Source of the DNA: an uncultured virus (IMG/VR IMGVR_UViG_3300045825_000547)
Lineage: Duplodnaviria; Heunggongvirae; Uroviricota; Caudoviricetes
DNA length: 55,116 nucleotides
Reading direction: 5' to 3' (one strand)
Virus record (IMG/VR): IMGVR_UViG_3300045825_000547
Position numbers and translations under genes: made by a program. The notes below the pieces were generated by a model. It did not search any database. It worked only from the letters and a program-made list of their open reading frames with translations, and had not been told where the DNA came from. Positions 1-55,116 of this stretch are shown piece by piece; the first letter of the stretch is position 1; each line of letters starts with the position of its first letter.

Positions 1-1
1 A

Positions 2-139
2 GTTCCCGACATATCATCTGTATATGGAATTACTGAGCCCTCAGATGATTCTGGTGGGGTTATCTTAGAAAACCGCACAGCCGTGTACGAAGCATATATT
101 GCCCATCTACCAGCACTGGGGGAGGAATACATATTATGA
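2..139 (+). CDS. Partial hypothetical protein (5' end outside window)
   Basis: Open frame from base 2 (VPDISSVYG...GEEYIL*) ending in TGA that overlaps the next ATG (ATGA). Confidence 0.7.
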   Translation, partial: VPDISSVYGITEPSDDSGGVILENRTAVYEAYIAHLPALGEEYIL

Positions 140-855
140 GGTTTGAGCTTGTGACAGAAGAACAGAAAGCGGTGGGGGAAACCCCTACCTATGCATTCCA
201 TATAGATGGGGATGATTGCTACGATGATGACTCTAATTTTGATGAAGAGCAATTCACTATGTGTGTGGATAACTTTGATGAGATCATAAATGAGCTTAAC
301 CCAAGATGCACTTCCATGCTTATCCGAGTATCTAACCTTGGGTGGAGAAGAGAAAGTGGACAACGAATCATAGATAGTGCATCAGGACAGGCTATTCGTA
401 GAAGCTTTGCTGGCGACTACAGCCTATGTTACGGAAAGGGGGTAGAGCTAATTCCGAATAACCCGAAGTCTATTATCCTAACCTGCACACTCTATGAACA
501 TGATACGCCGACAGGGGCACCTATAGAGATCTGGCCAAAAGCTGCAGTATTAGCTAGACTAAAACAATTGATAGCAGCCCTTCTTCCTGAAAACCGTTCC
601 TTCTTATTGGTGGATGATATGATGGAACCTTCTGGTAAAGATCGCTATTGTCTGCAGCATTACGGACATTGCTGGCACCCATATAAATTGGATATGGATG
701 AAGTGTTATCAGAGGACAACGATGACTTAGGGGATGAGGATGCAGTCCTTCAAGAAGATCTATGGGAACTCCTTCCGATGGAAGACCTTATTGCCTTCAT
801 TTCTTACTTAGAGGGGAGAAAGAAAAGAGACCCAGAGGAAGAAAACTATGGGTAG
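136..855 (+). CDS. Acidic hypothetical phage protein (239 aa)
   Basis: ORF with GGAGG SD; D/E-rich; no recognised domain. Confidence 0.8.
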   Translation: MRFELVTEEQKAVGETPTYAFHIDGDDCYDDDSNFDEEQFTMCVDNFDEIINELNPRCTSMLIRVSNLGWRRESGQRIIDSASGQAIRRSFAGDYSLCYGKGVELIPNNPKSIILTCTLYEHDTPTGAPIEIWPKAAVLARLKQLIAALLPENRSFLLVDDMMEPSGKDRYCLQHYGHCWHPYKLDMDEVLSEDNDDLGDEDAVLQEDLWELLPMEDLIAFISYLEGRKKRDPEEENYG

Positions 856-1366
856 ACGAAGGAACAAAACTTATAAGTTCTCCCATAAGGATGACCCCCC
901 TCCTAACGATGTGTGGGTTCTTGCGTATAATACTGGACTGGTTAAAAGCTTCTGGGGAACTTTCTATATCATCAAAACACCCGAATGGACATTCCGCAAT
1001 GGATGGTGGAAGCCTATCCCTAGTAGATGGCCTGGGGAAACCTATCGCCCTCAGGTGGATAGGATAGGCATTTACCCAGGGTGCGTGTTTGTAGCAGACC
1101 TTGCTGCCCAGTCATCTTATGATTCGAGCGGCCCGTGTTTGATATTAGGAGAGGCTTCCCTTCTCCCTCAAGCCTTCATTGAAAGCGCAATTAGATTAGC
1201 ACATACTCCAGAGTCATTAATTTCTCCTGAGGAGATTCGCATATTGAATGCAGAGGAGCTTAACTTTGAAAGGCTATTATCACAAGAACTATTTGCTAGG
1301 GGTGTTGATGGCATTCCATCAAGGTATCTCCCTTCCTACCCGGAAGGGAAAGGAGAAAGATCATGA
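848..1366 (+). CDS. 'VW-family' hypothetical protein
   Basis: Coupled ORF; N-terminal PPPNDVWV motif. Confidence 0.75.
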   Translation: MGRRRNKTYKFSHKDDPPPNDVWVLAYNTGLVKSFWGTFYIIKTPEWTFRNGWWKPIPSRWPGETYRPQVDRIGIYPGCVFVADLAAQSSYDSSGPCLILGEASLLPQAFIESAIRLAHTPESLISPEEIRILNAEELNFERLLSQELFARGVDGIPSRYLPSYPEGKGERS

Positions 1367-1767
1367 GTAAAGCCACTTTTCTTATGCCTGATATTTGGTA
1401 TGAGCTGAATATTAAAAAGGGGGATGGCACTAGAATCATTTGGTTCAAGGCCGATGAAGCTCAGTGGGCGGAGAACAACATCCCCCCATTAGGGCGTTTC
1501 CTGTTCATCCACGCAAGTTTGGTTGATAAAAAGTTTCTCCGTCCTCTCTACGTGCGGTTCTATTTGACAGACTACCGGAGAACAGAGCCGGCTAAGCGAG
1601 GAACTGCTTGGGGATACATACCTGCGGAGATAGATGTGGCGGAGCTGCTGCTCCCTCTCTGGTATAAAGTTACTGATTTTCAGGAACCTTTCACTTGGGA
1701 TGTGCATAAAGATGATTTTGGGAACCCTATCTGCGATATCGAGTATCCGGGGGGACTCAGCAAGTAA
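1363..1767 (+). CDS. 'VW-family' hypothetical protein
   Basis: ATGA overlap, GGAG SD; MPDIWYE ... PAEIDVAELL. Confidence 0.8.
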   Translation: MSKATFLMPDIWYELNIKKGDGTRIIWFKADEAQWAENNIPPLGRFLFIHASLVDKKFLRPLYVRFYLTDYRRTEPAKRGTAWGYIPAEIDVAELLLPLWYKVTDFQEPFTWDVHKDDFGNPICDIEYPGGLSK

Positions 1768-1800
1768 ATAAGGAGGTCTTTCTTGGCATAAGAACTATGA
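1765..1800 (+). promoter_or_regulatory. Putative phage early promoter, copy 1
   Basis: TAAA-N15-TGGCATAAGAACTATGAAAG; same motif at 3596, 9623, 19881 and 31055, always upstream of a + strand gene. Confidence 0.7.
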
Positions 1801-1805
1801 AAGAA

Positions 1806-1847
1806 AGACTTGCTTATTGCATGTCTGGATTAAGGTCTATCAAGACC
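1806..1847 (+). promoter_or_regulatory. Two-hairpin 5' leader
   Basis: AGAC-T-TGC[TTATT]GCA-T-GTCT and GGTCT[ATCA]AGACC directly before the AAGGA SD; stems covary with 3635-3680. Confidence 0.6.
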
Positions 1848-1860
1848 AAAAGGATCTTAT

Positions 1861-2178
1861 ATGAAAAACACAACACTCCAAAAAATCAAAGCCGTAAACG
1901 CGGCAGCTAAAACATCTACCGATGTGTTGGTCGATGTGTATCCGCCTATTGAAATACCTGTAAGAGGTTGGGGGAGCAGTAAAGCTTCCTTCTTCAGATT
2001 TGTAAGATGGAGTCTACAGTCTAAGGAAATTACGCTTTGCCCTAGGGGTGGGGATCATGAGGACTATTTCAAACTGTCTTTGACGGGGTTTGAAAAGATC
2101 ATTATTAACTGGGGGCACCAGGTTAGCCCGACACCCATAGACCTTGAGTTTCTCCCAGAGGAATTCTGTGCAAGATAG
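1861..2178 (+). CDS. Hypothetical protein in single-gene early cassette
   Basis: AAGGA SD; flanked by promoter copy 1 and a terminator. Confidence 0.8.
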   Translation: MKNTTLQKIKAVNAAAKTSTDVLVDVYPPIEIPVRGWGSSKASFFRFVRWSLQSKEITLCPRGGDHEDYFKLSLTGFEKIIINWGHQVSPTPIDLEFLPEEFCAR

Positions 2179-2181
2179 CCA

Positions 2182-2222
2182 AAAAGGAACCAATTAACAA
2201 CTGGTTCCTTTTCTTTTTAGCT
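2182..2222. terminator. Probable bidirectional intrinsic terminator
   Basis: AAAAGGAACCA/TGGTTCCTTTT stem, then CTTTTTAGCT; lies between convergent genes. Confidence 0.75.
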
Positions 2223-2233
2223 TAGCTCTGGTT

Positions 2234-3466
2234 TTACCCCTGACTATACTTCTCTTTCATCTGATCAAGCACAGGCTTTCTGAAAGAACTAAGCACTCTG
2301 TCTTTATGTACTTGTTGAGCTAACGCTGCAGCAACCCCACCCATAGTTCCTGCCATGAGCGTGTTGACCGTGGAGATTGGGCGTCCTTTCATTTTATTGA
2401 ATAACAGACTACCAGCAGCACCAAGCATTGTCCCAGCTGCAGGGGCATAGTTCCCTATTGGATGGCGGAATCTATAAGCCACATCTAGGTCTGCAGGAGA
2501 TGTGTCATGAAAGGGGAGCATCTCTATATTGGTCTCGGTGATATACTCGTTGGCAGGCTCACTAGCACTCTTTCTTAAAGAAGCTAAAGCATCACTAGTG
2601 CTACTAAGCTTAGTATGGTATTTATGCTCCACTCCCTTGATAAAAGGCTTCTTATAAGGATCTAAGAACTTATCCTCTTGGTAGAGCTTAGCTATAGTTC
2701 CTAGCCCTCCCCCTAAGGTAGCAGCAGCGATAAGCGAAGGGGTGGAATGAGCTTTCCCCATAAGAGACTCAGCTAATAAGGCTCCGCCTATAGTACCTGC
2801 AGCGGCAGTTAGTGGTAGATACTTAGCAGCAGGGTGGCTCATGTGGAATGCGGCAGTTAGGTCGGCCGGTCCTATTTTTTTAGGTAACACTGCCACCCCC
2901 ATATCAGTTATGTAGAAATGGGAAGGATCTTCTTCTCCACCACTTCCCTCTTTGATGATCCCAGCAGTTCCACCAGCTAACGCCCCTATGGCAGCACCAG
3001 CTTTAGCACCACCAAGAGCTACCCCATTCTTCCACCCTTTCGGTATGTATTTGCACCATTTACCTAATTTACCTGTGAGATGCCCTAAAGCCCCTAAGCC
3101 TCCAGCTACTGCCCCAACAGTTCCACCCACTGCAACTCCTTCCACACCATCACCTAAGCCTGCAAGCTTACGTAAGGCAGGAGAAGAAAGAGATGCAAAC
3201 TTAGCAGTGTTGGCAAAGTTATTGTCTGCTCTATATCTAGCCCACCCCCCTTCTGCCACTTCCTCGGTTGGACGATTGTTTCGTTGGTGGAAGCGGTAAT
3301 CTGTTCTTTGATCAGGGAACTCGTAAGAGCCATTCATCAAGTGGATAATGCGGGTATCATCATGCCCAGGCACGGCACTCATGTCTGCAAACTCTCTAGT
3401 CTCCCTAACTCTCTGTGCCTCAAATACACTACTACTTGAATCTAAATGCCTTAACATGCTGCTCAT
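2234..3466 (-). CDS. Gly-zipper, KxA-motif putative virion internal/ejection protein with tandem internal repeat
   Basis: ORF extends to 3550, but the GAGGA SD favours ATG 3466; GxxxG-rich hydrophobic segments; KFAS and KSAS motifs; two ~105-aa repeats. Confidence 0.65.
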   Translation of the reverse strand: MSSMLRHLDSSSSVFEAQRVRETREFADMSAVPGHDDTRIIHLMNGSYEFPDQRTDYRFHQRNNRPTEEVAEGGWARYRADNNFANTAKFASLSSPALRKLAGLGDGVEGVAVGGTVGAVAGGLGALGHLTGKLGKWCKYIPKGWKNGVALGGAKAGAAIGALAGGTAGIIKEGSGGEEDPSHFYITDMGVAVLPKKIGPADLTAAFHMSHPAAKYLPLTAAAGTIGGALLAESLMGKAHSTPSLIAAATLGGGLGTIAKLYQEDKFLDPYKKPFIKGVEHKYHTKLSSTSDALASLRKSASEPANEYITETNIEMLPFHDTSPADLDVAYRFRHPIGNYAPAAGTMLGAAGSLLFNKMKGRPISTVNTLMAGTMGGVAAALAQQVHKDRVLSSFRKPVLDQMKEKYSQG

Positions 3467-3543
3467 ATCTATGGGTCCTCTTGCTTGTTCTAATGTGGGG
3501 GAAATGGTCTCCTTTCCCTTCCTTAATTGTAGGGGAGGAAGCG

Positions 3544-3572
3544 AGAGCATAAGGGCTAACGCCTTATGCTCT
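3544..3572. repeat. Perfect 11-bp inverted repeat
   Basis: AGAGCATAAGG-gctaacg-CCTTATGCTCT in the divergent intergenic region. Confidence 0.8.
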
Positions 3573-3595
3573 ACGGGAGAGGGGGAGTCAGGAAG

Positions 3596-3630
3596 TAAAT
3601 AAAGGGAGGTTTCTTGGCATAAGAACTATG
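3596..3630 (+). promoter_or_regulatory. Putative phage early promoter, copy 2
   Basis: TAAA-N15-TGGCATAAGAACTATGAAAG, near-identical to copy 1. Confidence 0.7.
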
Positions 3631-3634
3631 AAAG

Positions 3635-3680
3635 AGGAACTGACTTATTGCAGTTCTTACAATAGACCTATGAAGGTCTA
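3635..3680 (+). promoter_or_regulatory. Two-hairpin 5' leader
   Basis: GAACTG-a-C[TTATT]G-CAGTTC and TAGACCT[ATGA]AGGTCTA before the AAGGA SD. Confidence 0.6.
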
Positions 3681-3692
3681 AAGGAAAACCAA

Positions 3693-4082
3693 ATGAAATT
3701 ATCACAATTAGTAACAAACCACAACAACATGAGAGATACAGCTCTCCAAGTTGCTGCTGACAAAGCTGCTAACGAAAAAGCAGCTAAGGAGATAGCGGAG
3801 CAAGAATTGATTGTTAAAATCAATTCTACCCTTAAGGCTATAAACGGTATTAAAGGTTTTGAGACAATATTCGTTGAGTGTGGGGGAAACACCATAACAT
3901 TCAAACCACATTCTGTAAGTTTCTACGGCATCTGTGCATTTGATGCACAAGGTCATTACCTCAGCGCGACAACAGCTGGATGGGTTCATGACGGTGTACT
4001 TAGAGATTTCTTCTCCCATCAGGATTGTGAGAAATGTATTGTTAGAACCTTAGAGCAATCTCTCTGGTTCCACGCAGTATAA
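3693..4082 (+). CDS. Hypothetical protein in single-gene early cassette
   Basis: AAGGA SD; flanked by promoter copy 2 and a terminator. Confidence 0.8.
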   Translation: MKLSQLVTNHNNMRDTALQVAADKAANEKAAKEIAEQELIVKINSTLKAINGIKGFETIFVECGGNTITFKPHSVSFYGICAFDAQGHYLSATTAGWVHDGVLRDFFSHQDCEKCIVRTLEQSLWFHAV

Positions 4083-4085
4083 ACA

Positions 4086-4125
4086 AAAAAGAACCAACTA
4101 ACAATTGGTTCTTTTTCTTTTTAGC
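4086..4125 (+). terminator. Intrinsic terminator
   Basis: AAAAAGAACCAA-ctaacaa-TTGGTTCTTTTT then CTTTTTAGC. Confidence 0.75.
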
Positions 4126-4169
4126 AATACCTTTTATTTTTATTTATTTCCTTATGGAGGAAAACGATT

Positions 4170-4586
4170 ATGGTATTTATAAATCCCCACGTTCCGCCGC
4201 CACAAGATGTGTGGTTGCTGGTAAGGGCTTTCCATGGAGAAGGTTGGAACCACTATTGTGTAAAGGCTACTTCGCCTTGGCGCTTGGTTCTTGACGGGCC
4301 AGTGAAATGGTATGTAGACCAAGGCATAGCGTTTAAGATTCACAATACAGACAAACAGTTTACTGAGCTTTACAGCTTCTGCCCAGACTTTAAAGGGAAG
4401 CATGGCACGCTAGTCCACTGTAATGATGCCGAGCATCTTGAGAATATATTTGAAACTCGGAAGGATTGGATTATCCCTAAATACTTGTATGGCTCCATTC
4501 ATATTAACCTGCCGGATAACTTTTGGAAAAGAAACAAAGGCTTTGGGAACAGACAAAGGGATTACCATTTTGGAGAAGACTTGTAG
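4170..4586 (+). CDS. 'VW-family' protein, close paralog of 4597-4989
   Basis: PPPQDVWLLVRA...HYCVK...DAEHLE...LPDNFWKRN. Confidence 0.8.
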   Translation: MVFINPHVPPPQDVWLLVRAFHGEGWNHYCVKATSPWRLVLDGPVKWYVDQGIAFKIHNTDKQFTELYSFCPDFKGKHGTLVHCNDAEHLENIFETRKDWIIPKYLYGSIHINLPDNFWKRNKGFGNRQRDYHFGEDL

Positions 4587-4596
4587 GAGGAAAATC

Positions 4597-4989
4597 ATGA
4601 GCTTTATAGACAAAACAAAGCCACCACCTGCTGGGGTTTGGTTACTAACCAGAGCAGCCCACTGTGGGGAGCATTACCATTTCTGTGTTAAATCGAACAG
4701 CTATTGGTACAACACCCGAAGAACGGAGGGGGCAGCAAAATGGGATTCCGGTAGTGGGGTCGCCGCCAAAATACCTAACACAGAGGAACTTGTTAGTGCT
4801 GTCCACCCCTTCAATCCTTATGTTCCAGGGGATACATGTAGATTGCTCCATATAGCCGATGCCGAGTGGGCCGAGACAATAACCAGCGAGGATTTTAGGA
4901 TGAACCAGAGAGCTCTCCCCATTCTCCCAACAGGATTTTGGGAAAGAAACCCACCGTTTTCTGATAGGAGGGAAGATGAGACATATTGA
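4597..4989 (+). CDS. 'VW-family' protein, close paralog of 4170-4586
   Basis: AGGAGG SD before ATG 4597; PPPAGVWLLTRA...HFCVK...DAEWAE...LPTGFWERN. Confidence 0.8.
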   Translation: MSFIDKTKPPPAGVWLLTRAAHCGEHYHFCVKSNSYWYNTRRTEGAAKWDSGSGVAAKIPNTEELVSAVHPFNPYVPGDTCRLLHIADAEWAETITSEDFRMNQRALPILPTGFWERNPPFSDRREDETY

Positions 4990-5407
4990 TTACTTGCGAG
5001 CAGTGATGTATTACGGCAGACAACGGCTCCCTGAGCTAAAGCAACGATCAGTTCCTCCTCCTTCTGTGTGGGTATGTTGGATCGACGTGAACGATTGGTT
5101 GGTGGTGGGGAAGAGTAATAGATGGATAAGTAAGCAAAACGGTTGGGGGTTCTTGGCGACCGACCTAGCCAATACCCAAGCCTACACGGTATATAAAGAC
5201 TTTGGGCACATCCATGATACTCGGACGAGTCTTGAGAGAAATACGGAGTATTTTATAGACTGCTCTGGTTGGGCCTTTCTTGCAGATTCCCACGCTGCGT
5301 GGCTAGAGGGGCAACTAATCGCTGCGGGACAACCCAACGGAGGAGTAGAAAGAATATATATGGTAACGGAGGAATTTTATGAACAATATACCACGATTGG
5401 GGATTAG
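4976..5407 (+). CDS. 'VW-family' hypothetical protein
   Basis: PPPSVWVCW ... HAAWLE. Confidence 0.75.
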   Translation: MRHIDYLRAVMYYGRQRLPELKQRSVPPPSVWVCWIDVNDWLVVGKSNRWISKQNGWGFLATDLANTQAYTVYKDFGHIHDTRTSLERNTEYFIDCSGWAFLADSHAAWLEGQLIAAGQPNGGVERIYMVTEEFYEQYTTIGD

Positions 5408-5960
5408 CCCCTCAGAGGTAATACATAGTAAGGCGAATGCGGTATTACTCAAATACAGTAAACACATTACACCAATCACGATCCCTCTAGCTTGCGAGCT
5501 AGTACTAAGTGAGTCCATATTTAGTAAAGACGTTTGGTACTTCTTTGCGAACCCCGGAGGAAGACTTGGGAGCCTATTCATTAAAGCTATAGGCAACATA
5601 TGGATAGCTCCTGGCAGCTTTGCAGGTATTGGTAGTGCGTACCCATCTATCAGCACAACACCTCTCGGAAGTGGTACACCTCCAGAATCTATGCCTTACG
5701 GGGTGGTAGTCATAGATGGAGCATCTGAGCATCTTATGGCTGGAAGAAACGATATCTTTTTAGGCTTCAGGATGAGCAGTGCAGGCGTAGGGAAAGTTAG
5801 TCAAGAGCTGGCAGAAACATTGGATAAGATGGTAAGCTTTAACCCCATCACAGAACCAAACTCTTCTCCCATCCCGGAGTGGTTAGACACGTTAAGCTCA
5901 GAGATGAAAAGAGTCCATTTAGATTATTTAGAGCAAATTGTAGAGGAAAGTCAACAATGA
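5379..5960 (+). CDS. 'VW-family' hypothetical protein (N-terminally extended)
   Basis: GGAGG SD; SKDVWYFF ... ELAETL. Confidence 0.75.
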   Translation: MNNIPRLGISPSEVIHSKANAVLLKYSKHITPITIPLACELVLSESIFSKDVWYFFANPGGRLGSLFIKAIGNIWIAPGSFAGIGSAYPSISTTPLGSGTPPESMPYGVVVIDGASEHLMAGRNDIFLGFRMSSAGVGKVSQELAETLDKMVSFNPITEPNSSPIPEWLDTLSSEMKRVHLDYLEQIVEESQQ

Positions 5961-6799
5961 AGACAAGAGAAGAACAAGAACAAGAGAGACAAAAAGAAAG
6001 AGACGAGCAGCAACAGTGGGCAAAGGTAGTTGCCGAAAAGCGAGCTAAGTTTAATGCTTACCTGTTCAAGCCTATAGATGATAGGGGGTTAGATATTTAT
6101 ATCAAAAGCGTGAAGGCTAGCGATTTAATAATCGGTGCAGGAATTAACTACAAAAACTACTTTGGCCTCGAGTTCACATTCTTTCCTGATAAGACTGCTT
6201 TGCTGGAGCCATGCGATGTAGATGGCGTAGATTGGTGGAACCACGAAATAGATTCTTTCTTCCCCTTCAGCAGCTCTAGTGGTTGGGAGATGAACCGATC
6301 TAAAAAGAATGTGATAGAGATGGAGCATGAGGAACATGCACCAATTAGATTGGAAATTGCCACCCCGCTAAGGCAAGAGATTATCCTACCATCCCACGAG
6401 GTGGTTAAGTCTGTGGAGCAAGCCTGGAGAGAATTTGCGGAGTCTCTCCCTCCCCGCTTCCCTATTGCTGTGCTGAAAGAACTCCATAGAGATCTACAGG
6501 AAAAGATGGAGAGAAAGCTAGAAGACCTTATTCAGCAGATTGGTAGGCAGCAGCAACGATTCTCTATAGGCGAGAAGGTGAAGATTAAACATCACTACTC
6601 AGGTTCTATGGTAGGCTTTGGGCAGGTCGAAAGCGTTGAGTATAAAGAGTACCTAGTCGATTCGCAGCACCCCGTAGACTATCCATTAGTAAAGGTGGTG
6701 TATAACATAAGAGAAACCCCAGCGAGATCATTGAAGCCGGGAGAGACAGCTTTCCTATTTGAAGACATAGAAGAGAGCGCACTCTTCGCATTATCATAG
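5957..6799 (+). CDS. Hypothetical protein with coiled-coil segments
   Basis: GAGGA SD and ATGA overlap at 5957. Confidence 0.75.
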   Translation: MKTREEQEQERQKERDEQQQWAKVVAEKRAKFNAYLFKPIDDRGLDIYIKSVKASDLIIGAGINYKNYFGLEFTFFPDKTALLEPCDVDGVDWWNHEIDSFFPFSSSSGWEMNRSKKNVIEMEHEEHAPIRLEIATPLRQEIILPSHEVVKSVEQAWREFAESLPPRFPIAVLKELHRDLQEKMERKLEDLIQQIGRQQQRFSIGEKVKIKHHYSGSMVGFGQVESVEYKEYLVDSQHPVDYPLVKVVYNIRETPARSLKPGETAFLFEDIEESALFALS

Positions 6800-6808
6800 G
6801 AGGAACAA

Positions 6809-7294
6809 ATGATTGATCTAGAGATTCTAGCTCTTCCGTCAGAGGAGATAGAAAGTTCATTCAAACTGAATATCATGACCGATGTGCCGAAATATAACAT
6901 AGAAGCGTGCTTCGGTATTTTTGACCCAGAGGAAATGGAGGAGCTAAAAGCAATAGTGTATCTACTAGACTATGCTCTGCATAACCCTCCTCTAGTAACT
7001 GGTAGCTACTCGGGAAAAGACCAGCAAGCCGAGATAGAGAAAGTGGGGGCAGGCAAGTTAATGACTAACGGAGTCCCGATTGCTTGTCTCTTTCCTAACT
7101 CTCCTGAGTTTATTTCTATATACGGGGAAGAAGCCTATTCTAATCTAGAGTGGCACTCAAAGCTCTGGGGAGGAAACAACTGGCCTAAAGATAGGGGTGG
7201 TTCGTCCTATGCAACTATTAAAAGCTTTTCCCTTGTTTTCTACGATGAGCGTGGGGTAGAGATGGGGGTAAAATGGGCAGTAAAGAAGAACTAA
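6809..7294 (+). CDS. Hypothetical protein
   Basis: AGGAGG SD; 161 aa. Confidence 0.8.
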   Translation: MIDLEILALPSEEIESSFKLNIMTDVPKYNIEACFGIFDPEEMEELKAIVYLLDYALHNPPLVTGSYSGKDQQAEIEKVGAGKLMTNGVPIACLFPNSPEFISIYGEEAYSNLEWHSKLWGGNNWPKDRGGSSYATIKSFSLVFYDERGVEMGVKWAVKKN

Positions 7295-7767
7295 TCCAAC
7301 CGTTTGTTTGGTACCACCTAGCGGGACGTGTTGCGGACTATTTTGTAAGATGTAGAGCACATTCCTATTGCGAGGAGGAGCCCTATCATAGGATCGTTGA
7401 TAGCTACAGTAACCACAGAATTGCGGAAGAAGGAGTAGATATGGCCCAGATAACTTGCTCTGGTAAATTCTACCTGTACTCGGTAGCAAAACAGTTTCAC
7501 GAAAGGGTGTGCGGTTTCTTCTCTCGCCCTACTTACCTCCTCCCTGATACCCAAATATGCCCTCTCCCTATTGCTTTAGCGGAAAGACTGCAGAGTGAGT
7601 ATTTAGATAAAGGGGGGAAACACGGAGGAGGGGAGGTTGGAAGACTTCCTGTGATGCCATATATAGAGGAGTGGATAAAAGCCACAAAGGAGAAAACTAC
7701 ATGCCGAAACTACAGCCCAAGGCAAGTTGGACGTATGATCAACAGAACAAGTATTCGCGAGAGCTAA
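7273..7767 (+). CDS. 'VW-family' hypothetical protein
   Basis: QPFVWYHL ... LPIALAERL. Confidence 0.75.
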   Translation: MGSKEELIQPFVWYHLAGRVADYFVRCRAHSYCEEEPYHRIVDSYSNHRIAEEGVDMAQITCSGKFYLYSVAKQFHERVCGFFSRPTYLLPDTQICPLPIALAERLQSEYLDKGGKHGGGEVGRLPVMPYIEEWIKATKEKTTCRNYSPRQVGRMINRTSIRES

Positions 7768-8222
7768 AAGAACTTAATGATCTTCATCGAGTTCAGCTAA
7801 AAGAAACAAAAGACCTGAGGCAGGCCTATAAAGATTGGATCTCTTCCCGCAAGATTCATGACTTTGATCAAGCTAGTGTTTGCATGGAAATGATATCTTT
7901 CCTCCAATCTTCTAAGGAGGATAGTAGGAAGATAATAGCGGCTAAAGCGAAAGCCCTAGAACCCGATGACTGGGAGAAAACGCTCCCGGCTTGGTATACC
8001 AAATGCACCTATTGCGGGAAAGAGGATAACAGACCAACAACGAACTATCTAGTATCCAACCAATTCCGTCATTCAAATTGGTGCAACTCTTGGCTTAAAC
8101 GGGAATTCCAACCGAAAGCCTTTTGTGAGAGCTGTATAGTGATAGTTCGGAGGGATTACCCGAGCGGAGAAGAAGACAAGTGGGTGGCGGTGAAAGAGCC
8201 TTCCACCCTTCACACATATTAA
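7701..8222 (+). CDS. Coiled-coil plus CxxC...CxxC putative Zn-binding protein
   Basis: AAGGAG SD before ATG 7701; CTYC and CESC. Confidence 0.75.
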   Translation: MPKLQPKASWTYDQQNKYSRELKELNDLHRVQLKETKDLRQAYKDWISSRKIHDFDQASVCMEMISFLQSSKEDSRKIIAAKAKALEPDDWEKTLPAWYTKCTYCGKEDNRPTTNYLVSNQFRHSNWCNSWLKREFQPKAFCESCIVIVRRDYPSGEEDKWVAVKEPSTLHTY

Positions 8223-8240
8223 GAAAGAGGAATAGAAATT

Positions 8241-8768
8241 ATGCGTAAATGGGTTAGAGAATTAGGTAGCCAAAAGAAAGGCATTGTTATTGCGACGAAT
8301 CTTCCCCCGATTACGCCTCCCCCGCCCCTACCAGTTGTAATAGAGTTTGTTACCAGAAGAGGACCAACAGGGGAAGAACCAGAAGAAACCGATGAAGAGG
8401 ATAACGAAGAGGATTTTCCTCGCACGCTTAAATGGTGGTATGCGTACCAAAATAATCCTATGGGGGTAGACGATTACTTCCCAGAGAAAGGTGTGGGGCA
8501 GTATGTTTGTTTTGAGGCCTATTCTAAAGACGATGCGGATACCAGGTTCCAGGATTCTGTTAGGCCTACAAGTTCTCGTGAGTGTGATTGCTGCGGGGAA
8601 AGATGGGAATGGGGACTAAATGGAAGCGGGACTGATGAGCCCACGATCTATGGCAAGTCTATAAAGGAGCATCTAACAGAGGGCAACTATACATGTGGTA
8701 TGTCAATCTTTCTCCATTACTGGGATGGAAGCATAGTAGAAGTAGTGTCAAGGAGAGCAAGCAAATGA
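8241..8768 (+). CDS. Hypothetical phage protein with QNN...CDCCGERW motif
   Basis: Resembles a recurrent uncharacterised phage family (QNNxxG...CxCCGxRW...HxxDG); recalled, not searched. Confidence 0.7.
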   Translation: MRKWVRELGSQKKGIVIATNLPPITPPPPLPVVIEFVTRRGPTGEEPEETDEEDNEEDFPRTLKWWYAYQNNPMGVDDYFPEKGVGQYVCFEAYSKDDADTRFQDSVRPTSSRECDCCGERWEWGLNGSGTDEPTIYGKSIKEHLTEGNYTCGMSIFLHYWDGSIVEVVSRRASK

Positions 8769-9247
8769 CAGAGAAGAAGAAAAAACAAGAGCCACCCTTT
8801 CCACCAGTTTTCCGCTTGCGTTGCCGAGAAGATTGGACAAAGGAAATGAGGGAGCAATACGCAGACGAGAAGGAAGGACTAGCCTATTTGCATCGCGCGC
8901 AGATAGAGGATAAAGCTACCTTAAAGGCTTTGTTCCTTCTAATAAAGCATTCCTTTAAAGGGAAAGACCTAGACTATAAACAGTTAGATACTTTAGAACG
9001 CAGGCAGGAAGAAATAAAGCAGCAGCAACGAACTCTGGCTTATAGAAAACTGCAAATGTTTGAATTGCGTCTGCTCCTTAAGCCCGATGCATGGGCTGAC
9101 AGATGGTTCCCTGCTTGTGAGACTTGTAAGAAGAGAAAGGAAGATGTGGAGTGGAGGATAGACCCCTACAACCATGAGATTCATGATGATGAATCTAAAC
9201 ATTATATATGCGGGGATTGTTATGATGACGCTCTGGGGGATATATGA
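8765..9247 (+). CDS. Coiled-coil plus C-terminal Zn-finger-like protein
   Basis: ATGA overlap at 8765; CETC...DPY..EIH...CGDCY. Confidence 0.75.
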   Translation: MTEKKKKQEPPFPPVFRLRCREDWTKEMREQYADEKEGLAYLHRAQIEDKATLKALFLLIKHSFKGKDLDYKQLDTLERRQEEIKQQQRTLAYRKLQMFELRLLLKPDAWADRWFPACETCKKRKEDVEWRIDPYNHEIHDDESKHYICGDCYDDALGDI

Positions 9248-9618
9248 TAGCTACTACAACCCCTGTCGCTGCTCCTGCCCCACTTGTCTGGTATTATTTG
9301 CCCGTCGGTAACTTACTGGTACGAATACCAGAGAAGGGGGTAACCCTCACGGAAGGGGCTGCTATGTATTATAACGACATACGTAACACACAACAGATTG
9401 CTGTAGATTACCATTCCGTGGGGTTTCTCCGGAAATGGGCGGGAAACTCTGCCGCACATAAGGTGGCAGTCCCAATAGATTTAGCGGAGAAATTAAACAG
9501 ATATATAAGTAACTCCTCGTATATGGATTATCTAGGGGTGTGTGTTGAGCTTAGTGTATCTGTGGAAATAGTCGAGTGGGTAAAGGCGGGATGTTTACTA
9601 GAGAGAGCACAAATGTAG
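9244..9618 (+). CDS. 'VW-family' hypothetical protein
   Basis: PAPLVWYYL ... VPIDLAEKL. Confidence 0.8.
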   Translation: MIATTTPVAAPAPLVWYYLPVGNLLVRIPEKGVTLTEGAAMYYNDIRNTQQIAVDYHSVGFLRKWAGNSAAHKVAVPIDLAEKLNRYISNSSYMDYLGVCVELSVSVEIVEWVKAGCLLERAQM

Positions 9619-9622
9619 GCTA

Positions 9623-9660
9623 GAAATAACACGCCTTTTCTTGGCATAAGATAGTACAAA
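9623..9660 (+). promoter_or_regulatory. Putative phage early promoter, copy 3
   Basis: GAAA-N15-TGGCATAAGAT, followed by hairpin AAGAGA...TCTCTT and a T-tract. Confidence 0.65.
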
Positions 9661-9737
9661 CAAGAAGAGATTGCTGAAAGGCTTTCTCTTTTTTTATTTT
9701 ATATATTAATCCCTTTATTTTAGGGAAAGGAACAGCA

Positions 9738-10040
9738 ATGAATAAGAATACATGTGTTAGAGAGTTTCAAACTAACAGACAGGATGCCCATGGGTCGGTA
9801 GAGATAAAAGGATGCTTCGCGTTATATAATGACCCTCCGGCACCAGAGAGCTCGTTCGCCCCACATAAAGTGGTACACAGTTTATTGGACAACTTGGACC
9901 CGGAAGCATCTTTCCCATATAACAAATTTGTGGACTTTGCGTGGGATGTGCCTATAATTGGGGACATTGCTCTGCTCTTGCGTGGATACTATTGGGTAAC
10001 AGATATAACTACAGCAGAGGAACCTGTATGCGTAAACTAA
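9738..10040 (+). CDS. Hypothetical protein
   Basis: AAGGA SD after hairpin TCCCT[TTATTTT]AGGGA. Confidence 0.7.
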   Translation: MNKNTCVREFQTNRQDAHGSVEIKGCFALYNDPPAPESSFAPHKVVHSLLDNLDPEASFPYNKFVDFAWDVPIIGDIALLLRGYYWVTDITTAEEPVCVN

Positions 10041-10660
10041 AAGATGGTTCTATAGGGTGGCGACCTGCATCAGAGAAAAACTGGATTAACCTCCTCCTCC
10101 TTTCCTACATAGAACTACTACAGTTTAAGAAAGAGGCTATCAGGGGGAAAATCCTTAGCCAACCTAGTGAAAACAAAAAGAGGATTGCGAAGAATTCTCA
10201 CACACCCCAACTCCATAGGCTTGATAAAGAGATAGCGCTTCTCCGAGAGATGTATAACGACAAGAATCACAAAGGTTGGGAAGAGGAAGCATTCATTAGA
10301 AGCTTAGCCGATGGACACATAGAGACCGTGTTAGCTCCCATGTTTACGGATAGCTCGATAATAGATACCCCCTCTGATGGATCGTACTATGCTCTGATGA
10401 AACGAAATGCTTTAAAGAAAACCCAGTCCCATATTGCTTCTAAGTTCAACGTGAGGTTAATGAATGCAGAGAACGATTATCTAGGTATTCCACTAAAAGT
10501 TTTCTACACACCGCAAAGGAAGCTTAGAGTTGTTGTGGGCACCAAACAACCATCAGGAAGCATAGCCAAGGAGCACGAACTTAATATGGGGAATGCCTCG
10601 GAACATGATGTGTTTGCCTTAATACGATTGATTAGAAAAATAGGAGAAAAGAATGAGTAA
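10028..10660 (+). CDS. Hypothetical protein
   Basis: GAGGA SD before ATG 10028. Confidence 0.75.
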   Translation: MRKLKDGSIGWRPASEKNWINLLLLSYIELLQFKKEAIRGKILSQPSENKKRIAKNSHTPQLHRLDKEIALLREMYNDKNHKGWEEEAFIRSLADGHIETVLAPMFTDSSIIDTPSDGSYYALMKRNALKKTQSHIASKFNVRLMNAENDYLGIPLKVFYTPQRKLRVVVGTKQPSGSIAKEHELNMGNASEHDVFALIRLIRKIGEKNE

Positions 10661-11132
10661 TGCAAATTTTGCTTATGGTGAAGCAACAGAGAACTATAAG
10701 GACCAGGATCTGTCTGTAGATGAGTTAGCCCTCTACCATCAACAACTTGTAGACCTTATAGAGAAGAGTCAGAAAAACTGTGCAGTGATTAATGTGGTGA
10801 GGAGAATGCTGGAACTTGGGATAGCAAGTAATGAGCCTATAGTTCCCATTGTGATTCACCTTTGCCCAGGGGGAGAAGTGGGGGCTAAGATACTATCTAT
10901 CACCGCCAGGTTCTCCCCTGCAGATACCTTAGTGACAGAGAAGGTGTTTTGTAGATGGGAGATTTATGTGAGAGTTCCTAAGCCCCCTATAAACGAATCG
11001 GCTGCAGCCTTTATAAAATACGAAGGGACGCATTCTTTATATGTGCCGGTAGTGCAAGAGAAACTACTTATAGACCTACCAATTAAAACGTTAGAGGGCC
11101 TAGCAGAAGATCTTAGAAAAGTAACCATATAA
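10653..11132 (+). CDS. Hypothetical protein
   Basis: AGGAG SD, coupled to upstream gene. Confidence 0.75.
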   Translation: MSNANFAYGEATENYKDQDLSVDELALYHQQLVDLIEKSQKNCAVINVVRRMLELGIASNEPIVPIVIHLCPGGEVGAKILSITARFSPADTLVTEKVFCRWEIYVRVPKPPINESAAAFIKYEGTHSLYVPVVQEKLLIDLPIKTLEGLAEDLRKVTI

Positions 11133-11136
11133 CAAC

Positions 11137-11164
11137 CCGTAATGCAATATTTGTTGCATTACGG
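11137..11164. terminator. Intergenic stem-loop (terminator or processing site)
   Basis: CCGTAATGCAA-tatttg-TTGCATTACGG, followed by AT-rich tract. Confidence 0.55.
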
Positions 11165-11200
11165 TATTTAAATATTATTAGAAATTATAAGGAAAACAAT

Positions 11201-11626
11201 ATGAAAGATAGATTTACCAAAGATGCTTGGTGGCAAGCAACTTGCATAAATTTAAATAAATGGGGGTATGAGACCTACGCCAATGTTTTAACAGTGGTTA
11301 AGCCTCAGCCCAGAAACTGGTACGTATTAAGGTATGCCGGCACTAAGGATTCTTGGGACGCATCAGTATATAAAGATTCTAAAGTGTTCACCCCTTTCAT
11401 GATTGTGGAAGCCGCTAGTGGGACAGATGCCCATCTTAGAATAACCGCACTGGAGCCCGATCTTACTATTGATTGGTTTGCCCAATTAGATTGGTGGTGG
11501 GTGGATCAAACGGCTTCTGAGTGGGAGGCTTGTTTTGTTAAGATAAAACACAATCTAACGTACCCATACATAGTAGCTCTGCTCCACGCAAACGATATGG
11601 TTCAGCATGTAAGCATGGAGGAATAA
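11201..11626 (+). CDS. Hypothetical protein, likely distant paralog of 8241-8768
   Basis: WY...IVEAASGTDA...WWW...LLHANDMV pattern. Confidence 0.7.
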   Translation: MKDRFTKDAWWQATCINLNKWGYETYANVLTVVKPQPRNWYVLRYAGTKDSWDASVYKDSKVFTPFMIVEAASGTDAHLRITALEPDLTIDWFAQLDWWWVDQTASEWEACFVKIKHNLTYPYIVALLHANDMVQHVSMEE

Positions 11627-11630
11627 CCAA

Positions 11631-12242
11631 ATGGCTAAAAGAAAATCAGCAAAGCTAACACCAGATGCCCCATCCCTTGTGATAGGCGTTAGGCGCTCCA
11701 CAGTGGAGGAAGCCCCCACGCTTAAATGGTTTAATGCGGAGGTTTATGTTGGCATGGAAGTGATGAAAACTCCTCCGCCTATGTACTGGCTTCAAGCTAA
11801 AGATAGAGAAACTGCTGTGGAACACTCTCCTGCAGTTTTCATAGAGGAACTGGATAGATGGGCGGCGTTACGAGCCTCTCACGCAGAAGGCGTAACCACC
11901 CCATTCCATCATCCTGACTCAACGATGTCAGTAAATACTTGGGTTAACGCTACGGGAAGAACTGTGTTTCTTGTACATGCTACAGGAAAGATAGAGAAGG
12001 TAGAACAGGTATGTGTGAGAGACCTTTGCCTTTTATTTGATGGGCATCCCACACCAATCGAAACTTTCTCTACGGAAGAGATGATACTAGTGGAGGCAAA
12101 TGATACGTCTCCTCCTTTCACCTCAGTAGTTAGAAGGAGAGACGTTGACGAGTTAATCTATGGTAAATCTCTGCTGTTCTCATCAAGCAGGGGAAAAGGA
12201 GAGCTAACTATTAAGGGGGAACAAAGCTATGGGAAGAAATGA
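11631..12242 (+). CDS. Hypothetical protein, likely paralog of 8241-8768
   Basis: GGAGG SD; TLKW...LQAKDRETA...DRW...VFLVHATGKIEKV. Confidence 0.75.
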   Translation: MAKRKSAKLTPDAPSLVIGVRRSTVEEAPTLKWFNAEVYVGMEVMKTPPPMYWLQAKDRETAVEHSPAVFIEELDRWAALRASHAEGVTTPFHHPDSTMSVNTWVNATGRTVFLVHATGKIEKVEQVCVRDLCLLFDGHPTPIETFSTEEMILVEANDTSPPFTSVVRRRDVDELIYGKSLLFSSSRGKGELTIKGEQSYGKK

Positions 12243-12489
12243 TGTCCCTATGGGGGTTTGGTATTTTGATACAAGAAGCGTGTCGTTTTGTAATTGTTAT
12301 TACTACAAAAGAATACCGGAGGATCCGGGTATAATATCCGTGACAGAAGATGGGGGAATTATTCGTTATTTTTCAAATATGCCGCACTTTAAAACTACCG
12401 CTTCTGCAGAAGAAGCTGCGGTATTAGAACAGATCATCACAGCAAATGCGAGCTTATTACGATTAAGGCGCGAGAGGGAAAAGAAATGA
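12229..12489 (+). CDS. 'VW-family' protein (array member 1)
   Basis: DVPMGVWYF ... AEEAAVLE. Confidence 0.75.
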   Translation: MGRNDVPMGVWYFDTRSVSFCNCYYYKRIPEDPGIISVTEDGGIIRYFSNMPHFKTTASAEEAAVLEQIITANASLLRLRREREKK

Positions 12490-12815
12490 AGAGAAAACAA
12501 AAGCCTGTTCCTCCCCTCATACCCTTAGAAGTATGGGTATGGGTACAGGACACCCCCTGGGCTATAATGTGTTACAGAAAAACAGCCACACCAAGAGATG
12601 GCGTGGCGGAAGCTATTCAGCTTTCCTCTGGTATTATCTTTTGGAATATAGATGTGGATGCTAGATTAGGAGAAAACATCTTCTCCTTTGTTCCTATGAA
12701 AGGAGTGGAGATACTAAGGCAATTGATGGATATGGAAGACTCTGATTATGTGGGACGACTGCAGGTAAGAGATCGAAGACTTTTATTAAATAAATTGGAG
12801 GCTATGTTGGTATGA
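12486..12815 (+). CDS. 'VW-family' protein (array member 2)
   Basis: IPLEVWVW; ATGA overlap. Confidence 0.75.
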   Translation: MKRKQKPVPPLIPLEVWVWVQDTPWAIMCYRKTATPRDGVAEAIQLSSGIIFWNIDVDARLGENIFSFVPMKGVEILRQLMDMEDSDYVGRLQVRDRRLLLNKLEAMLV

Positions 12816-13198
12816 TAGACCTGATAGACATAGACCCCCCTGCTTTCATACCAGATGTGTGGAGAATAGTAAGAGGGGGCAATTGGGTAAAGAGCAAAAT
12901 AGAACAACACCCAAACCAGGAATCGAGTTCAAGATCTTATTCCTCCCATTTCACTGTAGACGTGGTCCTATGTTCGGTAATGCATTATGCTCCAGATTAT
13001 TGGATGCTTGCATTGGAGGAAGGAAGAGTGATAGACAATATGGAAATAGTAAATCTACTGGAAGAGGCTATTACTCCATCTATACAGATGAAATTCCCCC
13101 TCCTATATTCCCGCAACATACACTGGGAGCTACCAAAAGAGATTCAGACCAAAATATATGAGATTATAAAAAGAAATGCGGAGAAAAAAGCAATATGA
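12812..13198 (+). CDS. 'VW-family' protein (array member 3)
   Basis: FIPDVWRI ... EIVNLLEE. Confidence 0.75.
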   Translation: MIDLIDIDPPAFIPDVWRIVRGGNWVKSKIEQHPNQESSSRSYSSHFTVDVVLCSVMHYAPDYWMLALEEGRVIDNMEIVNLLEEAITPSIQMKFPLLYSRNIHWELPKEIQTKIYEIIKRNAEKKAI

Positions 13199-13587
13199 AA
13201 CTAAACACTTTCCCTCCGGAGATTTGGTTCAGAGGACATGCAGCTGCATGGTCTGCACCTTTCTTCTTTAAAACTATTAAGGACAATCCTATTGGGGCTT
13301 GGACCATTACACGATACCCATCAAATGCTTACCTAAGTGAAGGAACGTGGCTGCCGTTCCATGCAGTGAGAGAGGTTGTTCAATTGAATACTGCGGATGC
13401 AGAGATCCTAGAATGTATCCTCCATAAGCACAAAGAGAAAGTGAGTAAAAGATGGAACGGGACAGATATAGTAGGTATTTCTAAATTCCCGCTCCCTTAT
13501 AAGAAAATGAGCTCTGTCCTAAAGAAAGGGGAGATATTAATGGTACCAACCCATGAAAGTGATTGGGAAGGACAGGAGGAGGAATGA
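13195..13587 (+). CDS. 'VW-family' protein (array member 4)
   Basis: FPPEIWFR ... DAEILE. Confidence 0.75.
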   Translation: MKLNTFPPEIWFRGHAAAWSAPFFFKTIKDNPIGAWTITRYPSNAYLSEGTWLPFHAVREVVQLNTADAEILECILHKHKEKVSKRWNGTDIVGISKFPLPYKKMSSVLKKGEILMVPTHESDWEGQEEE

Positions 13588-14042
13588 AAACAATAACGCG
13601 TAATATAGCTAATGATAGATTTGCTTATAGTGCTGACTATACTAGGAGATATGAGTTATATGATTGTGCTCTAGATGTTTGGTATTCGCTTAGCCATGAA
13701 TACCATTGTGTTAGTTTCTTCAAGCGCATCTATAGTGGGATGTTTATCGTGCTTGTGGAGAGAACAACAGATTTTGAGATTTTCTCTATCGAGCAGCTTA
13801 ACCAGTATCTTGCAGGAAGTCGCCCGTATCCTATTTCTTTTTCCAAAGCCTTAAAGTTGCAGGAAGTTGTTGCCACTGCAGGCTCCACTGACAGAGACCG
13901 ATACTTGGGAACATATATCGAAAGCCTAAGGGGAGAGGAATTCATAAAAGCACTAGCAGAACATAGTGACTGGGGGGATGTGGATATGTTTATTGATAAA
14001 GGTTCCCACATAGAGTTCCCAGTAAGGAGCTACCTACCATGA
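13584..14042 (+). CDS. 'VW-family' protein (array member 5)
   Basis: GGAGGAGG SD; ALDVWYSL ... PISFSKALKL. Confidence 0.75.
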   Translation: MKTITRNIANDRFAYSADYTRRYELYDCALDVWYSLSHEYHCVSFFKRIYSGMFIVLVERTTDFEIFSIEQLNQYLAGSRPYPISFSKALKLQEVVATAGSTDRDRYLGTYIESLRGEEFIKALAEHSDWGDVDMFIDKGSHIEFPVRSYLP

Positions 14043-14380
14043 GTAACGAAATTCTCTCAGGGGTGTGGCTGTATTGGTTCGCAAAAGAATTCAGAGGAGT
14101 GGAGCTTTTATTTGGGAAAGTGAGCAAGAACGGTTCCCATCTCCATGTGATTATTGAGCCGAGTGGCTCTATCAATGATGACCTGGAGCCTTGGAAGTTT
14201 CCTCTGTTCATGAGCCCCCTAGATTTTAAACGACCCCCAATAGCGTTGGCAGAGGCCTTAGAGAATGTCCTTCAGCATTATTACACGAGTGAAGATTTCT
14301 TTATGGACTACCAAGCCCCATCTAAATTAGAAATGTTATTAAAAGAGGAGATAAATATATATTTTGCAAGTTCAAACTAA
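14039..14380 (+). CDS. 'VW-family' protein (array member 6)
   Basis: LSGVWLYW ... PPIALAEALE. Confidence 0.75.
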   Translation: MSNEILSGVWLYWFAKEFRGVELLFGKVSKNGSHLHVIIEPSGSINDDLEPWKFPLFMSPLDFKRPPIALAEALENVLQHYYTSEDFFMDYQAPSKLEMLLKEEINIYFASSN

Positions 14381-14825
14381 CATAACAGATATTCCGTACG
14401 TAATTCCTCGTACGAAACAGAAGGTGTGGTTCTCTATGGATGTGTGGTATTACTGTAGTGTTAGCAGTACTATCTTCCAATTGTCAACTCCTCCTCCTAT
14501 CGGGGAGAGAACTGTTTCCATAAAACCTAATTTGTTCGACGTAGGTGGCTATACATCGTTTGAAGTGATAAACACTTGTCTCTTTATTGACAGTCCTGTT
14601 ATTGCACCTGCTTCCCTTGTAGAGAACTTCATTCTTCCGGTCATTGCGAAATATGATGCATGGAGAGAAGAACGGAAGCGTGCTACTTATGAGTATAACT
14701 CTCATGGACATTATGTAACTCCTCTGATGAACAAACGCTGCCCTGATTACCTATTTATAAAACTAGCTGATGAATTAATTAAAACAAAGGAGGCTTATGC
14801 AAACAATACTAATGAAATGGCCTGA
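14364..14825 (+). CDS. 'VW-family' protein (array member 7), paralog of member 8
   Basis: TTG start after GAGGAG; SMDVWYYC ... IAPASLVE. Confidence 0.7.
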   Translation: MQVQTNITDIPYVIPRTKQKVWFSMDVWYYCSVSSTIFQLSTPPPIGERTVSIKPNLFDVGGYTSFEVINTCLFIDSPVIAPASLVENFILPVIAKYDAWREERKRATYEYNSHGHYVTPLMNKRCPDYLFIKLADELIKTKEAYANNTNEMA

Positions 14826-15315
14826 TAAGACCGGACTGGCTATCCCCCGTAACGGGCTAGTCACAAAAGATGGGTTCTGGTTCTACCCTTGCCGCGTCCT
14901 ACCAGAGCTAATGGGGGAACCTGGACAGCTTGCGTGGGTTAGGGAAGATATTTGGTACTTCTCTGAAAGGGGTCAAATTTACTATAAGCTTTCTTCCACA
15001 CCTGAGTTTTCTCAGCGGGTTATTATAGTGGTCCCCCGAGATGGGGAGGTGGTAAAGGGTTACAGCATGTTTCAGATTATAACCACCATATTTCAGGTCT
15101 CTGTTCCCATAGTTGTTCCAACGGAATACGCTGAGCTTCTTTACTTAGCCCAGGATGCCTATGAGAGGTGGAGAAGCACTTGGGATGAAACCGGCTACAA
15201 CGGCGCAAGGGATCTGGACTGCTACCACTTCTTAGGAGAGTCTTTAGTGAGAAATATTGTGGCCGCAACAATAGATATTATGACAGCGCAGGAGGAATAC
15301 GCTTATGCAAGTTAA
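14797..15315 (+). CDS. 'VW-family' protein (array member 8)
   Basis: AAGGAGG SD; REDIWYFS ... VPTEYAELL. Confidence 0.8.
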   Translation: MQTILMKWPDKTGLAIPRNGLVTKDGFWFYPCRVLPELMGEPGQLAWVREDIWYFSERGQIYYKLSSTPEFSQRVIIVVPRDGEVVKGYSMFQIITTIFQVSVPIVVPTEYAELLYLAQDAYERWRSTWDETGYNGARDLDCYHFLGESLVRNIVAATIDIMTAQEEYAYAS

Positions 15316-15727
15316 ACTACCTTGCTACGACGCTGGGATGCTCGGCGGGAAATACGAGATCACACCGAAGATACACCCAGGCCGTATTGCAGCCCCTCCC
15401 TTAGGGGTTTGGGTGAAGGACGGACAAAGCTACTACCAAAAGGACGTAGATAGACAATTCTTTTGTTGGGAGATAGATACCCAAGAATATAGTGTGAGAG
15501 GTATTGTGTATGGAACTCTCATGTCTAATAGCGGAGGACCTGGTTGGTATGTGGCAGGACAAGAAGTGGGGGAGCTTCTTACTAATATCTGCAAGTTCCT
15601 TGAGAAATCGGAGGAGGCTCTGCCTGTTATTGATAAGTACCGCCACAAAATGCTAATACCTATAGGCCTTTTGGGGGAACTAGCAGCTGCTATAGAAAAA
15701 GAAGAAAAAGAGAGAAACCCTAAATGA
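15305..15727 (+). CDS. 'VW-family' protein (array member 9)
   Basis: PPLGVWVK ... VAGQEVGELL. Confidence 0.75.
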   Translation: MQVKLPCYDAGMLGGKYEITPKIHPGRIAAPPLGVWVKDGQSYYQKDVDRQFFCWEIDTQEYSVRGIVYGTLMSNSGGPGWYVAGQEVGELLTNICKFLEKSEEALPVIDKYRHKMLIPIGLLGELAAAIEKEEKERNPK

Positions 15728-16077
15728 TAATTTCAGAAAAACATGGGAAGCTAGTGCGGGGGAGAGACGTTCCTATGGGGGTGTGGTGCTCACCCCGAGA
15801 AGTTACCCACTCCTTGTATTTTAAAGACCCTGATGAACAACTAGTACTGGTAATTTACTCAGCAATCAGTATGGCTGGTTGGTATTCGCATTTGCCGCTG
15901 TTTGATGCCTACAACCCTGTCCTAATTCTTAACCAAGAACTAGCAGAGAAAATGAATCAAGTGAGGGATGCGTTGTATGCAGCAATGGCACCTAAAAAGC
16001 CATTTGTAGATCAGTACTATGGAAATAAACCACACAATCTTGTATCTAAAGTACTGAAGGAGATAAACAAATCATGA
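15724..16077 (+). CDS. 'VW-family' protein (array member 10)
   Basis: DVPMGVWCS ... ELAEKM. Confidence 0.75.
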   Translation: MIISEKHGKLVRGRDVPMGVWCSPREVTHSLYFKDPDEQLVLVIYSAISMAGWYSHLPLFDAYNPVLILNQELAEKMNQVRDALYAAMAPKKPFVDQYYGNKPHNLVSKVLKEINKS

Positions 16078-16529
16078 AAGAATATCTTTCCAGAAGAGAA
16101 CAGGAAAAGAAAGAAAAGGGGAAAGACTCTTCGCTTGACGAAGTGTGGTTCTATAGGATAGCTGAGGCCGTAGCTGCATGGGAAAACTCAAAGAGGATGT
16201 GGTTCTATAAACGAATAGATCTCCCTTCTCTGCCGCTAGGGTGTTTAGTTGTTAGATTTTACCAACACGATATGCAGTTTATATCAGGTATGAGTTCTCC
16301 TAGCTTGGGAGGGGCATATTCCTTATGCCCTATCGATGTGGCAGAGAAGTTAGAAAGGCTTTACCGCACACAGTATATTGCCGGTCTTCTTGACCTACAA
16401 CACCTAGGGAAATATCAAAGAGATGGGGCGATTACTACACGCTTCACACGAAGTTGCTTCTTCCCTATCAAGGAGGCGTGCCAGGAAACAGGGATTTGGG
16501 ATGATGGAGGATATTATGCTCAAGTATAA
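16074..16529 (+). CDS. 'VW-family' protein (array member 11)
   Basis: LDEVWFYR ... CPIDVAEKLE. Confidence 0.75.
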   Translation: MKEYLSRREQEKKEKGKDSSLDEVWFYRIAEAVAAWENSKRMWFYKRIDLPSLPLGCLVVRFYQHDMQFISGMSSPSLGGAYSLCPIDVAEKLERLYRTQYIAGLLDLQHLGKYQRDGAITTRFTRSCFFPIKEACQETGIWDDGGYYAQV

Positions 16530-16938
16530 AGGGAAAAGACTACCAACAATTAAGATCCAAAATCTTATAGCTTCCAAGGGGGTAGGAGTATGGGTGACGG
16601 CGTTTAGGAATGGAGATTGGCGAGAGTTTCATAATCTTTTAGAAATCAAAGCCAGTGGTGGAGGTTTGTGGCGAATATACGAGTTTGCTTACCACCCCTC
16701 TTACTGGGGATGCCAGCATCAGAACACAATGGAAGCAACTAACACTAACCTACAAATCTGCCCGTTTGAACTGGCGCAAGTACTAGATGAAGTTAGGGGA
16801 GAGGTAGAAGCAAGATACGAGTCCCTAGGTGATCACCATATTACGCATGAACGACTAACAGACCAGGAGTATATGAAGATCATGGACGTGCTGGAAAGCG
16901 ATGATTTTAAAGATCCTTGGGAAGGAGGAAAAGAATGA
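16516..16938 (+). CDS. 'VW-family' protein (array member 12)
   Basis: GGAGG SD before ATG 16516; GVGVWVT ... CPFELAQVLD. Confidence 0.75.
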   Translation: MLKYKGKRLPTIKIQNLIASKGVGVWVTAFRNGDWREFHNLLEIKASGGGLWRIYEFAYHPSYWGCQHQNTMEATNTNLQICPFELAQVLDEVRGEVEARYESLGDHHITHERLTDQEYMKIMDVLESDDFKDPWEGGKE

Positions 16939-17381
16939 CTAAATTTGCTTGGTGCCCCACATTAGTGGGGAAAGAGGCTCCCCCTGGTATATGGGTGACA
17001 TGGGCTCCTAACCCTTTCGGTACAGTAAAGATATCCGCCGACCCACATGTGTTTAGGAAATATGTAAGAACGGGTTCAGCACAACCTAGTTCCAATTACA
17101 ACATGATTGAGGTGGACATTCTTGGGGATATGAGTGCTTATACAGATCAGTATCCAACATTGTCTGTTGATTTGTACAATTTCATATCACACCGCCCCAC
17201 CACGGTATTCACTGTTGTTCCCCACGACTTAGCGGCAGTGTTAGAACGAGTAGCTATTGAGAGGAAGGGGAAGATGAGAGACCTAGATAGATTCGATATA
17301 CCAGGAGACGACGTGTTGTGGATACAAAGAACAATAGATTATTTAGAGAGGGAACATTATGCCAAACAACAAACAAAATGA
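16935..17381 (+). CDS. 'VW-family' protein (array member 13)
   Basis: APPGIWVTW ... VPHDLAAVLE. Confidence 0.75.
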   Translation: MTKFAWCPTLVGKEAPPGIWVTWAPNPFGTVKISADPHVFRKYVRTGSAQPSSNYNMIEVDILGDMSAYTDQYPTLSVDLYNFISHRPTTVFTVVPHDLAAVLERVAIERKGKMRDLDRFDIPGDDVLWIQRTIDYLEREHYAKQQTK

Positions 17382-17823
17382 CGATAAGCCGGCTAAGCTG
17401 CCACTTGACCTTTGGTATTTCAAGCCTACCGGCTATGCAGCGTTTTATCTACCACTAAGCACATCAATTCCGCAAGGAGATCAACAAGTAGACATACAAA
17501 GGCGTATCCATTCTTGGAACGATGCACTATATGGTGTATTTCCGGGTAAGAGTAGGATAGATTCTTACGACACCTGCTATGTTTTTTCCTGCGTCAATCC
17601 TGCTAGTTTGGTGTTAGCTCCTATGCCTTTAGTGAATGTGTTGGATAAGGTGAGGGAAGAATATGTTATGAATATGGATAAACATTATATGCACATGTAC
17701 AGAGACGTGAATCCTGGAGAGATAAGCGAAGGGCTTCTCATTCAGCTACGAGCCCTTACTGAGGAATTCACAAAGACTTGTGTTATCGACGACAAAAGGA
17801 GGTTATATGCCACGCACTCCTAA
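17359..17823 (+). CDS. 'VW-family' protein (array member 14)
   Basis: LPLDLWYF ... APMPLVNVLD. Confidence 0.75.
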   Translation: MPNNKQNDDKPAKLPLDLWYFKPTGYAAFYLPLSTSIPQGDQQVDIQRRIHSWNDALYGVFPGKSRIDSYDTCYVFSCVNPASLVLAPMPLVNVLDKVREEYVMNMDKHYMHMYRDVNPGEISEGLLIQLRALTEEFTKTCVIDDKRRLYATHS

Positions 17824-18190
17824 GACTGACACAATTCCCTATGAAGGGTTATGGACAATGGCAAACACAAATGTGGCTGTTTGGGGGAAGATAACTGAGA
17901 AGCTGACGCAACCTAACTCGGTTCATGTGGTTGTGAATTTGCTATCGGGTCTGGTTAGATTCCACCCCCGAGGTTGGTGGCCCCGCTTCTTCAACATTCA
18001 TAACCTAGCCCCTTTTGGCACGGCAGAGATATTGGATAGAGAGATTTCTCCAACCTCCCACCCTTGGATCTTTGGGGAAGATGCTTGGCTATCTGTGCAA
18101 TCAGAGCTGCAACACATCTGGCTGCCTGATCCGGCTTGTGATGAGTGTAGGAGCTTTATTCAAGAAGAATGGCTGAGGAGGCACAGATGA
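17807..18190 (+). CDS. 'VW-family' protein (array member 15)
   Basis: AGGAGG SD; PYEGLWTM ... APFGTAEILD. Confidence 0.75.
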   Translation: MPRTPKTDTIPYEGLWTMANTNVAVWGKITEKLTQPNSVHVVVNLLSGLVRFHPRGWWPRFFNIHNLAPFGTAEILDREISPTSHPWIFGEDAWLSVQSELQHIWLPDPACDECRSFIQEEWLRRHR

Positions 18191-18588
18191 ATAATACACA
18201 GTTTTACGATAGTCTTTGGCGATACTACGCTAACGAAAACGCTTTCATAAAAAGTTCGTTTACTTCCATTTATGACAAAGACACAACGGACAACGTCGCA
18301 AGGCATGACGTGAAAATGGTGCATACATTTATCACAGTGGCTTGGGGTTTTGTTAATTGGTACGAACCCGGGTACTGGGGGTACAATACTCTACCCTTAT
18401 TTGATTACCCTGTGTGTGACTTTGCATTTAGTTGCTTCTTAGAAGATCTGGATATAGCTAGTAGGGCTAGCCGAGTAGGGGATGGGGGAAAAATAACATC
18501 TGCAGCGGTCAATGCAGAAGCTAGAGCCATATTATATAAAAAGGTAGAACAAATAAGAGGAGAAATGAAACATGAAGCAACCGCCTGA
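18187..18588 (+). CDS. 'VW-family' protein (array member 16, divergent)
   Basis: YDSLWRYY ... VCDFAFSCFLE. Confidence 0.7.
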   Translation: MNNTQFYDSLWRYYANENAFIKSSFTSIYDKDTTDNVARHDVKMVHTFITVAWGFVNWYEPGYWGYNTLPLFDYPVCDFAFSCFLEDLDIASRASRVGDGGKITSAAVNAEARAILYKKVEQIRGEMKHEATA

Positions 18589-19021
18589 TGTTTGGTATTA
18601 CGATAAGGAACTATGCGCATTTACTATGGTTCCTAGCACCGAAATGGGAAGGTCTGGAACGAGATCCCGAAACAGCCTATACATGATTACGGCGTTTCCT
18701 CACCCAGAAGAAAAGCGTTTTATGTTTGACCACATCGGTAGCTATTCAGTTCTTCCTTCGTTCTATGGGTATAACGCAAGCCGATGCAAACCTGTACCGA
18801 TCCATCTGGCTGAACGATTAACCGAATGTGCTGTAGGGTATGACTATAAAATGTATCTGAAATACGACTCATTAGAAGGTTGTGGCGTAAATTACAGCGT
18901 TAGCCCAGGAGAGATAAATCCATTTCTTTATGATCTGGTACAGATAGAAGTGAAGAAGCATTACCAAGAGGAAATGAAACCAAGAAAGAAGGAGAACAAA
19001 CACAGCTATGGATATAAATGA
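18572..19021 (+). CDS. 'VW-family' protein (array member 17)
   Basis: QPPDVWYY ... VPIHLAERL. Confidence 0.8.
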   Translation: MKQPPDVWYYDKELCAFTMVPSTEMGRSGTRSRNSLYMITAFPHPEEKRFMFDHIGSYSVLPSFYGYNASRCKPVPIHLAERLTECAVGYDYKMYLKYDSLEGCGVNYSVSPGEINPFLYDLVQIEVKKHYQEEMKPRKKENKHSYGYK

Positions 19022-19367
19022 ATTAATAGACGGCCTTTGGTATACCGTGGGAAGTAACCCCTGGCGATGGGATCCTGCCTTCCTATACATCAAACAGGTC
19101 CCTGAGCAGGAATACATGAGTGTGTTCTTTTTCCTAACCGGGAGTGACTGTATCTATTCACTAGACGGAAACGAATCTATCAATAAAATGATTGATGTGT
19201 TCGTTGCTCCGTTTGCTGAGGCCGAGCTATGTCATAAATTAGCTAAACCTGATAGGCTATTCCCAAAGCATTGGCTACCCCATGAAGGGGAAAAGGAGAT
19301 GGAAGATCTACATAAGCTGAGAGGCTTATTCGAGGAGAGGAAAGCTAAAGCTTTGGCGGGAGGGTAA
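19008..19367 (+). CDS. 'VW-family' protein (array member 18)
   Basis: LIDGLWYT ... VAPFAEAELC. Confidence 0.8.
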   Translation: MDINELIDGLWYTVGSNPWRWDPAFLYIKQVPEQEYMSVFFFLTGSDCIYSLDGNESINKMIDVFVAPFAEAELCHKLAKPDRLFPKHWLPHEGEKEMEDLHKLRGLFEERKAKALAGG

Positions 19368-19420
19368 GGGGGGGAAAAACGGGTTAATATTTATGTATAT
19401 ACGCCGTTTTAAGGAGATTA

Positions 19421-19804
19421 TTGCTTGTGAGTAGAATAGCTTGGTATTTAGAAAAAAGTGCTGGGGCTGCTGGAGATTTGGGAGCAGCTGCTAATAGATT
19501 TAGCGAACATATAAGAGGGACAGGGAAAGCTAATGTGCCTAGCACCTACGGAGGACATAGCAGTGCAAAGAGCATAGGTGATGGTATGGGGTATATCCAT
19601 GCAGATAACAGCGTGACTTATGGTTCTCCACATGTAATGGCTACTAACCCTAGATTCCTGGAAGCACAAAAAACATTTAACCCTAAAAATAAAGAACAAG
19701 CTTTGGGTGCGGGGTTATCTGATGCCGCAGACCGCGTAATAGGTGCACCTAGAAAAATGCTAAAGAATGTCAATTTTGGAAGAAACCCGTTCAGCGGAGT
19801 ATAA
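19421..19804 (+). CDS. Small Gly/Ala-rich protein with 'RIAWYLEKSA' leader (putative head-internal protein)
   Basis: AAGGAG SD, TTG (or GTG 19427) start; leader matches 34354-34722. Confidence 0.65.
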   Translation: MLVSRIAWYLEKSAGAAGDLGAAANRFSEHIRGTGKANVPSTYGGHSSAKSIGDGMGYIHADNSVTYGSPHVMATNPRFLEAQKTFNPKNKEQALGAGLSDAADRVIGAPRKMLKNVNFGRNPFSGV

Positions 19805-19839
19805 CTTTATTCCCTAGCTCCTATATTTATATACAACAA

Positions 19840-19875
19840 AAAGACCCCCACTTCTGGAGGTCTTTCTTTTTAGCT
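19840..19875 (+). terminator. Intrinsic terminator
   Basis: AAAGACC-c-CCA[cttc]TGG-a-GGTCTTT then CTTTTTAGCT. Confidence 0.7.
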
Positions 19876-19880
19876 CCTTG

Positions 19881-19915
19881 TTAATCTCGCCCCAATTCTT
19901 GGCATAAGATTATAG
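19881..19915 (+). promoter_or_regulatory. Putative phage early promoter, copy 4
   Basis: TTAA-N15-TGGCATAAGATTATAGG. Confidence 0.6.
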
Positions 19916-19944
19916 GAAGGAATATAAGGTTCGGAGGAACTATT

Positions 19945-20055
19945 ATGATGTCTTATCAACTGGTTACAACCTATGGACCCTTTTGGGGAACCGTGGGGTA
20001 TTTACTTGTTACTGCGGTATGGGTAGCTCTATCTCTCTATATCTGGGGCAAATAA
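19945..20055 (+). CDS. 36-aa single-pass membrane microprotein (not in ORF track)
   Basis: GGAGG SD; MMSYQLVTTYGPFWGTVGYLLVTAVWVALSLYIWGK*; own promoter copy upstream. Confidence 0.65.
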   Translation: MMSYQLVTTYGPFWGTVGYLLVTAVWVALSLYIWGK

Positions 20056-20079
20056 AGAAAACAAAGGAAAAACAAAATC

Positions 20080-21336
20080 TTAGGGTTTTTCTTTTTTAGC
20101 TTTCTCAAATCTGCTGTAGTCTCCTGGAGGTCTTGCATCCAATCTAGCTCTAGCCTCTTGCTTATAAATATTCCAGTTAAAACGCGGTCTTTTGGCTAGT
20201 CTATTCCTAGTTTCTCTCTTATAAGTATTCACGTCAAACTCTTCAGTCTTAGCATTCGCTCTTATGGTAGCGTCTCTGCCTTGGAAATTTCTCCTCTTAG
20301 CTTCATTCCAAACTTCTTTTAATTGATCACCAACATTTGATTTAACCCAGGTTTTAGCCGTCGGTATTATTTGTTTAATCTCTTGTTTTTTCTTTGCCGC
20401 TAAGTTCTTAACATTCCCAGCAATATTTGCTAAGTCACTGGTTTCTCCTACTAAAGGGTTAATGATATTAGTATGTGCCCATATACGGGCCTTACTTAGT
20501 TTATGCCCTTCCTTACCCGATGCATAAGCAGCCACTACTGGGTTATACAGAGTTTTATTATTAATTGCATCTTGTATTTTATTTATTAATGGGTGTTTTT
20601 TAATATCAAATGTAATGCCTGCACCCCGCTTTATAACATTAACCGCCGCAGTGACGGGCTCTTTGTAAGCAAGAGCGGCAGTAGCACCAGCTTCTGCAGC
20701 ATACCCTGTCGCGTTTCTTAATTTCTGGCGAAGAGGTGACACCGCAACTGGTAATTGTTTTGCTTTAGGTTTTTCTACCAAGCGGTTAAGTACTTTACCA
20801 ATTGTGGAATTTTTAAATTTATCTGCAACCTTTGGGTCATACAGATGGTTTATCTGAGGATATGACGAGTGCAAGGCTTCGTGTATGTAATCTACGTCTT
20901 TATGCACCGCTTTGATTTTATCTGCTGCAGCAGCAGACCCGGTAACCACGGCATGTGCGTAGTCATAATGGTGTTGCGGCAGATTACTATCCCACCCTAG
21001 CCCAGATTTATCCAAATGTGCTTTCAGCTTTTTACCTAAATCATTAGCCTGGGCATGGAGGATACCCACCTCTGGGCTAATAACCCTTTTCACCCCTAAA
21101 GCTACTTGATGTTTAACGGGGAAATCTTGGTGTCCTTGTACTCCCGCTAAAAAACTATTGTGGTACATATTAAGCTGGCTCTCGCTGTGCATAATCTTTT
21201 TACTGATCTGGTTCTGCACTAGATGTCCCGCAGCCCCATGGGCAACCATAGTCCCCGAGGTAGAAAGTGCAGGGACTAACCAATTAGCCTCTTTGCTTAA
21301 AGACTTATCAAGATATATATGTGTTCGATTGTTCAT
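20080..21336 (-). CDS. Basic His/Lys-rich putative head-internal protein with KxA leader
   Basis: MNNRTHIYLDKSLSKEA N-terminus; downstream of the baseplate genes on the same strand. Confidence 0.65.
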   Translation of the reverse strand: MNNRTHIYLDKSLSKEANWLVPALSTSGTMVAHGAAGHLVQNQISKKIMHSESQLNMYHNSFLAGVQGHQDFPVKHQVALGVKRVISPEVGILHAQANDLGKKLKAHLDKSGLGWDSNLPQHHYDYAHAVVTGSAAAADKIKAVHKDVDYIHEALHSSYPQINHLYDPKVADKFKNSTIGKVLNRLVEKPKAKQLPVAVSPLRQKLRNATGYAAEAGATAALAYKEPVTAAVNVIKRGAGITFDIKKHPLINKIQDAINNKTLYNPVVAAYASGKEGHKLSKARIWAHTNIINPLVGETSDLANIAGNVKNLAAKKKQEIKQIIPTAKTWVKSNVGDQLKEVWNEAKRRNFQGRDATIRANAKTEEFDVNTYKRETRNRLAKRPRFNWNIYKQEARARLDARPPGDYSRFEKAKKEKP

Positions 21337-21366
21337 TGGTTGGATACCGTAGCTATTAATATGTTA

Positions 21367-22470
21367 TTAGGTTTTGTTTGAGAAAGGTCCCTTCTTACTA
21401 GCAGTGTAGGATAACCCAAATGCACCACCACTATTAAATAGACTTTTATTCCCTCTATTTCCGGTTTCCCCTGCAATCTGTTTAGTAGACCAATGCCCCA
21501 TCGGATCTTGCAAATTGGCAACGGTATGAATATCCAGACCCATTTTCCCATATCTCTCTGCAGCGTCATGGACACCATGATCAGCCCAGTGCTTAGCAAA
21601 TGCTCTACCGGCACCAGTTTGCTCATTGATCTTTTGTTGTTTATCTGTGATTGTCTTTTTAAAGTTTGCTATGTTCTCATCAGCCTTAGCGTGGCCTACA
21701 GTATTTCTGTATTGCTCCACTTTACCTAGATTAGGTGCCACATATTTAGATGCCCAGTCACTTGCATGAGCTATAGTCCCTTTAGCAATATTCCCTACAG
21801 TTTCCATAGCATTACCTCCTGACCTAGTTAGAAGTCCTTTTCTCTCATTCATTAAGTGTTCTGCTATATGCGCAGCACCGTCAGTAGGGTGGGTAAACTT
21901 CTCTATACTCTTTAACTCACTATCATGTGTACTATGAAGAGCTGCTGATGCTTTCCCTTTAGCAATGTTGCCATGAAGCGCAACTTCTCTCCCCACTCTG
22001 TTTCCAAGCATGTTTCCGCCTAACGCCCCAACGGCACCAAAACCTAATGCTCCTCCCACTCCTTGTCCATCATTACGTGCAGACCCATAGGCAGCCGCAC
22101 CACCAACTAATCCACCTCCATATCTATAGAGGGTAGATGATGCGGCCGGAAGCGGGGAACGGGTTACTATCTTGTCAACACCTCCCATATGGAGATGGTT
22201 TCCCCAGCTTATCGGAAGCCCTGCAGCCTTTTCCATTATGTAGTATTTTAGGTCTTCTTCTTGACCATCAGTGATATGCGAAAGAAGATCATCCCCTGAT
22301 GCTTTCTTAGCTGGCATTTTTGGTAGGGCTGCCACCCCTTGATTTATATTTCCCATTGGATTTTTACTCGCTTCTCCTAATTTTCTTACTGTCTGGTTTG
22401 CTACGTTAGGTGCCCCCAGTGATTTCTTCGCTAGGGAGTTGCCACTCGGGGCTATGTGTATCTTTTCCAT
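21367..22470 (-). CDS. Gly-zipper putative virion internal/ejection protein
   Basis: GGAGG SD; KKAS and YYIMEKAAG motifs; GGGLVGGAAAYG...GALGFGAVGALGG. Confidence 0.65.
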   Translation of the reverse strand: MEKIHIAPSGNSLAKKSLGAPNVANQTVRKLGEASKNPMGNINQGVAALPKMPAKKASGDDLLSHITDGQEEDLKYYIMEKAAGLPISWGNHLHMGGVDKIVTRSPLPAASSTLYRYGGGLVGGAAAYGSARNDGQGVGGALGFGAVGALGGNMLGNRVGREVALHGNIAKGKASAALHSTHDSELKSIEKFTHPTDGAAHIAEHLMNERKGLLTRSGGNAMETVGNIAKGTIAHASDWASKYVAPNLGKVEQYRNTVGHAKADENIANFKKTITDKQQKINEQTGAGRAFAKHWADHGVHDAAERYGKMGLDIHTVANLQDPMGHWSTKQIAGETGNRGNKSLFNSGGAFGLSYTASKKGPFSNKT

Positions 22471-22505
22471 ATTCTTTTCTCCTCCACCAACCTATGCAAT
22501 AACTA

Positions 22506-24299
22506 TTAGGTTATATACACAAACTGCCAGTCTCCTTTTATAAATTGTACGTTCCTATTAGTAATACCAAGAACTGAATTAAGCACTGGACGAACAAACT
22601 CACCACTAACTAAAGGAATTTCTTCCCCACCTGGCATTATCTGTGTCCCTCTCATATCTAAGCTCACGATAGCTTTAGCATTACTAACCACTTGGTAGAC
22701 TATCTCCATTATCTTGCTCCTTACTACCTGCCCCCCCGCAGTGAACATGTAGTTCTGGATAGCTGCGTTAAGTGAGTCATTAGTTCCAGTAAAGGCGGCA
22801 GCAGACGGCTCAAGAGCAATTTGGATAATTCCATCAACAAACACAGGGAACATGGTCTTAGCTAAGGTGTTAGAGTCCAACACTCTCTCTAAGTCTGCGT
22901 CCATCTCTTGTTGCACCGCTCTCACTATTGGACTACATACCACCTCTGCACTTATCGTTGTTCCTACTAACCCAGGGTTAACGAATAACTTAGTAGGGTC
23001 TTTGCCTGAGAACCTAAGAGACGATGAGTTAGGTTGGATATCAAAGTCAAAGAACAACACAGGTGCTGATTGCTCATCTACTATGTTATTCACTCTAAGC
23101 ACAGGCCCTATGTCATTAGGGAAACTTATAAAGCCTTGGTCTATCGGGTTAACAAACAACTTAACTGTTCTTGTCTCCGTAGGTGCTTTCAAGTACACAT
23201 CTGTCATGCTGCCTAAATGGATAAGTGCTTGTCCGCCTATCTCTTCTTCCCAGAACCCTATGTTTGCCCTGCTACCTAAGAACCCAACCACGGGGGTAGA
23301 GAACTGGGCAGTCATTTGCTCGTCTTGCACAAAGCCTAACGGATTCTCCACACTAGCTAATTCCACGTCTACTAGGAATGAGTAGTTATTAAGGATAGTG
23401 TTATGAAGCCAAGCAGGGGAAGACGCATTCACACTCATGGCTTGGCTAGGAACATATATAAGATCAGGACGACCTTTGTATAGGAATCTTGTAGTAGCGG
23501 GAACAATATTAACTACCGTGGGCGAAGCAAACACTAATCTGATTTGGTACTTAGGGATCTTAGTAATAACTAAGTCTCTCACCATTTCCGGCTCCCCCAT
23601 TCCCACATTAAGCACTTCGTTGAAAGAGCCTGGGAACTGTTGAAGCAAGAAAGCCTTTATGCTTCTATCGTTAATAAGGTTCCTCACACTTATCTGATGA
23701 CGACCCCTAGTATAGGCATCTATGTTAGACTCACTATTTCCTCCACCAGTCGCAAAGCTTACTAACGCTGCAGTAGCGCCAGGCGCAACATCAGTTGGTG
23801 CACTAACTCCTTCATACACATCATTCACTTCCCCAATAGTAGTTGAACGACAACTAACCAATATTGAATACTTATCTTTATATGGTGGGCTAGTCTCTTT
23901 AAAGTAGGAAGCAGGTGATACCTCTTGATCACTTATTGTGTAGAATGTGGTAGAGCCTATGATGAAAGGGGTGGATTGGTTTATCTTAAATGCTCTATCT
24001 GCTGTCTCAAATATGTACTTCACTGTTATAGTTTTGTAGCTACCTAAATTCCTATCTATGAAGTAGTTAGCAAGGAGCTCATCATATGCAGCAGTGGTAG
24101 TAGATGTGAAGAGCAAACTTCTGTTCTGCTTCACTTCAGCCTTAATAGCTATCATCTCTGGTATCTTATATAGCTTGGCAGTTCTCACGGTTATGTCATA
24201 TAATGGGTCGTTCTCTGCCAAAGCAAAATCAGGATGATAGAACTTCATCACTTCTTTGTAGAAGGTTTCCGCTTTGTTTAAGTCTACTTGGTTAACCAT
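22506..24299 (-). CDS. Baseplate J-like wedge protein
   Basis: ATGGGNSESNIDAYTR resembles the baseplate-J GGxxxEsD motif; adjacent to gp25-like gene. Confidence 0.65.
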   Translation of the reverse strand: MVNQVDLNKAETFYKEVMKFYHPDFALAENDPLYDITVRTAKLYKIPEMIAIKAEVKQNRSLLFTSTTTAAYDELLANYFIDRNLGSYKTITVKYIFETADRAFKINQSTPFIIGSTTFYTISDQEVSPASYFKETSPPYKDKYSILVSCRSTTIGEVNDVYEGVSAPTDVAPGATAALVSFATGGGNSESNIDAYTRGRHQISVRNLINDRSIKAFLLQQFPGSFNEVLNVGMGEPEMVRDLVITKIPKYQIRLVFASPTVVNIVPATTRFLYKGRPDLIYVPSQAMSVNASSPAWLHNTILNNYSFLVDVELASVENPLGFVQDEQMTAQFSTPVVGFLGSRANIGFWEEEIGGQALIHLGSMTDVYLKAPTETRTVKLFVNPIDQGFISFPNDIGPVLRVNNIVDEQSAPVLFFDFDIQPNSSSLRFSGKDPTKLFVNPGLVGTTISAEVVCSPIVRAVQQEMDADLERVLDSNTLAKTMFPVFVDGIIQIALEPSAAAFTGTNDSLNAAIQNYMFTAGGQVVRSKIMEIVYQVVSNAKAIVSLDMRGTQIMPGGEEIPLVSGEFVRPVLNSVLGITNRNVQFIKGDWQFVYIT

Positions 24300-24322
24300 T
24301 TATTATTCCTCGGGTATGTGAG

Positions 24323-24757
24323 CTATACAACGACGTAGGCTGTGGTACCTGCTTCGGTGGTGAGTTGTGCTCTAATTGTCACACCATTAATCTCATCAAT
24401 CTCTATATTTAAAATCTCTGCTTTCTTTAATTTCTCTATAGCTGGTAGGTCTTTCTCTTGATTCTGGATAGCTATGAACCTACTTTGCAGAGCCGCTAGC
24501 TCATCGGTGATAAGAACTAACACAAAATCTTTAGTATATTGTGACACAATAGGTGCTGCAATGAGAAGCCTAAAGTTGCTACCAATTCCAGTTTTCTCAT
24601 CATATTTACTTAATAGATTGAATAGGTATGAGTTAGCTAATTTAGTTGCACCAGAGCAATAGCTTATCACCCTTACTGTAGGGTAGGTAAATAAGAAAGT
24701 ACCTGGGCTGGTACTTGTGCTTATGTCTTCTAGTTTTGTTAAGTTTAATCCAATCAT
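24323..24757 (-). CDS. gp25/GpW-like baseplate wedge (sheath initiator)
   Basis: 144 aa; NLLS...GIGSNFRLLI; C-terminal beta hairpin; position upstream of J-like gene. Confidence 0.5.
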   Translation of the reverse strand: MIGLNLTKLEDISTSTSPGTFLFTYPTVRVISYCSGATKLANSYLFNLLSKYDEKTGIGSNFRLLIAAPIVSQYTKDFVLVLITDELAALQSRFIAIQNQEKDLPAIEKLKKAEILNIEIDEINGVTIRAQLTTEAGTTAYVVV

Positions 24758-25065
24758 TTCTGGCTTGCCTTAGCTAGTGCTACTTCTATACTAGTTAGGT
24801 ACTCTGCCCTTCCCTTTAGATCATTCTCTGCAAAAGCATAATAATCTTTTGGTGAAGCAGTTCTCATTAAGTGACTTCTCTGAATGCCTAGGAAATACTC
24901 CTTAGCCGCTATAGTATTGGGTGATGGGTGTTTCTTGGTATCTATATTATTGGTTAGGTCTTTCCCGTCATAGTCCTTTACACTATCGTAAAACGGTGCT
25001 ATTCTGTTCTTAGCAAGATCCTCGTAGTATAATTTTAAATTAGAGATTAAATCTGAGAAAACCAT
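24754..25065 (-). CDS. Hypothetical structural-region protein
   Basis: GAGGA SD before ATG 25065 (shorter than ORF-track call); coupled to the gp25-like gene. Confidence 0.6.
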   Translation of the reverse strand: MVFSDLISNLKLYYEDLAKNRIAPFYDSVKDYDGKDLTNNIDTKKHPSPNTIAAKEYFLGIQRSHLMRTASPKDYYAFAENDLKGRAEYLTSIEVALAKASQK

Positions 25066-25090
25066 GAATAATTCCTCATCAGGCATACAT

Positions 25091-26215
25091 ATGAATTTTA
25101 CCACGTCACAGCCCTTAGCGTCTGTAATGGCGGTAGATCCATTAAGGCGGATTGCTCTCATAGTGACCCAAGACGGGAAAAACGAATGGCTCCCTTTTGC
25201 TGGAACTGGTAGTGGGATGCAAGGCGAGGGAGACTTTTCTTTAGCTCCTTCCGGAAAAGGATGGAGAGCTATAGTAGAGAATCGTCAAGGAGGCTTAGGT
25301 GTTATAACAGCTTTTGTTGACCCTGGTTCCTTCTATGCAGATGAAGAACAACTCTCTGCCTCCACAGAATCTGGTGGAAAGACTACAGACCCTTACGACT
25401 CAATCACTGCATCAACCAACACCTATAGAGCATTCACCGTTGACCAAGATAACATAAAGAAGAACTTCCGTAACAATAAGTTCTTTGATACTATATCAGG
25501 GGACCATGGCTATAGAGGGATAGATGGGAATATGCATGGTGTGTTAAGGGGTGGCATTAATATCAGTGCTGTTAGTAGACTCAATCAGATTATCCAATTC
25601 CTGGAAGATGATTTGCTTCGCCTAGTTAATAGGAACTATGAGCACTTCACTGACTGGGGAGTGATCTCTATAAAGAATGACAAAGGAAAGACCACATTAT
25701 CCGTTAAGGCTAACAGTGGCGATAATAGCGATTTTGATACTCGCAAGGAGACCTATGAGTTCGAGATGGAACTGGGACATGCTAATAATGTTAAGGAAGA
25801 TAGCTTATTCTTCACGCTCATCTACAAGACCAAAGGAGGCAACGAAAAGCTCCAAATCACCATTGATAGGAAAGGTGAAGTTATTATCCTCGCACCTACC
25901 AACATCATGGTTGACGTGGCTGAGAACTATGGGAACTCAGTTGGTAAGAAATATACCGTTAAAGCTGGGAAAGAGATTGACCTCACAGTAGGAAGTCAAA
26001 GAATCATCATAGATGGTGGACAGATACTTGGAGGAACTAGTGGAGAGCAAACCCTAGTCCAAGGCCCCCATCTAGATAAGTACAATGCGCTTGTGCTGGA
26101 TTGTGCTAAAGCTCTTCTCCCGCTAATTGCTGTGGGCGCTGACCCAGGAGCTGTGTTTGATATCCCCCTTCAACGAGATGATGAAAATGTAACACAGGAT
26201 GTGAAACTATCATGA
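25091..26215 (+). CDS. Baseplate spike (gp5/gpV-like) candidate
   Basis: N-terminal V-x-A-V-D...W OB-fold-like pattern, beta-rich C-terminal repeats; start may be 25064 or 25091. Confidence 0.5.
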   Translation: MNFTTSQPLASVMAVDPLRRIALIVTQDGKNEWLPFAGTGSGMQGEGDFSLAPSGKGWRAIVENRQGGLGVITAFVDPGSFYADEEQLSASTESGGKTTDPYDSITASTNTYRAFTVDQDNIKKNFRNNKFFDTISGDHGYRGIDGNMHGVLRGGINISAVSRLNQIIQFLEDDLLRLVNRNYEHFTDWGVISIKNDKGKTTLSVKANSGDNSDFDTRKETYEFEMELGHANNVKEDSLFFTLIYKTKGGNEKLQITIDRKGEVIILAPTNIMVDVAENYGNSVGKKYTVKAGKEIDLTVGSQRIIIDGGQILGGTSGEQTLVQGPHLDKYNALVLDCAKALLPLIAVGADPGAVFDIPLQRDDENVTQDVKLS

Positions 26216-26433
26216 CAAGAAACTTAAATATAAATATATTAGTAGCTAAAGCTGAAGAAGCCTATGTAGCACAAGTACAAGCAGTGCATGATGCTAATCC
26301 AATACCACCCGCTTTCACTGGCGTTAGCTACCCAACCGCAGCTATGCCGCTAATGCATAAGGAAGCTTTTAAAGCTTTTGCTATTGAGTTAAACACTCAG
26401 CTTAGGGCGTTAGGAGTGTTGGTAGATGACTAA
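26212..26433 (+). CDS. Small hypothetical protein after spike
   Basis: ATGA overlap; 73 aa. Confidence 0.65.
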   Translation: MTRNLNINILVAKAEEAYVAQVQAVHDANPIPPAFTGVSYPTAAMPLMHKEAFKAFAIELNTQLRALGVLVDD

Positions 26434-28795
26434 TATAGTTCTTTCGATTAACCCAGCTCTTGCCGTAAAGGTTGGACAAGCATCTGAGAGACTTGCCACT
26501 TATGGTGAAGCATCTTATGTGTTCAAGTGGTTGTTTAGTAACAAAGCTAGTAAGCCGGAAAAGAGTAGTTTGCCTATAAGTCCTCCGAGGCAGGTAGATG
26601 CTGATATTAATACATACAGTACTAGAGCACTAGAAGCTAGAGCTACGTTTCTCCCACCATCATCAAATGCTGTTGTGTGGTTGAATGTGTTTATTGAGCT
26701 TGATAGGTTAATAGACCTAGAGATAAAGAATAAGTATAAGAGTAACTTAAATATCTTAACGGATGTTAGGCCTTTCATACTTACTACGGTGAAGGAGTTG
26801 CTTCAACAGATTGATGCCGACCCTTTGTATGCTCCGGCATTAGTAGAGTACTTTGGTACATATAACTATAACCCCCTATCTAACACTATGTTCCAGGTTA
26901 GTAACCTTTCTACTGGTGCAGAGGAAGAACTCAATAATCTGATAGAAGCCCTAACTGAATTCACTCTCCATTATTTCTACTCTGAGTGGATACCTGCTAA
27001 CTGGAAAGGAGGCGTGAGTACAGTGCCTATTTGTGTGTATGAGTCATCTGCCATGATAGATGCCATTAAGACACACAACACCAAGATGGAATTTATAAGG
27101 AAACAAGCATTCCTCACAGCACCAGGTGGGTGGGACATAGTAATGCAGAGTTGTAAGGATAGTGTGAAAGCTGATGCAATTAACCACCACATTCCTCCCG
27201 TATTGCCAGGCCCTCTCCGTCAGCCTACAGACATAACAAATATTAAAACATACTGTAGAGCTAAGGTGAAAACTGTCATAGAAGGTGTGGTAGCTGATCC
27301 TAAATATGCTCCCATGCTTAGTAGGTATTTTGGTAAGCATTATGACAAAACTAAACTATCTATTTTAGCTAACGCTTCCCTGAATGTGCATTCATTCCCT
27401 ATGAGCGATAGGGCAGAGATTGAGCACTCTTATGCCTTCTGGAGTAATAACGTAAGCATTGCCTTCGATAATGCCCCCGTTAAGGCTGCAGTGAAGAACT
27501 ACTTTGATAACGTTGACCCTGTGCTTGTTCCTGCATTTGTTAGTGATGGTGCTGCAAGGAAACAGGTACTCACTCAGATAGGTGATTGGTACAAAACAGC
27601 TATAGAGAACCCAGCAGACAATGTGCTTAAGGGGTTAGGAATGGTAATGAAAGATTACTCGAATGCTTTTGCCGTTGCTCCGTTTGGTGCAGAGGTGAAG
27701 GGGATAGTGGGTAGTCCTGTTACTAGACTTAGTGGCCTCACCACTTCTATTGCTACAGCACTATCAGTTCTTCGTCAAAAGGCTCCTGTGTTCCAACATG
27801 ATGCCGAGGCTTGGAGTAGTTGCGTAGTGCTACTGGCATTTAGTAGCGACATAAGTGGTTCTATCATAATGAGTTTAGTGACTCTGTTTATGATGTTTGG
27901 TTATAAGCAGGGAGAGATAGCTGATATCCTTTCGGGGCTAGGTCAGCCTGAGTTCAGTAGAGTATATCCACAGATTCATGAGCTTATTCAAGCAGGTGCT
28001 GCGTTCCCTAGTGAGATGGATAGACTAGTGAGAGATGCGGGACTAAATGATATTAGCTTAGACCTAGGGTTAGAGCACGCAGTAGGTGAATGGGTAGGGA
28101 ATGCTCTTAAACCTTTTGCTGATGCAGAGCAAAGCTTTAAAGACTTAGCAGGGAATATACGAGATACAGCAGTTGGGACAACCCAGAAGGTAATCAATGA
28201 GTTCACGCAATCAGCTCATGCAAATGAGGGGCCTAATGCTGCGGTGATGCGCGGAATAGATATAGGAAAGAAAGACGTTAATCTCATTCCGCCGTTTGAT
28301 ACCTGGTTCGACATCTTATCCCTCTCAGCCATCCTCGGCCCGTTTAATGATGCATTATCTGCAGCTACTAATGGCATCTCTACCACATTTAAGAATGCAG
28401 ATAAGGCTTTGGCCACTATAGAGAAAGTGTATGACCAGCCTAGTGTGTATATACAAAACATAACTAGGGTGAGTGAGGATGTGGATAAGCTAGTAAATAT
28501 CAGGAAGGATGTGTTGAAGAAGGTGGGAGATATATTGATAGACGGAACTAGTGGACTTAAGACTCCGCAGTTCGCAGCTCTAGCAGTTCCCTTAGTGAAA
28601 GGGGGGACAGAGAAGCTTAGGTTTATCCTAAACGATATGATCATTAATAGCCCATCTCGTCCGAAAGAACTAGATGCACCATATGGGATGATAATTCCTA
28701 TAATCTTAGTGGGGGCATCAACACTACAAGCACCAGTTGAGTTAGTGAGAGATGCCTTGTTCAAAATGTTCACCATAACTGAAGTAAAGAAATAA
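26426..28795 (+). CDS. Large putative structural protein (789 aa)
   Basis: Long ORF in baseplate cluster; internal ADPxYAPxLxxYFG repeat. Confidence 0.7.
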   Translation: MTNIVLSINPALAVKVGQASERLATYGEASYVFKWLFSNKASKPEKSSLPISPPRQVDADINTYSTRALEARATFLPPSSNAVVWLNVFIELDRLIDLEIKNKYKSNLNILTDVRPFILTTVKELLQQIDADPLYAPALVEYFGTYNYNPLSNTMFQVSNLSTGAEEELNNLIEALTEFTLHYFYSEWIPANWKGGVSTVPICVYESSAMIDAIKTHNTKMEFIRKQAFLTAPGGWDIVMQSCKDSVKADAINHHIPPVLPGPLRQPTDITNIKTYCRAKVKTVIEGVVADPKYAPMLSRYFGKHYDKTKLSILANASLNVHSFPMSDRAEIEHSYAFWSNNVSIAFDNAPVKAAVKNYFDNVDPVLVPAFVSDGAARKQVLTQIGDWYKTAIENPADNVLKGLGMVMKDYSNAFAVAPFGAEVKGIVGSPVTRLSGLTTSIATALSVLRQKAPVFQHDAEAWSSCVVLLAFSSDISGSIIMSLVTLFMMFGYKQGEIADILSGLGQPEFSRVYPQIHELIQAGAAFPSEMDRLVRDAGLNDISLDLGLEHAVGEWVGNALKPFADAEQSFKDLAGNIRDTAVGTTQKVINEFTQSAHANEGPNAAVMRGIDIGKKDVNLIPPFDTWFDILSLSAILGPFNDALSAATNGISTTFKNADKALATIEKVYDQPSVYIQNITRVSEDVDKLVNIRKDVLKKVGDILIDGTSGLKTPQFAALAVPLVKGGTEKLRFILNDMIINSPSRPKELDAPYGMIIPIILVGASTLQAPVELVRDALFKMFTITEVKK

Positions 28796-28807
28796 AGGAA
28801 AGCAATT

Positions 28808-29239
28808 ATGAGTATTCAAGATACATGGGAAAGTATGTTTAACGTTAAGCCTACACAAGCTGAGGAAAACATAGCTAGAGCCGTTATAGGGAAATTGGAT
28901 AGAAAGTATCCAGTTATCTTCCAAAGAGCCGGCAGTCAACGTTTCTGTGAGGCTGACAGCGAGAAAGAAACTATAGGGGATGCAGTAGATGGTAAAGGGG
29001 AAGAAGGGAGAGATTATGAGATCTCTACCGATGGGACTATAAACTGGGGTGTGTGCACAAACGATACCTCCGGGGACTGTAGTAGATACTTCACTGTTAG
29101 CAACTACAACTACGTGATAAAGACTGTTATTCTCAGAGATGCTAAGCAATACATCACACAGAAACAACAAAGCGTTACTATCAAAGATGCAAAGATTAAG
29201 TACATGTGCCAGTCATTACTTAACCACATGATAGGGTGA
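28808..29239 (+). CDS. Hypothetical protein
   Basis: AAGGA SD; 143 aa. Confidence 0.7.
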   Translation: MSIQDTWESMFNVKPTQAEENIARAVIGKLDRKYPVIFQRAGSQRFCEADSEKETIGDAVDGKGEEGRDYEISTDGTINWGVCTNDTSGDCSRYFTVSNYNYVIKTVILRDAKQYITQKQQSVTIKDAKIKYMCQSLLNHMIG

Positions 29240-29243
29240 CTGT

Positions 29244-29381
29244 ATGTCCTATATTTTGTTTTTAGTCGGTGTGGTAATTGGTATAGTCATTGGGGCAATA
29301 TTTGGAATGTTGCTTCTAGTAATTTGTACCGAACCAGTTCGCTATGATACAGACAGACGAGATTGGGATGAAGGTAGGTAA
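29244..29381 (+). CDS. 45-aa membrane microprotein (not in ORF track)
   Basis: MSYILFLVGVVIGIVIGAIFGMLLLVICTEPVRYDTDRRDWDEGR*. Confidence 0.55.
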   Translation: MSYILFLVGVVIGIVIGAIFGMLLLVICTEPVRYDTDRRDWDEGR

Positions 29382-29386
29382 GGCAT

Positions 29387-29491
29387 ATGAGTAATTACTT
29401 TGTATATGTAGCGATAAGAGTGTTGCTTTCTTTTTTAGCTTTCCTAGCGCTTCTTGGGGTTTGGTTAGATAGTTTAGGAGGAGGGGAATAA
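29387..29491 (+). CDS. 34-aa hydrophobic microprotein (not in ORF track)
   Basis: MSNYFVYVAIRVLLSFLAFLALLGVWLDSLGGGE*; TAATG overlap with next gene; also contains a terminator-like hairpin plus TTTTTTAGCT, so may be spurious. Confidence 0.4.
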   Translation: MSNYFVYVAIRVLLSFLAFLALLGVWLDSLGGGE

Positions 29492-29868
29492 TGGATAAAC
29501 CTGTAACAAAATATAAACTGATGGCAGAACAAGAGACTCCAGAGCAAAGAGCTAAACGCTTGGAGTACTGTAAAGAGGCTTCCAGGAAATATAGATTAAA
29601 AGTCGGATCTACTGTCGCTATGGATAGGTTTTATTCTAAGTTTACGGAAGAGGAAAGACTTGCGTATGTAGGGAAAAAGTATAGAACCTACAGAGCTAAC
29701 AGGAAAGCTAAAGAAAATGCTGAGCAAAAAGAAGACAGATTAAAGAAAGAAAGAATTAGAAATAATAGATATTACGCAAAGAAAAAGGTGGACCCAGAGA
29801 GATATAAGCTGCTGCAAGAAAAACAGAAAGCCTATAGGGATAAGAGGAGGGACGAGAGTAATGAATAA
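29491..29868 (+). CDS. Lys/Arg-rich helical-repeat (STPR-like) putative DNA-binding protein
   Basis: GGAGGAGG SD; ETPEQRAKRL / FTEEER / ENAEQKEDRL units. Confidence 0.7.
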   Translation: MDKPVTKYKLMAEQETPEQRAKRLEYCKEASRKYRLKVGSTVAMDRFYSKFTEEERLAYVGKKYRTYRANRKAKENAEQKEDRLKKERIRNNRYYAKKKVDPERYKLLQEKQKAYRDKRRDESNE

Positions 29869-30076
29869 TATGCAATATAGTCACGCGATTCAGCAGTCGC
29901 AAATACAAAACCTACAAACACAAAACATGATAATGATGGCGCAGAATAGTCATCAGAGTGGGGGAAGAATGGAACAACCCCCAATATGGCCCGTGGTATT
30001 AATGGTGCTAGTTGGCTGCATCTTTCTTGCTGCTACAGTATGGTGGAGTGATAGGCAGGAGAGAAAGAATGGATAA
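29861..30076 (+). CDS. Small membrane protein
   Basis: Q-rich N-terminus then PIWPVVLMVLVGCIFLAATVWW. Confidence 0.65.
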   Translation: MNNMQYSHAIQQSQIQNLQTQNMIMMAQNSHQSGGRMEQPPIWPVVLMVLVGCIFLAATVWWSDRQERKNG

Positions 30077-30224
30077 CCCGTTACAGCGGTTAGGTATGGT
30101 GAGTAAAAGTCATCAGGGGGAAGAAGTGCACATGGAGAATATCGGAGTACTAGTGCTTCCGGGGATTCTACTTTTCCTAATTCTGTTGGGGTATATGTGG
30201 TGGAGAATAACTAAAGATGATTAA
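30069..30224 (+). CDS. Small membrane protein
   Basis: GVLVLPGILLFLILLGYMWWR; start 30069 or 30132. Confidence 0.55.
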   Translation: MDNPLQRLGMVSKSHQGEEVHMENIGVLVLPGILLFLILLGYMWWRITKDD

Positions 30225-30489
30225 ACTTACCGAAGAAGAAATAAGAGAAAAGAAAAGGGCATACTCCAGTCGTTATAGGGAGATAGTAGGGAACACCCCT
30301 GTGGATAGATTTTATGCTAGAATGCCCGAAGAAGAAAGGAAACTGTATAAAACAAAAAAGCAAGAGTATGACAAGGAATACAGGGCTAGACGAAAACTCA
30401 CAGAAACACCAGAACAGAGAGAAAAGCGAAAAGAGAGCGATAGAGTTAGAGAAAAACGTGCATATTATAAAAGAAAAGAGGGCAAGTAG
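30217..30489 (+). CDS. Lys/Arg-rich paralog of 29491-29868
   Basis: VGNTPVDRFYARMPEEER vs VGSTVAMDRFYSKFTEEER; ETPEQREKR. Confidence 0.7.
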   Translation: MIKLTEEEIREKKRAYSSRYREIVGNTPVDRFYARMPEEERKLYKTKKQEYDKEYRARRKLTETPEQREKRKESDRVREKRAYYKRKEGK

Positions 30490-30490
30490 G

Positions 30491-30682
30491 ATGCATCACC
30501 TCCACCATTTTCTAGAGGATTATGATAGGAACATTCTCTCTTGCATGTTTCCTGATGGATGGAAGAGCTTAAGGGAAGAAGCTAAAGAAGAGAGTATTCC
30601 GCCCAACGATGAATTGCTAAAGACTGAAAAGGAATTGGGAGATGTGGATGCTGTGGGACTTGTGTGGGTACATAGATATTAA
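30491..30682 (+). CDS. Small hypothetical protein
   Basis: ATG 2 nt after previous stop; weak SD. Confidence 0.45.
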   Translation: MHHLHHFLEDYDRNILSCMFPDGWKSLREEAKEESIPPNDELLKTEKELGDVDAVGLVWVHRY

Positions 30683-30907
30683 GTACTGAAATTAATTTTG
30701 TTCCTAATATCTATATGTGATTACTCTAACGAATAAATTCATCAGCTTCTAGGGATTTAGAATTTACATTTTTACCCAGAGAATCTAATCCGAGTCTCAG
30801 ACTTTAATTATACTATATATAAAGGCAGCTACCCTCTGAAAAACAATTCACTGAATTAGAGCCTTGTCCCAGTTTTAGCTATAACAGTCTATCATTACCG
30901 TTGAGTT

Positions 30908-31050
30908 AATTGTAAAGCACTGTAACAACTATTTTATCTACCCCAAACCTAATGATATAAAGATTCCTACATATCCAGAAGGTTGTAGCTTCATCCCCTT
31001 TATTTTTAGTGATATACGACACAAAATAGTTGTTACAGTGCTTTACAATT
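30908..31050. repeat. Perfect 28-bp inverted repeat with 87-bp spacer
   Basis: AATTGTAAAGCACTGTAACAACTATTTT (30908-30935) / AAAATAGTTGTTACAGTGCTTTACAATT (31023-31050). Confidence 0.9.
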
Positions 31051-31054
31051 GGGG

Positions 31055-31092
31055 TTAAAATCAAGCTGTTTTTTGGCATAAGATATATGAAA
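31055..31092 (+). promoter_or_regulatory. Putative phage early promoter, copy 5
   Basis: TTAA-N15-TGGCATAAGATATATGAAAG, followed by two hairpins and a GAGGAG SD. Confidence 0.65.
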
Positions 31093-31177
31093 GAAGAAAA
31101 GGCAAACTAATTGATATGGTCAATTCAGTTCCTTTCTTTATTATATTTTTGGCATTATTTTTGCCGAGGAGAACACT

Positions 31178-32149
31178 ATGCAATTAATATCTTTGACCAA
31201 CGAACAAATAAGTAATGGACTTAGCGGTCCATTAAAATGGGAGTTGGTGTTAGGAGATCAACTTTCTAAAGATTTTGTTCAACATATCATTCCCAATTCT
31301 AAACAAGCGGAGGCGTACTTTTTAAAGTACAATGCCCTTCATATCCTTACAGACCGATGGGGTTTGCTATCTGATTGGGTTCCTGATAATCTTCTTCCAA
31401 AAACCACAGAATGCTGGGGTGGTTGGGTACAACTAAATGCTGATAGAAGAGCTATAGTAAAATATGTAGGGGGGTGGCATGATAGACAGATACAGGAGTT
31501 ATTTGATTTACAAATCCCCCTCCAGACTGATGTAATTCCCGAAATCAGGGATTTGCACCTGGTTGCGCAAGCTGGTGCATTGGGGTGGCCGGTAAAACTT
31601 TCACAAGAAGAACTCTATTGTGATTACCTAAAGGAGGAGGACACTCTACCTGCAGAGTTGATCCTTGAGGTTATGAATAAGAAAATTTATAGTAAGACTC
31701 GTGAAGGGTTCACCACTGTTACTCCTTTCCATAGATGGCTCAACAGTGAGCCTGTATGGGAGATCATAAAAACTAATAACAGAATAGAGGAATTTATTAA
31801 TAGATTTCAACACGAGTTATTAGAACGTTGCGCGTTTCTGTACAGAGAGTTACCGATACATCAGCTTCCTGGTCGTTTGGCACTCATCAGGGTTGGGTCT
31901 ATTCGTCATGTTGATAGGTACAACAACAAAGATTTTTATGGAATGAGGTTAGACTTAGCAACCCAAACTATAAGAATAGATGACGATGATTATGAGGATG
32001 TAATGTTATCCGACTCCCAAATGCAGACTGTTATGGAAGTGCTTCAACGCTTCGGGGAGATAGACTTCAATCACGATTGCCCTGACGAGGACAGCGACAT
32101 TGTGGAGTGTCTCACTGACCGCTTCAAGCCCTTAGTGACTGGGCAGTAA
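31178..32149 (+). CDS. Hypothetical protein (323 aa) in early cassette
   Basis: GAGGAG SD; flanked by promoter copy 5 and a terminator. Confidence 0.8.
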   Translation: MQLISLTNEQISNGLSGPLKWELVLGDQLSKDFVQHIIPNSKQAEAYFLKYNALHILTDRWGLLSDWVPDNLLPKTTECWGGWVQLNADRRAIVKYVGGWHDRQIQELFDLQIPLQTDVIPEIRDLHLVAQAGALGWPVKLSQEELYCDYLKEEDTLPAELILEVMNKKIYSKTREGFTTVTPFHRWLNSEPVWEIIKTNNRIEEFINRFQHELLERCAFLYRELPIHQLPGRLALIRVGSIRHVDRYNNKDFYGMRLDLATQTIRIDDDDYEDVMLSDSQMQTVMEVLQRFGEIDFNHDCPDEDSDIVECLTDRFKPLVTGQ

Positions 32150-32156
32150 GTTACCC

Positions 32157-32190
32157 AAAGAACCAACTAACCCTTGGTTCTTTTTCTTTT
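32157..32190 (+). terminator. Intrinsic terminator
   Basis: AAAGAACCAA-ctaaccc-TTGGTTCTTT plus T-tract; same loop family as 2182 and 4086. Confidence 0.75.
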
Positions 32191-32232
32191 TTATTATTAT
32201 ATTTGCCATGATGTATGGCAAGGAGGTCCATT

Positions 32233-32508
32233 ATGCAATCACCAAGTTTTTGGGGGGTTAATACGAAACTTGTAGGGAAAGACCTGGTACTTACCTACAC
32301 AATGTACAGGCACTCTGGTAAAAGTGCGTATAACGTGCAGCAGAAGGATATGACAACTCCTGCAGAGCTAGCAGGGATTGCAAGAGGACTCACCACGTTT
32401 GTAACTAGTAGGCACGCCTGCAATTACTGCACGTCGAGTAAAAGTGGCCCTAGCGCTTTTTGTACACAGTGTGGTGAGGCTACGCTTCACCCCTTAATCG
32501 GGGAGTAG
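32233..32508 (+). CDS. Small protein with C-terminal Zn-ribbon
   Basis: AGGAGG SD; CNYC...CTQC. Confidence 0.7.
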   Translation: MQSPSFWGVNTKLVGKDLVLTYTMYRHSGKSAYNVQQKDMTTPAELAGIARGLTTFVTSRHACNYCTSSKSGPSAFCTQCGEATLHPLIGE

Positions 32509-32513
32509 CACCA

Positions 32514-32825
32514 ATGAGTGACTTTATAAATACCTGGGGGAAAGATTTTCTTCCCGGGGTCTGGTATGAACGTCCTCCTGGAAGTTCTAGGGCCACAGAC
32601 TTCTGGAAGAAAGGAGAGGAGGAAGATTGGTACTATGGTGTATCAATCTACAAACACTCTGGTAAACTTGCCCACCCTTATCCAGAGTTGACAGAGAGAA
32701 TATATGTATATCCTAAAGTGTTGGTAGCGGATATACAATGGGCGGAAATAGCAGATGAAGCGTTGGCTACCTGTTATATCAAAAGGGTCAAAAACGGAAC
32801 TGTGATAGAGGGCTTTCGCCTATAG
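32514..32825 (+). CDS. 'VW-family' protein
   Basis: FLPGVWYE ... VADIQWAEI. Confidence 0.75.
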   Translation: MSDFINTWGKDFLPGVWYERPPGSSRATDFWKKGEEEDWYYGVSIYKHSGKLAHPYPELTERIYVYPKVLVADIQWAEIADEALATCYIKRVKNGTVIEGFRL

Positions 32826-32892
32826 TCCGAATTTGATTCTTTTTCTTTTTTTATTATATTTTTCCGCTGATGCGCGGGAAGGAGAAACAATT

Positions 32893-33357
32893 ATGACAAC
32901 AAGAATGTTCTATGCTGAAGAGCAAAAACGAAAAACCTGGTTACAAGTTGTTAAGTTTTATGAAATTGCGGCAGAGGAAAGGGGGCTGGAGTGTCCTGCA
33001 CCTAGACAACTGAAAGAGTTAATAGAGAAACAGGGGTTTACCAAAACCTTTACAGACATATTTAAGTCCAATGCCTCTTCGGTCCATCAAAAACTTAAGA
33101 AGCTTTATATGGAGGGGGACGACTACTGCGCATTTGTTGCGCTTACGCGTGACGCAAGACGTAGAAGAGTCAAAAGAATCAACTTGACGGTAGCTACGCC
33201 TAATATTGAGTGGGCGTCTAATAACTCAAATTACTATTTCACTGACCTAAGTGAGGTAGATTCTTCTGCAATCTATGTATCGTTTCCCCAGGAAGGGGTA
33301 GTAAGGGTTCGGGTAGCAGATCTGTATCTGTTACATTCTATATTGTTTGTGGACTAA
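32893..33357 (+). CDS. Hypothetical protein
   Basis: AAGGAG SD before ATG 32893. Confidence 0.75.
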   Translation: MTTRMFYAEEQKRKTWLQVVKFYEIAAEERGLECPAPRQLKELIEKQGFTKTFTDIFKSNASSVHQKLKKLYMEGDDYCAFVALTRDARRRRVKRINLTVATPNIEWASNNSNYYFTDLSEVDSSAIYVSFPQEGVVRVRVADLYLLHSILFVD

Positions 33358-33370
33358 GGGGGGTACTGAT

Positions 33371-33673
33371 ATGACAAACATGTATGTAGCAACAGTCCTC
33401 TACCCGGAAAGGGTGGATAAAGCTGTTAAGGTTGATACCTTGATTGAGGGTGGTTGGTATGCAATTGACCAATTCCCGTTTTCGTGCAAATTTGTTAAAG
33501 TACTTGACGGGGTTAACCAAAAAGTTACACAAAAGTACCCAGTGGAAGTAGTCTCTCTGGATACCTTTACTACAGGTAATCATGTCCGATTACAGCTAGT
33601 TCCGCATAAGATGGCGGAAGACTTTGAAGATAGATATCGACACTGGTCTCAGTTTGGGGGGACAAAGAGATGA
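33371..33673 (+). CDS. 'VW-family' protein (divergent)
   Basis: LIEGGWYA ... VPHKMAEDFE. Confidence 0.7.
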   Translation: MTNMYVATVLYPERVDKAVKVDTLIEGGWYAIDQFPFSCKFVKVLDGVNQKVTQKYPVEVVSLDTFTTGNHVRLQLVPHKMAEDFEDRYRHWSQFGGTKR

Positions 33674-33978
33674 ATACTAAATTTCAGTCAATAGGCCTAC
33701 AAGAGTTCATACCCGGCGTGTGGTATGAGATGCGTGACGGCCGCACCCCAGAGTGCATCACGTTTTGGTCAAAGCGTGTAATTGATGAGGATCCGTTTTG
33801 TAAACTGATGGGGGTTTCTTTTATGAGAGGCATGCCTTTTGGTGAGGTAGACCAGCTTTATCTGTTAACACCTGTTCATTCGTATGACCGAGTGCCTTAC
33901 CCGATTTGTAGGAAGGCATCTATAACGTGGGCGGAGTATTGTGCTACCGCTCAAGAATTTCATGTATTTTCAAAATAA
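33670..33978 (+). CDS. 'VW-family' protein
   Basis: FIPGVWYE ... ASITWAEYC. Confidence 0.75.
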   Translation: MNTKFQSIGLQEFIPGVWYEMRDGRTPECITFWSKRVIDEDPFCKLMGVSFMRGMPFGEVDQLYLLTPVHSYDRVPYPICRKASITWAEYCATAQEFHVFSK

Positions 33979-33989
33979 GGGGGGAAACT

Positions 33990-34307
33990 ATGAATGTTAG
34001 TATGGCTGCCACCGGCGCGGCAGAGGGATTTATCGTTCCCCCATTTGGGAAGATACTTAAAGGGTTATGGTATGAGGAAAACCACTGGTGGAGATTTACG
34101 GGGATTGACCGCTTCATTATGTACCCCGAAGACTCCGAGGTGGGGTACTTCCTCAAATATGACCCAGAGTTCAGATCGGGGGATTATGGTTGGGTATTTA
34201 ATCTGTGCACAAGCCAACCCTCCGTGTGTTATGGTGTTAGGTTGGTAACCTTATTACAAGCCGAGCTTTGTGAAGAGGTGTTGAATAATAAGGGGAAAAC
34301 GAAATGA
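33990..34307 (+). CDS. 'VW-family' protein
   Basis: ILKGLWYE ... VTLLQAELC. Confidence 0.75.
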   Translation: MNVSMAATGAAEGFIVPPFGKILKGLWYEENHWWRFTGIDRFIMYPEDSEVGYFLKYDPEFRSGDYGWVFNLCTSQPSVCYGVRLVTLLQAELCEEVLNNKGKTK

Positions 34308-34310
34308 CGG

Positions 34311-34351
34311 AAAAAGAACCAGTCGTAGGATTGGCTCTTTTTCTTTTAGCT
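34311..34351. terminator. Probable bidirectional terminator
   Basis: AAAAAGAACCAGTC[gtag]GATTGGCTCTTTTT then CTTTTAGCT; between convergent genes. Confidence 0.75.
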
Positions 34352-34353
34352 TC

Positions 34354-34722
34354 TTACCTTCTTCTAGGATTTCTTCCCATTCTCTGTGGCGCATTAGCAT
34401 ATTCCTTGGTTATCTCTTTTTCTAAGCGTTGCGTGCCTGCTAAAGCATTAACCTCAGATCTGTTTATTAAGTGTCTCCTAGCAGCATAAGCTCCACCACC
34501 AAGCAAACCCATTCCAGCTGCGACACCCATCGCTTTAATTCCTTTCCCTCTTCTAAGTTGTGCAGATGCTGCTTGGGCTATGGTTGCTTGCCTAGCATCA
34601 TACAGGTATTTTCCCCCAACACCTAGTGCGCCTGCGCCTGCAACGGCAGCGGCTGCCGCAGGTAGCTGGCTTCCTTCTTCTCTTGCTGATTTTTCTAAAT
34701 ATCTTTCTATTCTTTCGTTCAT
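34354..34722 (-). CDS. Small Gly/Ala-rich protein with 'RIERYLEKSA' leader and two hydrophobic segments
   Basis: MNERIERYLEKSA; AAAAAVAGAGALGVGG and GVAAGMGLLGGGAYA. Confidence 0.7.
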   Translation of the reverse strand: MNERIERYLEKSAREEGSQLPAAAAAVAGAGALGVGGKYLYDARQATIAQAASAQLRRGKGIKAMGVAAGMGLLGGGAYAARRHLINRSEVNALAGTQRLEKEITKEYANAPQRMGRNPRRR

Positions 34723-34772
34723 TATAGTTTCCTACATCTATCAATACTTCTTAATTATCGCCGAGGTTTATG

Positions 34773-36371
34773 TCACACAGCACTGAGCAGACTTCTAGTA
34801 GCCTCGATATGCTCCCTAACGATCTTGTCTATAGCTCCTTTCTGTTTACTAACGGCGGGAGCACTAATCTTCCATTTCTTTGCTATCTCTGCGTTACTGA
34901 GCACTGGTGAGTTGTTATAGCCATAAGATGATTTAAATATCTCTTGTTGCTTAGGGGTCATAGCGTCATAGGCTAAGTGAAGGGCTGTGTTGTCATGTGA
35001 GTACTCTTGCTTCACCACACTTCCTCCAGCTTCCGAATGTGCTCCATAGTAGTTCTCAATGATGGGCTTAAAGTCGCCTATTTTATTTCCCACCTTGAAA
35101 TGGCTTTGCAGCTCTTCTTTTGTTGCCTCGCGTCCTAGTATGTTCTCTAGATCATTCTTCTCAAGCATAAACTTTCTGTATTCAAACGTTTTGTTTTCTT
35201 GCACCCTTACAGCATTCTGGTTCTCTATGGCAAACCTATTCAATCTCTTTAGTGCATTAATCACATGGGTATTTAGTTGACTCTTCTTAGGGTCAAATGT
35301 CTTAATAGCCTCATAGGAATAAGAGCGAGCTTCGTTAACCAATACGTCCTTATGTATGCCTGTCTGTGTCCATTTGTTTGTCTCATTATGGATAAGTGGT
35401 GCAAGATGTGTCATGAGGGGGGAGAGCGTATCGGGTGATGGGTCTTTATGCCATGCGTGCCAGAGTTCCAAATCTTTCTCTGAGTTACTTGCTGCTTTCT
35501 CATGGTGGATGGCAGGGATATGACTCTTCACACTCATGTGTTCCGCATCTATCGGACTGTAATGGCGCCCAAACAAGTCAAGTGCGTGATTAATCTTCCC
35601 TAATGCTCCTGTAGCACCTGGAGCTGAGCTGTGGTTAGCTATGATAGATTTCTTAGCTCTCACTAGGTGGCCTATCTCGGTGAGGGAATTGTGGTAGTCC
35701 TCTTCTTTCCCTGTACTAACGGAAGTAGCGTGGGCATGGAGAGCTTTCCATAGTTGGGTTCTTTGGGTAGGGGTTGGGTAGTGATCACCTACAGCATCAT
35801 GAACTATTTGGTCCATCGGTCTGTTGTCTAAGTAGTCTGGAAACTGGTCGTAGCTCATTATTCCGTCACTAGACGCCACTTTGCTCATACTGACTAAAGG
35901 AACATTGCTTGGTTGCACTGCTTGTTTAATTAAATTCTTTGCTCTCTTTAGGTGGACAGCCAGGCTTGAGCTCATACTAGGGGTTAGGATATAGTGATGT
36001 GCGTTAGGTGTTGCATACTGGAGATGGGAGCTTCTAGCGCAGTTATCCATCTCGTTGATCAGACTAGCATTAAAGCCCAGTTTCTTCTCACAACCTATCA
36101 CCACGCTATACTGCGGTTTCATCTCTCTTATAAGGGAGCTAGCAGCTAAGCCGTGACAGATAAGGATAGGAGCATTTGGGTAATGGTTCCTTGTAGCAGT
36201 TCCCTCATAGAATGAGAGCAACCCAACTAGTCCAGCTTTACTAACTATTGTCATGATGTCTCTATAGAACCTATCAGCAGTGTTTTGCCCGGCGATGAAA
36301 TCTCTAGGCTCCATGACTACTAACACGTCTACTGACGTTCTGTCGCATGATTCCGGATTATCCATGTTCAT
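34773..36371 (-). CDS. Sigma70-family (group 3, FliA/WhiG-like) sigma factor with long N-terminal extension
   Basis: Region 2-like ELWHAWHKD...LMTHLAPLI...EAIKTFDPKKSQLNTHV; region 3-like LENILGREATKEEL; region 4 HTH MTPKQQEIFKSSYG...SNAEIAKKWKISAPAVSKQ. Confidence 0.8.
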   Translation of the reverse strand: MNMDNPESCDRTSVDVLVVMEPRDFIAGQNTADRFYRDIMTIVSKAGLVGLLSFYEGTATRNHYPNAPILICHGLAASSLIREMKPQYSVVIGCEKKLGFNASLINEMDNCARSSHLQYATPNAHHYILTPSMSSSLAVHLKRAKNLIKQAVQPSNVPLVSMSKVASSDGIMSYDQFPDYLDNRPMDQIVHDAVGDHYPTPTQRTQLWKALHAHATSVSTGKEEDYHNSLTEIGHLVRAKKSIIANHSSAPGATGALGKINHALDLFGRHYSPIDAEHMSVKSHIPAIHHEKAASNSEKDLELWHAWHKDPSPDTLSPLMTHLAPLIHNETNKWTQTGIHKDVLVNEARSYSYEAIKTFDPKKSQLNTHVINALKRLNRFAIENQNAVRVQENKTFEYRKFMLEKNDLENILGREATKEELQSHFKVGNKIGDFKPIIENYYGAHSEAGGSVVKQEYSHDNTALHLAYDAMTPKQQEIFKSSYGYNNSPVLSNAEIAKKWKISAPAVSKQKGAIDKIVREHIEATRSLLSAV

Positions 36372-36381
36372 ATTTGTTCTC

Positions 36382-39300
36382 CTAGCCCTGTGAGGCTGTT
36401 CTGCTTCTTACAATATATCTCACTTTCTGGATGTAGTTAGCTATGTACTTATCCCATTCAATCTTACTTCTATCTTCTACTTTCTTAGCTTTCTCTTTAG
36501 CTAAGTCTGCTGGTGGTGTAGCTTCTGCGTTTCCTGTGGTCATGTCTATAGTCTCAGGGAAATCAAAGTTATTCCATGGAGCAAACACTAAGCTAGGTGC
36601 TTGTTGATAGTACGCGCCATAGATCCCTCTCACGGAGCTAGGCACATTGGTGTACTGAATTGCTTGTATCTTTCTGTAGTTAAGCTCAAGTGCCCCTCTG
36701 TAGTCAGGGAGGTCTGCGATGGTAAAACCTAGTATATCAGCACTCTCCTGCTTAGCTTGTTCCCACATGTTGCAGCCCAACACCTTCTGGTATGTTTTGT
36801 CTAATTGCCACACGTTGTTCACATTATCCCACTCATTGTCCCACTCCCCTGTGAAGAAAGGAATACCGCTCTTCCCACTACCTGCCACTCCATCTGTCAT
36901 CGGAATACTTCCCACTGCATCTATAGGACCTAGTGCTATAGGGTTTCCTGCTTTATCCACTTTGCCTGTGTGGTAAACCATCTCATCTAGGGACGATTCA
37001 TCTGCCCTTCTTACATACCCGCAGGTGATTTGGGTGGTTACAGACTCAGGGGTTATTACGTCATCTGCGCTGATTATGAAGCAACGAAGGTGTGTGGGAC
37101 GGAAGCCTCGTTCAAGTGTATCAAGGATCATTCCAGAGTAGCCAGGAGCTATGTATGGGTTGAACTCTGACTGAAGCGTAACGGTGGAGGATTCATAACG
37201 GAGCTTGTAGAAGGTGTAGTCGCAGATAGGCTCTATGTATCGAGCGTTCAAATCTTTATACCTAAGCTTCCTTTTCTCTATCGTTTCGTTAGGTTCAGCT
37301 TTAGTTTTAGCGTCCTGTGATTCTGATGTAGCTTCCGGGTCTTTCCCTCCGGTAGTCAGGGCGTCAGATGCGAGAGTGGTGGAGAGGAAATCCGCTAGGT
37401 CTCGTAACGTGCTTCTGTTTGCTTTCTTTGCAGCATCTATAGCTTTCTTTGCATCCTTTGCTGGCTTATACAACCCGTCGTAATAATCCACAAATAAGGT
37501 GAACAAAGATATTATGTTACTACCGTCCCCACCAAAAGCTTTTTTAAGATTTACTATTATTTTTGCGGGGGTCTCGGGGTCTGTCTTCAACGAATCAGCC
37601 ACAATTTTTAGTATAGCGTCTAGGTCTTTGTCGTTTAGTCTGATAGCCGCCACTAGCATTCCAAGGAGAATGACAAAGTTCATATGTGGTCGTGCAGCAT
37701 CGTTTTCACCTAATGAGAAAAACGAGCTAAGTGCTCCACCCTTTTTGATTGCAGCATCTATTTTTTTCTTAAAACTCTTCATAAGCTTTTCATATCTGCC
37801 AATTAAATCTATGTATGTGAGATTAGCTGATGCTATCAAACTTCTCCCATCGCTTCTAGTAAATAGGTAAGAAAGCATGGCACGGATGTCGTGGTAGGTT
37901 GTTTTAAGAGGAGGAGCAGTATCAACTAGAGTTTTCAATACGGCGTCCATCGCTAGTTGTGTTGGGTTTGAAAATGCACCGTATTGTCCGGGGATGTCAT
38001 CTATAACAGTGTCGGGTGAGCTACTTTTATCACTCTTCTTTAACACCTCTATCGATCTCTTAGCTACCTCGTCTGGTTCAGCGCCAGGCTTAAGCTTCAC
38101 GGAGCGCTCGATAGAGTATTCAGTTTGTTTTGTGTCTGTCTTCTTTGGTGTTAGATCCTTTGCCGCCTTAGTGATCTTTGATTGATCCACCACCTTTTTC
38201 TCTTTAACCGCAAAAGCTGCTGTGAATCTTTTATTAGTCTCTTCAATAAGCTTAGGCTTGAACTCAACCGCCTTCGCCACCACCTTATTCACCATCTCCT
38301 CGTAGGCAGTCTGCACTCTGCCCCCCGCAGGTATTTTATCGCCCAGTTCATCATACACACCTTTTATAGCACCGCCTTGTCCTGTAGCCAGTTTCATCTC
38401 ACACATCTCTGTGATAATTGCTACAAGCTTTGCAGCTAACTCAATGGATTCAGTTTGTGAGTCCATGTAGATGGCTATAGCTGTGTGGGAGTATCCACTA
38501 ATACATCCCTGTTCAAGGGTATATGTAGCGGATAAATCTGCATCCGCTTTTGCAACATTATTAAATAAGGCCTTAGTCCCCACTTCCGGGAATTCCTTTC
38601 CAATAAAAGGTAGTATCATGGCCGATTTTACTGGAGGCCCTGCTGCATACACTGTCTTATCGATATTGAATCTCACAGCTAGTGGAAGAACGTGATAGGC
38701 TTCTTCAAAAATATGGAAATGTCTCCCCCTCTTCACCGTGAGAGTCGCCTCCCCATTCTGTGTAGAGATAACATAGTTAGCGTTACGCTCCGCAAACTTA
38801 AAGGAATCTTTAATAATATATATTCTTAATGGTCGCATCTTTGGTACATTAGGGTTAATAGACACAGCACTTCCAGTCTTATACTCCCCCTCTCCTGGCT
38901 TGGTAGCGTCCCAATTAGTATATGTTTCAATATTCATCAAGTACTCGTGCATACATTTCTTTGCAAACACTTTCTCATAAGCTGTCTTATCTACTATGAA
39001 GTCTTCTGTGATCCCTATACTAGTAGAGGTGGGAGTGGTTCCGCCAGTGTTAGAGGCTACACCAATCGCATATGTATTGCCGGTAGTTCCGGTATTGGTA
39101 CTAGGGTCATTGTTATAGATAAGGGAAATAGCTGCAGACAAGAAAGCAGGTACTTCATTATAGCTCTCAACTATTCCTCTAATCTTCTCTTCGTCTGTGG
39201 TGAGGTCTGCAGGTTTTGTTTTATCCAATTGATATGCTTTAAACTTCTCTCTAAGCACGGGAGGAGAAACAGTTCTCATAAATTCACGGAGAATCTTACT

Positions 39301-40299
39301 GTTTAGGCCTGTACTGGGTTGAGTTATTTGGGTCAAGCGGGTAGGCTTTTGATCCCAAGGCTCGAAGTATGGGAGAGAAGTTAGCATGATCGGGAATATG
39401 ATATTGCACTCAGGGGGAGGCTGAAACACATTATCTGGCTTAAGAACCAAGCTATTATGGTAATCAGGTGGGTCGGCTGCAATGGTTACATCATGGAGGA
39501 ACAATTGACTCATTAAGTTAATCATTTGCAAGTAACTAACTCTGCTTCCTCCTACCTTAGGCAAGAGCTCGATGAACGTATATTGCATGATAAGGTAATA
39601 GATTGTATCCCATTTCATATGCACCGCGGTGTCTTTATCTTTACTAAACAGTCTGTCTGCTAACCCGTAAGCCACGGTAGCTTTAATTGGCCAAGCTTCT
39701 TTAGTAACACTCTTCTGTGCTTCCTCTAGGAATACCTGTAAACTACCTTTCACGAAATCATATATATCTAATGCGGTCATAGGCTGCTTACCAGTTTTGG
39801 CAGCTATTTCCTTAGGTGATAGTTTCTCGAATATTGTTCCAGAAAGGACTGGTGCGAGATTCTCATTCTCCGCAGTTCTTCCTGATATCTCCTCTTCCAG
39901 GTAAGAAGCAGGGTCAAGCGCGGTGAGGGTGAGTCCATCTAGGTTACTTAACACATGCCTAACCATAAACTGGTAGTTCTTTTGGTCAGGTGTTCTTACG
40001 AAGCCTGGGTTAGTGAGTTCTCCCTCAAACAGCACTACGATAGCGGGGGTGACCGCGGGTGTAGGGTCTCTCATAAGCAACACCACTTTAGCTCGGGGCT
40101 TTATATCTTTAGGTGAGAATATTCTATTATCTGCTAGTTCTACTTCCACAGCAGGAATCATCACAGTGAGGTTAGGGAGATCTCCCCTACATCCTCTGTG
40201 TCGCTGAATGGTTGTAAACGGACATCTTTGCCCCTCTATATATAGAGCAAAGTTCTCCATAGAGATTGCAGTTACTGTGTTGTGTACATTGTCGCCCAT
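36382..40299 (-). CDS. Baseplate hub (gp27/gpD-like) candidate with large central insertion
   Basis: 1305 aa; N-terminal LYIEG...VLFEGE and C-terminal FNPYIAPG segments typical of large-phage hubs; downstream of tape measure. Confidence 0.5.
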   Translation of the reverse strand: MGDNVHNTVTAISMENFALYIEGQRCPFTTIQRHRGCRGDLPNLTVMIPAVEVELADNRIFSPKDIKPRAKVVLLMRDPTPAVTPAIVVLFEGELTNPGFVRTPDQKNYQFMVRHVLSNLDGLTLTALDPASYLEEEISGRTAENENLAPVLSGTIFEKLSPKEIAAKTGKQPMTALDIYDFVKGSLQVFLEEAQKSVTKEAWPIKATVAYGLADRLFSKDKDTAVHMKWDTIYYLIMQYTFIELLPKVGGSRVSYLQMINLMSQLFLHDVTIAADPPDYHNSLVLKPDNVFQPPPECNIIFPIMLTSLPYFEPWDQKPTRLTQITQPSTGLNSKILREFMRTVSPPVLREKFKAYQLDKTKPADLTTDEEKIRGIVESYNEVPAFLSAAISLIYNNDPSTNTGTTGNTYAIGVASNTGGTTPTSTSIGITEDFIVDKTAYEKVFAKKCMHEYLMNIETYTNWDATKPGEGEYKTGSAVSINPNVPKMRPLRIYIIKDSFKFAERNANYVISTQNGEATLTVKRGRHFHIFEEAYHVLPLAVRFNIDKTVYAAGPPVKSAMILPFIGKEFPEVGTKALFNNVAKADADLSATYTLEQGCISGYSHTAIAIYMDSQTESIELAAKLVAIITEMCEMKLATGQGGAIKGVYDELGDKIPAGGRVQTAYEEMVNKVVAKAVEFKPKLIEETNKRFTAAFAVKEKKVVDQSKITKAAKDLTPKKTDTKQTEYSIERSVKLKPGAEPDEVAKRSIEVLKKSDKSSSPDTVIDDIPGQYGAFSNPTQLAMDAVLKTLVDTAPPLKTTYHDIRAMLSYLFTRSDGRSLIASANLTYIDLIGRYEKLMKSFKKKIDAAIKKGGALSSFFSLGENDAARPHMNFVILLGMLVAAIRLNDKDLDAILKIVADSLKTDPETPAKIIVNLKKAFGGDGSNIISLFTLFVDYYDGLYKPAKDAKKAIDAAKKANRSTLRDLADFLSTTLASDALTTGGKDPEATSESQDAKTKAEPNETIEKRKLRYKDLNARYIEPICDYTFYKLRYESSTVTLQSEFNPYIAPGYSGMILDTLERGFRPTHLRCFIISADDVITPESVTTQITCGYVRRADESSLDEMVYHTGKVDKAGNPIALGPIDAVGSIPMTDGVAGSGKSGIPFFTGEWDNEWDNVNNVWQLDKTYQKVLGCNMWEQAKQESADILGFTIADLPDYRGALELNYRKIQAIQYTNVPSSVRGIYGAYYQQAPSLVFAPWNNFDFPETIDMTTGNAEATPPADLAKEKAKKVEDRSKIEWDKYIANYIQKVRYIVRSRTASQG

Positions 40300-40559
40300 A
40301 TTGCTATCCTTTCCATCATATCAACAGTTGCTGAAATTGCTGTGGCTAGTTGAATCAAATCTGGTCTTTCTTTTCTAACAACTTGCCCAATGTTATCCTT
40401 ATACTGTGCCATAACTAGTAGGCTCTTGTCCATCCCCGCAGGCTCTCTTAATGAGTGCCCCCAAATGTCTTGAGTGACACGGGAATCTATGAACATGCTC
40501 TTAGCAAATTCCTTATGGCGAAGAGGGATAGCTGCATCAATACTTTCTGTTACAAGCAT
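40272..40559 (-). CDS. Small hypothetical tail-region protein
   Basis: AAGGAG SD; overlaps hub start. Confidence 0.65.
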   Translation of the reverse strand: MLVTESIDAAIPLRHKEFAKSMFIDSRVTQDIWGHSLREPAGMDKSLLVMAQYKDNIGQVVRKERPDLIQLATAISATVDMMERIAIWATMYTTQ

Positions 40560-40569
40560 GGTTTTCTCC

Positions 40570-42699
40570 TTATTTCTTCTTTGTTATGTTCTTAATCGGA
40601 GCTACTATTTGTGTGTCACCAATCTGGTGAATCTCTTGCGTTCCTATCTTAGCATTTGAGTCAGGAGCACCCGCGGTCTTTGAACTTTTTTTACTATCTA
40701 CCGAAAGCATAGAAAGCATAGAGTTAAGATACGCAGTAGTTCCATCATTTATAGATAGGTTTATATTAGACCAAGAAGTCCAGTCTTTCACGAAGAACTG
40801 CATAGAGAATGTACTAATCGATTCACTCTCATCTGCATGGGAGAGACTCAAGGCCACAGGATAACAATCCACAGTAAGTCTTATCGCAGGGAGAGCTATT
40901 CTAAGGAACTGACCATGCTCAACCAGTTTGCTTATTCTTAGGTAGTGCTTCCACGCCTCTCTGAATTTAGTAAGCCAGTTGTTAAGACTGTCGTTGATTA
41001 GCTGCCCCTGAATAGTCCAGAACTCTGGTTTCTCACCAAAGCTGAAGAGAGCTTGTCCTGAGGAAATAGTGTCTGTTAACTGGAACTTCTCGCTATGGGT
41101 TTCATCTAATCTCTTAATAAAGAACTGGTTGTATATCGCACCACTGCCGAAAGGGTTCTTAAGGGTAGGTTGTTCTTTACCAGAGTTTATGAATTCTGCA
41201 GGCTTAGCAGTGAGGGGATCATTCATTAATCTAAAATATGAGGAGGTGTGTCCAGAGGTGAAGAAAGGTTTTACCATCTGCACAGCTCTGAAGTCTATAG
41301 GATCTTCTACGAATAGCTGAGTAGGGTTGGTAGTATCTAGTGCGAAATACCTTTTGCTCACAGGGTCATCGAAGGTTAGTTTAAGGCCTAAGTCTAACAC
41401 TTTAGGTGAGTCATCAAACACAGAAGAATCTATTTCAACTTTAGGGGCAGCCCCATCTGTAGTGGAGGTCGTTCCTGTTATCTTGGCAGTACCAACCTCG
41501 CTGGCCTTTAAGTTATTTGACCCATTTTCGTTCTCTAATAGATTAGCAACTTCTTGGTTATTTGTCGCAGGGGTTACAACCGTTTTTCCCTTTAGCTGCA
41601 ATTCTAGTGCCGCTATTTTCTCTTGGGCATCTTTCTTTGTAGCCTCCGATTGTTTATATGCCTTGGTAGTTACATTGCCGTTTGAGAGTTGCATAGCAGT
41701 GTCTGCATCTACAATAATTTGCTTTTGTGTATTTATCTGTGCTTGTATCTGTTCTGGGTCAGTAGTTGTCTTTGCCTTGTCGGGTATCTCACTCTTTACT
41801 TGAGACTCTTTAGTAGATTTTACTAACTGGGAATAGCCGTAAACCTTAGCATCAGGGCTGTCATTATAGTTTTTGACTATATTTGCGACAATCTTACCAA
41901 TATCCTTTTTAGGGGTAGTAGCAGGAATAGGCGCACCTAAGCATATACCTGTTAAGTTATCCACATAACCTTTAGCCATTGTTGCATGATCTGGGGTTTC
42001 CCTATCTGGTGTAAACCCTGCTGCTATGAGGTTGTTATAGAGACTAGCGTATTTTTCTTTAGCTTCTACTCTATCTTTTGCTGAGAAGCTTGTAAGTTCT
42101 GCCCTATTAGCAATAACATAGTAGTAAGCTATGTTTTCAGTTTCATTCCCTAGGGAACTGATAGGCTCTGCAGCTTGTGAAGCGGGGGGAGGAGCATTAG
42201 TTTTTATGGCATCCACCAAAGCTTGGTACGCATGAAAGTCGCTCTGTATAGTATCCACAGCAGTTTGTTGCATACTATCGGATATCACACTAGTTATTGG
42301 TTTATTCCCACATTGTCTGGCTAAATAGAGAGCATCAACAGTGTTGCTGTCTCCAGGCTTTGTGTGCCAGAAAGTAAACACGGTGGATAGTTGGATATAC
42401 CCAAAGAACACATTACGATAGGTTAGATCATCGGAAGTGGGGGCCTGCATAATATACTGGGAAATAAAGGTATGGAGCTGCCCACGTAATTCGGGGCCTG
42501 CTTTGGTTAGCAGCTCATCTTCTTTCTGTTTATACATTGTCCCAAAGGTATGTACAGATACCTTTTCAGGTTCTATGTCAACCTCTTGTGCCCCGTTTTT
42601 TCTTTTGGTTATTGCGTTGTTATAGGCAGTAAGCATGTCTGCAGCGATACTGAGTAGGTCTTCTAGTCCTTTCTCTAATTCATCTTGTGTTATTGTCAT
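40570..42699 (-). CDS. Tail-tube-initiator/distal-tail-like protein
   Basis: C-terminal beta-rich EKFQL...FGEKP..W.IQG.L...FSMQF segment; directly after tape measure. Confidence 0.45.
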   Translation of the reverse strand: MTITQDELEKGLEDLLSIAADMLTAYNNAITKRKNGAQEVDIEPEKVSVHTFGTMYKQKEDELLTKAGPELRGQLHTFISQYIMQAPTSDDLTYRNVFFGYIQLSTVFTFWHTKPGDSNTVDALYLARQCGNKPITSVISDSMQQTAVDTIQSDFHAYQALVDAIKTNAPPPASQAAEPISSLGNETENIAYYYVIANRAELTSFSAKDRVEAKEKYASLYNNLIAAGFTPDRETPDHATMAKGYVDNLTGICLGAPIPATTPKKDIGKIVANIVKNYNDSPDAKVYGYSQLVKSTKESQVKSEIPDKAKTTTDPEQIQAQINTQKQIIVDADTAMQLSNGNVTTKAYKQSEATKKDAQEKIAALELQLKGKTVVTPATNNQEVANLLENENGSNNLKASEVGTAKITGTTSTTDGAAPKVEIDSSVFDDSPKVLDLGLKLTFDDPVSKRYFALDTTNPTQLFVEDPIDFRAVQMVKPFFTSGHTSSYFRLMNDPLTAKPAEFINSGKEQPTLKNPFGSGAIYNQFFIKRLDETHSEKFQLTDTISSGQALFSFGEKPEFWTIQGQLINDSLNNWLTKFREAWKHYLRISKLVEHGQFLRIALPAIRLTVDCYPVALSLSHADESESISTFSMQFFVKDWTSWSNINLSINDGTTAYLNSMLSMLSVDSKKSSKTAGAPDSNAKIGTQEIHQIGDTQIVAPIKNITKKK

Positions 42700-42718
42700 T
42701 TAGTTAATCTCCTACCCG

Positions 42719-45700
42719 TTAGGGATCCTTCTTTTTAGCTTCTTTAGGTGGTGGTGGGACAACAAGGGCGGCAGTGTCTTTTTTACCCTTCTTCCCTGCT
42801 AGCGTGTCCGCCGCATCATTAAGTTTAGTCGCCACAGTATCAAAGCTTTTCATAAACTGTTCTCTAAAGTCATTCAGGCTCTTTGGTACACTTGCCACGC
42901 TTGTGCTTATAGAAGAGGTGAGCTCCATCATCTCATGCACGTCTTTAGCGGACTGCGCAAAACCCGCTCTCACTTCTGCTGTTAAGAACTTTCCTCCGCC
43001 TTTAGGGTCAATAACCATTTGGTCACCACCACTTCCGTAGAGAGGGGAGATAGCACCACCTGTTCTAGCTTGAGCAGAATGCACGTATTTTCCATCTTTA
43101 TCTGTGGCCGTGAGTTTACTGTATTCTTCATCAGCCTCTTTAGCTGTGTACCCCTGCTTCACCATGTTTGATGTGTAGGTGGCACGACCATCCAATTTGT
43201 TTCCGTCTTTGTCTACAGAGCCTTCGTAATTCTTAGGGTCTAACATAAGTTTCACTAAGTTCATAGCGTCTCCACCTTTGGCGTCTTTAGGAATAGCCGT
43301 GATGTAACCCTTCATGACTTTCGTGAATTCCTCGTCAGTCATATTGGTTGTGCGGGCTTCGTTGAGTTTCTTTATTAGTTCTTCATTCCCTTTATCCCCT
43401 ATAGCTGCTAGATATGCACCGTAGTTCTCTGAGGAAATACGAGAAGAAATGGTTGCGTGATCTTTGGCAAGGCCTGCATATCCTTTTATTGTCTCTAAAA
43501 GTGCGGAGGTTTCCCCTAGGCCCAGTTTTCCTACCTTATTCATTTGGTCCTGTGTGCCAGGTGTTTGTAAAGAAACACTTCGATCAAATATTAGGTTACG
43601 AGTAGATTCTGAGAGTTTAGCCGTAGACCCTCCATCCTTGTTCTGCGCTTCTTCTATTTCTTTGTACAAAGGATCTCCTGGGTGCATTTTGCCCAAAACT
43701 TGTCCATAGGTTTTATCTCCTTGTTTATACTTGCTGGAAACTTTATCCGACACTGCTGCGTTTAGTTTCAAAGATAGCCCCGGAACCCAGCCGGATATTG
43801 TCTCTGACCAGCTATTACCTACCCTAGCTTCATGTAGTGTTTCAACATACCCAGAGTTTTCTTTCCAATTAGTCCCTCTTTCCCTCGCAGGGTCTACGTA
43901 ATTGCTAAGAAGCTGTGCTTGGACCGCTTCTACACGCTCTGCGCTCATATCATCGTTCCCAGAGTCTGTTTTCACAACTTTACGCATTAAAGTTCCCCAA
44001 GTGGTACGAGCATCATAGTACTTGTCATCAAGTTCTTTAATTTTTTCTTCTTGGATCCTCTTCGGGGTATTATCTGCGAGCGTAGAATATACTTTTGTTA
44101 CTTCGTCTTTCTGTGGTCCGGCAGGCATCGCAGCTATCATAGCACCAGGTACTAATCTATTAGGGGAGGTTGGGTCATTCTGTATTAATCTCATGTCGTC
44201 CATAGTCATTTTGGGGTCTCTGAATGCAATCTGAGAAAGATTTAGCAGGCCCTCCTCAAAGTTTTTTGTCTTGAACCCTCCCCCCTCTTCGTCAAACTTA
44301 AACCCTTTGTAAATTGAGTCCATGAGTTCGTGCTTTTCTGGTTCAGGTATAGCCATACGAGCATTTACTCTTGCGGCGACTTCTTTTGTATTCATGCCTG
44401 TCTCTATACCAGAAGATAGGTTTTCTAGCATATCCCCTTTATTCATTAATAGCTTCTTGGCGTCTTCTCGTTCAGTATCCGATGTCATAGAGAATGCTAA
44501 TTGAGACATAGCGGCGCTAGTGGCTATGCCCGGTTTATTGGATTTACGTAAATTTAATCTAGCCTCCAATTCCTCCGTGACATCCTCCTTTATCCTTGTG
44601 TCTATAGTCTTGTCTGGTGTCGCCGAGCCTCTATTTTTCTTTTCCTCGTCTATCATATCCGCAACTGCACTAGCACTCTTAATCCCTCCTTCCATTTTGC
44701 TTCTATGGAATGTGTGGGAATTCTCTGGGTGGATTAATTTTCCTACTATCCCGTGCTCTAACCATTCTTCCCAGCCGCCGATTCTTTCCATACTATTACC
44801 AGACCAATTAGCTATGGCAGGGTCTAGCCAATATTCCATTTGTTTCTGCATCATCAGTTTAGGGTTGGTGAATATGTTAGCAGGTGGTCTCCATACTTCT
44901 ATTTGCTTTTGTTGGAAGGAGTTCTTCAAGCTTTCTTCCATACTAGCTCCGATCTTATCAGCGTTCTCTACTTGGTGCATCAATACTCTTGAATCATCGG
45001 GACTAACACCCATTCTGGTTAATTGGTTTTGAAGGTCTCCTGCGCTGATTTTTCTTCCCATAGTAGATGACATGGAATTAGCTAAGGCACTAAGTTGCCC
45101 CATCGCTACCACGTTAGGGTTCATATCTTTGGAATACTCGGGGAGTTTATACATCAATGTTGAGTAGGTGGAAGGATCCATATTAAGAACGTTGCTAGAA
45201 AGCAAGCCTGCTACCCCACCTTTTCCTGCTACCATATCTTTCTCAAAACCTGGACTTCTGAGCGCACCCATCATGAACGCCGTACCGAGTGGAGTAGAAG
45301 TGAGAGTAGCTAATCCCCTTGTTTGGGAATTACTCATACCAGTTTGTCCACCGTAGTAGGCAGAATCTTCCACGCTCATTGCACCACTTCTAATGGCTTC
45401 TCCAGCTCTTCCGATAGATTGAGCATGAACCATTGTTCCGACTCTAGGTGCATAACCCATTCCAGAGTAGAGAGGGCTTCCACCAGCACTAGCTTCAAGC
45501 ATGTTGTGCATTGTCATGTTGCCAGAGAAAGCGTAGGCAGAAACACCACCTAAGAAACGTGCATTAGTTCCCACGTTATTAGATGGGTTAATTCCTATCT
45601 GTGTTAGTAGGCCCAAGTCCCCCTGCATATTCTTAAGTTGAATACCTACAGCAGTCATAGCCTTAACCGTGTTGGAAATATTCTTAAGTGCGGCTAAGGT

Positions 45701-46576
45701 ATCGTCTGCGTTTTTATTACTTGCGAAGAGGTTAAGTTCAGTTCCTGTTTGGAGAAGGAGCTGGTAATCATCCCTCATGAGGTAGTCATCGTTAGCTACC
45801 TGTTTCCCAAAGCCTCTTTGGAACTCTGCAGCTTTGTGGGCTGATGCTCCTCCGCCTAATTTATCTCTATATACGGAAGCAGTGGCATCTCTATAGTAAC
45901 GGCCAATGTCCATGTACTTTTCTCTAGCGTTAAACCCGTAGTCTGTTAGTTGCCCTAATGCTAAAGCGCCTATCGCAGCAGGTGCAGCAAAAGGCATAGC
46001 TAAGCTTCCTGCAGCTATTCCCCCTGCGAGTGTGAGCGCGTTGGTTCCAAATTTCTGAGCACCCGTAACAGCTGTGTCTATGCTTTCTGCAAACTTCTCC
46101 ACAAACATTTGGTTAGCTCTGTAGGTAGGAACATTAAGGTTTCCTCCCCCACTGATCCCTAAGAAGCCTGCATTTGGGAAGTAGTTCTGAACAAAGTTGC
46201 CCATGCTACTACCAACCATACTTCTAACGCCATAGTCCATTACGCCTGAAGCTATGTTAGGAATGGTACGGCGCGCCCCTTCCGGACCTATAGGAACTCC
46301 TGCTAAATATCCTTGTGGGGTTGTTATGTTTCCAAGCCCCATGTGCTGGAAGGGATTGCCCATCCCCATGCTCATAGGTGTGCTCATAGCTCCGAGAACG
46401 GAGCTACTTGCTTGTGAGTTTTGCATCATGGCTGCTTGAGCCATTGCACTTACGGGACTAAGCCCCATGCTGCCACTTTGCATGGCAGAATTCATGGCAA
46501 TCATTTGGGCTTGTTGTGCGGCCATAGTCAGGTCAGACGAATCTACCTGTAGTTTTACGCTGTATGTATCATCCAT
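42719..46576 (-). CDS. Tape measure protein (candidate)
   Basis: 1285 aa; Ala/Gly/Met-rich helical, hydrophobic stretch near aa 180-210; preceded by two chaperone-sized genes. Confidence 0.6.
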   Translation of the reverse strand: MDDTYSVKLQVDSSDLTMAAQQAQMIAMNSAMQSGSMGLSPVSAMAQAAMMQNSQASSSVLGAMSTPMSMGMGNPFQHMGLGNITTPQGYLAGVPIGPEGARRTIPNIASGVMDYGVRSMVGSSMGNFVQNYFPNAGFLGISGGGNLNVPTYRANQMFVEKFAESIDTAVTGAQKFGTNALTLAGGIAAGSLAMPFAAPAAIGALALGQLTDYGFNAREKYMDIGRYYRDATASVYRDKLGGGASAHKAAEFQRGFGKQVANDDYLMRDDYQLLLQTGTELNLFASNKNADDTLAALKNISNTVKAMTAVGIQLKNMQGDLGLLTQIGINPSNNVGTNARFLGGVSAYAFSGNMTMHNMLEASAGGSPLYSGMGYAPRVGTMVHAQSIGRAGEAIRSGAMSVEDSAYYGGQTGMSNSQTRGLATLTSTPLGTAFMMGALRSPGFEKDMVAGKGGVAGLLSSNVLNMDPSTYSTLMYKLPEYSKDMNPNVVAMGQLSALANSMSSTMGRKISAGDLQNQLTRMGVSPDDSRVLMHQVENADKIGASMEESLKNSFQQKQIEVWRPPANIFTNPKLMMQKQMEYWLDPAIANWSGNSMERIGGWEEWLEHGIVGKLIHPENSHTFHRSKMEGGIKSASAVADMIDEEKKNRGSATPDKTIDTRIKEDVTEELEARLNLRKSNKPGIATSAAMSQLAFSMTSDTEREDAKKLLMNKGDMLENLSSGIETGMNTKEVAARVNARMAIPEPEKHELMDSIYKGFKFDEEGGGFKTKNFEEGLLNLSQIAFRDPKMTMDDMRLIQNDPTSPNRLVPGAMIAAMPAGPQKDEVTKVYSTLADNTPKRIQEEKIKELDDKYYDARTTWGTLMRKVVKTDSGNDDMSAERVEAVQAQLLSNYVDPARERGTNWKENSGYVETLHEARVGNSWSETISGWVPGLSLKLNAAVSDKVSSKYKQGDKTYGQVLGKMHPGDPLYKEIEEAQNKDGGSTAKLSESTRNLIFDRSVSLQTPGTQDQMNKVGKLGLGETSALLETIKGYAGLAKDHATISSRISSENYGAYLAAIGDKGNEELIKKLNEARTTNMTDEEFTKVMKGYITAIPKDAKGGDAMNLVKLMLDPKNYEGSVDKDGNKLDGRATYTSNMVKQGYTAKEADEEYSKLTATDKDGKYVHSAQARTGGAISPLYGSGGDQMVIDPKGGGKFLTAEVRAGFAQSAKDVHEMMELTSSISTSVASVPKSLNDFREQFMKSFDTVATKLNDAADTLAGKKGKKDTAALVVPPPPKEAKKKDP

Positions 46577-46890
46577 TAATCAGGGTCTCCCGGCTTTTGA
46601 GGCGCGAACATAGAAAACACTTGGTCTAACACGTTGCCAACCGCGTTCAAGCTTTCTTGTCTACGCAACACCCTCCATGGGTTTATTGCATCATTAAGTC
46701 GTTTTGTGGCTTCTTTAATTGTATCGTTGTCTTGGGCTAAAGACGCAGCCAATATATTAAGACTCTCTACCATTGCATTTTGTTCATTTATCATTGCAAA
46801 AGTGAGAGCTTGTTCTCTAGGAGAGTTGTAAGCCCCAGGGTCTATTCCCCGAAGCTCAAGTTGAGTACGGCGATAGATCTCAGGGCGCAT
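46576..46890 (-). CDS. Tail assembly chaperone, second ('T') segment
   Basis: Between chaperone and tape measure; in -1 frame to upstream gene, no SD. Confidence 0.5.
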   Translation of the reverse strand: MRPEIYRRTQLELRGIDPGAYNSPREQALTFAMINEQNAMVESLNILAASLAQDNDTIKEATKRLNDAINPWRVLRRQESLNAVGNVLDQVFSMFAPQKPGDPD

Positions 46891-47768
46891 TAAAAAGATT
46901 CGAAATTGTTTAACACTTCTGTTACTAATGCTCTCATTCTTACAACTTTTGTAAAGATCAAATCAAGGATAAAAGGAGAATACTCCATCAACACTTTCTC
47001 TTTCTCATCTAAGTCTGTAGGGAGAAGGGTCTCATTGATTGCTCCTGTATATACCAACACTTCCGCAAATCTGTCAGCTCTCTGGGTATCTATATTGATA
47101 ACAGTTTCTAGGTCTCTCTCATGACGGTAAGGGTTCTTTTGTTCATCAATTCCTTCCCATACTTCCTTAGCTCTTCTTCTATCACCATACACTCTAGCTT
47201 CTTGTGCTAGTTTGTTTATGTTTATAAGGTCTCTTTCGTTGATTAATCTAAGTGATACACTCATAGATGAATTTAGCTTAAATTTCTTTAACCATGTTGA
47301 TTTAGATTTGGTAAGCTCTATTGCTACTTCGTTCTTCTCTAGTTGTGAGAATATAAACTCAGGAAGCGGGGGAGGAGCTGGCGCAACAGGCGGTTTAGGG
47401 ATATCTGCTTGAGGCTTCTTTGCAGCAACAGGTGCTTGATAAGGCTTATAGTTGGTAGGCTCTTCCTGTGTTTCCTTAGGTGCGCCTCCTTCCTCGAATA
47501 TGCTCCCAAAAGCTTTGCTAAGTTTCTCTAATTGCTCTGGTGTTGATTTAGGTTTAGCATCTTGTGCGGCACCAATTTCATCAAGGGCTGCTTGCTCTTC
47601 TGCGGACAAAGGCTTCACACCTAATGTATCAAAAAGTCCACCAAGTTCTTTACTTACTGGTTTTCTTTCTTTTGCTGGTTGGTCGTTTCTTTCTTGGCTC
47701 GGCGGGAGCGGCGACGGTTCCAAAAAGTTCTGAAGGTCCGAGTTGTTGATAGGTTGGGTCGGTTGCAT
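46890..47768 (-). CDS. Tail assembly chaperone ('G') candidate with Pro-rich disordered N-terminus
   Basis: AAAGGA SD before ATG 47768; ends TCT-TTT-TAA. Confidence 0.55.
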   Translation of the reverse strand: MQPTQPINNSDLQNFLEPSPLPPSQERNDQPAKERKPVSKELGGLFDTLGVKPLSAEEQAALDEIGAAQDAKPKSTPEQLEKLSKAFGSIFEEGGAPKETQEEPTNYKPYQAPVAAKKPQADIPKPPVAPAPPPLPEFIFSQLEKNEVAIELTKSKSTWLKKFKLNSSMSVSLRLINERDLININKLAQEARVYGDRRRAKEVWEGIDEQKNPYRHERDLETVINIDTQRADRFAEVLVYTGAINETLLPTDLDEKEKVLMEYSPFILDLIFTKVVRMRALVTEVLNNFESF

Positions 47769-48051
47769 ACATTTTCCTTTCACTTAATTCGTGTTTATGA
47801 ATTTTATACAGAACACTACATTGCACTTCATCTTCAGTAGCAGGAGCAATGATTTCCAAAACTCCCTTCCCGTTTATAGCAGTTGCTGGTGGTTTCCCGG
47901 GAATCCTTATCTCTTTCTCCGAAATGATGATATTGTTAGTATCTTCTGCAAACTTATTATAATCCTCTAACCCCTTGGGTGACAAGAGGTTAAATATGAT
48001 TCTCTGGCTAACAAAATTGTTATGTTTAATGTGCTTTATTGGTGGAGCCAT
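47650..48051 (-). CDS. Hypothetical protein
   Basis: GGAG SD, 2 nt after upstream stop; 3' end overlaps the next gene by ~119 bp. Confidence 0.6.
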   Translation of the reverse strand: MAPPIKHIKHNNFVSQRIIFNLLSPKGLEDYNKFAEDTNNIIISEKEIRIPGKPPATAINGKGVLEIIAPATEDEVQCSVLYKIHKHELSERKMYATDPTYQQLGPSELFGTVAAPAEPRKKRPTSKRKKTSK

Positions 48052-48053
48052 TC

Positions 48054-50255
48054 TTAACTCACTCCGCTTTTCAATAACACCCTGCTGCTAACAATAGACG
48101 CTATGTAGCTGTCCATATCACTAAGCAACACTTTCACATCTGAGTATTGGTGGCCAGGTATTCTTCCCATCTGTGTTAGGAGAAGAATCTTACAAAGATA
48201 TCCTTCTGATTCCTTTAAACTGTTCTCTAGTTTAGACAACACTTCGCCTGCTTCATCGCCTTTGAATTTACCAAGGGAATAGTAAGTGAGAGTATCTATA
48301 AGTTCCTGTGTATCTTTAGCTACTGGTGACTGTTTAGAAGCTGCATCCATGAAACCAGGTCTACCTGATTGAGGAGCTGCAGGATCTTTTGGTCCAGCTT
48401 GATTAGCGTTAGGATCAGGATTTTGTGGAGGCGGCCCGTCAGCAGCACTCTTCTCTATTTGGTCTACAAGGAATTCTAATTTAATATCCATCTCCCCTGC
48501 ACTCTTTATATCAGCATTGGTTAGTCCTTTATTCACATCAAAGAGTCCTTGAGCTACTGAGGCAAACTTGTGTGCGTTTTCTTTTTCTTCTGGTGTGATT
48601 TGTCCAGTAGGAACTGCGATCATTGTTGATTCATCTAAGAATACTTTTATCTCGAAATGTTTCACTCTTTCTGTGTCCATACTCTTTATGAGCTTAGCTG
48701 CCTGTGCATCGCCAAATCCGTATCTACGAATCAATCTATATACTAAGTCACCATAGTTGAATTGTCTTCTCACATAGTGGTTGTCCTCTTTAATGCTGAA
48801 CTTATGTCCGCCACCTTTCTGAATCTCTATCTTATGTAGGTTTCCTCTTTGTTGTGGCACTTCTGGATCTTGTAGTCCTTTCACTTGGTAAGAAGGAAGA
48901 ATAAGAACCTGAGTCTCCACGAAAGGAACCAGTAACACATCAGGGTTGATAGGGTCAAACTTCTTAACAGTTCCTCTGTAAAAAAGAACCTTTACTGGCT
49001 CTACTGGGCCGAAGAGTGGTTGAACGTGGATCATTATATTATTAGGTGTTCTACTCACATGCAATACTTTACAAGGAACTGTGGTTGTTCTATCTCTTCC
49101 GTCATAGAATGTTATGGTTTGTCCTTTCATTAATTTGTCAGGATGTGCTTGAGGGAGAAGATCTTCTTTAGAAAGCTCTGCTCCGTCTGGCGGGGTCATG
49201 CTGTGGAAACCAGTTAAGTCTTTAGTAAGTGTATATTTTCCAGGTTGAACTGCAAGTGCATAGCTATAAGGAGTTCCATCTAAATATGTCACTAACGGAT
49301 TACAATAAACTGCTTGTTTGTTATAGATTATTAAGCCTTCACTCACGGGCAGGCTTGGCTCCGGGATGTCAGAGTTTAAATAGTCAGGAGTGTAGCTTGT
49401 TGTTATGTTACCAGTTCTAGGGATTAACTGCCCTAGTGTGCTTACACCTTGCTTGAGATAAGATGCGGCTTTCTGAGTTTTCTCATATGGATCGTTGTTG
49501 CTAGCTATATCGAATAACATAGAGAGTTGGTCATCATCTATCACTAACGCGTTCTCGCTTCTGTCGGTAAATAGGTCATGTGCGCCATCATCTCTTCTTA
49601 CTACCACTTGATAGTTACTTTGCGGCTTTATTTCCGCAGGAGCTATAGCTTCATGGAGATGATTTGTTTCCCAAAATGAACTATTCTCTGATGCATATTT
49701 TTGAGCATAAGCTATGAAACTGAGAGTCGGGATCACAGGAGTGCATGACGCGAAGTAGTTTTCTAATTCTGATGCCATTTTACCCATACTTGTTCCGTAC
49801 GCCGGCATACTCATTCTTCCACCTATTCCACCAGCAGGAACTGATAAGTTTATTCCAGTATTACCCGCACCTAAGAAGCCAGGGTTTCTGTTTAACGCAC
49901 CACTACCCATGCCTACGTAGGTTGCTAAGTTGATAACATTTCTTTCACTTATATATCTGTATTGGATCTCTTTTCTTTCCTTATATAGGATAACATCCAT
50001 AGGTTGGAGCTTCCATTCTTTCACTACCGCTGGTACATACGCACGTCCATTTTGGAATTGCAATACAACCAATACCAATCCATCACCTTTCTCGTTGTGG
50101 TACACAACTCTATCTTCTAGCACGAATGCTTGAAGTTTAGGAAGGCGGGTTATCAATTCTGCAATAACATCTTGGCCCCATGAGAGTGGGTCTGCGGCAA
50201 GCATAGATGCTTGTTTTCTTGTTGAGTAAGTCATATAGTAGTTCTCCAGAGACAA
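48054..50255 (-). CDS. Large KxA-motif-rich putative head/core protein
   Basis: TTG start with AGAAGG SD; KQAS, KMAS, KYAS, KAAS, KFAS, KSAG and KSAA motifs. Confidence 0.65.
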   Translation of the reverse strand: MSLENYYMTYSTRKQASMLAADPLSWGQDVIAELITRLPKLQAFVLEDRVVYHNEKGDGLVLVVLQFQNGRAYVPAVVKEWKLQPMDVILYKERKEIQYRYISERNVINLATYVGMGSGALNRNPGFLGAGNTGINLSVPAGGIGGRMSMPAYGTSMGKMASELENYFASCTPVIPTLSFIAYAQKYASENSSFWETNHLHEAIAPAEIKPQSNYQVVVRRDDGAHDLFTDRSENALVIDDDQLSMLFDIASNNDPYEKTQKAASYLKQGVSTLGQLIPRTGNITTSYTPDYLNSDIPEPSLPVSEGLIIYNKQAVYCNPLVTYLDGTPYSYALAVQPGKYTLTKDLTGFHSMTPPDGAELSKEDLLPQAHPDKLMKGQTITFYDGRDRTTTVPCKVLHVSRTPNNIMIHVQPLFGPVEPVKVLFYRGTVKKFDPINPDVLLVPFVETQVLILPSYQVKGLQDPEVPQQRGNLHKIEIQKGGGHKFSIKEDNHYVRRQFNYGDLVYRLIRRYGFGDAQAAKLIKSMDTERVKHFEIKVFLDESTMIAVPTGQITPEEKENAHKFASVAQGLFDVNKGLTNADIKSAGEMDIKLEFLVDQIEKSAADGPPPQNPDPNANQAGPKDPAAPQSGRPGFMDAASKQSPVAKDTQELIDTLTYYSLGKFKGDEAGEVLSKLENSLKESEGYLCKILLLTQMGRIPGHQYSDVKVLLSDMDSYIASIVSSRVLLKSGVS

Positions 50256-50336
50256 TCTATCCTTCTAATTTTAGCCTATTATCGGCTTGTCAAGAAATAG
50301 TGAGCCGGTATAATTGAGAGAGACGGGAGGAATTAA

Positions 50337-52292
50337 ATGAGCATAACTGGAAAAGGGTTTCAATACCTTAATCTTCTTGCCGATTTCTGGACAGTTTTCT
50401 ACTCCGATGCAGTAGTTCTTGAGACACTTCTTAAGACCGAGGCGGAGATAGTGAAGAGTATGTATTTCTCATTCCTTCAACAGCAACTGCCTAGAGCTGT
50501 GCAGGATAGTAGTATATTTGAGGAACAGTTCTGGAACATTATAGAGCTGATCTATGAAGACACCACCTTCCAAGTTGTGAAGAGAAAAGGTGTGACGTAC
50601 TATAGCTATTTGCTAGACGAAGCATATGCGCACATCCCGCAACTATATAACGTAATATTCAACCCAACCATTAGATTAAAAGAAAAGAAAGACTATATAA
50701 TAGAGCGTTCTATCTCTGAGTCTCTGGCAGGTGATTCCGATATCCCTGTTGTGGAGAGTAGAATTTTATTTAAAGAAGATCCTTTCCTTAATAACGATAT
50801 TGCCAAAAGGATTAACGCGGAGAACAAATATTCCATTGTAATGTTTGCTCCTAAAGTATTTATAGATGATATGCGTTTATTTGAGCTCTACGGTTCACTA
50901 CTTAATATAGTGAGTGTGGGTAGTGAGGAATACAAAGCATTCCTTACTGGTCTTATGTACATATTTACTAACGGGCCATCTATTGGCGCACTTAATGCCG
51001 GACTATCGTTAGCAGCAGGGTATCCCGTTGCGCGAGCTTCAGAGAATATTATCGAGGTTAGGTTAGAGGAAGAGGTGTTTACGCTCATTTCTGATCTAGG
51101 CAACTCATATGAGTTCCCAAGAAAGATAGTTCCGCAATATAATTCAGTCCTACAAGTAGTAGAAAATGTTGTATTCCCCACAATTCGTTGTAGTGGTGCT
51201 CCGTATGCAGATGCTTTAGGGAATATTAATAACACTGTTGATTTGCAAGACCCCTTGTTAGTAGATGGACTCTATCCAACATTCTTCCCTGTGGATAGAA
51301 TGGACCCTTTCATTTCAGATGTGAGAGTGGTGGATTGGAGAACAGAAAAAGCTTGGTGGAGAAAGCAGGTAGGGAAATTATCATCTACTTTAGTGCCCGG
51401 GCTTCCTGAGCAGTTAAAGTCTAACCCAATGATTAAAGATTATTTATTCGATACATACTTCAAGCACAACACGTTTGGGGTATTTATAGACTACAGAGTG
51501 TTTAGGGCCGATTTTGATAAGACTCCTGATTTCTTAGGAATTCTTAAGCAGGTTAAGCCTACATATAAATCGTTCGTGGTGTATGAAGATGATTTGTCTA
51601 TATTCACTATTGTTAAACTAAACCCGTCCCCTGTTTCTTTGCAAGAATCAGTGTTAGATGTTCCTATAGTTGATCAAGTTGTGTTGGGTGATGGTACGAT
51701 AGTAAGTTCTCCTCCGAGAACCACCGTCATCCCTACTCCCATTATTGATCCTATTAGTGGACTTCCGGTGGACGGGATTAACCCAATTACCGGGCAGCCT
51801 TACCCACCAGGGACAGATATTAAAAATGTGTTTGATGCTGTTGGTTTACGTAATTTCTTAGATATTTTTGATATCTACGGAATAGAGAAATACATTAGCA
51901 TGAACCTTCCTTTGGATAACCTACCTATTCAAATAGGGATAGCTCTAGAAGATATTCACCATTCCATAGATATTGTTGGACTATCAACGACTATGCTTCT
52001 TTCTGACACTATTAGCCTAGCACCGAGTATTGAGCCAGTAATGGGGATGGAGTTTCTTATTGGTATGTGCCCAGATGAGGGATTGCTAGAACGTATTTCT
52101 CTTGGTATGATATGGGTTTTAGATGATCTGGCGCCATCTATATCAGATAGTCCTGCTTCTATGTATTTAATATCTGGTGATATTTTTGAGCATACGTTTG
52201 AGAGTGCCTTTTTGTTAAATGACACCTCGCTTAATAATATTAATTATGCGTCTAACAATTTATATATATTTGAGCACAGGTTTGAAGTGTAG
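50337..52292 (+). CDS. Baseplate wedge-like protein
   Basis: GGGAGG SD; YKAFLTGLMYIFTNGPS..L..GL..AAG.P and QVKPTYK motifs typical of wedge proteins. Confidence 0.5.
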   Translation: MSITGKGFQYLNLLADFWTVFYSDAVVLETLLKTEAEIVKSMYFSFLQQQLPRAVQDSSIFEEQFWNIIELIYEDTTFQVVKRKGVTYYSYLLDEAYAHIPQLYNVIFNPTIRLKEKKDYIIERSISESLAGDSDIPVVESRILFKEDPFLNNDIAKRINAENKYSIVMFAPKVFIDDMRLFELYGSLLNIVSVGSEEYKAFLTGLMYIFTNGPSIGALNAGLSLAAGYPVARASENIIEVRLEEEVFTLISDLGNSYEFPRKIVPQYNSVLQVVENVVFPTIRCSGAPYADALGNINNTVDLQDPLLVDGLYPTFFPVDRMDPFISDVRVVDWRTEKAWWRKQVGKLSSTLVPGLPEQLKSNPMIKDYLFDTYFKHNTFGVFIDYRVFRADFDKTPDFLGILKQVKPTYKSFVVYEDDLSIFTIVKLNPSPVSLQESVLDVPIVDQVVLGDGTIVSSPPRTTVIPTPIIDPISGLPVDGINPITGQPYPPGTDIKNVFDAVGLRNFLDIFDIYGIEKYISMNLPLDNLPIQIGIALEDIHHSIDIVGLSTTMLLSDTISLAPSIEPVMGMEFLIGMCPDEGLLERISLGMIWVLDDLAPSISDSPASMYLISGDIFEHTFESAFLLNDTSLNNINYASNNLYIFEHRFEV

Positions 52293-52300
52293 GGGGAGAT

Positions 52301-52606
52301 ATGGGAGCTTTAGATGATAACTCTAATAACACGCTAGCCTACACACCGGTAGGGTTTGGTACAGGAAGTGTTTCTTTTGGGTTATATGTGTGGCAAGGGT
52401 TTGAGCACTCGTTCATCCCTGCGTACCCTTTGTTGTCTGAGCAAAAAGAAGGGGACGGGTCCGTGCAGGCGGCTATCTACAACCCAACTGATGGAACTTT
52501 TTTGATGTTTAGTCAGTACCTAGCATATTATGCAGGTGTGAACCCTAGTCACCTACCCCCATATGAGCCCCCAGGTGGCGGTGGCGGTGGAGAGATTTTG
52601 ATATAA
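52301..52606 (+). CDS. Small hypothetical structural protein
   Basis: GGGGGAG SD; 101 aa. Confidence 0.65.
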   Translation: MGALDDNSNNTLAYTPVGFGTGSVSFGLYVWQGFEHSFIPAYPLLSEQKEGDGSVQAAIYNPTDGTFLMFSQYLAYYAGVNPSHLPPYEPPGGGGGGEILI

Positions 52607-52628
52607 ATGTTAGAAGGAAATAATAAAA

Positions 52629-54566
52629 ATGGGATTAATTTATAATAAAAGTCACATATTCACATTAGGTGTTAGAAATGCGTGCTACGAGACAAATTCC
52701 ACTGACTTTTTAAATCTTTATGATCCAGGAACGGGTGGTGCCTTTCATCGTACCTTTAGGGAAACAAACACTTTCCAGTTTATGGTGAATGGGTCTAATA
52801 AAAGTGAGATTTTATATTACAATGGTGTGTTAGTAGACACACGTATCCCTTATGGGGGTGGAGCTGAAGTTTTATGTACCGACCCAACTAAAGTAAATTG
52901 GTGTATTGTGAATAGGCAGGGGTATCTATGGATATATTTGCATGAGATAGATGGGATACATTCACTAGTTTATAGAACAGCTTCTAGGGTACTCAACACC
53001 CTCCGTAGAAAGCATATGGCGTTGCAGTTTAATCTTTCCACCAGTGTTCTTACGCTATTAGTGGATTCTTTACCAGAAGCTTTAGTTATTGACACAAGTG
53101 CTGGAACATTTAGAACTAGTGCAGCAAGTTTCACCGCACTTCAAGATGTAGCTAACGCCGGGTTTTTGGTAGGTGGTGGAAGTGCCTACTTTCCTACCCA
53201 AAAAGGAGATTTCACTCTCTATTATGATTCCTACATTGACAGAGCTCTTACACAATTAGAGATTAATGCTAAATACCAAGTGCTTCAAGATACTAGAGCT
53301 CTCCCTCCCCCAGGAGTTGGGAAAATATTGATAAGCTCGGACAGAGGGGCGAACGGGTATGACATTTATAGAGTTAATGGTGATTTCACTGACCCGATTA
53401 TTGAGGTGGGTGATGGCACTAACGCGTTGTATTACCCCCGTTGGAGTAGAAATACTGCGATAGATAATTTAACATATGTTTCTAATGAAGGGGGTAGTAA
53501 TCAATTTCCTAAAGTAAAATTAGGGAATAATCTTCATTATGCTTATGAATTTCATAGTACTATTCAAGGCTATGGTTTGAGTATAGGGGCTTATAGTGGC
53601 GCCTTAGCACCTACTTTAGATATTGATAATAAAATACATGGAATAGGTGTAGGTGCAACAGGTGGTAGCCAAGATACTGATTTTTGGGAAATAGATCCTT
53701 CTAATTCAGATAATTCTTTTTTCTATTTTTATGGAGTAGTTCCACCAACTGCAATTTCACATAATGCAGGCACATTCTTAAGATATGCCGGAAGTTCTGA
53801 TTCTCACCCCTTGAATAGAGATAAAATTGTAGTTGAACTTCAACATGATGCTTTTGGTGCTAGAATAGTTATTTGGGATAGAGCTACCAACACAATAGAT
53901 GATGTGCTTTACACAGACTCGTTTGTTGGTGGAAATAGAAACACAATGTACCAACCTAAATTTAACTACAACGGAACTCGTGTTGGGTTTACTACATACT
54001 TAAGTTATACCTACCCCGGACCGTATATGAATAAAACTGCGTTTGTGGTCAACTATGATGGAAGTAATTTAGTTAATGTGGGTACAGATGTAGACTTTCT
54101 AAGTTTTTGTTCGCACGGAGCTGCAGCAGATAAAACCTATTCTTTCTCCCGCCCGTTAGTTTCTCCTGAAGTGGTGACAATCACTTTAAACGGAGTGGTT
54201 TTAACAGCTATACCGTTTAATATAGATATGGCAACAACCCTTGATGATATAAAAACAGAATTGTTAACACAAGCTGCTGTAGATACCGTTACTATATCTG
54301 GAAATACTTTTAGGGTATTGGCAAAAATAGACAAGAGCTTAGACCTAGCTATAGTTATTAGCGGGAATGCCACCGTTATCACTGCTACTACTACAACCAA
54401 CACGATAGGCGTTGACACAGAGGTGCTGCTCCAGAAGTATGAATTAAGTATTACCTATGCAACTATGTACTACAGAATATACAAAAAGAACTTAAGAACT
54501 CTGGCGGAAGAGAATCTATCTGGGGACGTTCCATATAACGATTATTGGGCAGACTGGAAGGCATAA
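52629..54566 (+). CDS. Putative receptor-binding/tail-appendage protein (LamG-like plus TolB-like beta-propeller)
   Basis: DRALTQLEINAKY (LamG-like end); SDRGANGYDIYRVNGD, YYPRWS and YQPKFNYNGTRVGF (PD40-like blades). Confidence 0.55.
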   Translation: MGLIYNKSHIFTLGVRNACYETNSTDFLNLYDPGTGGAFHRTFRETNTFQFMVNGSNKSEILYYNGVLVDTRIPYGGGAEVLCTDPTKVNWCIVNRQGYLWIYLHEIDGIHSLVYRTASRVLNTLRRKHMALQFNLSTSVLTLLVDSLPEALVIDTSAGTFRTSAASFTALQDVANAGFLVGGGSAYFPTQKGDFTLYYDSYIDRALTQLEINAKYQVLQDTRALPPPGVGKILISSDRGANGYDIYRVNGDFTDPIIEVGDGTNALYYPRWSRNTAIDNLTYVSNEGGSNQFPKVKLGNNLHYAYEFHSTIQGYGLSIGAYSGALAPTLDIDNKIHGIGVGATGGSQDTDFWEIDPSNSDNSFFYFYGVVPPTAISHNAGTFLRYAGSSDSHPLNRDKIVVELQHDAFGARIVIWDRATNTIDDVLYTDSFVGGNRNTMYQPKFNYNGTRVGFTTYLSYTYPGPYMNKTAFVVNYDGSNLVNVGTDVDFLSFCSHGAAADKTYSFSRPLVSPEVVTITLNGVVLTAIPFNIDMATTLDDIKTELLTQAAVDTVTISGNTFRVLAKIDKSLDLAIVISGNATVITATTTTNTIGVDTEVLLQKYELSITYATMYYRIYKKNLRTLAEENLSGDVPYNDYWADWKA

Positions 54567-54568
54567 TC

Positions 54569-55116
54569 ATGGGCTTTATTGAAACTGTTCTGTCGGATGC
54601 GGAGAAAAACAAAGCCTTCTTTACCGAGATAAAAAAAGTGCTTCGTCAGCAGAACTACGACACTGCGATCCAAGACAAAGAGATAGATTTGATTCGTCAG
54701 ATGTATAGTCCTTCTGGGTTAATTATTCAAGAAAGGGTGAGCCAAGCAACAAGTAGATTTGATCCTGCAGCTAAACTCCCCGCAGAAGCGCTAAAGGGGT
54801 GGAGGAAACCACTAGCAGACCCTATTATTGTTACCTCCGAACAGGGGCCGAGAAATGGGACGCACCATGATGGAATAGACCTGGATGCGCATGTAGGCAC
54901 GCCGGTATTTGCCGCCAAAGCTGGCAGGGTTGTTACAGCAAGTTGGGAGGGAGGGTACGGGTACTCCGTAGTGATAAACCACGGAGATGGGATCTTTACA
55001 AGATATGCACATAATAGCGCTTTGCGTGTTAGGGTTGGCGAACAAGTGGCACAGGGACAACAGATTTCTTTTGCAGGAAAAAGTGGTCATAGCTTTGGTG
55101 CGCATCTCCATTTTGA
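54569..55116 (+). CDS. M23-family metallopeptidase (3' end outside window; not in ORF track)
   Basis: HDGID ... GTPVFAAKAGRV ... GGYG..VVINH ... TRYAH ... G.SG...GAHLHF; HxxxD and HxH Zn motifs intact. Confidence 0.9.
   Translation, partial: MGFIETVLSDAEKNKAFFTEIKKVLRQQNYDTAIQDKEIDLIRQMYSPSGLIIQERVSQATSRFDPAAKLPAEALKGWRKPLADPIIVTSEQGPRNGTHHDGIDLDAHVGTPVFAAKAGRVVTASWEGGYGYSVVINHGDGIFTRYAHNSALRVRVGEQVAQGQQISFAGKSGHSFGAHLHF

Follow-up and report, generated by a model that had tools for sequence, protein, structure and literature searches.

A hyper-divergent family of small, aromatic-rich proteins, 18 of them encoded in an unbroken array, in an uncultured wetland phage

Large phages are rich in orphan genes, whose origin and role are an open problem. 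The stretch of DNA analysed here, a window of 55,116 nt within a 179-kb contig from a large uncultured wetland phage, raises the question directly: ordinary annotation would list about 30 of its genes as unrelated hypotheticals, so are they unrelated, or do they share one scaffold, and what might such a set of proteins do?

Between positions 12229 and 19367, 18 consecutive + strand ORFs run head-to-tail with no gaps, and 18/18 carry an N-terminal tryptophan motif, bearing out the unbroken array described in the first-pass annotation. Overlaps of 4-29 nt occur at all 18 junctions, the one with the upstream gene (11631-12242) included; nine are of the ATGA type, and a GGAGG-like stretch precedes most of the gene starts. 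Overlaps of this size allow translational coupling, which had been asserted outright. Twelve further genes with the motif, one of them in the form G-W, lie outside the array at four other places in the window. An internal ATG was used instead of the longest-ORF start for the genes at 13584, 16501, 16935, 17807, 4597, 33371 and 33990, the last three in agreement with the first-pass annotation. With copy number counted within the window, the roughly 30 family genes total 11,948 bp, about a fifth of the window (21.7%) and 6.7% of the contig.

The element TTCTTGGCATAAGA occurs five times on the + strand, always in intergenic positions, against 0.86 expected. Its copies stand before + strand small-gene blocks, with conservation extending wider than the element itself, and the + strand copy at 9638..9651 is a candidate promoter for the unit running into the array. 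A strong hairpin with a T-run (19838..19867; 13-pair stem, listed on the - strand), a putative terminator, occupies the gap between the array and the - strand genes that converge on it. The only relatives of the large proteins encoded on the - strand lie in a distant jumbo phage, within a block of large orphan proteins; this phage carries terminase, PolA and RNAP. Four family genes (32514-34307) directly adjoin the large-protein block. Because the small-gene blocks lie behind a promoter-like repeat, apart from the large-protein block, we tentatively read their products as early or middle proteins.

The first part of the two-part signature attributed to these genes, an N-terminal [P]-[P]-[G/D/E]-[V/I/L]-W-[Y/V/F], was confirmed. 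In an unsupervised MAFFT alignment of 30 members the W column is complete (30/30), position -1 is V, L or I in 29/30 (the exception being 33371, with G-W), position -2 is G, D or E in 26/30, position +1 is Y, V, L or F in 26/30, and positions -3 and -4 are Pro-rich. The strict 4-mer [GDE][VIL]W[YVLF] is found 36 times in six-frame translation, compared with 11.0 +/- 3.0 (maximum 18) in 100 shuffles, and 22 of the 36 occurrences are the N-terminal motifs of family genes. With the starts used, the tryptophan falls at residue 8-53; a C-terminal V-W is not a family trait of any ORF in the window. The second part survives as an aligned block in the same alignment (A in 25/30, E in 21/30, L in 20/30, P in 14/30), but just 9/30 members carry it in full as x-P-x-x-x-A-[EQ]-x-[LMIV], the strict form, and it sits 53-96 residues (median 64.5) C-terminal of the tryptophan rather than the 40-90 claimed. 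The segment between, described as unalignable by eye, is so only in part: three weaker blocks emerge from it with MAFFT, namely [FYW][FY]K, a turn of the form x-P-[ESND] and h-x-[YW]; another weak block, [EQ][ED]-[WFY]-h-K, lies past the helix described below. The proteins are small (86-193 aa), soluble and, as first noted, aromatic-rich: F+W+Y make up 12.8% of residues, compared with 8.8% in 25 other window ORFs, and W alone 2.9% compared with 1.2%. Their pI values range from 4.7 to 8.6, and there are no hydrophobic members.

Unrelated small ORFs picked out by eye could share an aromatic motif through composition or chance, and several observations lean that way. The candidate list was selected by motif, sequence similarity beyond the two motifs is weak, phmmer links just four pairs (4170/4597, 14364/14797, 32514/33670 and 15724/12229), unsupervised iteration from any single member never spread past its twin, and hhalign of the array and dispersed halves gave a probability of 31.5%, spanning the A-E-x-L block alone. 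Against this stand leave-one-out (LOO) HMM tests, in which any close twin was also removed and the controls were 133 other ORFs, 200 plain shuffles and 200 shuffles that kept the motif. All 133 other ORFs were outscored by 26/30 members; at most 1 of 200 plain shuffles reached the score of 27/30; and 24/30 were reached by no more than 6/200 motif-kept shuffles, placing them above at least 97% of these. The other six (13584, 18169, 1363, 4976, 33371 and 33670) fail to beat motif-kept shuffles and rest mainly on the motif. Over ten random half-splits, 114/300 held-out members outscored every control; an HMM trained on the array recovered 7/12 dispersed members, and one trained on the dispersed members only 4/18 of the array. 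These LOO and split-half results lie far above the shuffled and other-ORF controls. The motif, moreover, is present in every one of 18 consecutive genes with its 4-mer strongly enriched, a second, independent block aligns without supervision, and seven members have conserved orthologues and are therefore real genes. Chance resemblance is thus already contradicted by the LOO tests, the 4-mer enrichment, the motif 2 block and the half-splits, and on this sequence evidence we regard it as hardly credible.

Members therefore recover one another above shuffled and non-member background, as in a lineage-specific paralogous expansion, and judged from sequence the single hyper-divergent family proposed at first pass is real, comprising about 24-30 genes of the window, with neither the family nor its layout a matter of guesswork. 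A search of 434 ORFs of at least 30 aa yielded no further member (next best 4.0 bits). The expectation that automated annotation would see unrelated hypotheticals also held: Pfam, PHROGs and NCBIfam gave no matches for family members, Pfam returning 0 families for 30/30 proteins at E <= 0.01 and, for six members at E <= 1, one chance-level Erythrovirus_X row and nothing else.

Support differs among members, all of which lie on the + strand and are given here with LOO scores in bits and the number of motif-kept shuffles reaching them. Outside the array, good support was obtained for 848..1366 (172 aa, W23; 6.4 bits, above 133/133 other ORFs; 3/200), 5379..5960 (193 aa, a long N-terminal tail placing the tryptophan at W53; 12.3 bits, 0/200), 7273..7767 (164 aa, LPIALAERL; 7.9 bits, 0/200), 9244..9618 (124 aa; 15.0 bits, 0/200), 32514..32825 (103 aa; 10.2 bits, 3/200) and 33990..34307 (105 aa from ATG 33990, longest ORF from 33927; 9.9 bits, 0/200). 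The gene at 4170..4586 (138 aa; 10.4 bits with its twin removed) appears to be a recent tandem duplicate of 4597..4989 (130 aa, longest ORF from 4423; 23.3 bits, 0/200). The gene at 33670..33978 (102 aa) is assigned through its paralogue 32514 (phmmer 1.1e-5), with 4.7 bits and 80/200 when that paralogue is removed. Support is weaker for 1363..1767 (134 aa, PDIWY ... IDVAELL), which has both motifs and scores above all other ORFs (6.6 bits) but is reached by 30/200. Two genes are doubtful: 4976..5407 (143 aa, PPPSVWV) has the W motif and -0.8 bits, a score matched by 51/133 other ORFs, and 33371..33673 (100 aa) has G-W for V-W and VPHKMAEDF, with 1.7 bits and 35/200.

The array begins with its smallest member, taken as the minimal domain (12229..12489, 86 aa; 10.1 bits, 1/200), followed by gene 2 at 12486..12815 (109 aa; 8.7 bits, 0/200), gene 3 at 12812..13198 (128 aa; 7.4 bits, 6/200) and gene 4 at 13195..13587 (130 aa; 5.6 bits, 3/200). 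Gene 5 at 13584..14042 (LDVWY; 152 aa from ATG 13584, longest ORF from TTG 13563) is weakly supported, its 2.9 bits being reached by 58/200 shuffles and 2/133 other ORFs. Gene 6 (14039..14380, 113 aa, PPIALAEAL; 11.4 bits, 0/200) precedes gene 7 (14364..14825, 153 aa, TTG start; 6.6 bits, 4/200), a probable recent tandem duplicate of gene 8 (14797..15315, 172 aa; 13.2 bits, 0/200). Next come gene 9 at 15305..15727 (140 aa; 6.4 bits, 1/200), gene 10 at 15724..16077 (117 aa; 10.9 bits, 0/200; phmmer 1.3e-3 to 12229), gene 11 at 16074..16529 (151 aa, CPIDVAEKL; 17.9 bits, 0/200), gene 12 at 16501..16938 (145 aa from ATG 16501, longest ORF from 16423; 12.8 bits, 0/200), gene 13 at 16935..17381 (148 aa from ATG 16935, longest ORF from TTG 16917; 15.2 bits, 1/200), gene 14 at 17359..17823 (154 aa; 10.6 bits, 1/200) and gene 15 at 17807..18190 (127 aa from ATG 17807, longest ORF from GTG 17780; 5.1 bits, 2/200). 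Gene 16 (18169..18588, 139 aa, DSLWRYY, no AE.L) is doubtful by HMM, with -0.1 bits and 28/133 other ORFs as high, and is placed by its W motif and array position only. Gene 17 (18572..19021, 149 aa; 22.7 bits, 0/200) and gene 18 (19008..19367, 119 aa; 9.1 bits, 3/200) complete the array.

AlphaFold models of two of the 30 members suggest what the shared part may be. The 12229 protein (pLDDT 73.1) is predicted with strands at residues 11-13, 23-27, 35-39 and 44-47 and a helix at 60-85, and the 18572 protein (pLDDT 60.7) with strands at 8-11, 16-19, 37-40 and 72-74 and helices at 77-98 and 117-135. In both models, then, a long helix comes after a sheet of four strands, with the tryptophan in strand 1 (pLDDT there about 68-81) and the helix beginning four residues before the conserved E, although these moderate-confidence models derive from shallow alignments of the paralogues themselves, which could impose a common layout. 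The beta-sheet-plus-helix scaffold suggested earlier is therefore supported, at moderate confidence, in the two members modelled: the shared part is predicted to be a four-stranded sheet or small barrel and then a long helix, and modelling likewise supports the A-E-x-L block as the first turns of that helix. Comparison of the two models with known folds gave no match above noise. Known small folds considered were Sm/LSm-like (7eq9_A, an LSm-helix design, 3by7_A and Gemin6/7), MazF/Kid/CcdB and Tudor/PWWP ('Royal'); Pfam detected no Sm/LSm match in 30/30 proteins at E <= 0.01 or in six members at E <= 1. The small phage barrel domain DUF551 (PF04448), considered as a possible identity for the family, was rejected: it had no HMM match among the 30 proteins at E <= 0.01, none at E <= 1 among six members and the best G001 ORF, and PF04448 finds nothing in G001.

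The models also bear on whether P-P-G-V-W-Y is simply an address label, a docking peptide that brings different proteins to one partner such as the assembling head or a host hub. No other feature comes close to the motif in conservation (W 30/30), and it always lies near the N-terminus, preceded by a Pro-rich tail of low conservation (56% identity between orthologues in this N-tail); six members have little else in common, and the four at 32514-34307 are neighbours of the large-protein block. T4 internal proteins carry capsid-targeting sequences of this kind of use, for head packaging and injection; no head protease was recognised in the window. However, 24/30 members exceed motif-kept shuffles, so more than a label is shared, both models place the tryptophan inside a strand of the sheet and not in a free peptide, and the distance of the motif from the N-terminus varies. 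We consider a docking label unlikely.

How old is the family, and how stable? A family profile run against 1.84 billion representative proteins gave eight matches, five being the window's own proteins and three near-orthologues, and the family is absent from a distant relative of 207 kb; as far as such searches reach, its detectable range is limited to this phage and near relatives. Seven pairs of orthologues, drawn from related phages, share 75-89% identity (P0007 to 4170, 80%; P0009 to 9244, 89%; P0016 to 12812, 81%; P0019 to 13195, 75%; P0010 to 16501, 79%; P0018 to 17807, 80%; P0017 to 18572, 78%), much the same as the 84% seen for a 1305-aa protein that this phage also encodes, and P0007 resembles a recombinant between two neighbours. 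By part, orthologue identity is 83% in the middle segment, 83% in the helix and 80% in strands 1-2, so that the paralogue-specific middle is as conserved as the shared blocks. Two neighbouring pairs are recognisable duplicates by phmmer (4170/4597, 1.5e-20; 14364/14797, 3.9e-12); other adjacent pairs are no more alike than random pairs. At the DNA level a single repeat connects two members, 27 nt long, 81% identical and located over the W motif (5521-5547 and 14939-14965).

Accordion amplifications, such as those of poxvirus K3L and T4 tifA, yield recent, near-identical and unstable copies. A recent amplification of this type was rejected here, the tandem copies not being near-identical in DNA and a repeat scan detecting no long direct repeat among array genes. 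Sequence comparison instead indicates a set of copies that is old and maintained, not fast-changing; the identity between orthologues and the even conservation of the paralogue-specific middle argue against a fast arms race, the common assumption for such arrays. The same even conservation would fit a set of separate binders and, equally well, paralogues that are fixed subunits of one machine, much as seven Sm/LSm paralogues make up a ring, with overlapping, coupled genes giving matched amounts; this too we hold to be unlikely, on a par with the docking label.

The explanation we favour as a whole, at about even chances, is one scaffold family grown in tandem, whose members are soluble early or middle proteins with copy-specific targets; the functional part is our best guess. 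The family would have grown by tandem duplication around a core built from the conserved aromatic and aliphatic positions, with the specificity of each copy carried by the segment of variable length that separates strand 2 from the helix. Nearly all copies would now be too old for pairwise similarity, each under purifying selection in sister phages, and copies so old yet each kept there would have different jobs rather than redundant ones. As cytoplasmic proteins, each may bind its own host or phage target in host takeover, counter-defence or regulation. We think it rather more doubtful than a single machine that the genes form an immunity or antidote row, small inhibitors stacked to counter the toxins or nucleases that rival phages or hosts deploy, as in the polyimmunity loci of bacterial toxin systems. 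More doubtful still is an adaptor repertoire, in which an invariant face, strand 1 P-P-G-V-W-Y packed on the A-E-x-L helix, would dock the copies on one host hub (e.g. RNA polymerase, ribosome or protease) while variable inserts bring different clients. Recognised as one scaffold, a large share of this phage's 'dark' genes becomes one structural problem, for which nature supplies about 30 different sequences that solve one small fold, and the genes form a set that pull-downs and defence screens can test.

Were the adaptor reading true, bacterial viruses would have, in about 30 maintained specificities built on one new small-barrel scaffold, an equivalent of the poxvirus ankyrin/F-box or BTB-kelch families. 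T4-type internal-protein loci encode hypervariable small proteins sharing only an N-terminal capsid-targeting sequence; the present genes likewise encode, one after another, highly dissimilar small phage proteins with a common short N-terminal motif, but they share further blocks and a predicted fold, the models placing the motif in a buried strand. 'Accordion' expansions, in which gene families of large DNA viruses and phages multiply, are described in one report (PMC9391042) and a review (PMC13359090). Like these, the array consists of same-strand tandem copies that arose through duplication or recombination, in an accessory part of a large viral genome; unlike them, its copies have mostly diverged past pairwise detection and are each conserved in sister phages, an old, fixed repertoire.

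Pairwise phmmer comparison of 163 ORFs links only four pairs among the 30 or so VW genes, the small genes with an N-terminal P-P-[G/D/E]-[V/I/L]-W-[Y/V/F] motif and a later A-E-x-L block. These pairs, named by start coordinates, are 4170/4597 (1.5e-20), 14364/14797 (3.9e-12), 32514/33670 (1.1e-5) and 12229/15724 (1.3e-3). An unsupervised iterative HMM started from each single member never grew past a twin, and VW homology is therefore invisible to routine tools. The first-pass annotation had expected automated annotation to be blind to the relationship, and this was borne out: Pfam, PHROGs and NCBIfam returned no family for the 30 proteins, the lone PHROG row (7273, E 0.0099) being of unknown function. 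DUF551 was considered as an identity for the family and gave no match.

The unbroken array proposed at 12229-19367 is present, with 18 genes all on the + strand, each overlapping its predecessor by 4-29 nt; nine of the overlaps are ATGA, and the genes are mostly preceded by GGAGG-like sites. All VW genes jointly span 11,948 bp, or 21.7% of the window. Unguided MAFFT alignment of the 30 candidates gave a single column with W in 30 of 30, confirming the N-terminal W motif as common to all of these genes. Around this residue, position -1 is V/L/I in 29 of 30, -2 is G/D/E in 26 and +1 is Y/V/L/F in 26, and -3/-4 are proline-filled. Six-frame translation of the window yields 36 instances of the 4-mer [GDE][VIL]W[YVLF], against 11.0 +/- 3.0 in shuffles, and the N-terminal motifs of VW genes make up 22 of the 36. 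The second motif, described as of A-P-x-x-x-A-E-x-L type, survives as an aligned block 53-96 residues past the W (A in 25 of 30, E in 21, L in 20, P in 14), but its strict form is found in only 9 of 30. The segment between the motifs had been called essentially unalignable by eye; MAFFT aligned weaker blocks there, namely two aromatics followed by K, a turn of x-P-[ESND] type, and h-x-[YW]. The proteins are aromatic-rich, as had been claimed (F+W+Y 12.8% versus 8.8%; W 2.9% versus 1.2%).

Leave-one-out HMMs, from which any close twin of the held-out member was also removed, scored 26 of the 30 held-out members above all 133 other ORFs. For 27 members no more than 1 of 200 plain shuffles matched the score. 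Against shuffles that kept the W motif in place (no more than 6 of 200 matching), the predicted recovery above background held for 24 of 30 but failed for 18169, 4976 and 33371 and was weak for 13584, 1363 and 33670, the last being tied to 32514 by phmmer. The signal in these 24 therefore exceeds the motif alone, and a reading of the motif as a shared N-terminal address label was weighed below the functional reading favoured here. An HMM built from the array placed 7 of the 12 dispersed members above every control, one built from the dispersed members recovered just 4 of the 18 array members, and hhalign of the two halves gave a probability of 31.5%, over the A-E-x-L block only. Ten random half-splits put 114 of 300 held-out members above every one of approximately 270-300 controls, which is far above chance and far from complete. 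On these sequence comparisons we regard VW as a real family, with about 24 secure and six probable or possible members. No further members were found among 434 ORFs with the full HMM (next best, 4.0 bits). By eye, two other ORFs, 11201-11626 and 11631-12242, also show a W-Y-like stretch near the N-terminus, but they scored -0.3 and -1.3 bits respectively and were therefore left out of the count.

AlphaFold models were made for two members, 18572 (149 aa, 27-row alignment; pLDDT 60.7, pTM 0.51) and the minimal 86-aa member 12229 (34 rows; pLDDT 73.1, pTM 0.54). In the former, strands are predicted at residues 8-11 (holding the W), 16-19, 37-40 and 72-74 and helices at 77-98 and 117-135; in the latter, strands lie at 11-13 (holding the W), 23-27, 35-39 and 44-47 and a helix at 60-85. 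The suggested beta-sheet-plus-helix scaffold is thus predicted in both modelled members, and for those two only. An [EQ][ED]-[WFY]-h-K block lies C-terminal to the helix. Predicted as a homodimer, the 86-aa member scored 0.12 against a mark of 0.42, which lends a dimer no support and does not argue against one. The family profile drew 2 rows from PDB sequences, at the noise level (E 1.1 and 2.4), and two members gave no usable match in the ESM Atlas, whose own models have pLDDT of 0.37-0.38. The Atlas record for 18572-19021 (+) begins at residue 38, a gene call that loses the W motif; automated gene starts may hide the VW signature in databases.

A 14-base sequence, TTCTTGGCATAAGA, occurs in five copies (1780-1793, 3611-3624, 9638-9651, 19896-19909 and 31070-31083), all intergenic and on the + strand, against 0.86 expected; one copy has 1 mismatch. 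Alignment of the flanks reveals a wider conserved element of approximately 45 nt, and TTCTTGGCATAAGA is a candidate promoter or other regulatory site of the phage. The copy at 9638 stands at the head of a unit running into the array, and that at 19896 faces convergent - strand genes. A strong hairpin with a T-run is located 3' of the array at 19838-19867. Units of small genes end in near-identical elements at 2170-2221, 4074-4125 and 32143-32194 (GGAACCAA...TTGGTTCC TTTTCTTTTT), each a hairpin followed by a T-run, which appear terminator-like. Short pieces near 3610-3641 and 4088-4122 recur on two other equal-depth contigs of run X1, which are probably further parts of the same phage genome.

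The contig that carries the window's proteins is 179,116 bases long. Two wetland metagenome runs contain the array stretch, one of which may be the source, the other having identical pieces (0 differing letters across the 8 that are listed); the runs listed as containing it include none of RNA. Peptidase_M23 at 54545-55114 is the only Pfam-named domain among 20 large or flanking ORFs. For a 1305-aa protein of this phage, a search of 5.8 billion proteins gave only four relatives, namely the protein itself and three others at 84%, 37% and 31% identity, and tblastn gave none in the GenBank phage set. A profile of those four led to one IMG/VR genome, G001 (206,856 bases, CheckV 100%), a true jumbo phage with a terminase, a family A polymerase and a 2046-aa fused RNA polymerase, which has four proteins in common with the window at 21-29% identity. 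Because recognisable or related proteins are few and there is this tie to a jumbo phage, we take the window to belong to a large phage, uncultured and from a poorly sampled lineage. The RNA polymerase of G001 is a single ORF (stretch L010, 1628-7768, -) of fused multisubunit type, in which an Rpb2 (beta) domain is combined with an Rpb1 (beta-prime) domain, and close to it is a gene for a reverse transcriptase (RVT_1; 9377-10306, +). A Por_Secre_tail sorting domain in another G001 protein (stretch L002, 5761-7026) is a hint that the host of G001 may belong to the Bacteroidota.

The 532-aa protein of 34773-36371 (-) is likely, from its C-terminal matches to sigma-70 family models, to be a phage-encoded sigma factor. 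It matches the NCBIfam sigma-70 region TIGR02937 at E 3.5e-10 (39.8 bits, just below the 42.9 cut-off) and, weakly, the PHROGs sigma-factor row phrog_351 (E 3.2e-6), and has a counterpart in G001 (27% identical, E 2.8e-20). The large - strand proteins of the window are related only to the products of a stretch of large orphan genes in G001, and are probably a particle or late module. Since VW genes sit in + strand blocks of small genes, with TTCTTGGCATAAGA at 9638 and this probable late module on the - strand, we favour the reading that their products, which are soluble (pI 4.7-8.6), are putative early or middle cytoplasmic proteins. A common scaffold would be maintained by the conserved residues, and each copy would owe its own partner to its insert. 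The VW proteins might also be read as one multi-part assembly, or the array as a stack of immunity-like inhibitors; we weighed both below the early or middle cytoplasmic reading. Among the small genes of the early-looking region, 8241-8768 (+) alone has a Pfam family above cut-off (DUF7296, E 1.5e-16). Two paralogue pairs outside the VW family are also present on the + strand, the Cys-rich 7671-8222 and 8693-9247 (phmmer 8.5e-5), and 29491-29868 and 30217-30489 (1.7e-10), where 29491 has a weak Pfam STPRs row (E 1e-5, just under cut-off).

Searching 1.84 billion representative proteins with a 27-member profile gave 8 matches at E <= 0.001 (five window proteins and three close orthologues), and a word-indexed search gave 7 rows (three window proteins and four orthologues). 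At that database size the profile regained just 5 of the 27 sequences it was built from, so it cannot see foreign members that have diverged as far; "confined to the lineage" would mean only that nothing is detectable elsewhere. No close relative was found by megablast of the array against phages, by IMG/VR scans with 18572 and with 20080-21336, or by a JGI metagenome scan with 16501 and its related-phage orthologue P0010. With all filters off, the top hmmsearch match among 893 ORFs of G001 was an 85-aa ORF (11.3 bits, E 0.021), and the 4-mer is not enriched there (49 versus 43 +/- 6). Thus, either the VW expansion may be younger than the split from G001 or the family may be unrecognisable there. 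This sub-threshold ORF (stretch L009, 8871-9128, +) reads P-Q-V-D-G-W-Y-W-V and then L-F-I-R-T-D-P-D-G, has no Pfam match, and may be either a distant relative present in one copy or a chance match.

For seven members, related phages encode orthologues that are 75-89% identical, near the 84% of the 1305-aa protein; these come from contigs of Logan assemblies, one of them 87 kb long. Orthologue identity is 56% in the N-terminal tail before the motif, 80% in strands 1-2, 83% in the paralogue-specific middle, 83% in the helix and 78% in the C-terminal part. The middle is thus as constant as the helix and strands, and the residues that distinguish paralogues are constant between phages. Neighbouring members exceed random pairs in similarity due only to 4170/4597 and 14364/14797; without these, mean Smith-Waterman scores are 31.8 for neighbours and 30.2 for random pairs. 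The family would have grown anciently by tandem duplication and diverged to saturation, each copy being retained. One orthologue, P0007, has first 17 residues of 4597 type (16 of 17 identical) and a body of 4170 type (80% overall), which suggests exchange or gene conversion between the neighbouring paralogues 4170-4586 and 4597-4989 at the conserved motif.

A word search of open-access text, which proves little, found no prior account of the VW family or of phage small-protein paralogue arrays. That gene families expand within single lineages of large viruses is already known (PMC13359090; PMC9391042). What is new is the VW family itself, its size, with about 30 copies of which 18 stand in one uninterrupted array, and the evidence for an old set whose copies have each been maintained, unlike an accordion, which is a recent amplification.

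Follow-up and report, generated by a model that had tools for sequence, protein, structure and literature searches.

To our knowledge, phages either carry a polymerase without a sigma factor (N4, phiKZ and crAss-like phages) or encode sigma factors with which they commandeer the host polymerase (T4, SPO1). In Bacillus subtilis, pro-sigmaE and pro-sigmaK are sigma-70 factors whose N-terminal part must be removed by a protease for activity; these prosequences span about 20-30 residues, dedicated membrane proteases remove them, and they serve to time a programme of the cell. In PhyR of the Alphaproteobacteria, a receiver phosphorylated on Asp controls a sigma-type part, and this sigma-like part does not bind the polymerase. 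The internal proteins and Alt of phage T4 have a capsid-targeting leader, which is cut by gp21 at the motif (L/I)-x-E.

Passages of two papers on phiKZ and SPN3US describe a multisubunit polymerase that is carried in the head and ejected, and, for many internal head proteins, N-terminal propeptides that are removed at A-X-E, a motif of three residues found several times within the propeptides (PMC10052503; PMC7824862). Gp10 of Salmonella phage Arash (OQ632216), which is the only studied member of the sigma family treated here, is known from a particle proteome listing (PMC10585845). Arash can be propagated in a laboratory strain of Salmonella.

We analysed a stretch of 55,116 nucleotides (the window) from an uncultured wetland phage, which encodes a sigma factor among virion genes (Table 1). 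Among the sequencing runs listed, two wetland metagenome DNA runs contain the phage, and no RNA run does. The protein shares with Arash Gp10 its family, its place in the virion block and a near-identical promoter-like motif, and differs by 290 extra residues. It is like pro-sigmaE and pro-sigmaK in being a sigma-70 factor with an N-terminal part, but the extension here is a folded two-domain one of 290 aa, the presumed protease is that of the phage head and the purpose would be delivery with the particle. Receiver and sigma-type domain are in one chain as in PhyR, but in the opposite order, with no acceptor Asp in the receiver and with a sigma part that looks complete. As with the T4 leaders, a short N-terminal leader is common to unrelated proteins (here two YLEKSA leaders), although the leader-bearing cargo of T4 is not a transcription factor, unlike the window sigma. 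The polymerases of phiKZ and SPN3US, as far as those passages describe them, are highly diverged and split, and the P1 residue there is acidic, in contrast to Lys-x-Ala here.

Table 1. Positions of the sigma gene, its parts, its neighbours and the promoter-like sites in the window
Feature	Positions	Strand	Basis
Sigma-factor ORF, N-terminal extension plus sigma, 532 aa	34773..36371	-	translation; full-length homologues P0002-P0004
Receiver-like (CheY-fold) pseudo-domain, aa 13-152, conserved APILICHG, no acceptor Asp	35916..36335	-	AF2, VIA-align, alignment
Linker aa 153-199, mostly low confidence, contains K164-V-A	35775..35915	-	AF2; not conserved in homologues
Helical domain aa 206-268, conserved GKI(N/D)HALD	35568..35756	-	AF2, alignment
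Predicted disordered linker aa 271-295, ends E291-K-A-A-S295 (nt 35487-35501), candidate cut site	35487..35561	-	
Sigma factor proper, aa 296-532, without cysteine	34776..35486	-	profile matches, AF2, Foldseek, VIA-align
AGGAG ribosome-binding site, overlaps TAG stop of upstream 1305-aa gene	36379..36383	-	sequence
122-aa cysteine-free glycine-rich protein, N-terminal leader MNERIERYLEKSA	34354..34722	-	sequence
127-aa cysteine-free protein, leader MLVSRIAWYLEKSA as in 122-aa protein, rest unrelated	19421..19804	+	BLASTP
1305-aa gene directly upstream of sigma; weak homologue of large pre-sigma protein in relatives	36382..40299	-	
709-aa protein, homologue of Arash virion protein gp6	40570..42699	-	phmmer E 8e-7; Arash annotation
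597-aa homologue of Arash gp13, baseplate-wedge-like in relatives	22506..24299	-	
TGGCATAAG promoter-like site, 77 nt before gene 1861-2178	1784..1792	+	
TGGCATAAG site before gene 3693-4082	3615..3623	+	
TGGCATAAG site before gene 9738-10040	9642..9650	+	
TGGCATAAG site just after terminator ~19830-19873	19900..19908	+	
TGGCATAAG site before gene 31178-32149	31074..31082	+	

The sigma gene, its family and its place among virion genes

The open reading frame of 532 aa is real, with AGGAG 7 nt before its ATG. Three full-length homologues were found, P0002 (93%), P0003 (42%) and P0004 (41%), and the DNA of the gene gave no match among 50,697 phage records. The gene is the second to last of a minus-strand block running from 50255 to 34354 and adjoins the 122-aa protein with the YLEKSA leader, both as originally predicted. 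Two unrelated small proteins of the window have this leader in common; they were considered as paralogues, and this was rejected, since BLASTP aligned the 10-residue leader only. The 1305-aa protein matched its counterparts in four relatives (L008, L030, L029 and L006) with phmmer E values of 6e-5 to 3.6e-4. PHROGs and Pfam searches with 23 large window ORFs gave an M23 peptidase (54545-55114) as sole match, and Pfam searches with 51 further ORFs gave just DUF7296 and a sub-threshold STPR match.

The C-terminal ~237 residues are sigma-70-type, as had been proposed, by TIGR02937 (E 3.5e-10), phrog_351 (E 3.2e-6), Foldseek and VIA-align, though the TIGR02937 score of 39.8 bits lies below the cut-off of 42.9 bits. 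Pfam gave no family for the protein at E<=1. The AF2 model has pLDDT mostly above 90 in the sigma part, and the best 50 Foldseek rows with this model were sigma chains. In VIA-align, sigma2 (residues ~296-385) matched sigmaA domain 2 (4x8k_A, Z 11.4, rmsd 1.9 A, 90 aa) and 5h6x_B (Z 11.7, rmsd 2.5 A), and the helix-turn-helix of sigma4 (~455-527) matched 2h27_D, which is sigmaE region 4 on -35 DNA (Z 10.2, rmsd 2.2 A, 69 aa), and 6ono_B (Z 9.1, rmsd 1.9 A). Sigma3 (~392-445) lies in between in the group-3 layout, and the whole chain matched S. aureus sigmaB (8x6g_H, Z 13.3, 200 of 244 residues). The SpoIVFB:pro-sigmaK complex (8vjl_B) was also among the fold matches. The segment DLELW...LMTHLAPLI is found at aa 300-327, but the label "FliA/WhiG-like" given to it has to be dropped, because the sigma-28 equivalog PRK07670 reached 17.6 bits against a cut-off of 326, and over aa 295-364 only. 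Judged by modelled fold and weak profile matches, residues 296-532 are a genuine sigma-70-family factor.

The family has 1073 cluster representatives at E<=1e-3, almost wholly uncultured, and the sigma part begins at query aa ~295 in nearly all of the matches listed. Among 151 family sequences analysed, 65 have <=12 residues before DLELW and 86 were counted as extended; since a Met is often found near the junction, some of the latter ORFs may have been called too long. The sigma domain lacks cysteine in 139 of the 151. Arash Gp10 (31% identity over aa 283-468, phmmer E 2.5e-20; tblastn E 1e-13) is free-standing, with 234 aa, no extension and no K-x-A. The window protein has a pro-sigma-like layout, in which 290 residues precede the point where free-standing relatives start.

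Arash and 26 IMG/VR relatives have the sigma gene in the same block of virion genes, and the order large protein, sigma, small protein and baseplate genes is shared by Arash, the Vibrio phage D69 and the loci from IMG/VR. The 1305-aa and 709-aa neighbours in the window have weak homology to the syntenic counterparts. The 26 loci came from a query with a 12-row alignment; the same locus search gave no relative with a single protein and no conserved stretch with a 118-row alignment. The Arash Gp10-type sigma is a signature gene of a clade of mostly uncultured, RNA-polymerase-encoding phages of ~100-210 kb, and these relatives carry further, stronger sigma genes.

For Arash virions from a sucrose gradient, the mass spectrometry listing has Gp10 with 24 unique peptides and 467 spectra, and the second sigma factor, Gp196, is not in it (PMC10585845). 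The listing counts 116 of 272 proteins as "virion" and includes primase and ribonucleotide reductase, so lysate carry-over is likely, with which the authors agree (PMC10585845). Because the extension-less Gp10 was found in this preparation, packaging does not require an extension. The proposed virion packaging is backed indirectly by this homologue and by the conserved virion-block place, though the preparation was not clean; on this comparison the sigma of the window phage is probably packaged. The original prediction knew of no described case, but the Arash listing already has a sigma factor among the particle proteins (PMC10585845). Our literature search for sigma factors that are packaged, carried by virions or injected matched reovirus sigma-1 papers only. 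"Moraphage" was set aside as a precedent; it belongs to another lineage and has no polymerase.

The N-terminal extension and the candidate cut site

The receiver fold of aa 13-152 matched 6zxc_A (Z 10.1, rmsd 2.4 A, 109 aa; VIA-align) and many other REC domains (Z 9-10, rmsd 2.4-3.0 A, ~105 aa). No phospho-acceptor Asp is found at the end of strand 3; strand 69-73 leads into C72-H73-G74, which is invariant in four homologues. In the protein atlas, residues 1-290 gave weak receiver-like structure rows only, with TM below 0.5. The N-terminal domain is kept over its full length in four homologues. No free-standing short homologues of residues 1-290 were found in a word-index-limited search, and a metagenome scan with patterns of the N-terminal domain gave no relative. 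In the subfamily of the window protein the extension has four cysteines, of which C72 is invariant, while 34 of 45 extensions elsewhere in the family have no cysteine. A predicted complex of residues 1-290 with 296-532 scored 0.00, which is no evidence either way. In the AF2 model pLDDT is <50 at aa 153-183 and 194-199, and again over aa 271-292, where EKAAS at 291-295 ends the low-confidence stretch.

The K-x-A motifs are present at K149, K164 and K292 (nt 35496-35498), as described. That they divide the extension was not borne out: five K-x-A are seen in the 532-aa protein against 3.6 expected (P=0.28), which is chance, and the homologues of 41-45% identity have not kept KQA (149) and KVAS (164). 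At the junction, K-A-A is kept in P0002-P0004 and is K-S-A in P0005. A K-x-A stands 5-22 residues before DLELW in 48 of the 86 extended members (1000 shuffles: mean 12.6, max 23) and is absent there in 38. Its per-position rate at the junction is 0.034, against 0.009 in the sequence before it and 0.004 within sigma, and 17 of 33 mutually unrelated extension clusters have the motif. Common descent with the sigma domain may be enough to account for the junction segment.

The motif had also been taken as a mark of head-internal proteins in the window. Here, in a window that has no head genes, [LIVMF][ED]K.A occurs only six times against 2.9 expected, and there are the two YLEKSA leaders. Arash has 27 such sites against 8.4 expected, and 15 of them are concentrated within gp218-gp225 (six proteins), which directly precede the capsid gene; one of the six, gp222, matches the head-maturation protease phrog_18299 (E 2e-6). 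The relative G004 has 17 against 4.1 expected, and its Gp10-type sigma starts MGLLLRAFEKRATG. Among the 74 proteins of the 55-kb window that were scanned, no head-maturation-type protease family and no Pfam family of the SpoIIGA/SpoIVFB type was found. Trypsin itself cuts after Lys, so that a cut after K would not be visible in the tryptic data that were published. The predicted cut at the junction is thus favoured indirectly, by the family-wide K-x-A, the disordered linker and the clustering in Arash, and set against this is the chance level in the protein alone.

The promoter-like motif and the polymerase of the relatives

Five exact copies of TGGCATAAG are found, as predicted, where ~0.4 are expected from base composition; all are on the plus strand and intergenic. 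With one mismatch allowed this signal is lost (16 copies against 16.1, which is chance). In Arash, nearly the same motif, TGGTATAAG, has 18 copies, all on the minus strand. It was rejected as a host-type extended -10 (TGnTATAAT), because in Arash the motif ends in G in 18 cases versus T in 2, and TG is followed by G every time. Also rejected, as a second promoter, were the 10-mers around TTCTTTTTAG, which are hairpin terminators.

Forward/reverse counts of TGGNATAAG are 9/2 in G006, 7/0 in G007, 1/16 in G001, 3/15 in G003 and 3/9 in D69, with 0-3 in controls, and the strand bias of TGG(C/T)ATAAG is opposite to the sigma block in 7/7 genomes. The expected co-occurrence of sigma and motif was found in seven genomes and fails in G004, where a Gp10-type sigma with the same QLNTHV helix is present, yet the promoter motif is absent. 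In our reading the window sigma, and not another one, would recognise the motif; further sigma factors of the relatives could read the TGG(C/T)ATAAG promoters instead. The motif is kept across hosts (Salmonella, Vibrio and uncultured environmental phages), which fits a phage-borne enzyme and factor.

PF00562 was found in 5/5 relatives and PF00623 in 5/5 records including Arash, and their own beta/beta' polymerase is encoded by 5/5 large relatives and Arash. No beta/beta' gene was found among the 74 proteins scanned in the window, which is 55 kb of a larger genome. In the Arash listing, the virion RNA polymerase proteins Gp206 (128 peptides, 3516 spectra) and Gp216 (40 peptides, 1210 spectra) have the most spectra in the virion preparation (PMC10585845). 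Because the relatives encode their own beta/beta', the claim that the sigma hijacks the host core is not supported, and it is the weakest part of the first reading.

Proposed delivery of the sigma factor and other explanations

We propose that the sigma would be made late from the virion-gene block and loaded into the particle. The precursor of 532 aa would consist of the receiver-like pseudo-domain and the helical domain (aa 1-270), then the disordered linker and the sigma factor, and the head-maturation protease would probably cut at or near E-K-A-A-S (K292). Such a cut would free a sigma of ~240 aa, which is as long as those members of the family that are free-standing. The injected sigma would most likely give promoter specificity to the co-packaged polymerase of the phage itself, and the TGG(C/T)ATAAG promoters of non-structural genes would then fire without new protein synthesis. 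We regard this reading, of a late-made, packaged pro-sigma that is cut at the junction and serves the phage's polymerase at these promoters, as evenly balanced between right and wrong. A more detailed version, in which the capped precursor is inactive in the late-infected cell, the prohead cut falls after the Lys of E-K-A-A-S and the injected holoenzyme reads TGG(C/T)ATAAG, is put forward only tentatively.

It is unlikely, in our view, that the protein is an unpackaged middle or late intracellular sigma which is regulated in cis by the receiver-like domain, with the K-x-A incidental and the gene just riding in the late operon. The receiver fold (Z 9-10) conserved over full length in four homologues would suit such a regulator, as would the cysteines of the N-terminal domain, including the invariant C72, beside a cysteine-free sigma; K-x-A is not above chance in the 532-aa protein, and the Arash proteome, as listed, is not clean. 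However, the virion-block placement is kept across very distant phages, the Arash listing has Gp10 and not Gp196, C-H-G stands where the acceptor Asp should be, and the junction motif is family-wide and common to head proteins. The chance seems smaller still that the sigma is packaged uncut, with the extension as a permanent anchoring or loading domain, or that free sigma comes from an internal start at M279. A disordered, exposed linker is predicted, no good ribosome-binding site precedes M279, and the conserved junction residues in the logo are K and A, not M, although a Met is often nearby, as with M279 in this protein and MMK in P0003 and P0004. For an uncut form speak the 34 of 45 other extensions that are cysteine-free, as if staying in the particle, and Arash Gp10, which shows that no propeptide is needed.

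The original prediction, in which a packaged, head-trimmed and injected pro-sigma makes the host core polymerase read the TGGCATAAG promoters, we consider improbable. Phage sigmas on host core are the textbook case (T4 gp55, SPO1 gp28), T4 gp55 (7d7d_F, Z 10.5) is itself one of the fold matches, the sigma2-sigma3-sigma4 layout is complete and of bacterial type, and there is no polymerase gene within the 55-kb window. Against these points, beta and beta' are present in 5/5 large relatives and Arash, the polymerase proteins have the most spectra in the particle preparation as listed for Arash, and phages of different hosts have the promoter motif in common.

The preferred reading, with the phage's own polymerase, suggests a third way, in which a bacterial-type polymerase and its sigma would be delivered together in the particle, in a very large and almost unstudied clade. 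The extended sigma adds a possible control step, activation by the capsid protease, with K292 as a concrete site. Should the more detailed version above be true, this sigma would be the first in the sigma-70 family to combine the roles of virion component and zymogen-like protease substrate. The conserved TGG(C/T)ATAAG also offers a handle for the early genes in hundreds of uncultured genomes.

A sigma factor with a long N-terminal extension

The 532-codon sigma ORF is the penultimate gene of a minus-strand block (see the table). An AGGAG site stands 7 nt 5' of the start codon ATG and shares bases with the TAG stop of the 1305-codon gene ahead; the pair is therefore read as a single unit. The sigma, its unusual location and its N-terminal extension, as described in the original prediction, are all real; that prediction was largely right in its observation and right in part in its interpretation.

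Pfam showed no family for the 532-aa protein, even at E<=1. PHROGs gave phrog_351 ("RNA polymerase sigma factor", E 3.2e-6, aa 279-520), and the general sigma-70 model of NCBIfam, TIGR02937, matched aa 318-511 with E 3.5e-10, its 39.8 bits being just below the 42.9-bit cut-off. An AlphaFold2 model built from 118 family sequences had a mean pLDDT of 76 over the whole protein and values mostly >90 over aa 296-531. Sigma chains occupied all top 50 rows of a Foldseek search against the PDB (best 6lts_F, E 6.4e-7), and VIA-align matched S. aureus sigmaB (Z 13.3, 200 residues), sigmaA domain 2 (Z 11.4, rmsd 1.9 A, 90 residues) and sigmaE region 4 (Z 10.2, rmsd 2.2 A, 69 residues). Because the profile, Foldseek and VIA-align matches agree, the C-terminal 237 residues are a factor of sigma2-sigma3-sigma4 layout, and the protein is almost certainly a real sigma factor, as had been claimed. 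The "FliA/WhiG" label attached to it is not supported, the corresponding NCBIfam model scoring only 17.6 bits.

The alpha/beta domain of the extension resembled receiver (CheY-like) domains in VIA-align (Z 9-10, rmsd 2.4-3.0 A, ~105 residues). The position of the acceptor Asp is occupied by C72-H73-G74, invariant in four homologues, so this domain is a pseudo-receiver. Searches with residues 1-290 found no free-standing homologue, and the N-terminal part is common only to the homologue sequences P0002-P0005.

Among 1.84 billion cluster representatives, the search found 1073 family proteins with E<=1e-3, of which 399 also pass E<=1e-10; the alignment begins at query residue ~295 in nearly all family matches listed. 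The analysed set comprised 151 sequences, the C-terminal fragment P0012 being left out. Ahead of the conserved DLELW helix, 65 of them have <=12 residues, 41 have 13-45, and 45 have >45 (maximum ~540). Within 50,697 phage records the family occurs only in the cultured Salmonella phage Arash (OQ632216) and in Vibrio phages D69, D148 and D181, plus a weak match in Microcystis phage MaAM05.

Coordinates of features in the window, in the 532-aa protein and in two relatives
Feature	Position	Strand	Remark
Sigma ORF	34773-36371	-	532 codons
Minus-strand block	50255 to 34354	-	
Alpha/beta domain	aa 16-151		AlphaFold2 model
Low-confidence stretch	aa 153-199		AlphaFold2 model
Helical domain	aa 206-268		AlphaFold2 model
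Second low-confidence stretch	aa 271-292		AlphaFold2 model; then sigma
Leader protein MNERIERYLEKSA	34354-34722		adjoins sigma
Leader protein MLVSRIAWYLEKSA	19421-19804		
709-aa protein	40570-42699		similar to Arash gp6
597-aa protein	22506-24299		similar to Arash gp13
651-aa protein	50337-52292	+	similar to Arash gp14
383-aa protein			similar to Arash gp238
1285-aa protein	42719-46576	-	no PHROG or Pfam match
Small ORFs, ~40, densely packed	136-19804	+	only family match DUF7296 (8241-8768)
One-gene unit	1784-2240		105-aa ORF; hairpin terminator at ~2211
One-gene unit	3615-4140		129-aa ORF; hairpin terminator at ~4115
Host-type promoter	50287-50314	+	TTGTCA, 16 nt, TATAAT; 11/12 matches
Open-ended ORF past window edge	54545-55114	+	M23 peptidase PF01551, E 3.7e-28
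Arash locus L004	142.7-150.2 kb		gp218-gp225; 15 copies of (L/I/M/F)-(E/D)-K-x-A in six proteins before capsid gene
G007 second sigma gene	104847-105706	+	TIGR02937 E 1e-40

The K-x-A junction as a candidate cleavage site

K-x-A motifs had been thought to divide the extension. The protein holds 5 of them where 3.6 would be expected (P=0.28), homologues do not keep those at 149 and 164, and K-x-A within this protein, taken alone, is chance. The junction site differs from these: at the end of the predicted disordered linker stands E-K-A-A-S (291-295); K-A-A is retained at this junction in P0002-P0004, and P0005 has K-S-A. Across the family, 48 of the 86 members with room for the motif have a K-x-A that starts 5-22 residues ahead of DLELW, whereas 1000 shuffles of each extension averaged 12.6 such members and never exceeded 23. 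Per position, K-x-A has a rate of 0.034 at the junction, 0.009 farther towards the N-terminus and 0.004 within the sigma, and the junction logo reads [L/I/M]-[E/K]-K-x-A-[A/S/T]. The 45 long extensions form 33 clusters without mutual BLASTP similarity, 17 of which carry the junction motif. It is missing in 38 of the 86, and the segment could be inherited along with the sigma domain. Some long forms may also be over-long ORF calls, because Met is often near the junction.

A related motif, [LIVMF][ED]K.A, is found 27 times in Arash against 8.4 expected from within-protein shuffles, and 15 of these sites (0.6 expected) are in six proteins of gp218-gp225, whose genes directly precede that of the capsid protein. 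Among these six is gp222, in which aa 67-210 match a head-maturation protease (phrog_18299, E 2e-6); its motif sites come directly after this domain. The near-repeat LEKAAAVN is present twice in gp223. In G004, a 183-kb relative, 17 sites were seen versus 4.1 expected, and several proteins carry the motif close to their N-terminus, among them the sigma (MGLLLRAFEKRATG) and a 382-aa protein that resembles a scaffold. Two small proteins of the window start with a common leader, MNERIERYLEKSA in one and MLVSRIAWYLEKSA in the other; both lack cysteine, and they are otherwise unrelated.

The T4 head protease cuts propeptides at a motif recurring in head proteins. In SPN3US, the head protease removes N-terminal propeptides at a motif of three residues, which likewise recurs in head proteins (PMC10052503). 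The recurring K-x-A motif in proteins of the window, Arash and G004 resembles both systems, the cut itself being putative here. On this comparative pattern, cleavage at the motif is plausible as a candidate; for the 532-aa protein a cut near residue 293, at K292, is a tentative proposal with the chances somewhat against it. Tryptic data of Arash cannot tell such a cut, because trypsin also cuts after Lys.

Probable polymerase partner and promoter motif

The original prediction had the sigma redirecting host core RNAP. We identified the beta domain PF00562 in five of five large relatives (E 1e-36 to 1e-70) and the beta' domain PF00623 in 5/5 records including Arash gp206; in the relatives the two frequently share a single open frame of 2040-2108 aa, as for the beta domain and catalytic beta' part in G001 and G004 (loci L032, L033, L039, L040). 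Arash gp206 (1525 aa) carries beta and beta' domains, and gp216 a later beta' domain (PF04998). No polymerase gene was found among the proteins of the 55-kb window. According to a review of jumbo phages (PMC7824862), polymerase-encoding phages of the phiKZ group lack a sigma and sigma-encoding groups lack a polymerase, whereas the Arash/Gp10 clade has both. Because this clade encodes a sigma and its own polymerase, host core is the least likely part of the reading; the gene content suggests that the sigma is likely to work with a phage-encoded polymerase. ORFs of record G005 (205 kb, L010-L012) are much shorter than in other relatives, with the sigma called at 79 aa and a beta frame of 603 aa; a different genetic code or numerous frameshifts may be the reason.

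The five promoter-like TGGCATAAG sites were confirmed as exact copies, all intergenic on the + strand and 77-104 nt 5' of the next start codon where called. Two belong to the one-gene units, which have similar upstream regions (gtaaataa...ggaggt) and T-run hairpin terminators (ggaacca...tggttcc plus TTCTTTTTAG), and look like strongly expressed first genes. The most-repeated 10-mers of Arash are GGTATAAGTA and neighbours; TGGTATAAG has 18 copies, all on the - strand, and GGTATAAG has 30 there versus 1 on the other. The host extended -10 consensus was rejected for this Arash motif: G outnumbers T 18 to 2 at its last base, and TG is invariably followed by G. Forward and reverse counts of TGGNATAAG were 9 (eight being TGGCATAAG) and 2 in G006, 7 and 0 in G007, 1 and 16 in G001, 3 and 15 in G003, and 3 and 9 in D69; the reversed pattern, as control, gave 0-3. 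The motif-rich strand is opposite the sigma block and is that of non-structural genes in 7/7 genomes.

As a simple link, the Gp10-type sigma itself is a candidate reader of the motif. However, G004 (67% GC) has such a sigma with an identical QLNTHV helix yet one motif copy, G001, G003 and G007 carry additional sigma genes that match more strongly (TIGR02937 E 1e-33 to 1e-40), and Arash has a second sigma, Gp196. The second sigma gene of G007 starts ~190 nt after a TGGAATAAG site, which hints at a sigma cascade. The near-consensus host-type promoter of the window sits in an 81-bp gap between divergent 733-aa (-) and 651-aa (+) genes. The M23 peptidase ORF resembles tape-measure/tail-lysin proteins in PHROGs.

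Probable packaging of the sigma in the particle

Published work on Arash reports mass spectrometry of sucrose-gradient particles (PMC10585845), with the 234-aa sigma homologue Gp10 (24 unique peptides, 467 spectra, 100% sequence coverage), polymerase proteins Gp206 (128 and 3516) and Gp216 (40 and 1210), and the SNF2-type helicase Gp217 (38 and 1148). Gp196 is absent from the text passages and Table 2 of that paper. The preparation scored 116/272 proteins as particle proteins, including primase and ribonucleotide reductase, which is a weakness of this evidence, and the authors themselves admit possible carry-over (PMC10585845). The published record found for a packaged Gp10-type sigma is that table and one sentence (PMC10585845); a literature search for packaged, virion or injected sigma factors matched only reovirus papers.

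Cysteine content fits a constraint on particle-borne proteins. The sigma domain lacks cysteine in 139/151 family sequences (frequency 0.0004), the window's included, and the long extension in 34/45 members. In the window, the proteins of 1285, 418 and 367 aa have no cysteine, and neither does either leader protein (122 and 127 aa), versus 1.0% overall. The window extension has four cysteines, which hints that it would lie outside this constraint in its subfamily. The small ORFs at 136-19804 are cysteine-rich relative to the minus-strand block.

Arash gp10 lies among "structural protein" genes, 3' of the 1165-aa cell-wall hydrolase gp8. Few proteins are common to the window and Arash, and those found fit in arrangement. 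ORF maps of the 26 IMG/VR loci with a sigma relative show one or two proteins of ~750-1270 aa, then sigma, then a small protein, an order identical in Vibrio phage D69; a baseplate-wedge protein (phrog_6) follows 2-3 genes 3' of sigma in 3/4 loci with proteins scanned. The window's 1305-aa protein weakly resembles the large protein directly 5' of sigma in L008, L030, L029 and L006 (E 6e-5 to 3.6e-4). Because the order is kept in Arash, D69, the IMG/VR loci and the window, the position of the sigma within the virion-gene block is ancient and conserved. The packaging claim is supported by this synteny and by the presence of Gp10 in a relative's proteome, the latter weakened by possible carry-over, and on this basis the sigma is probably packaged in the particle.
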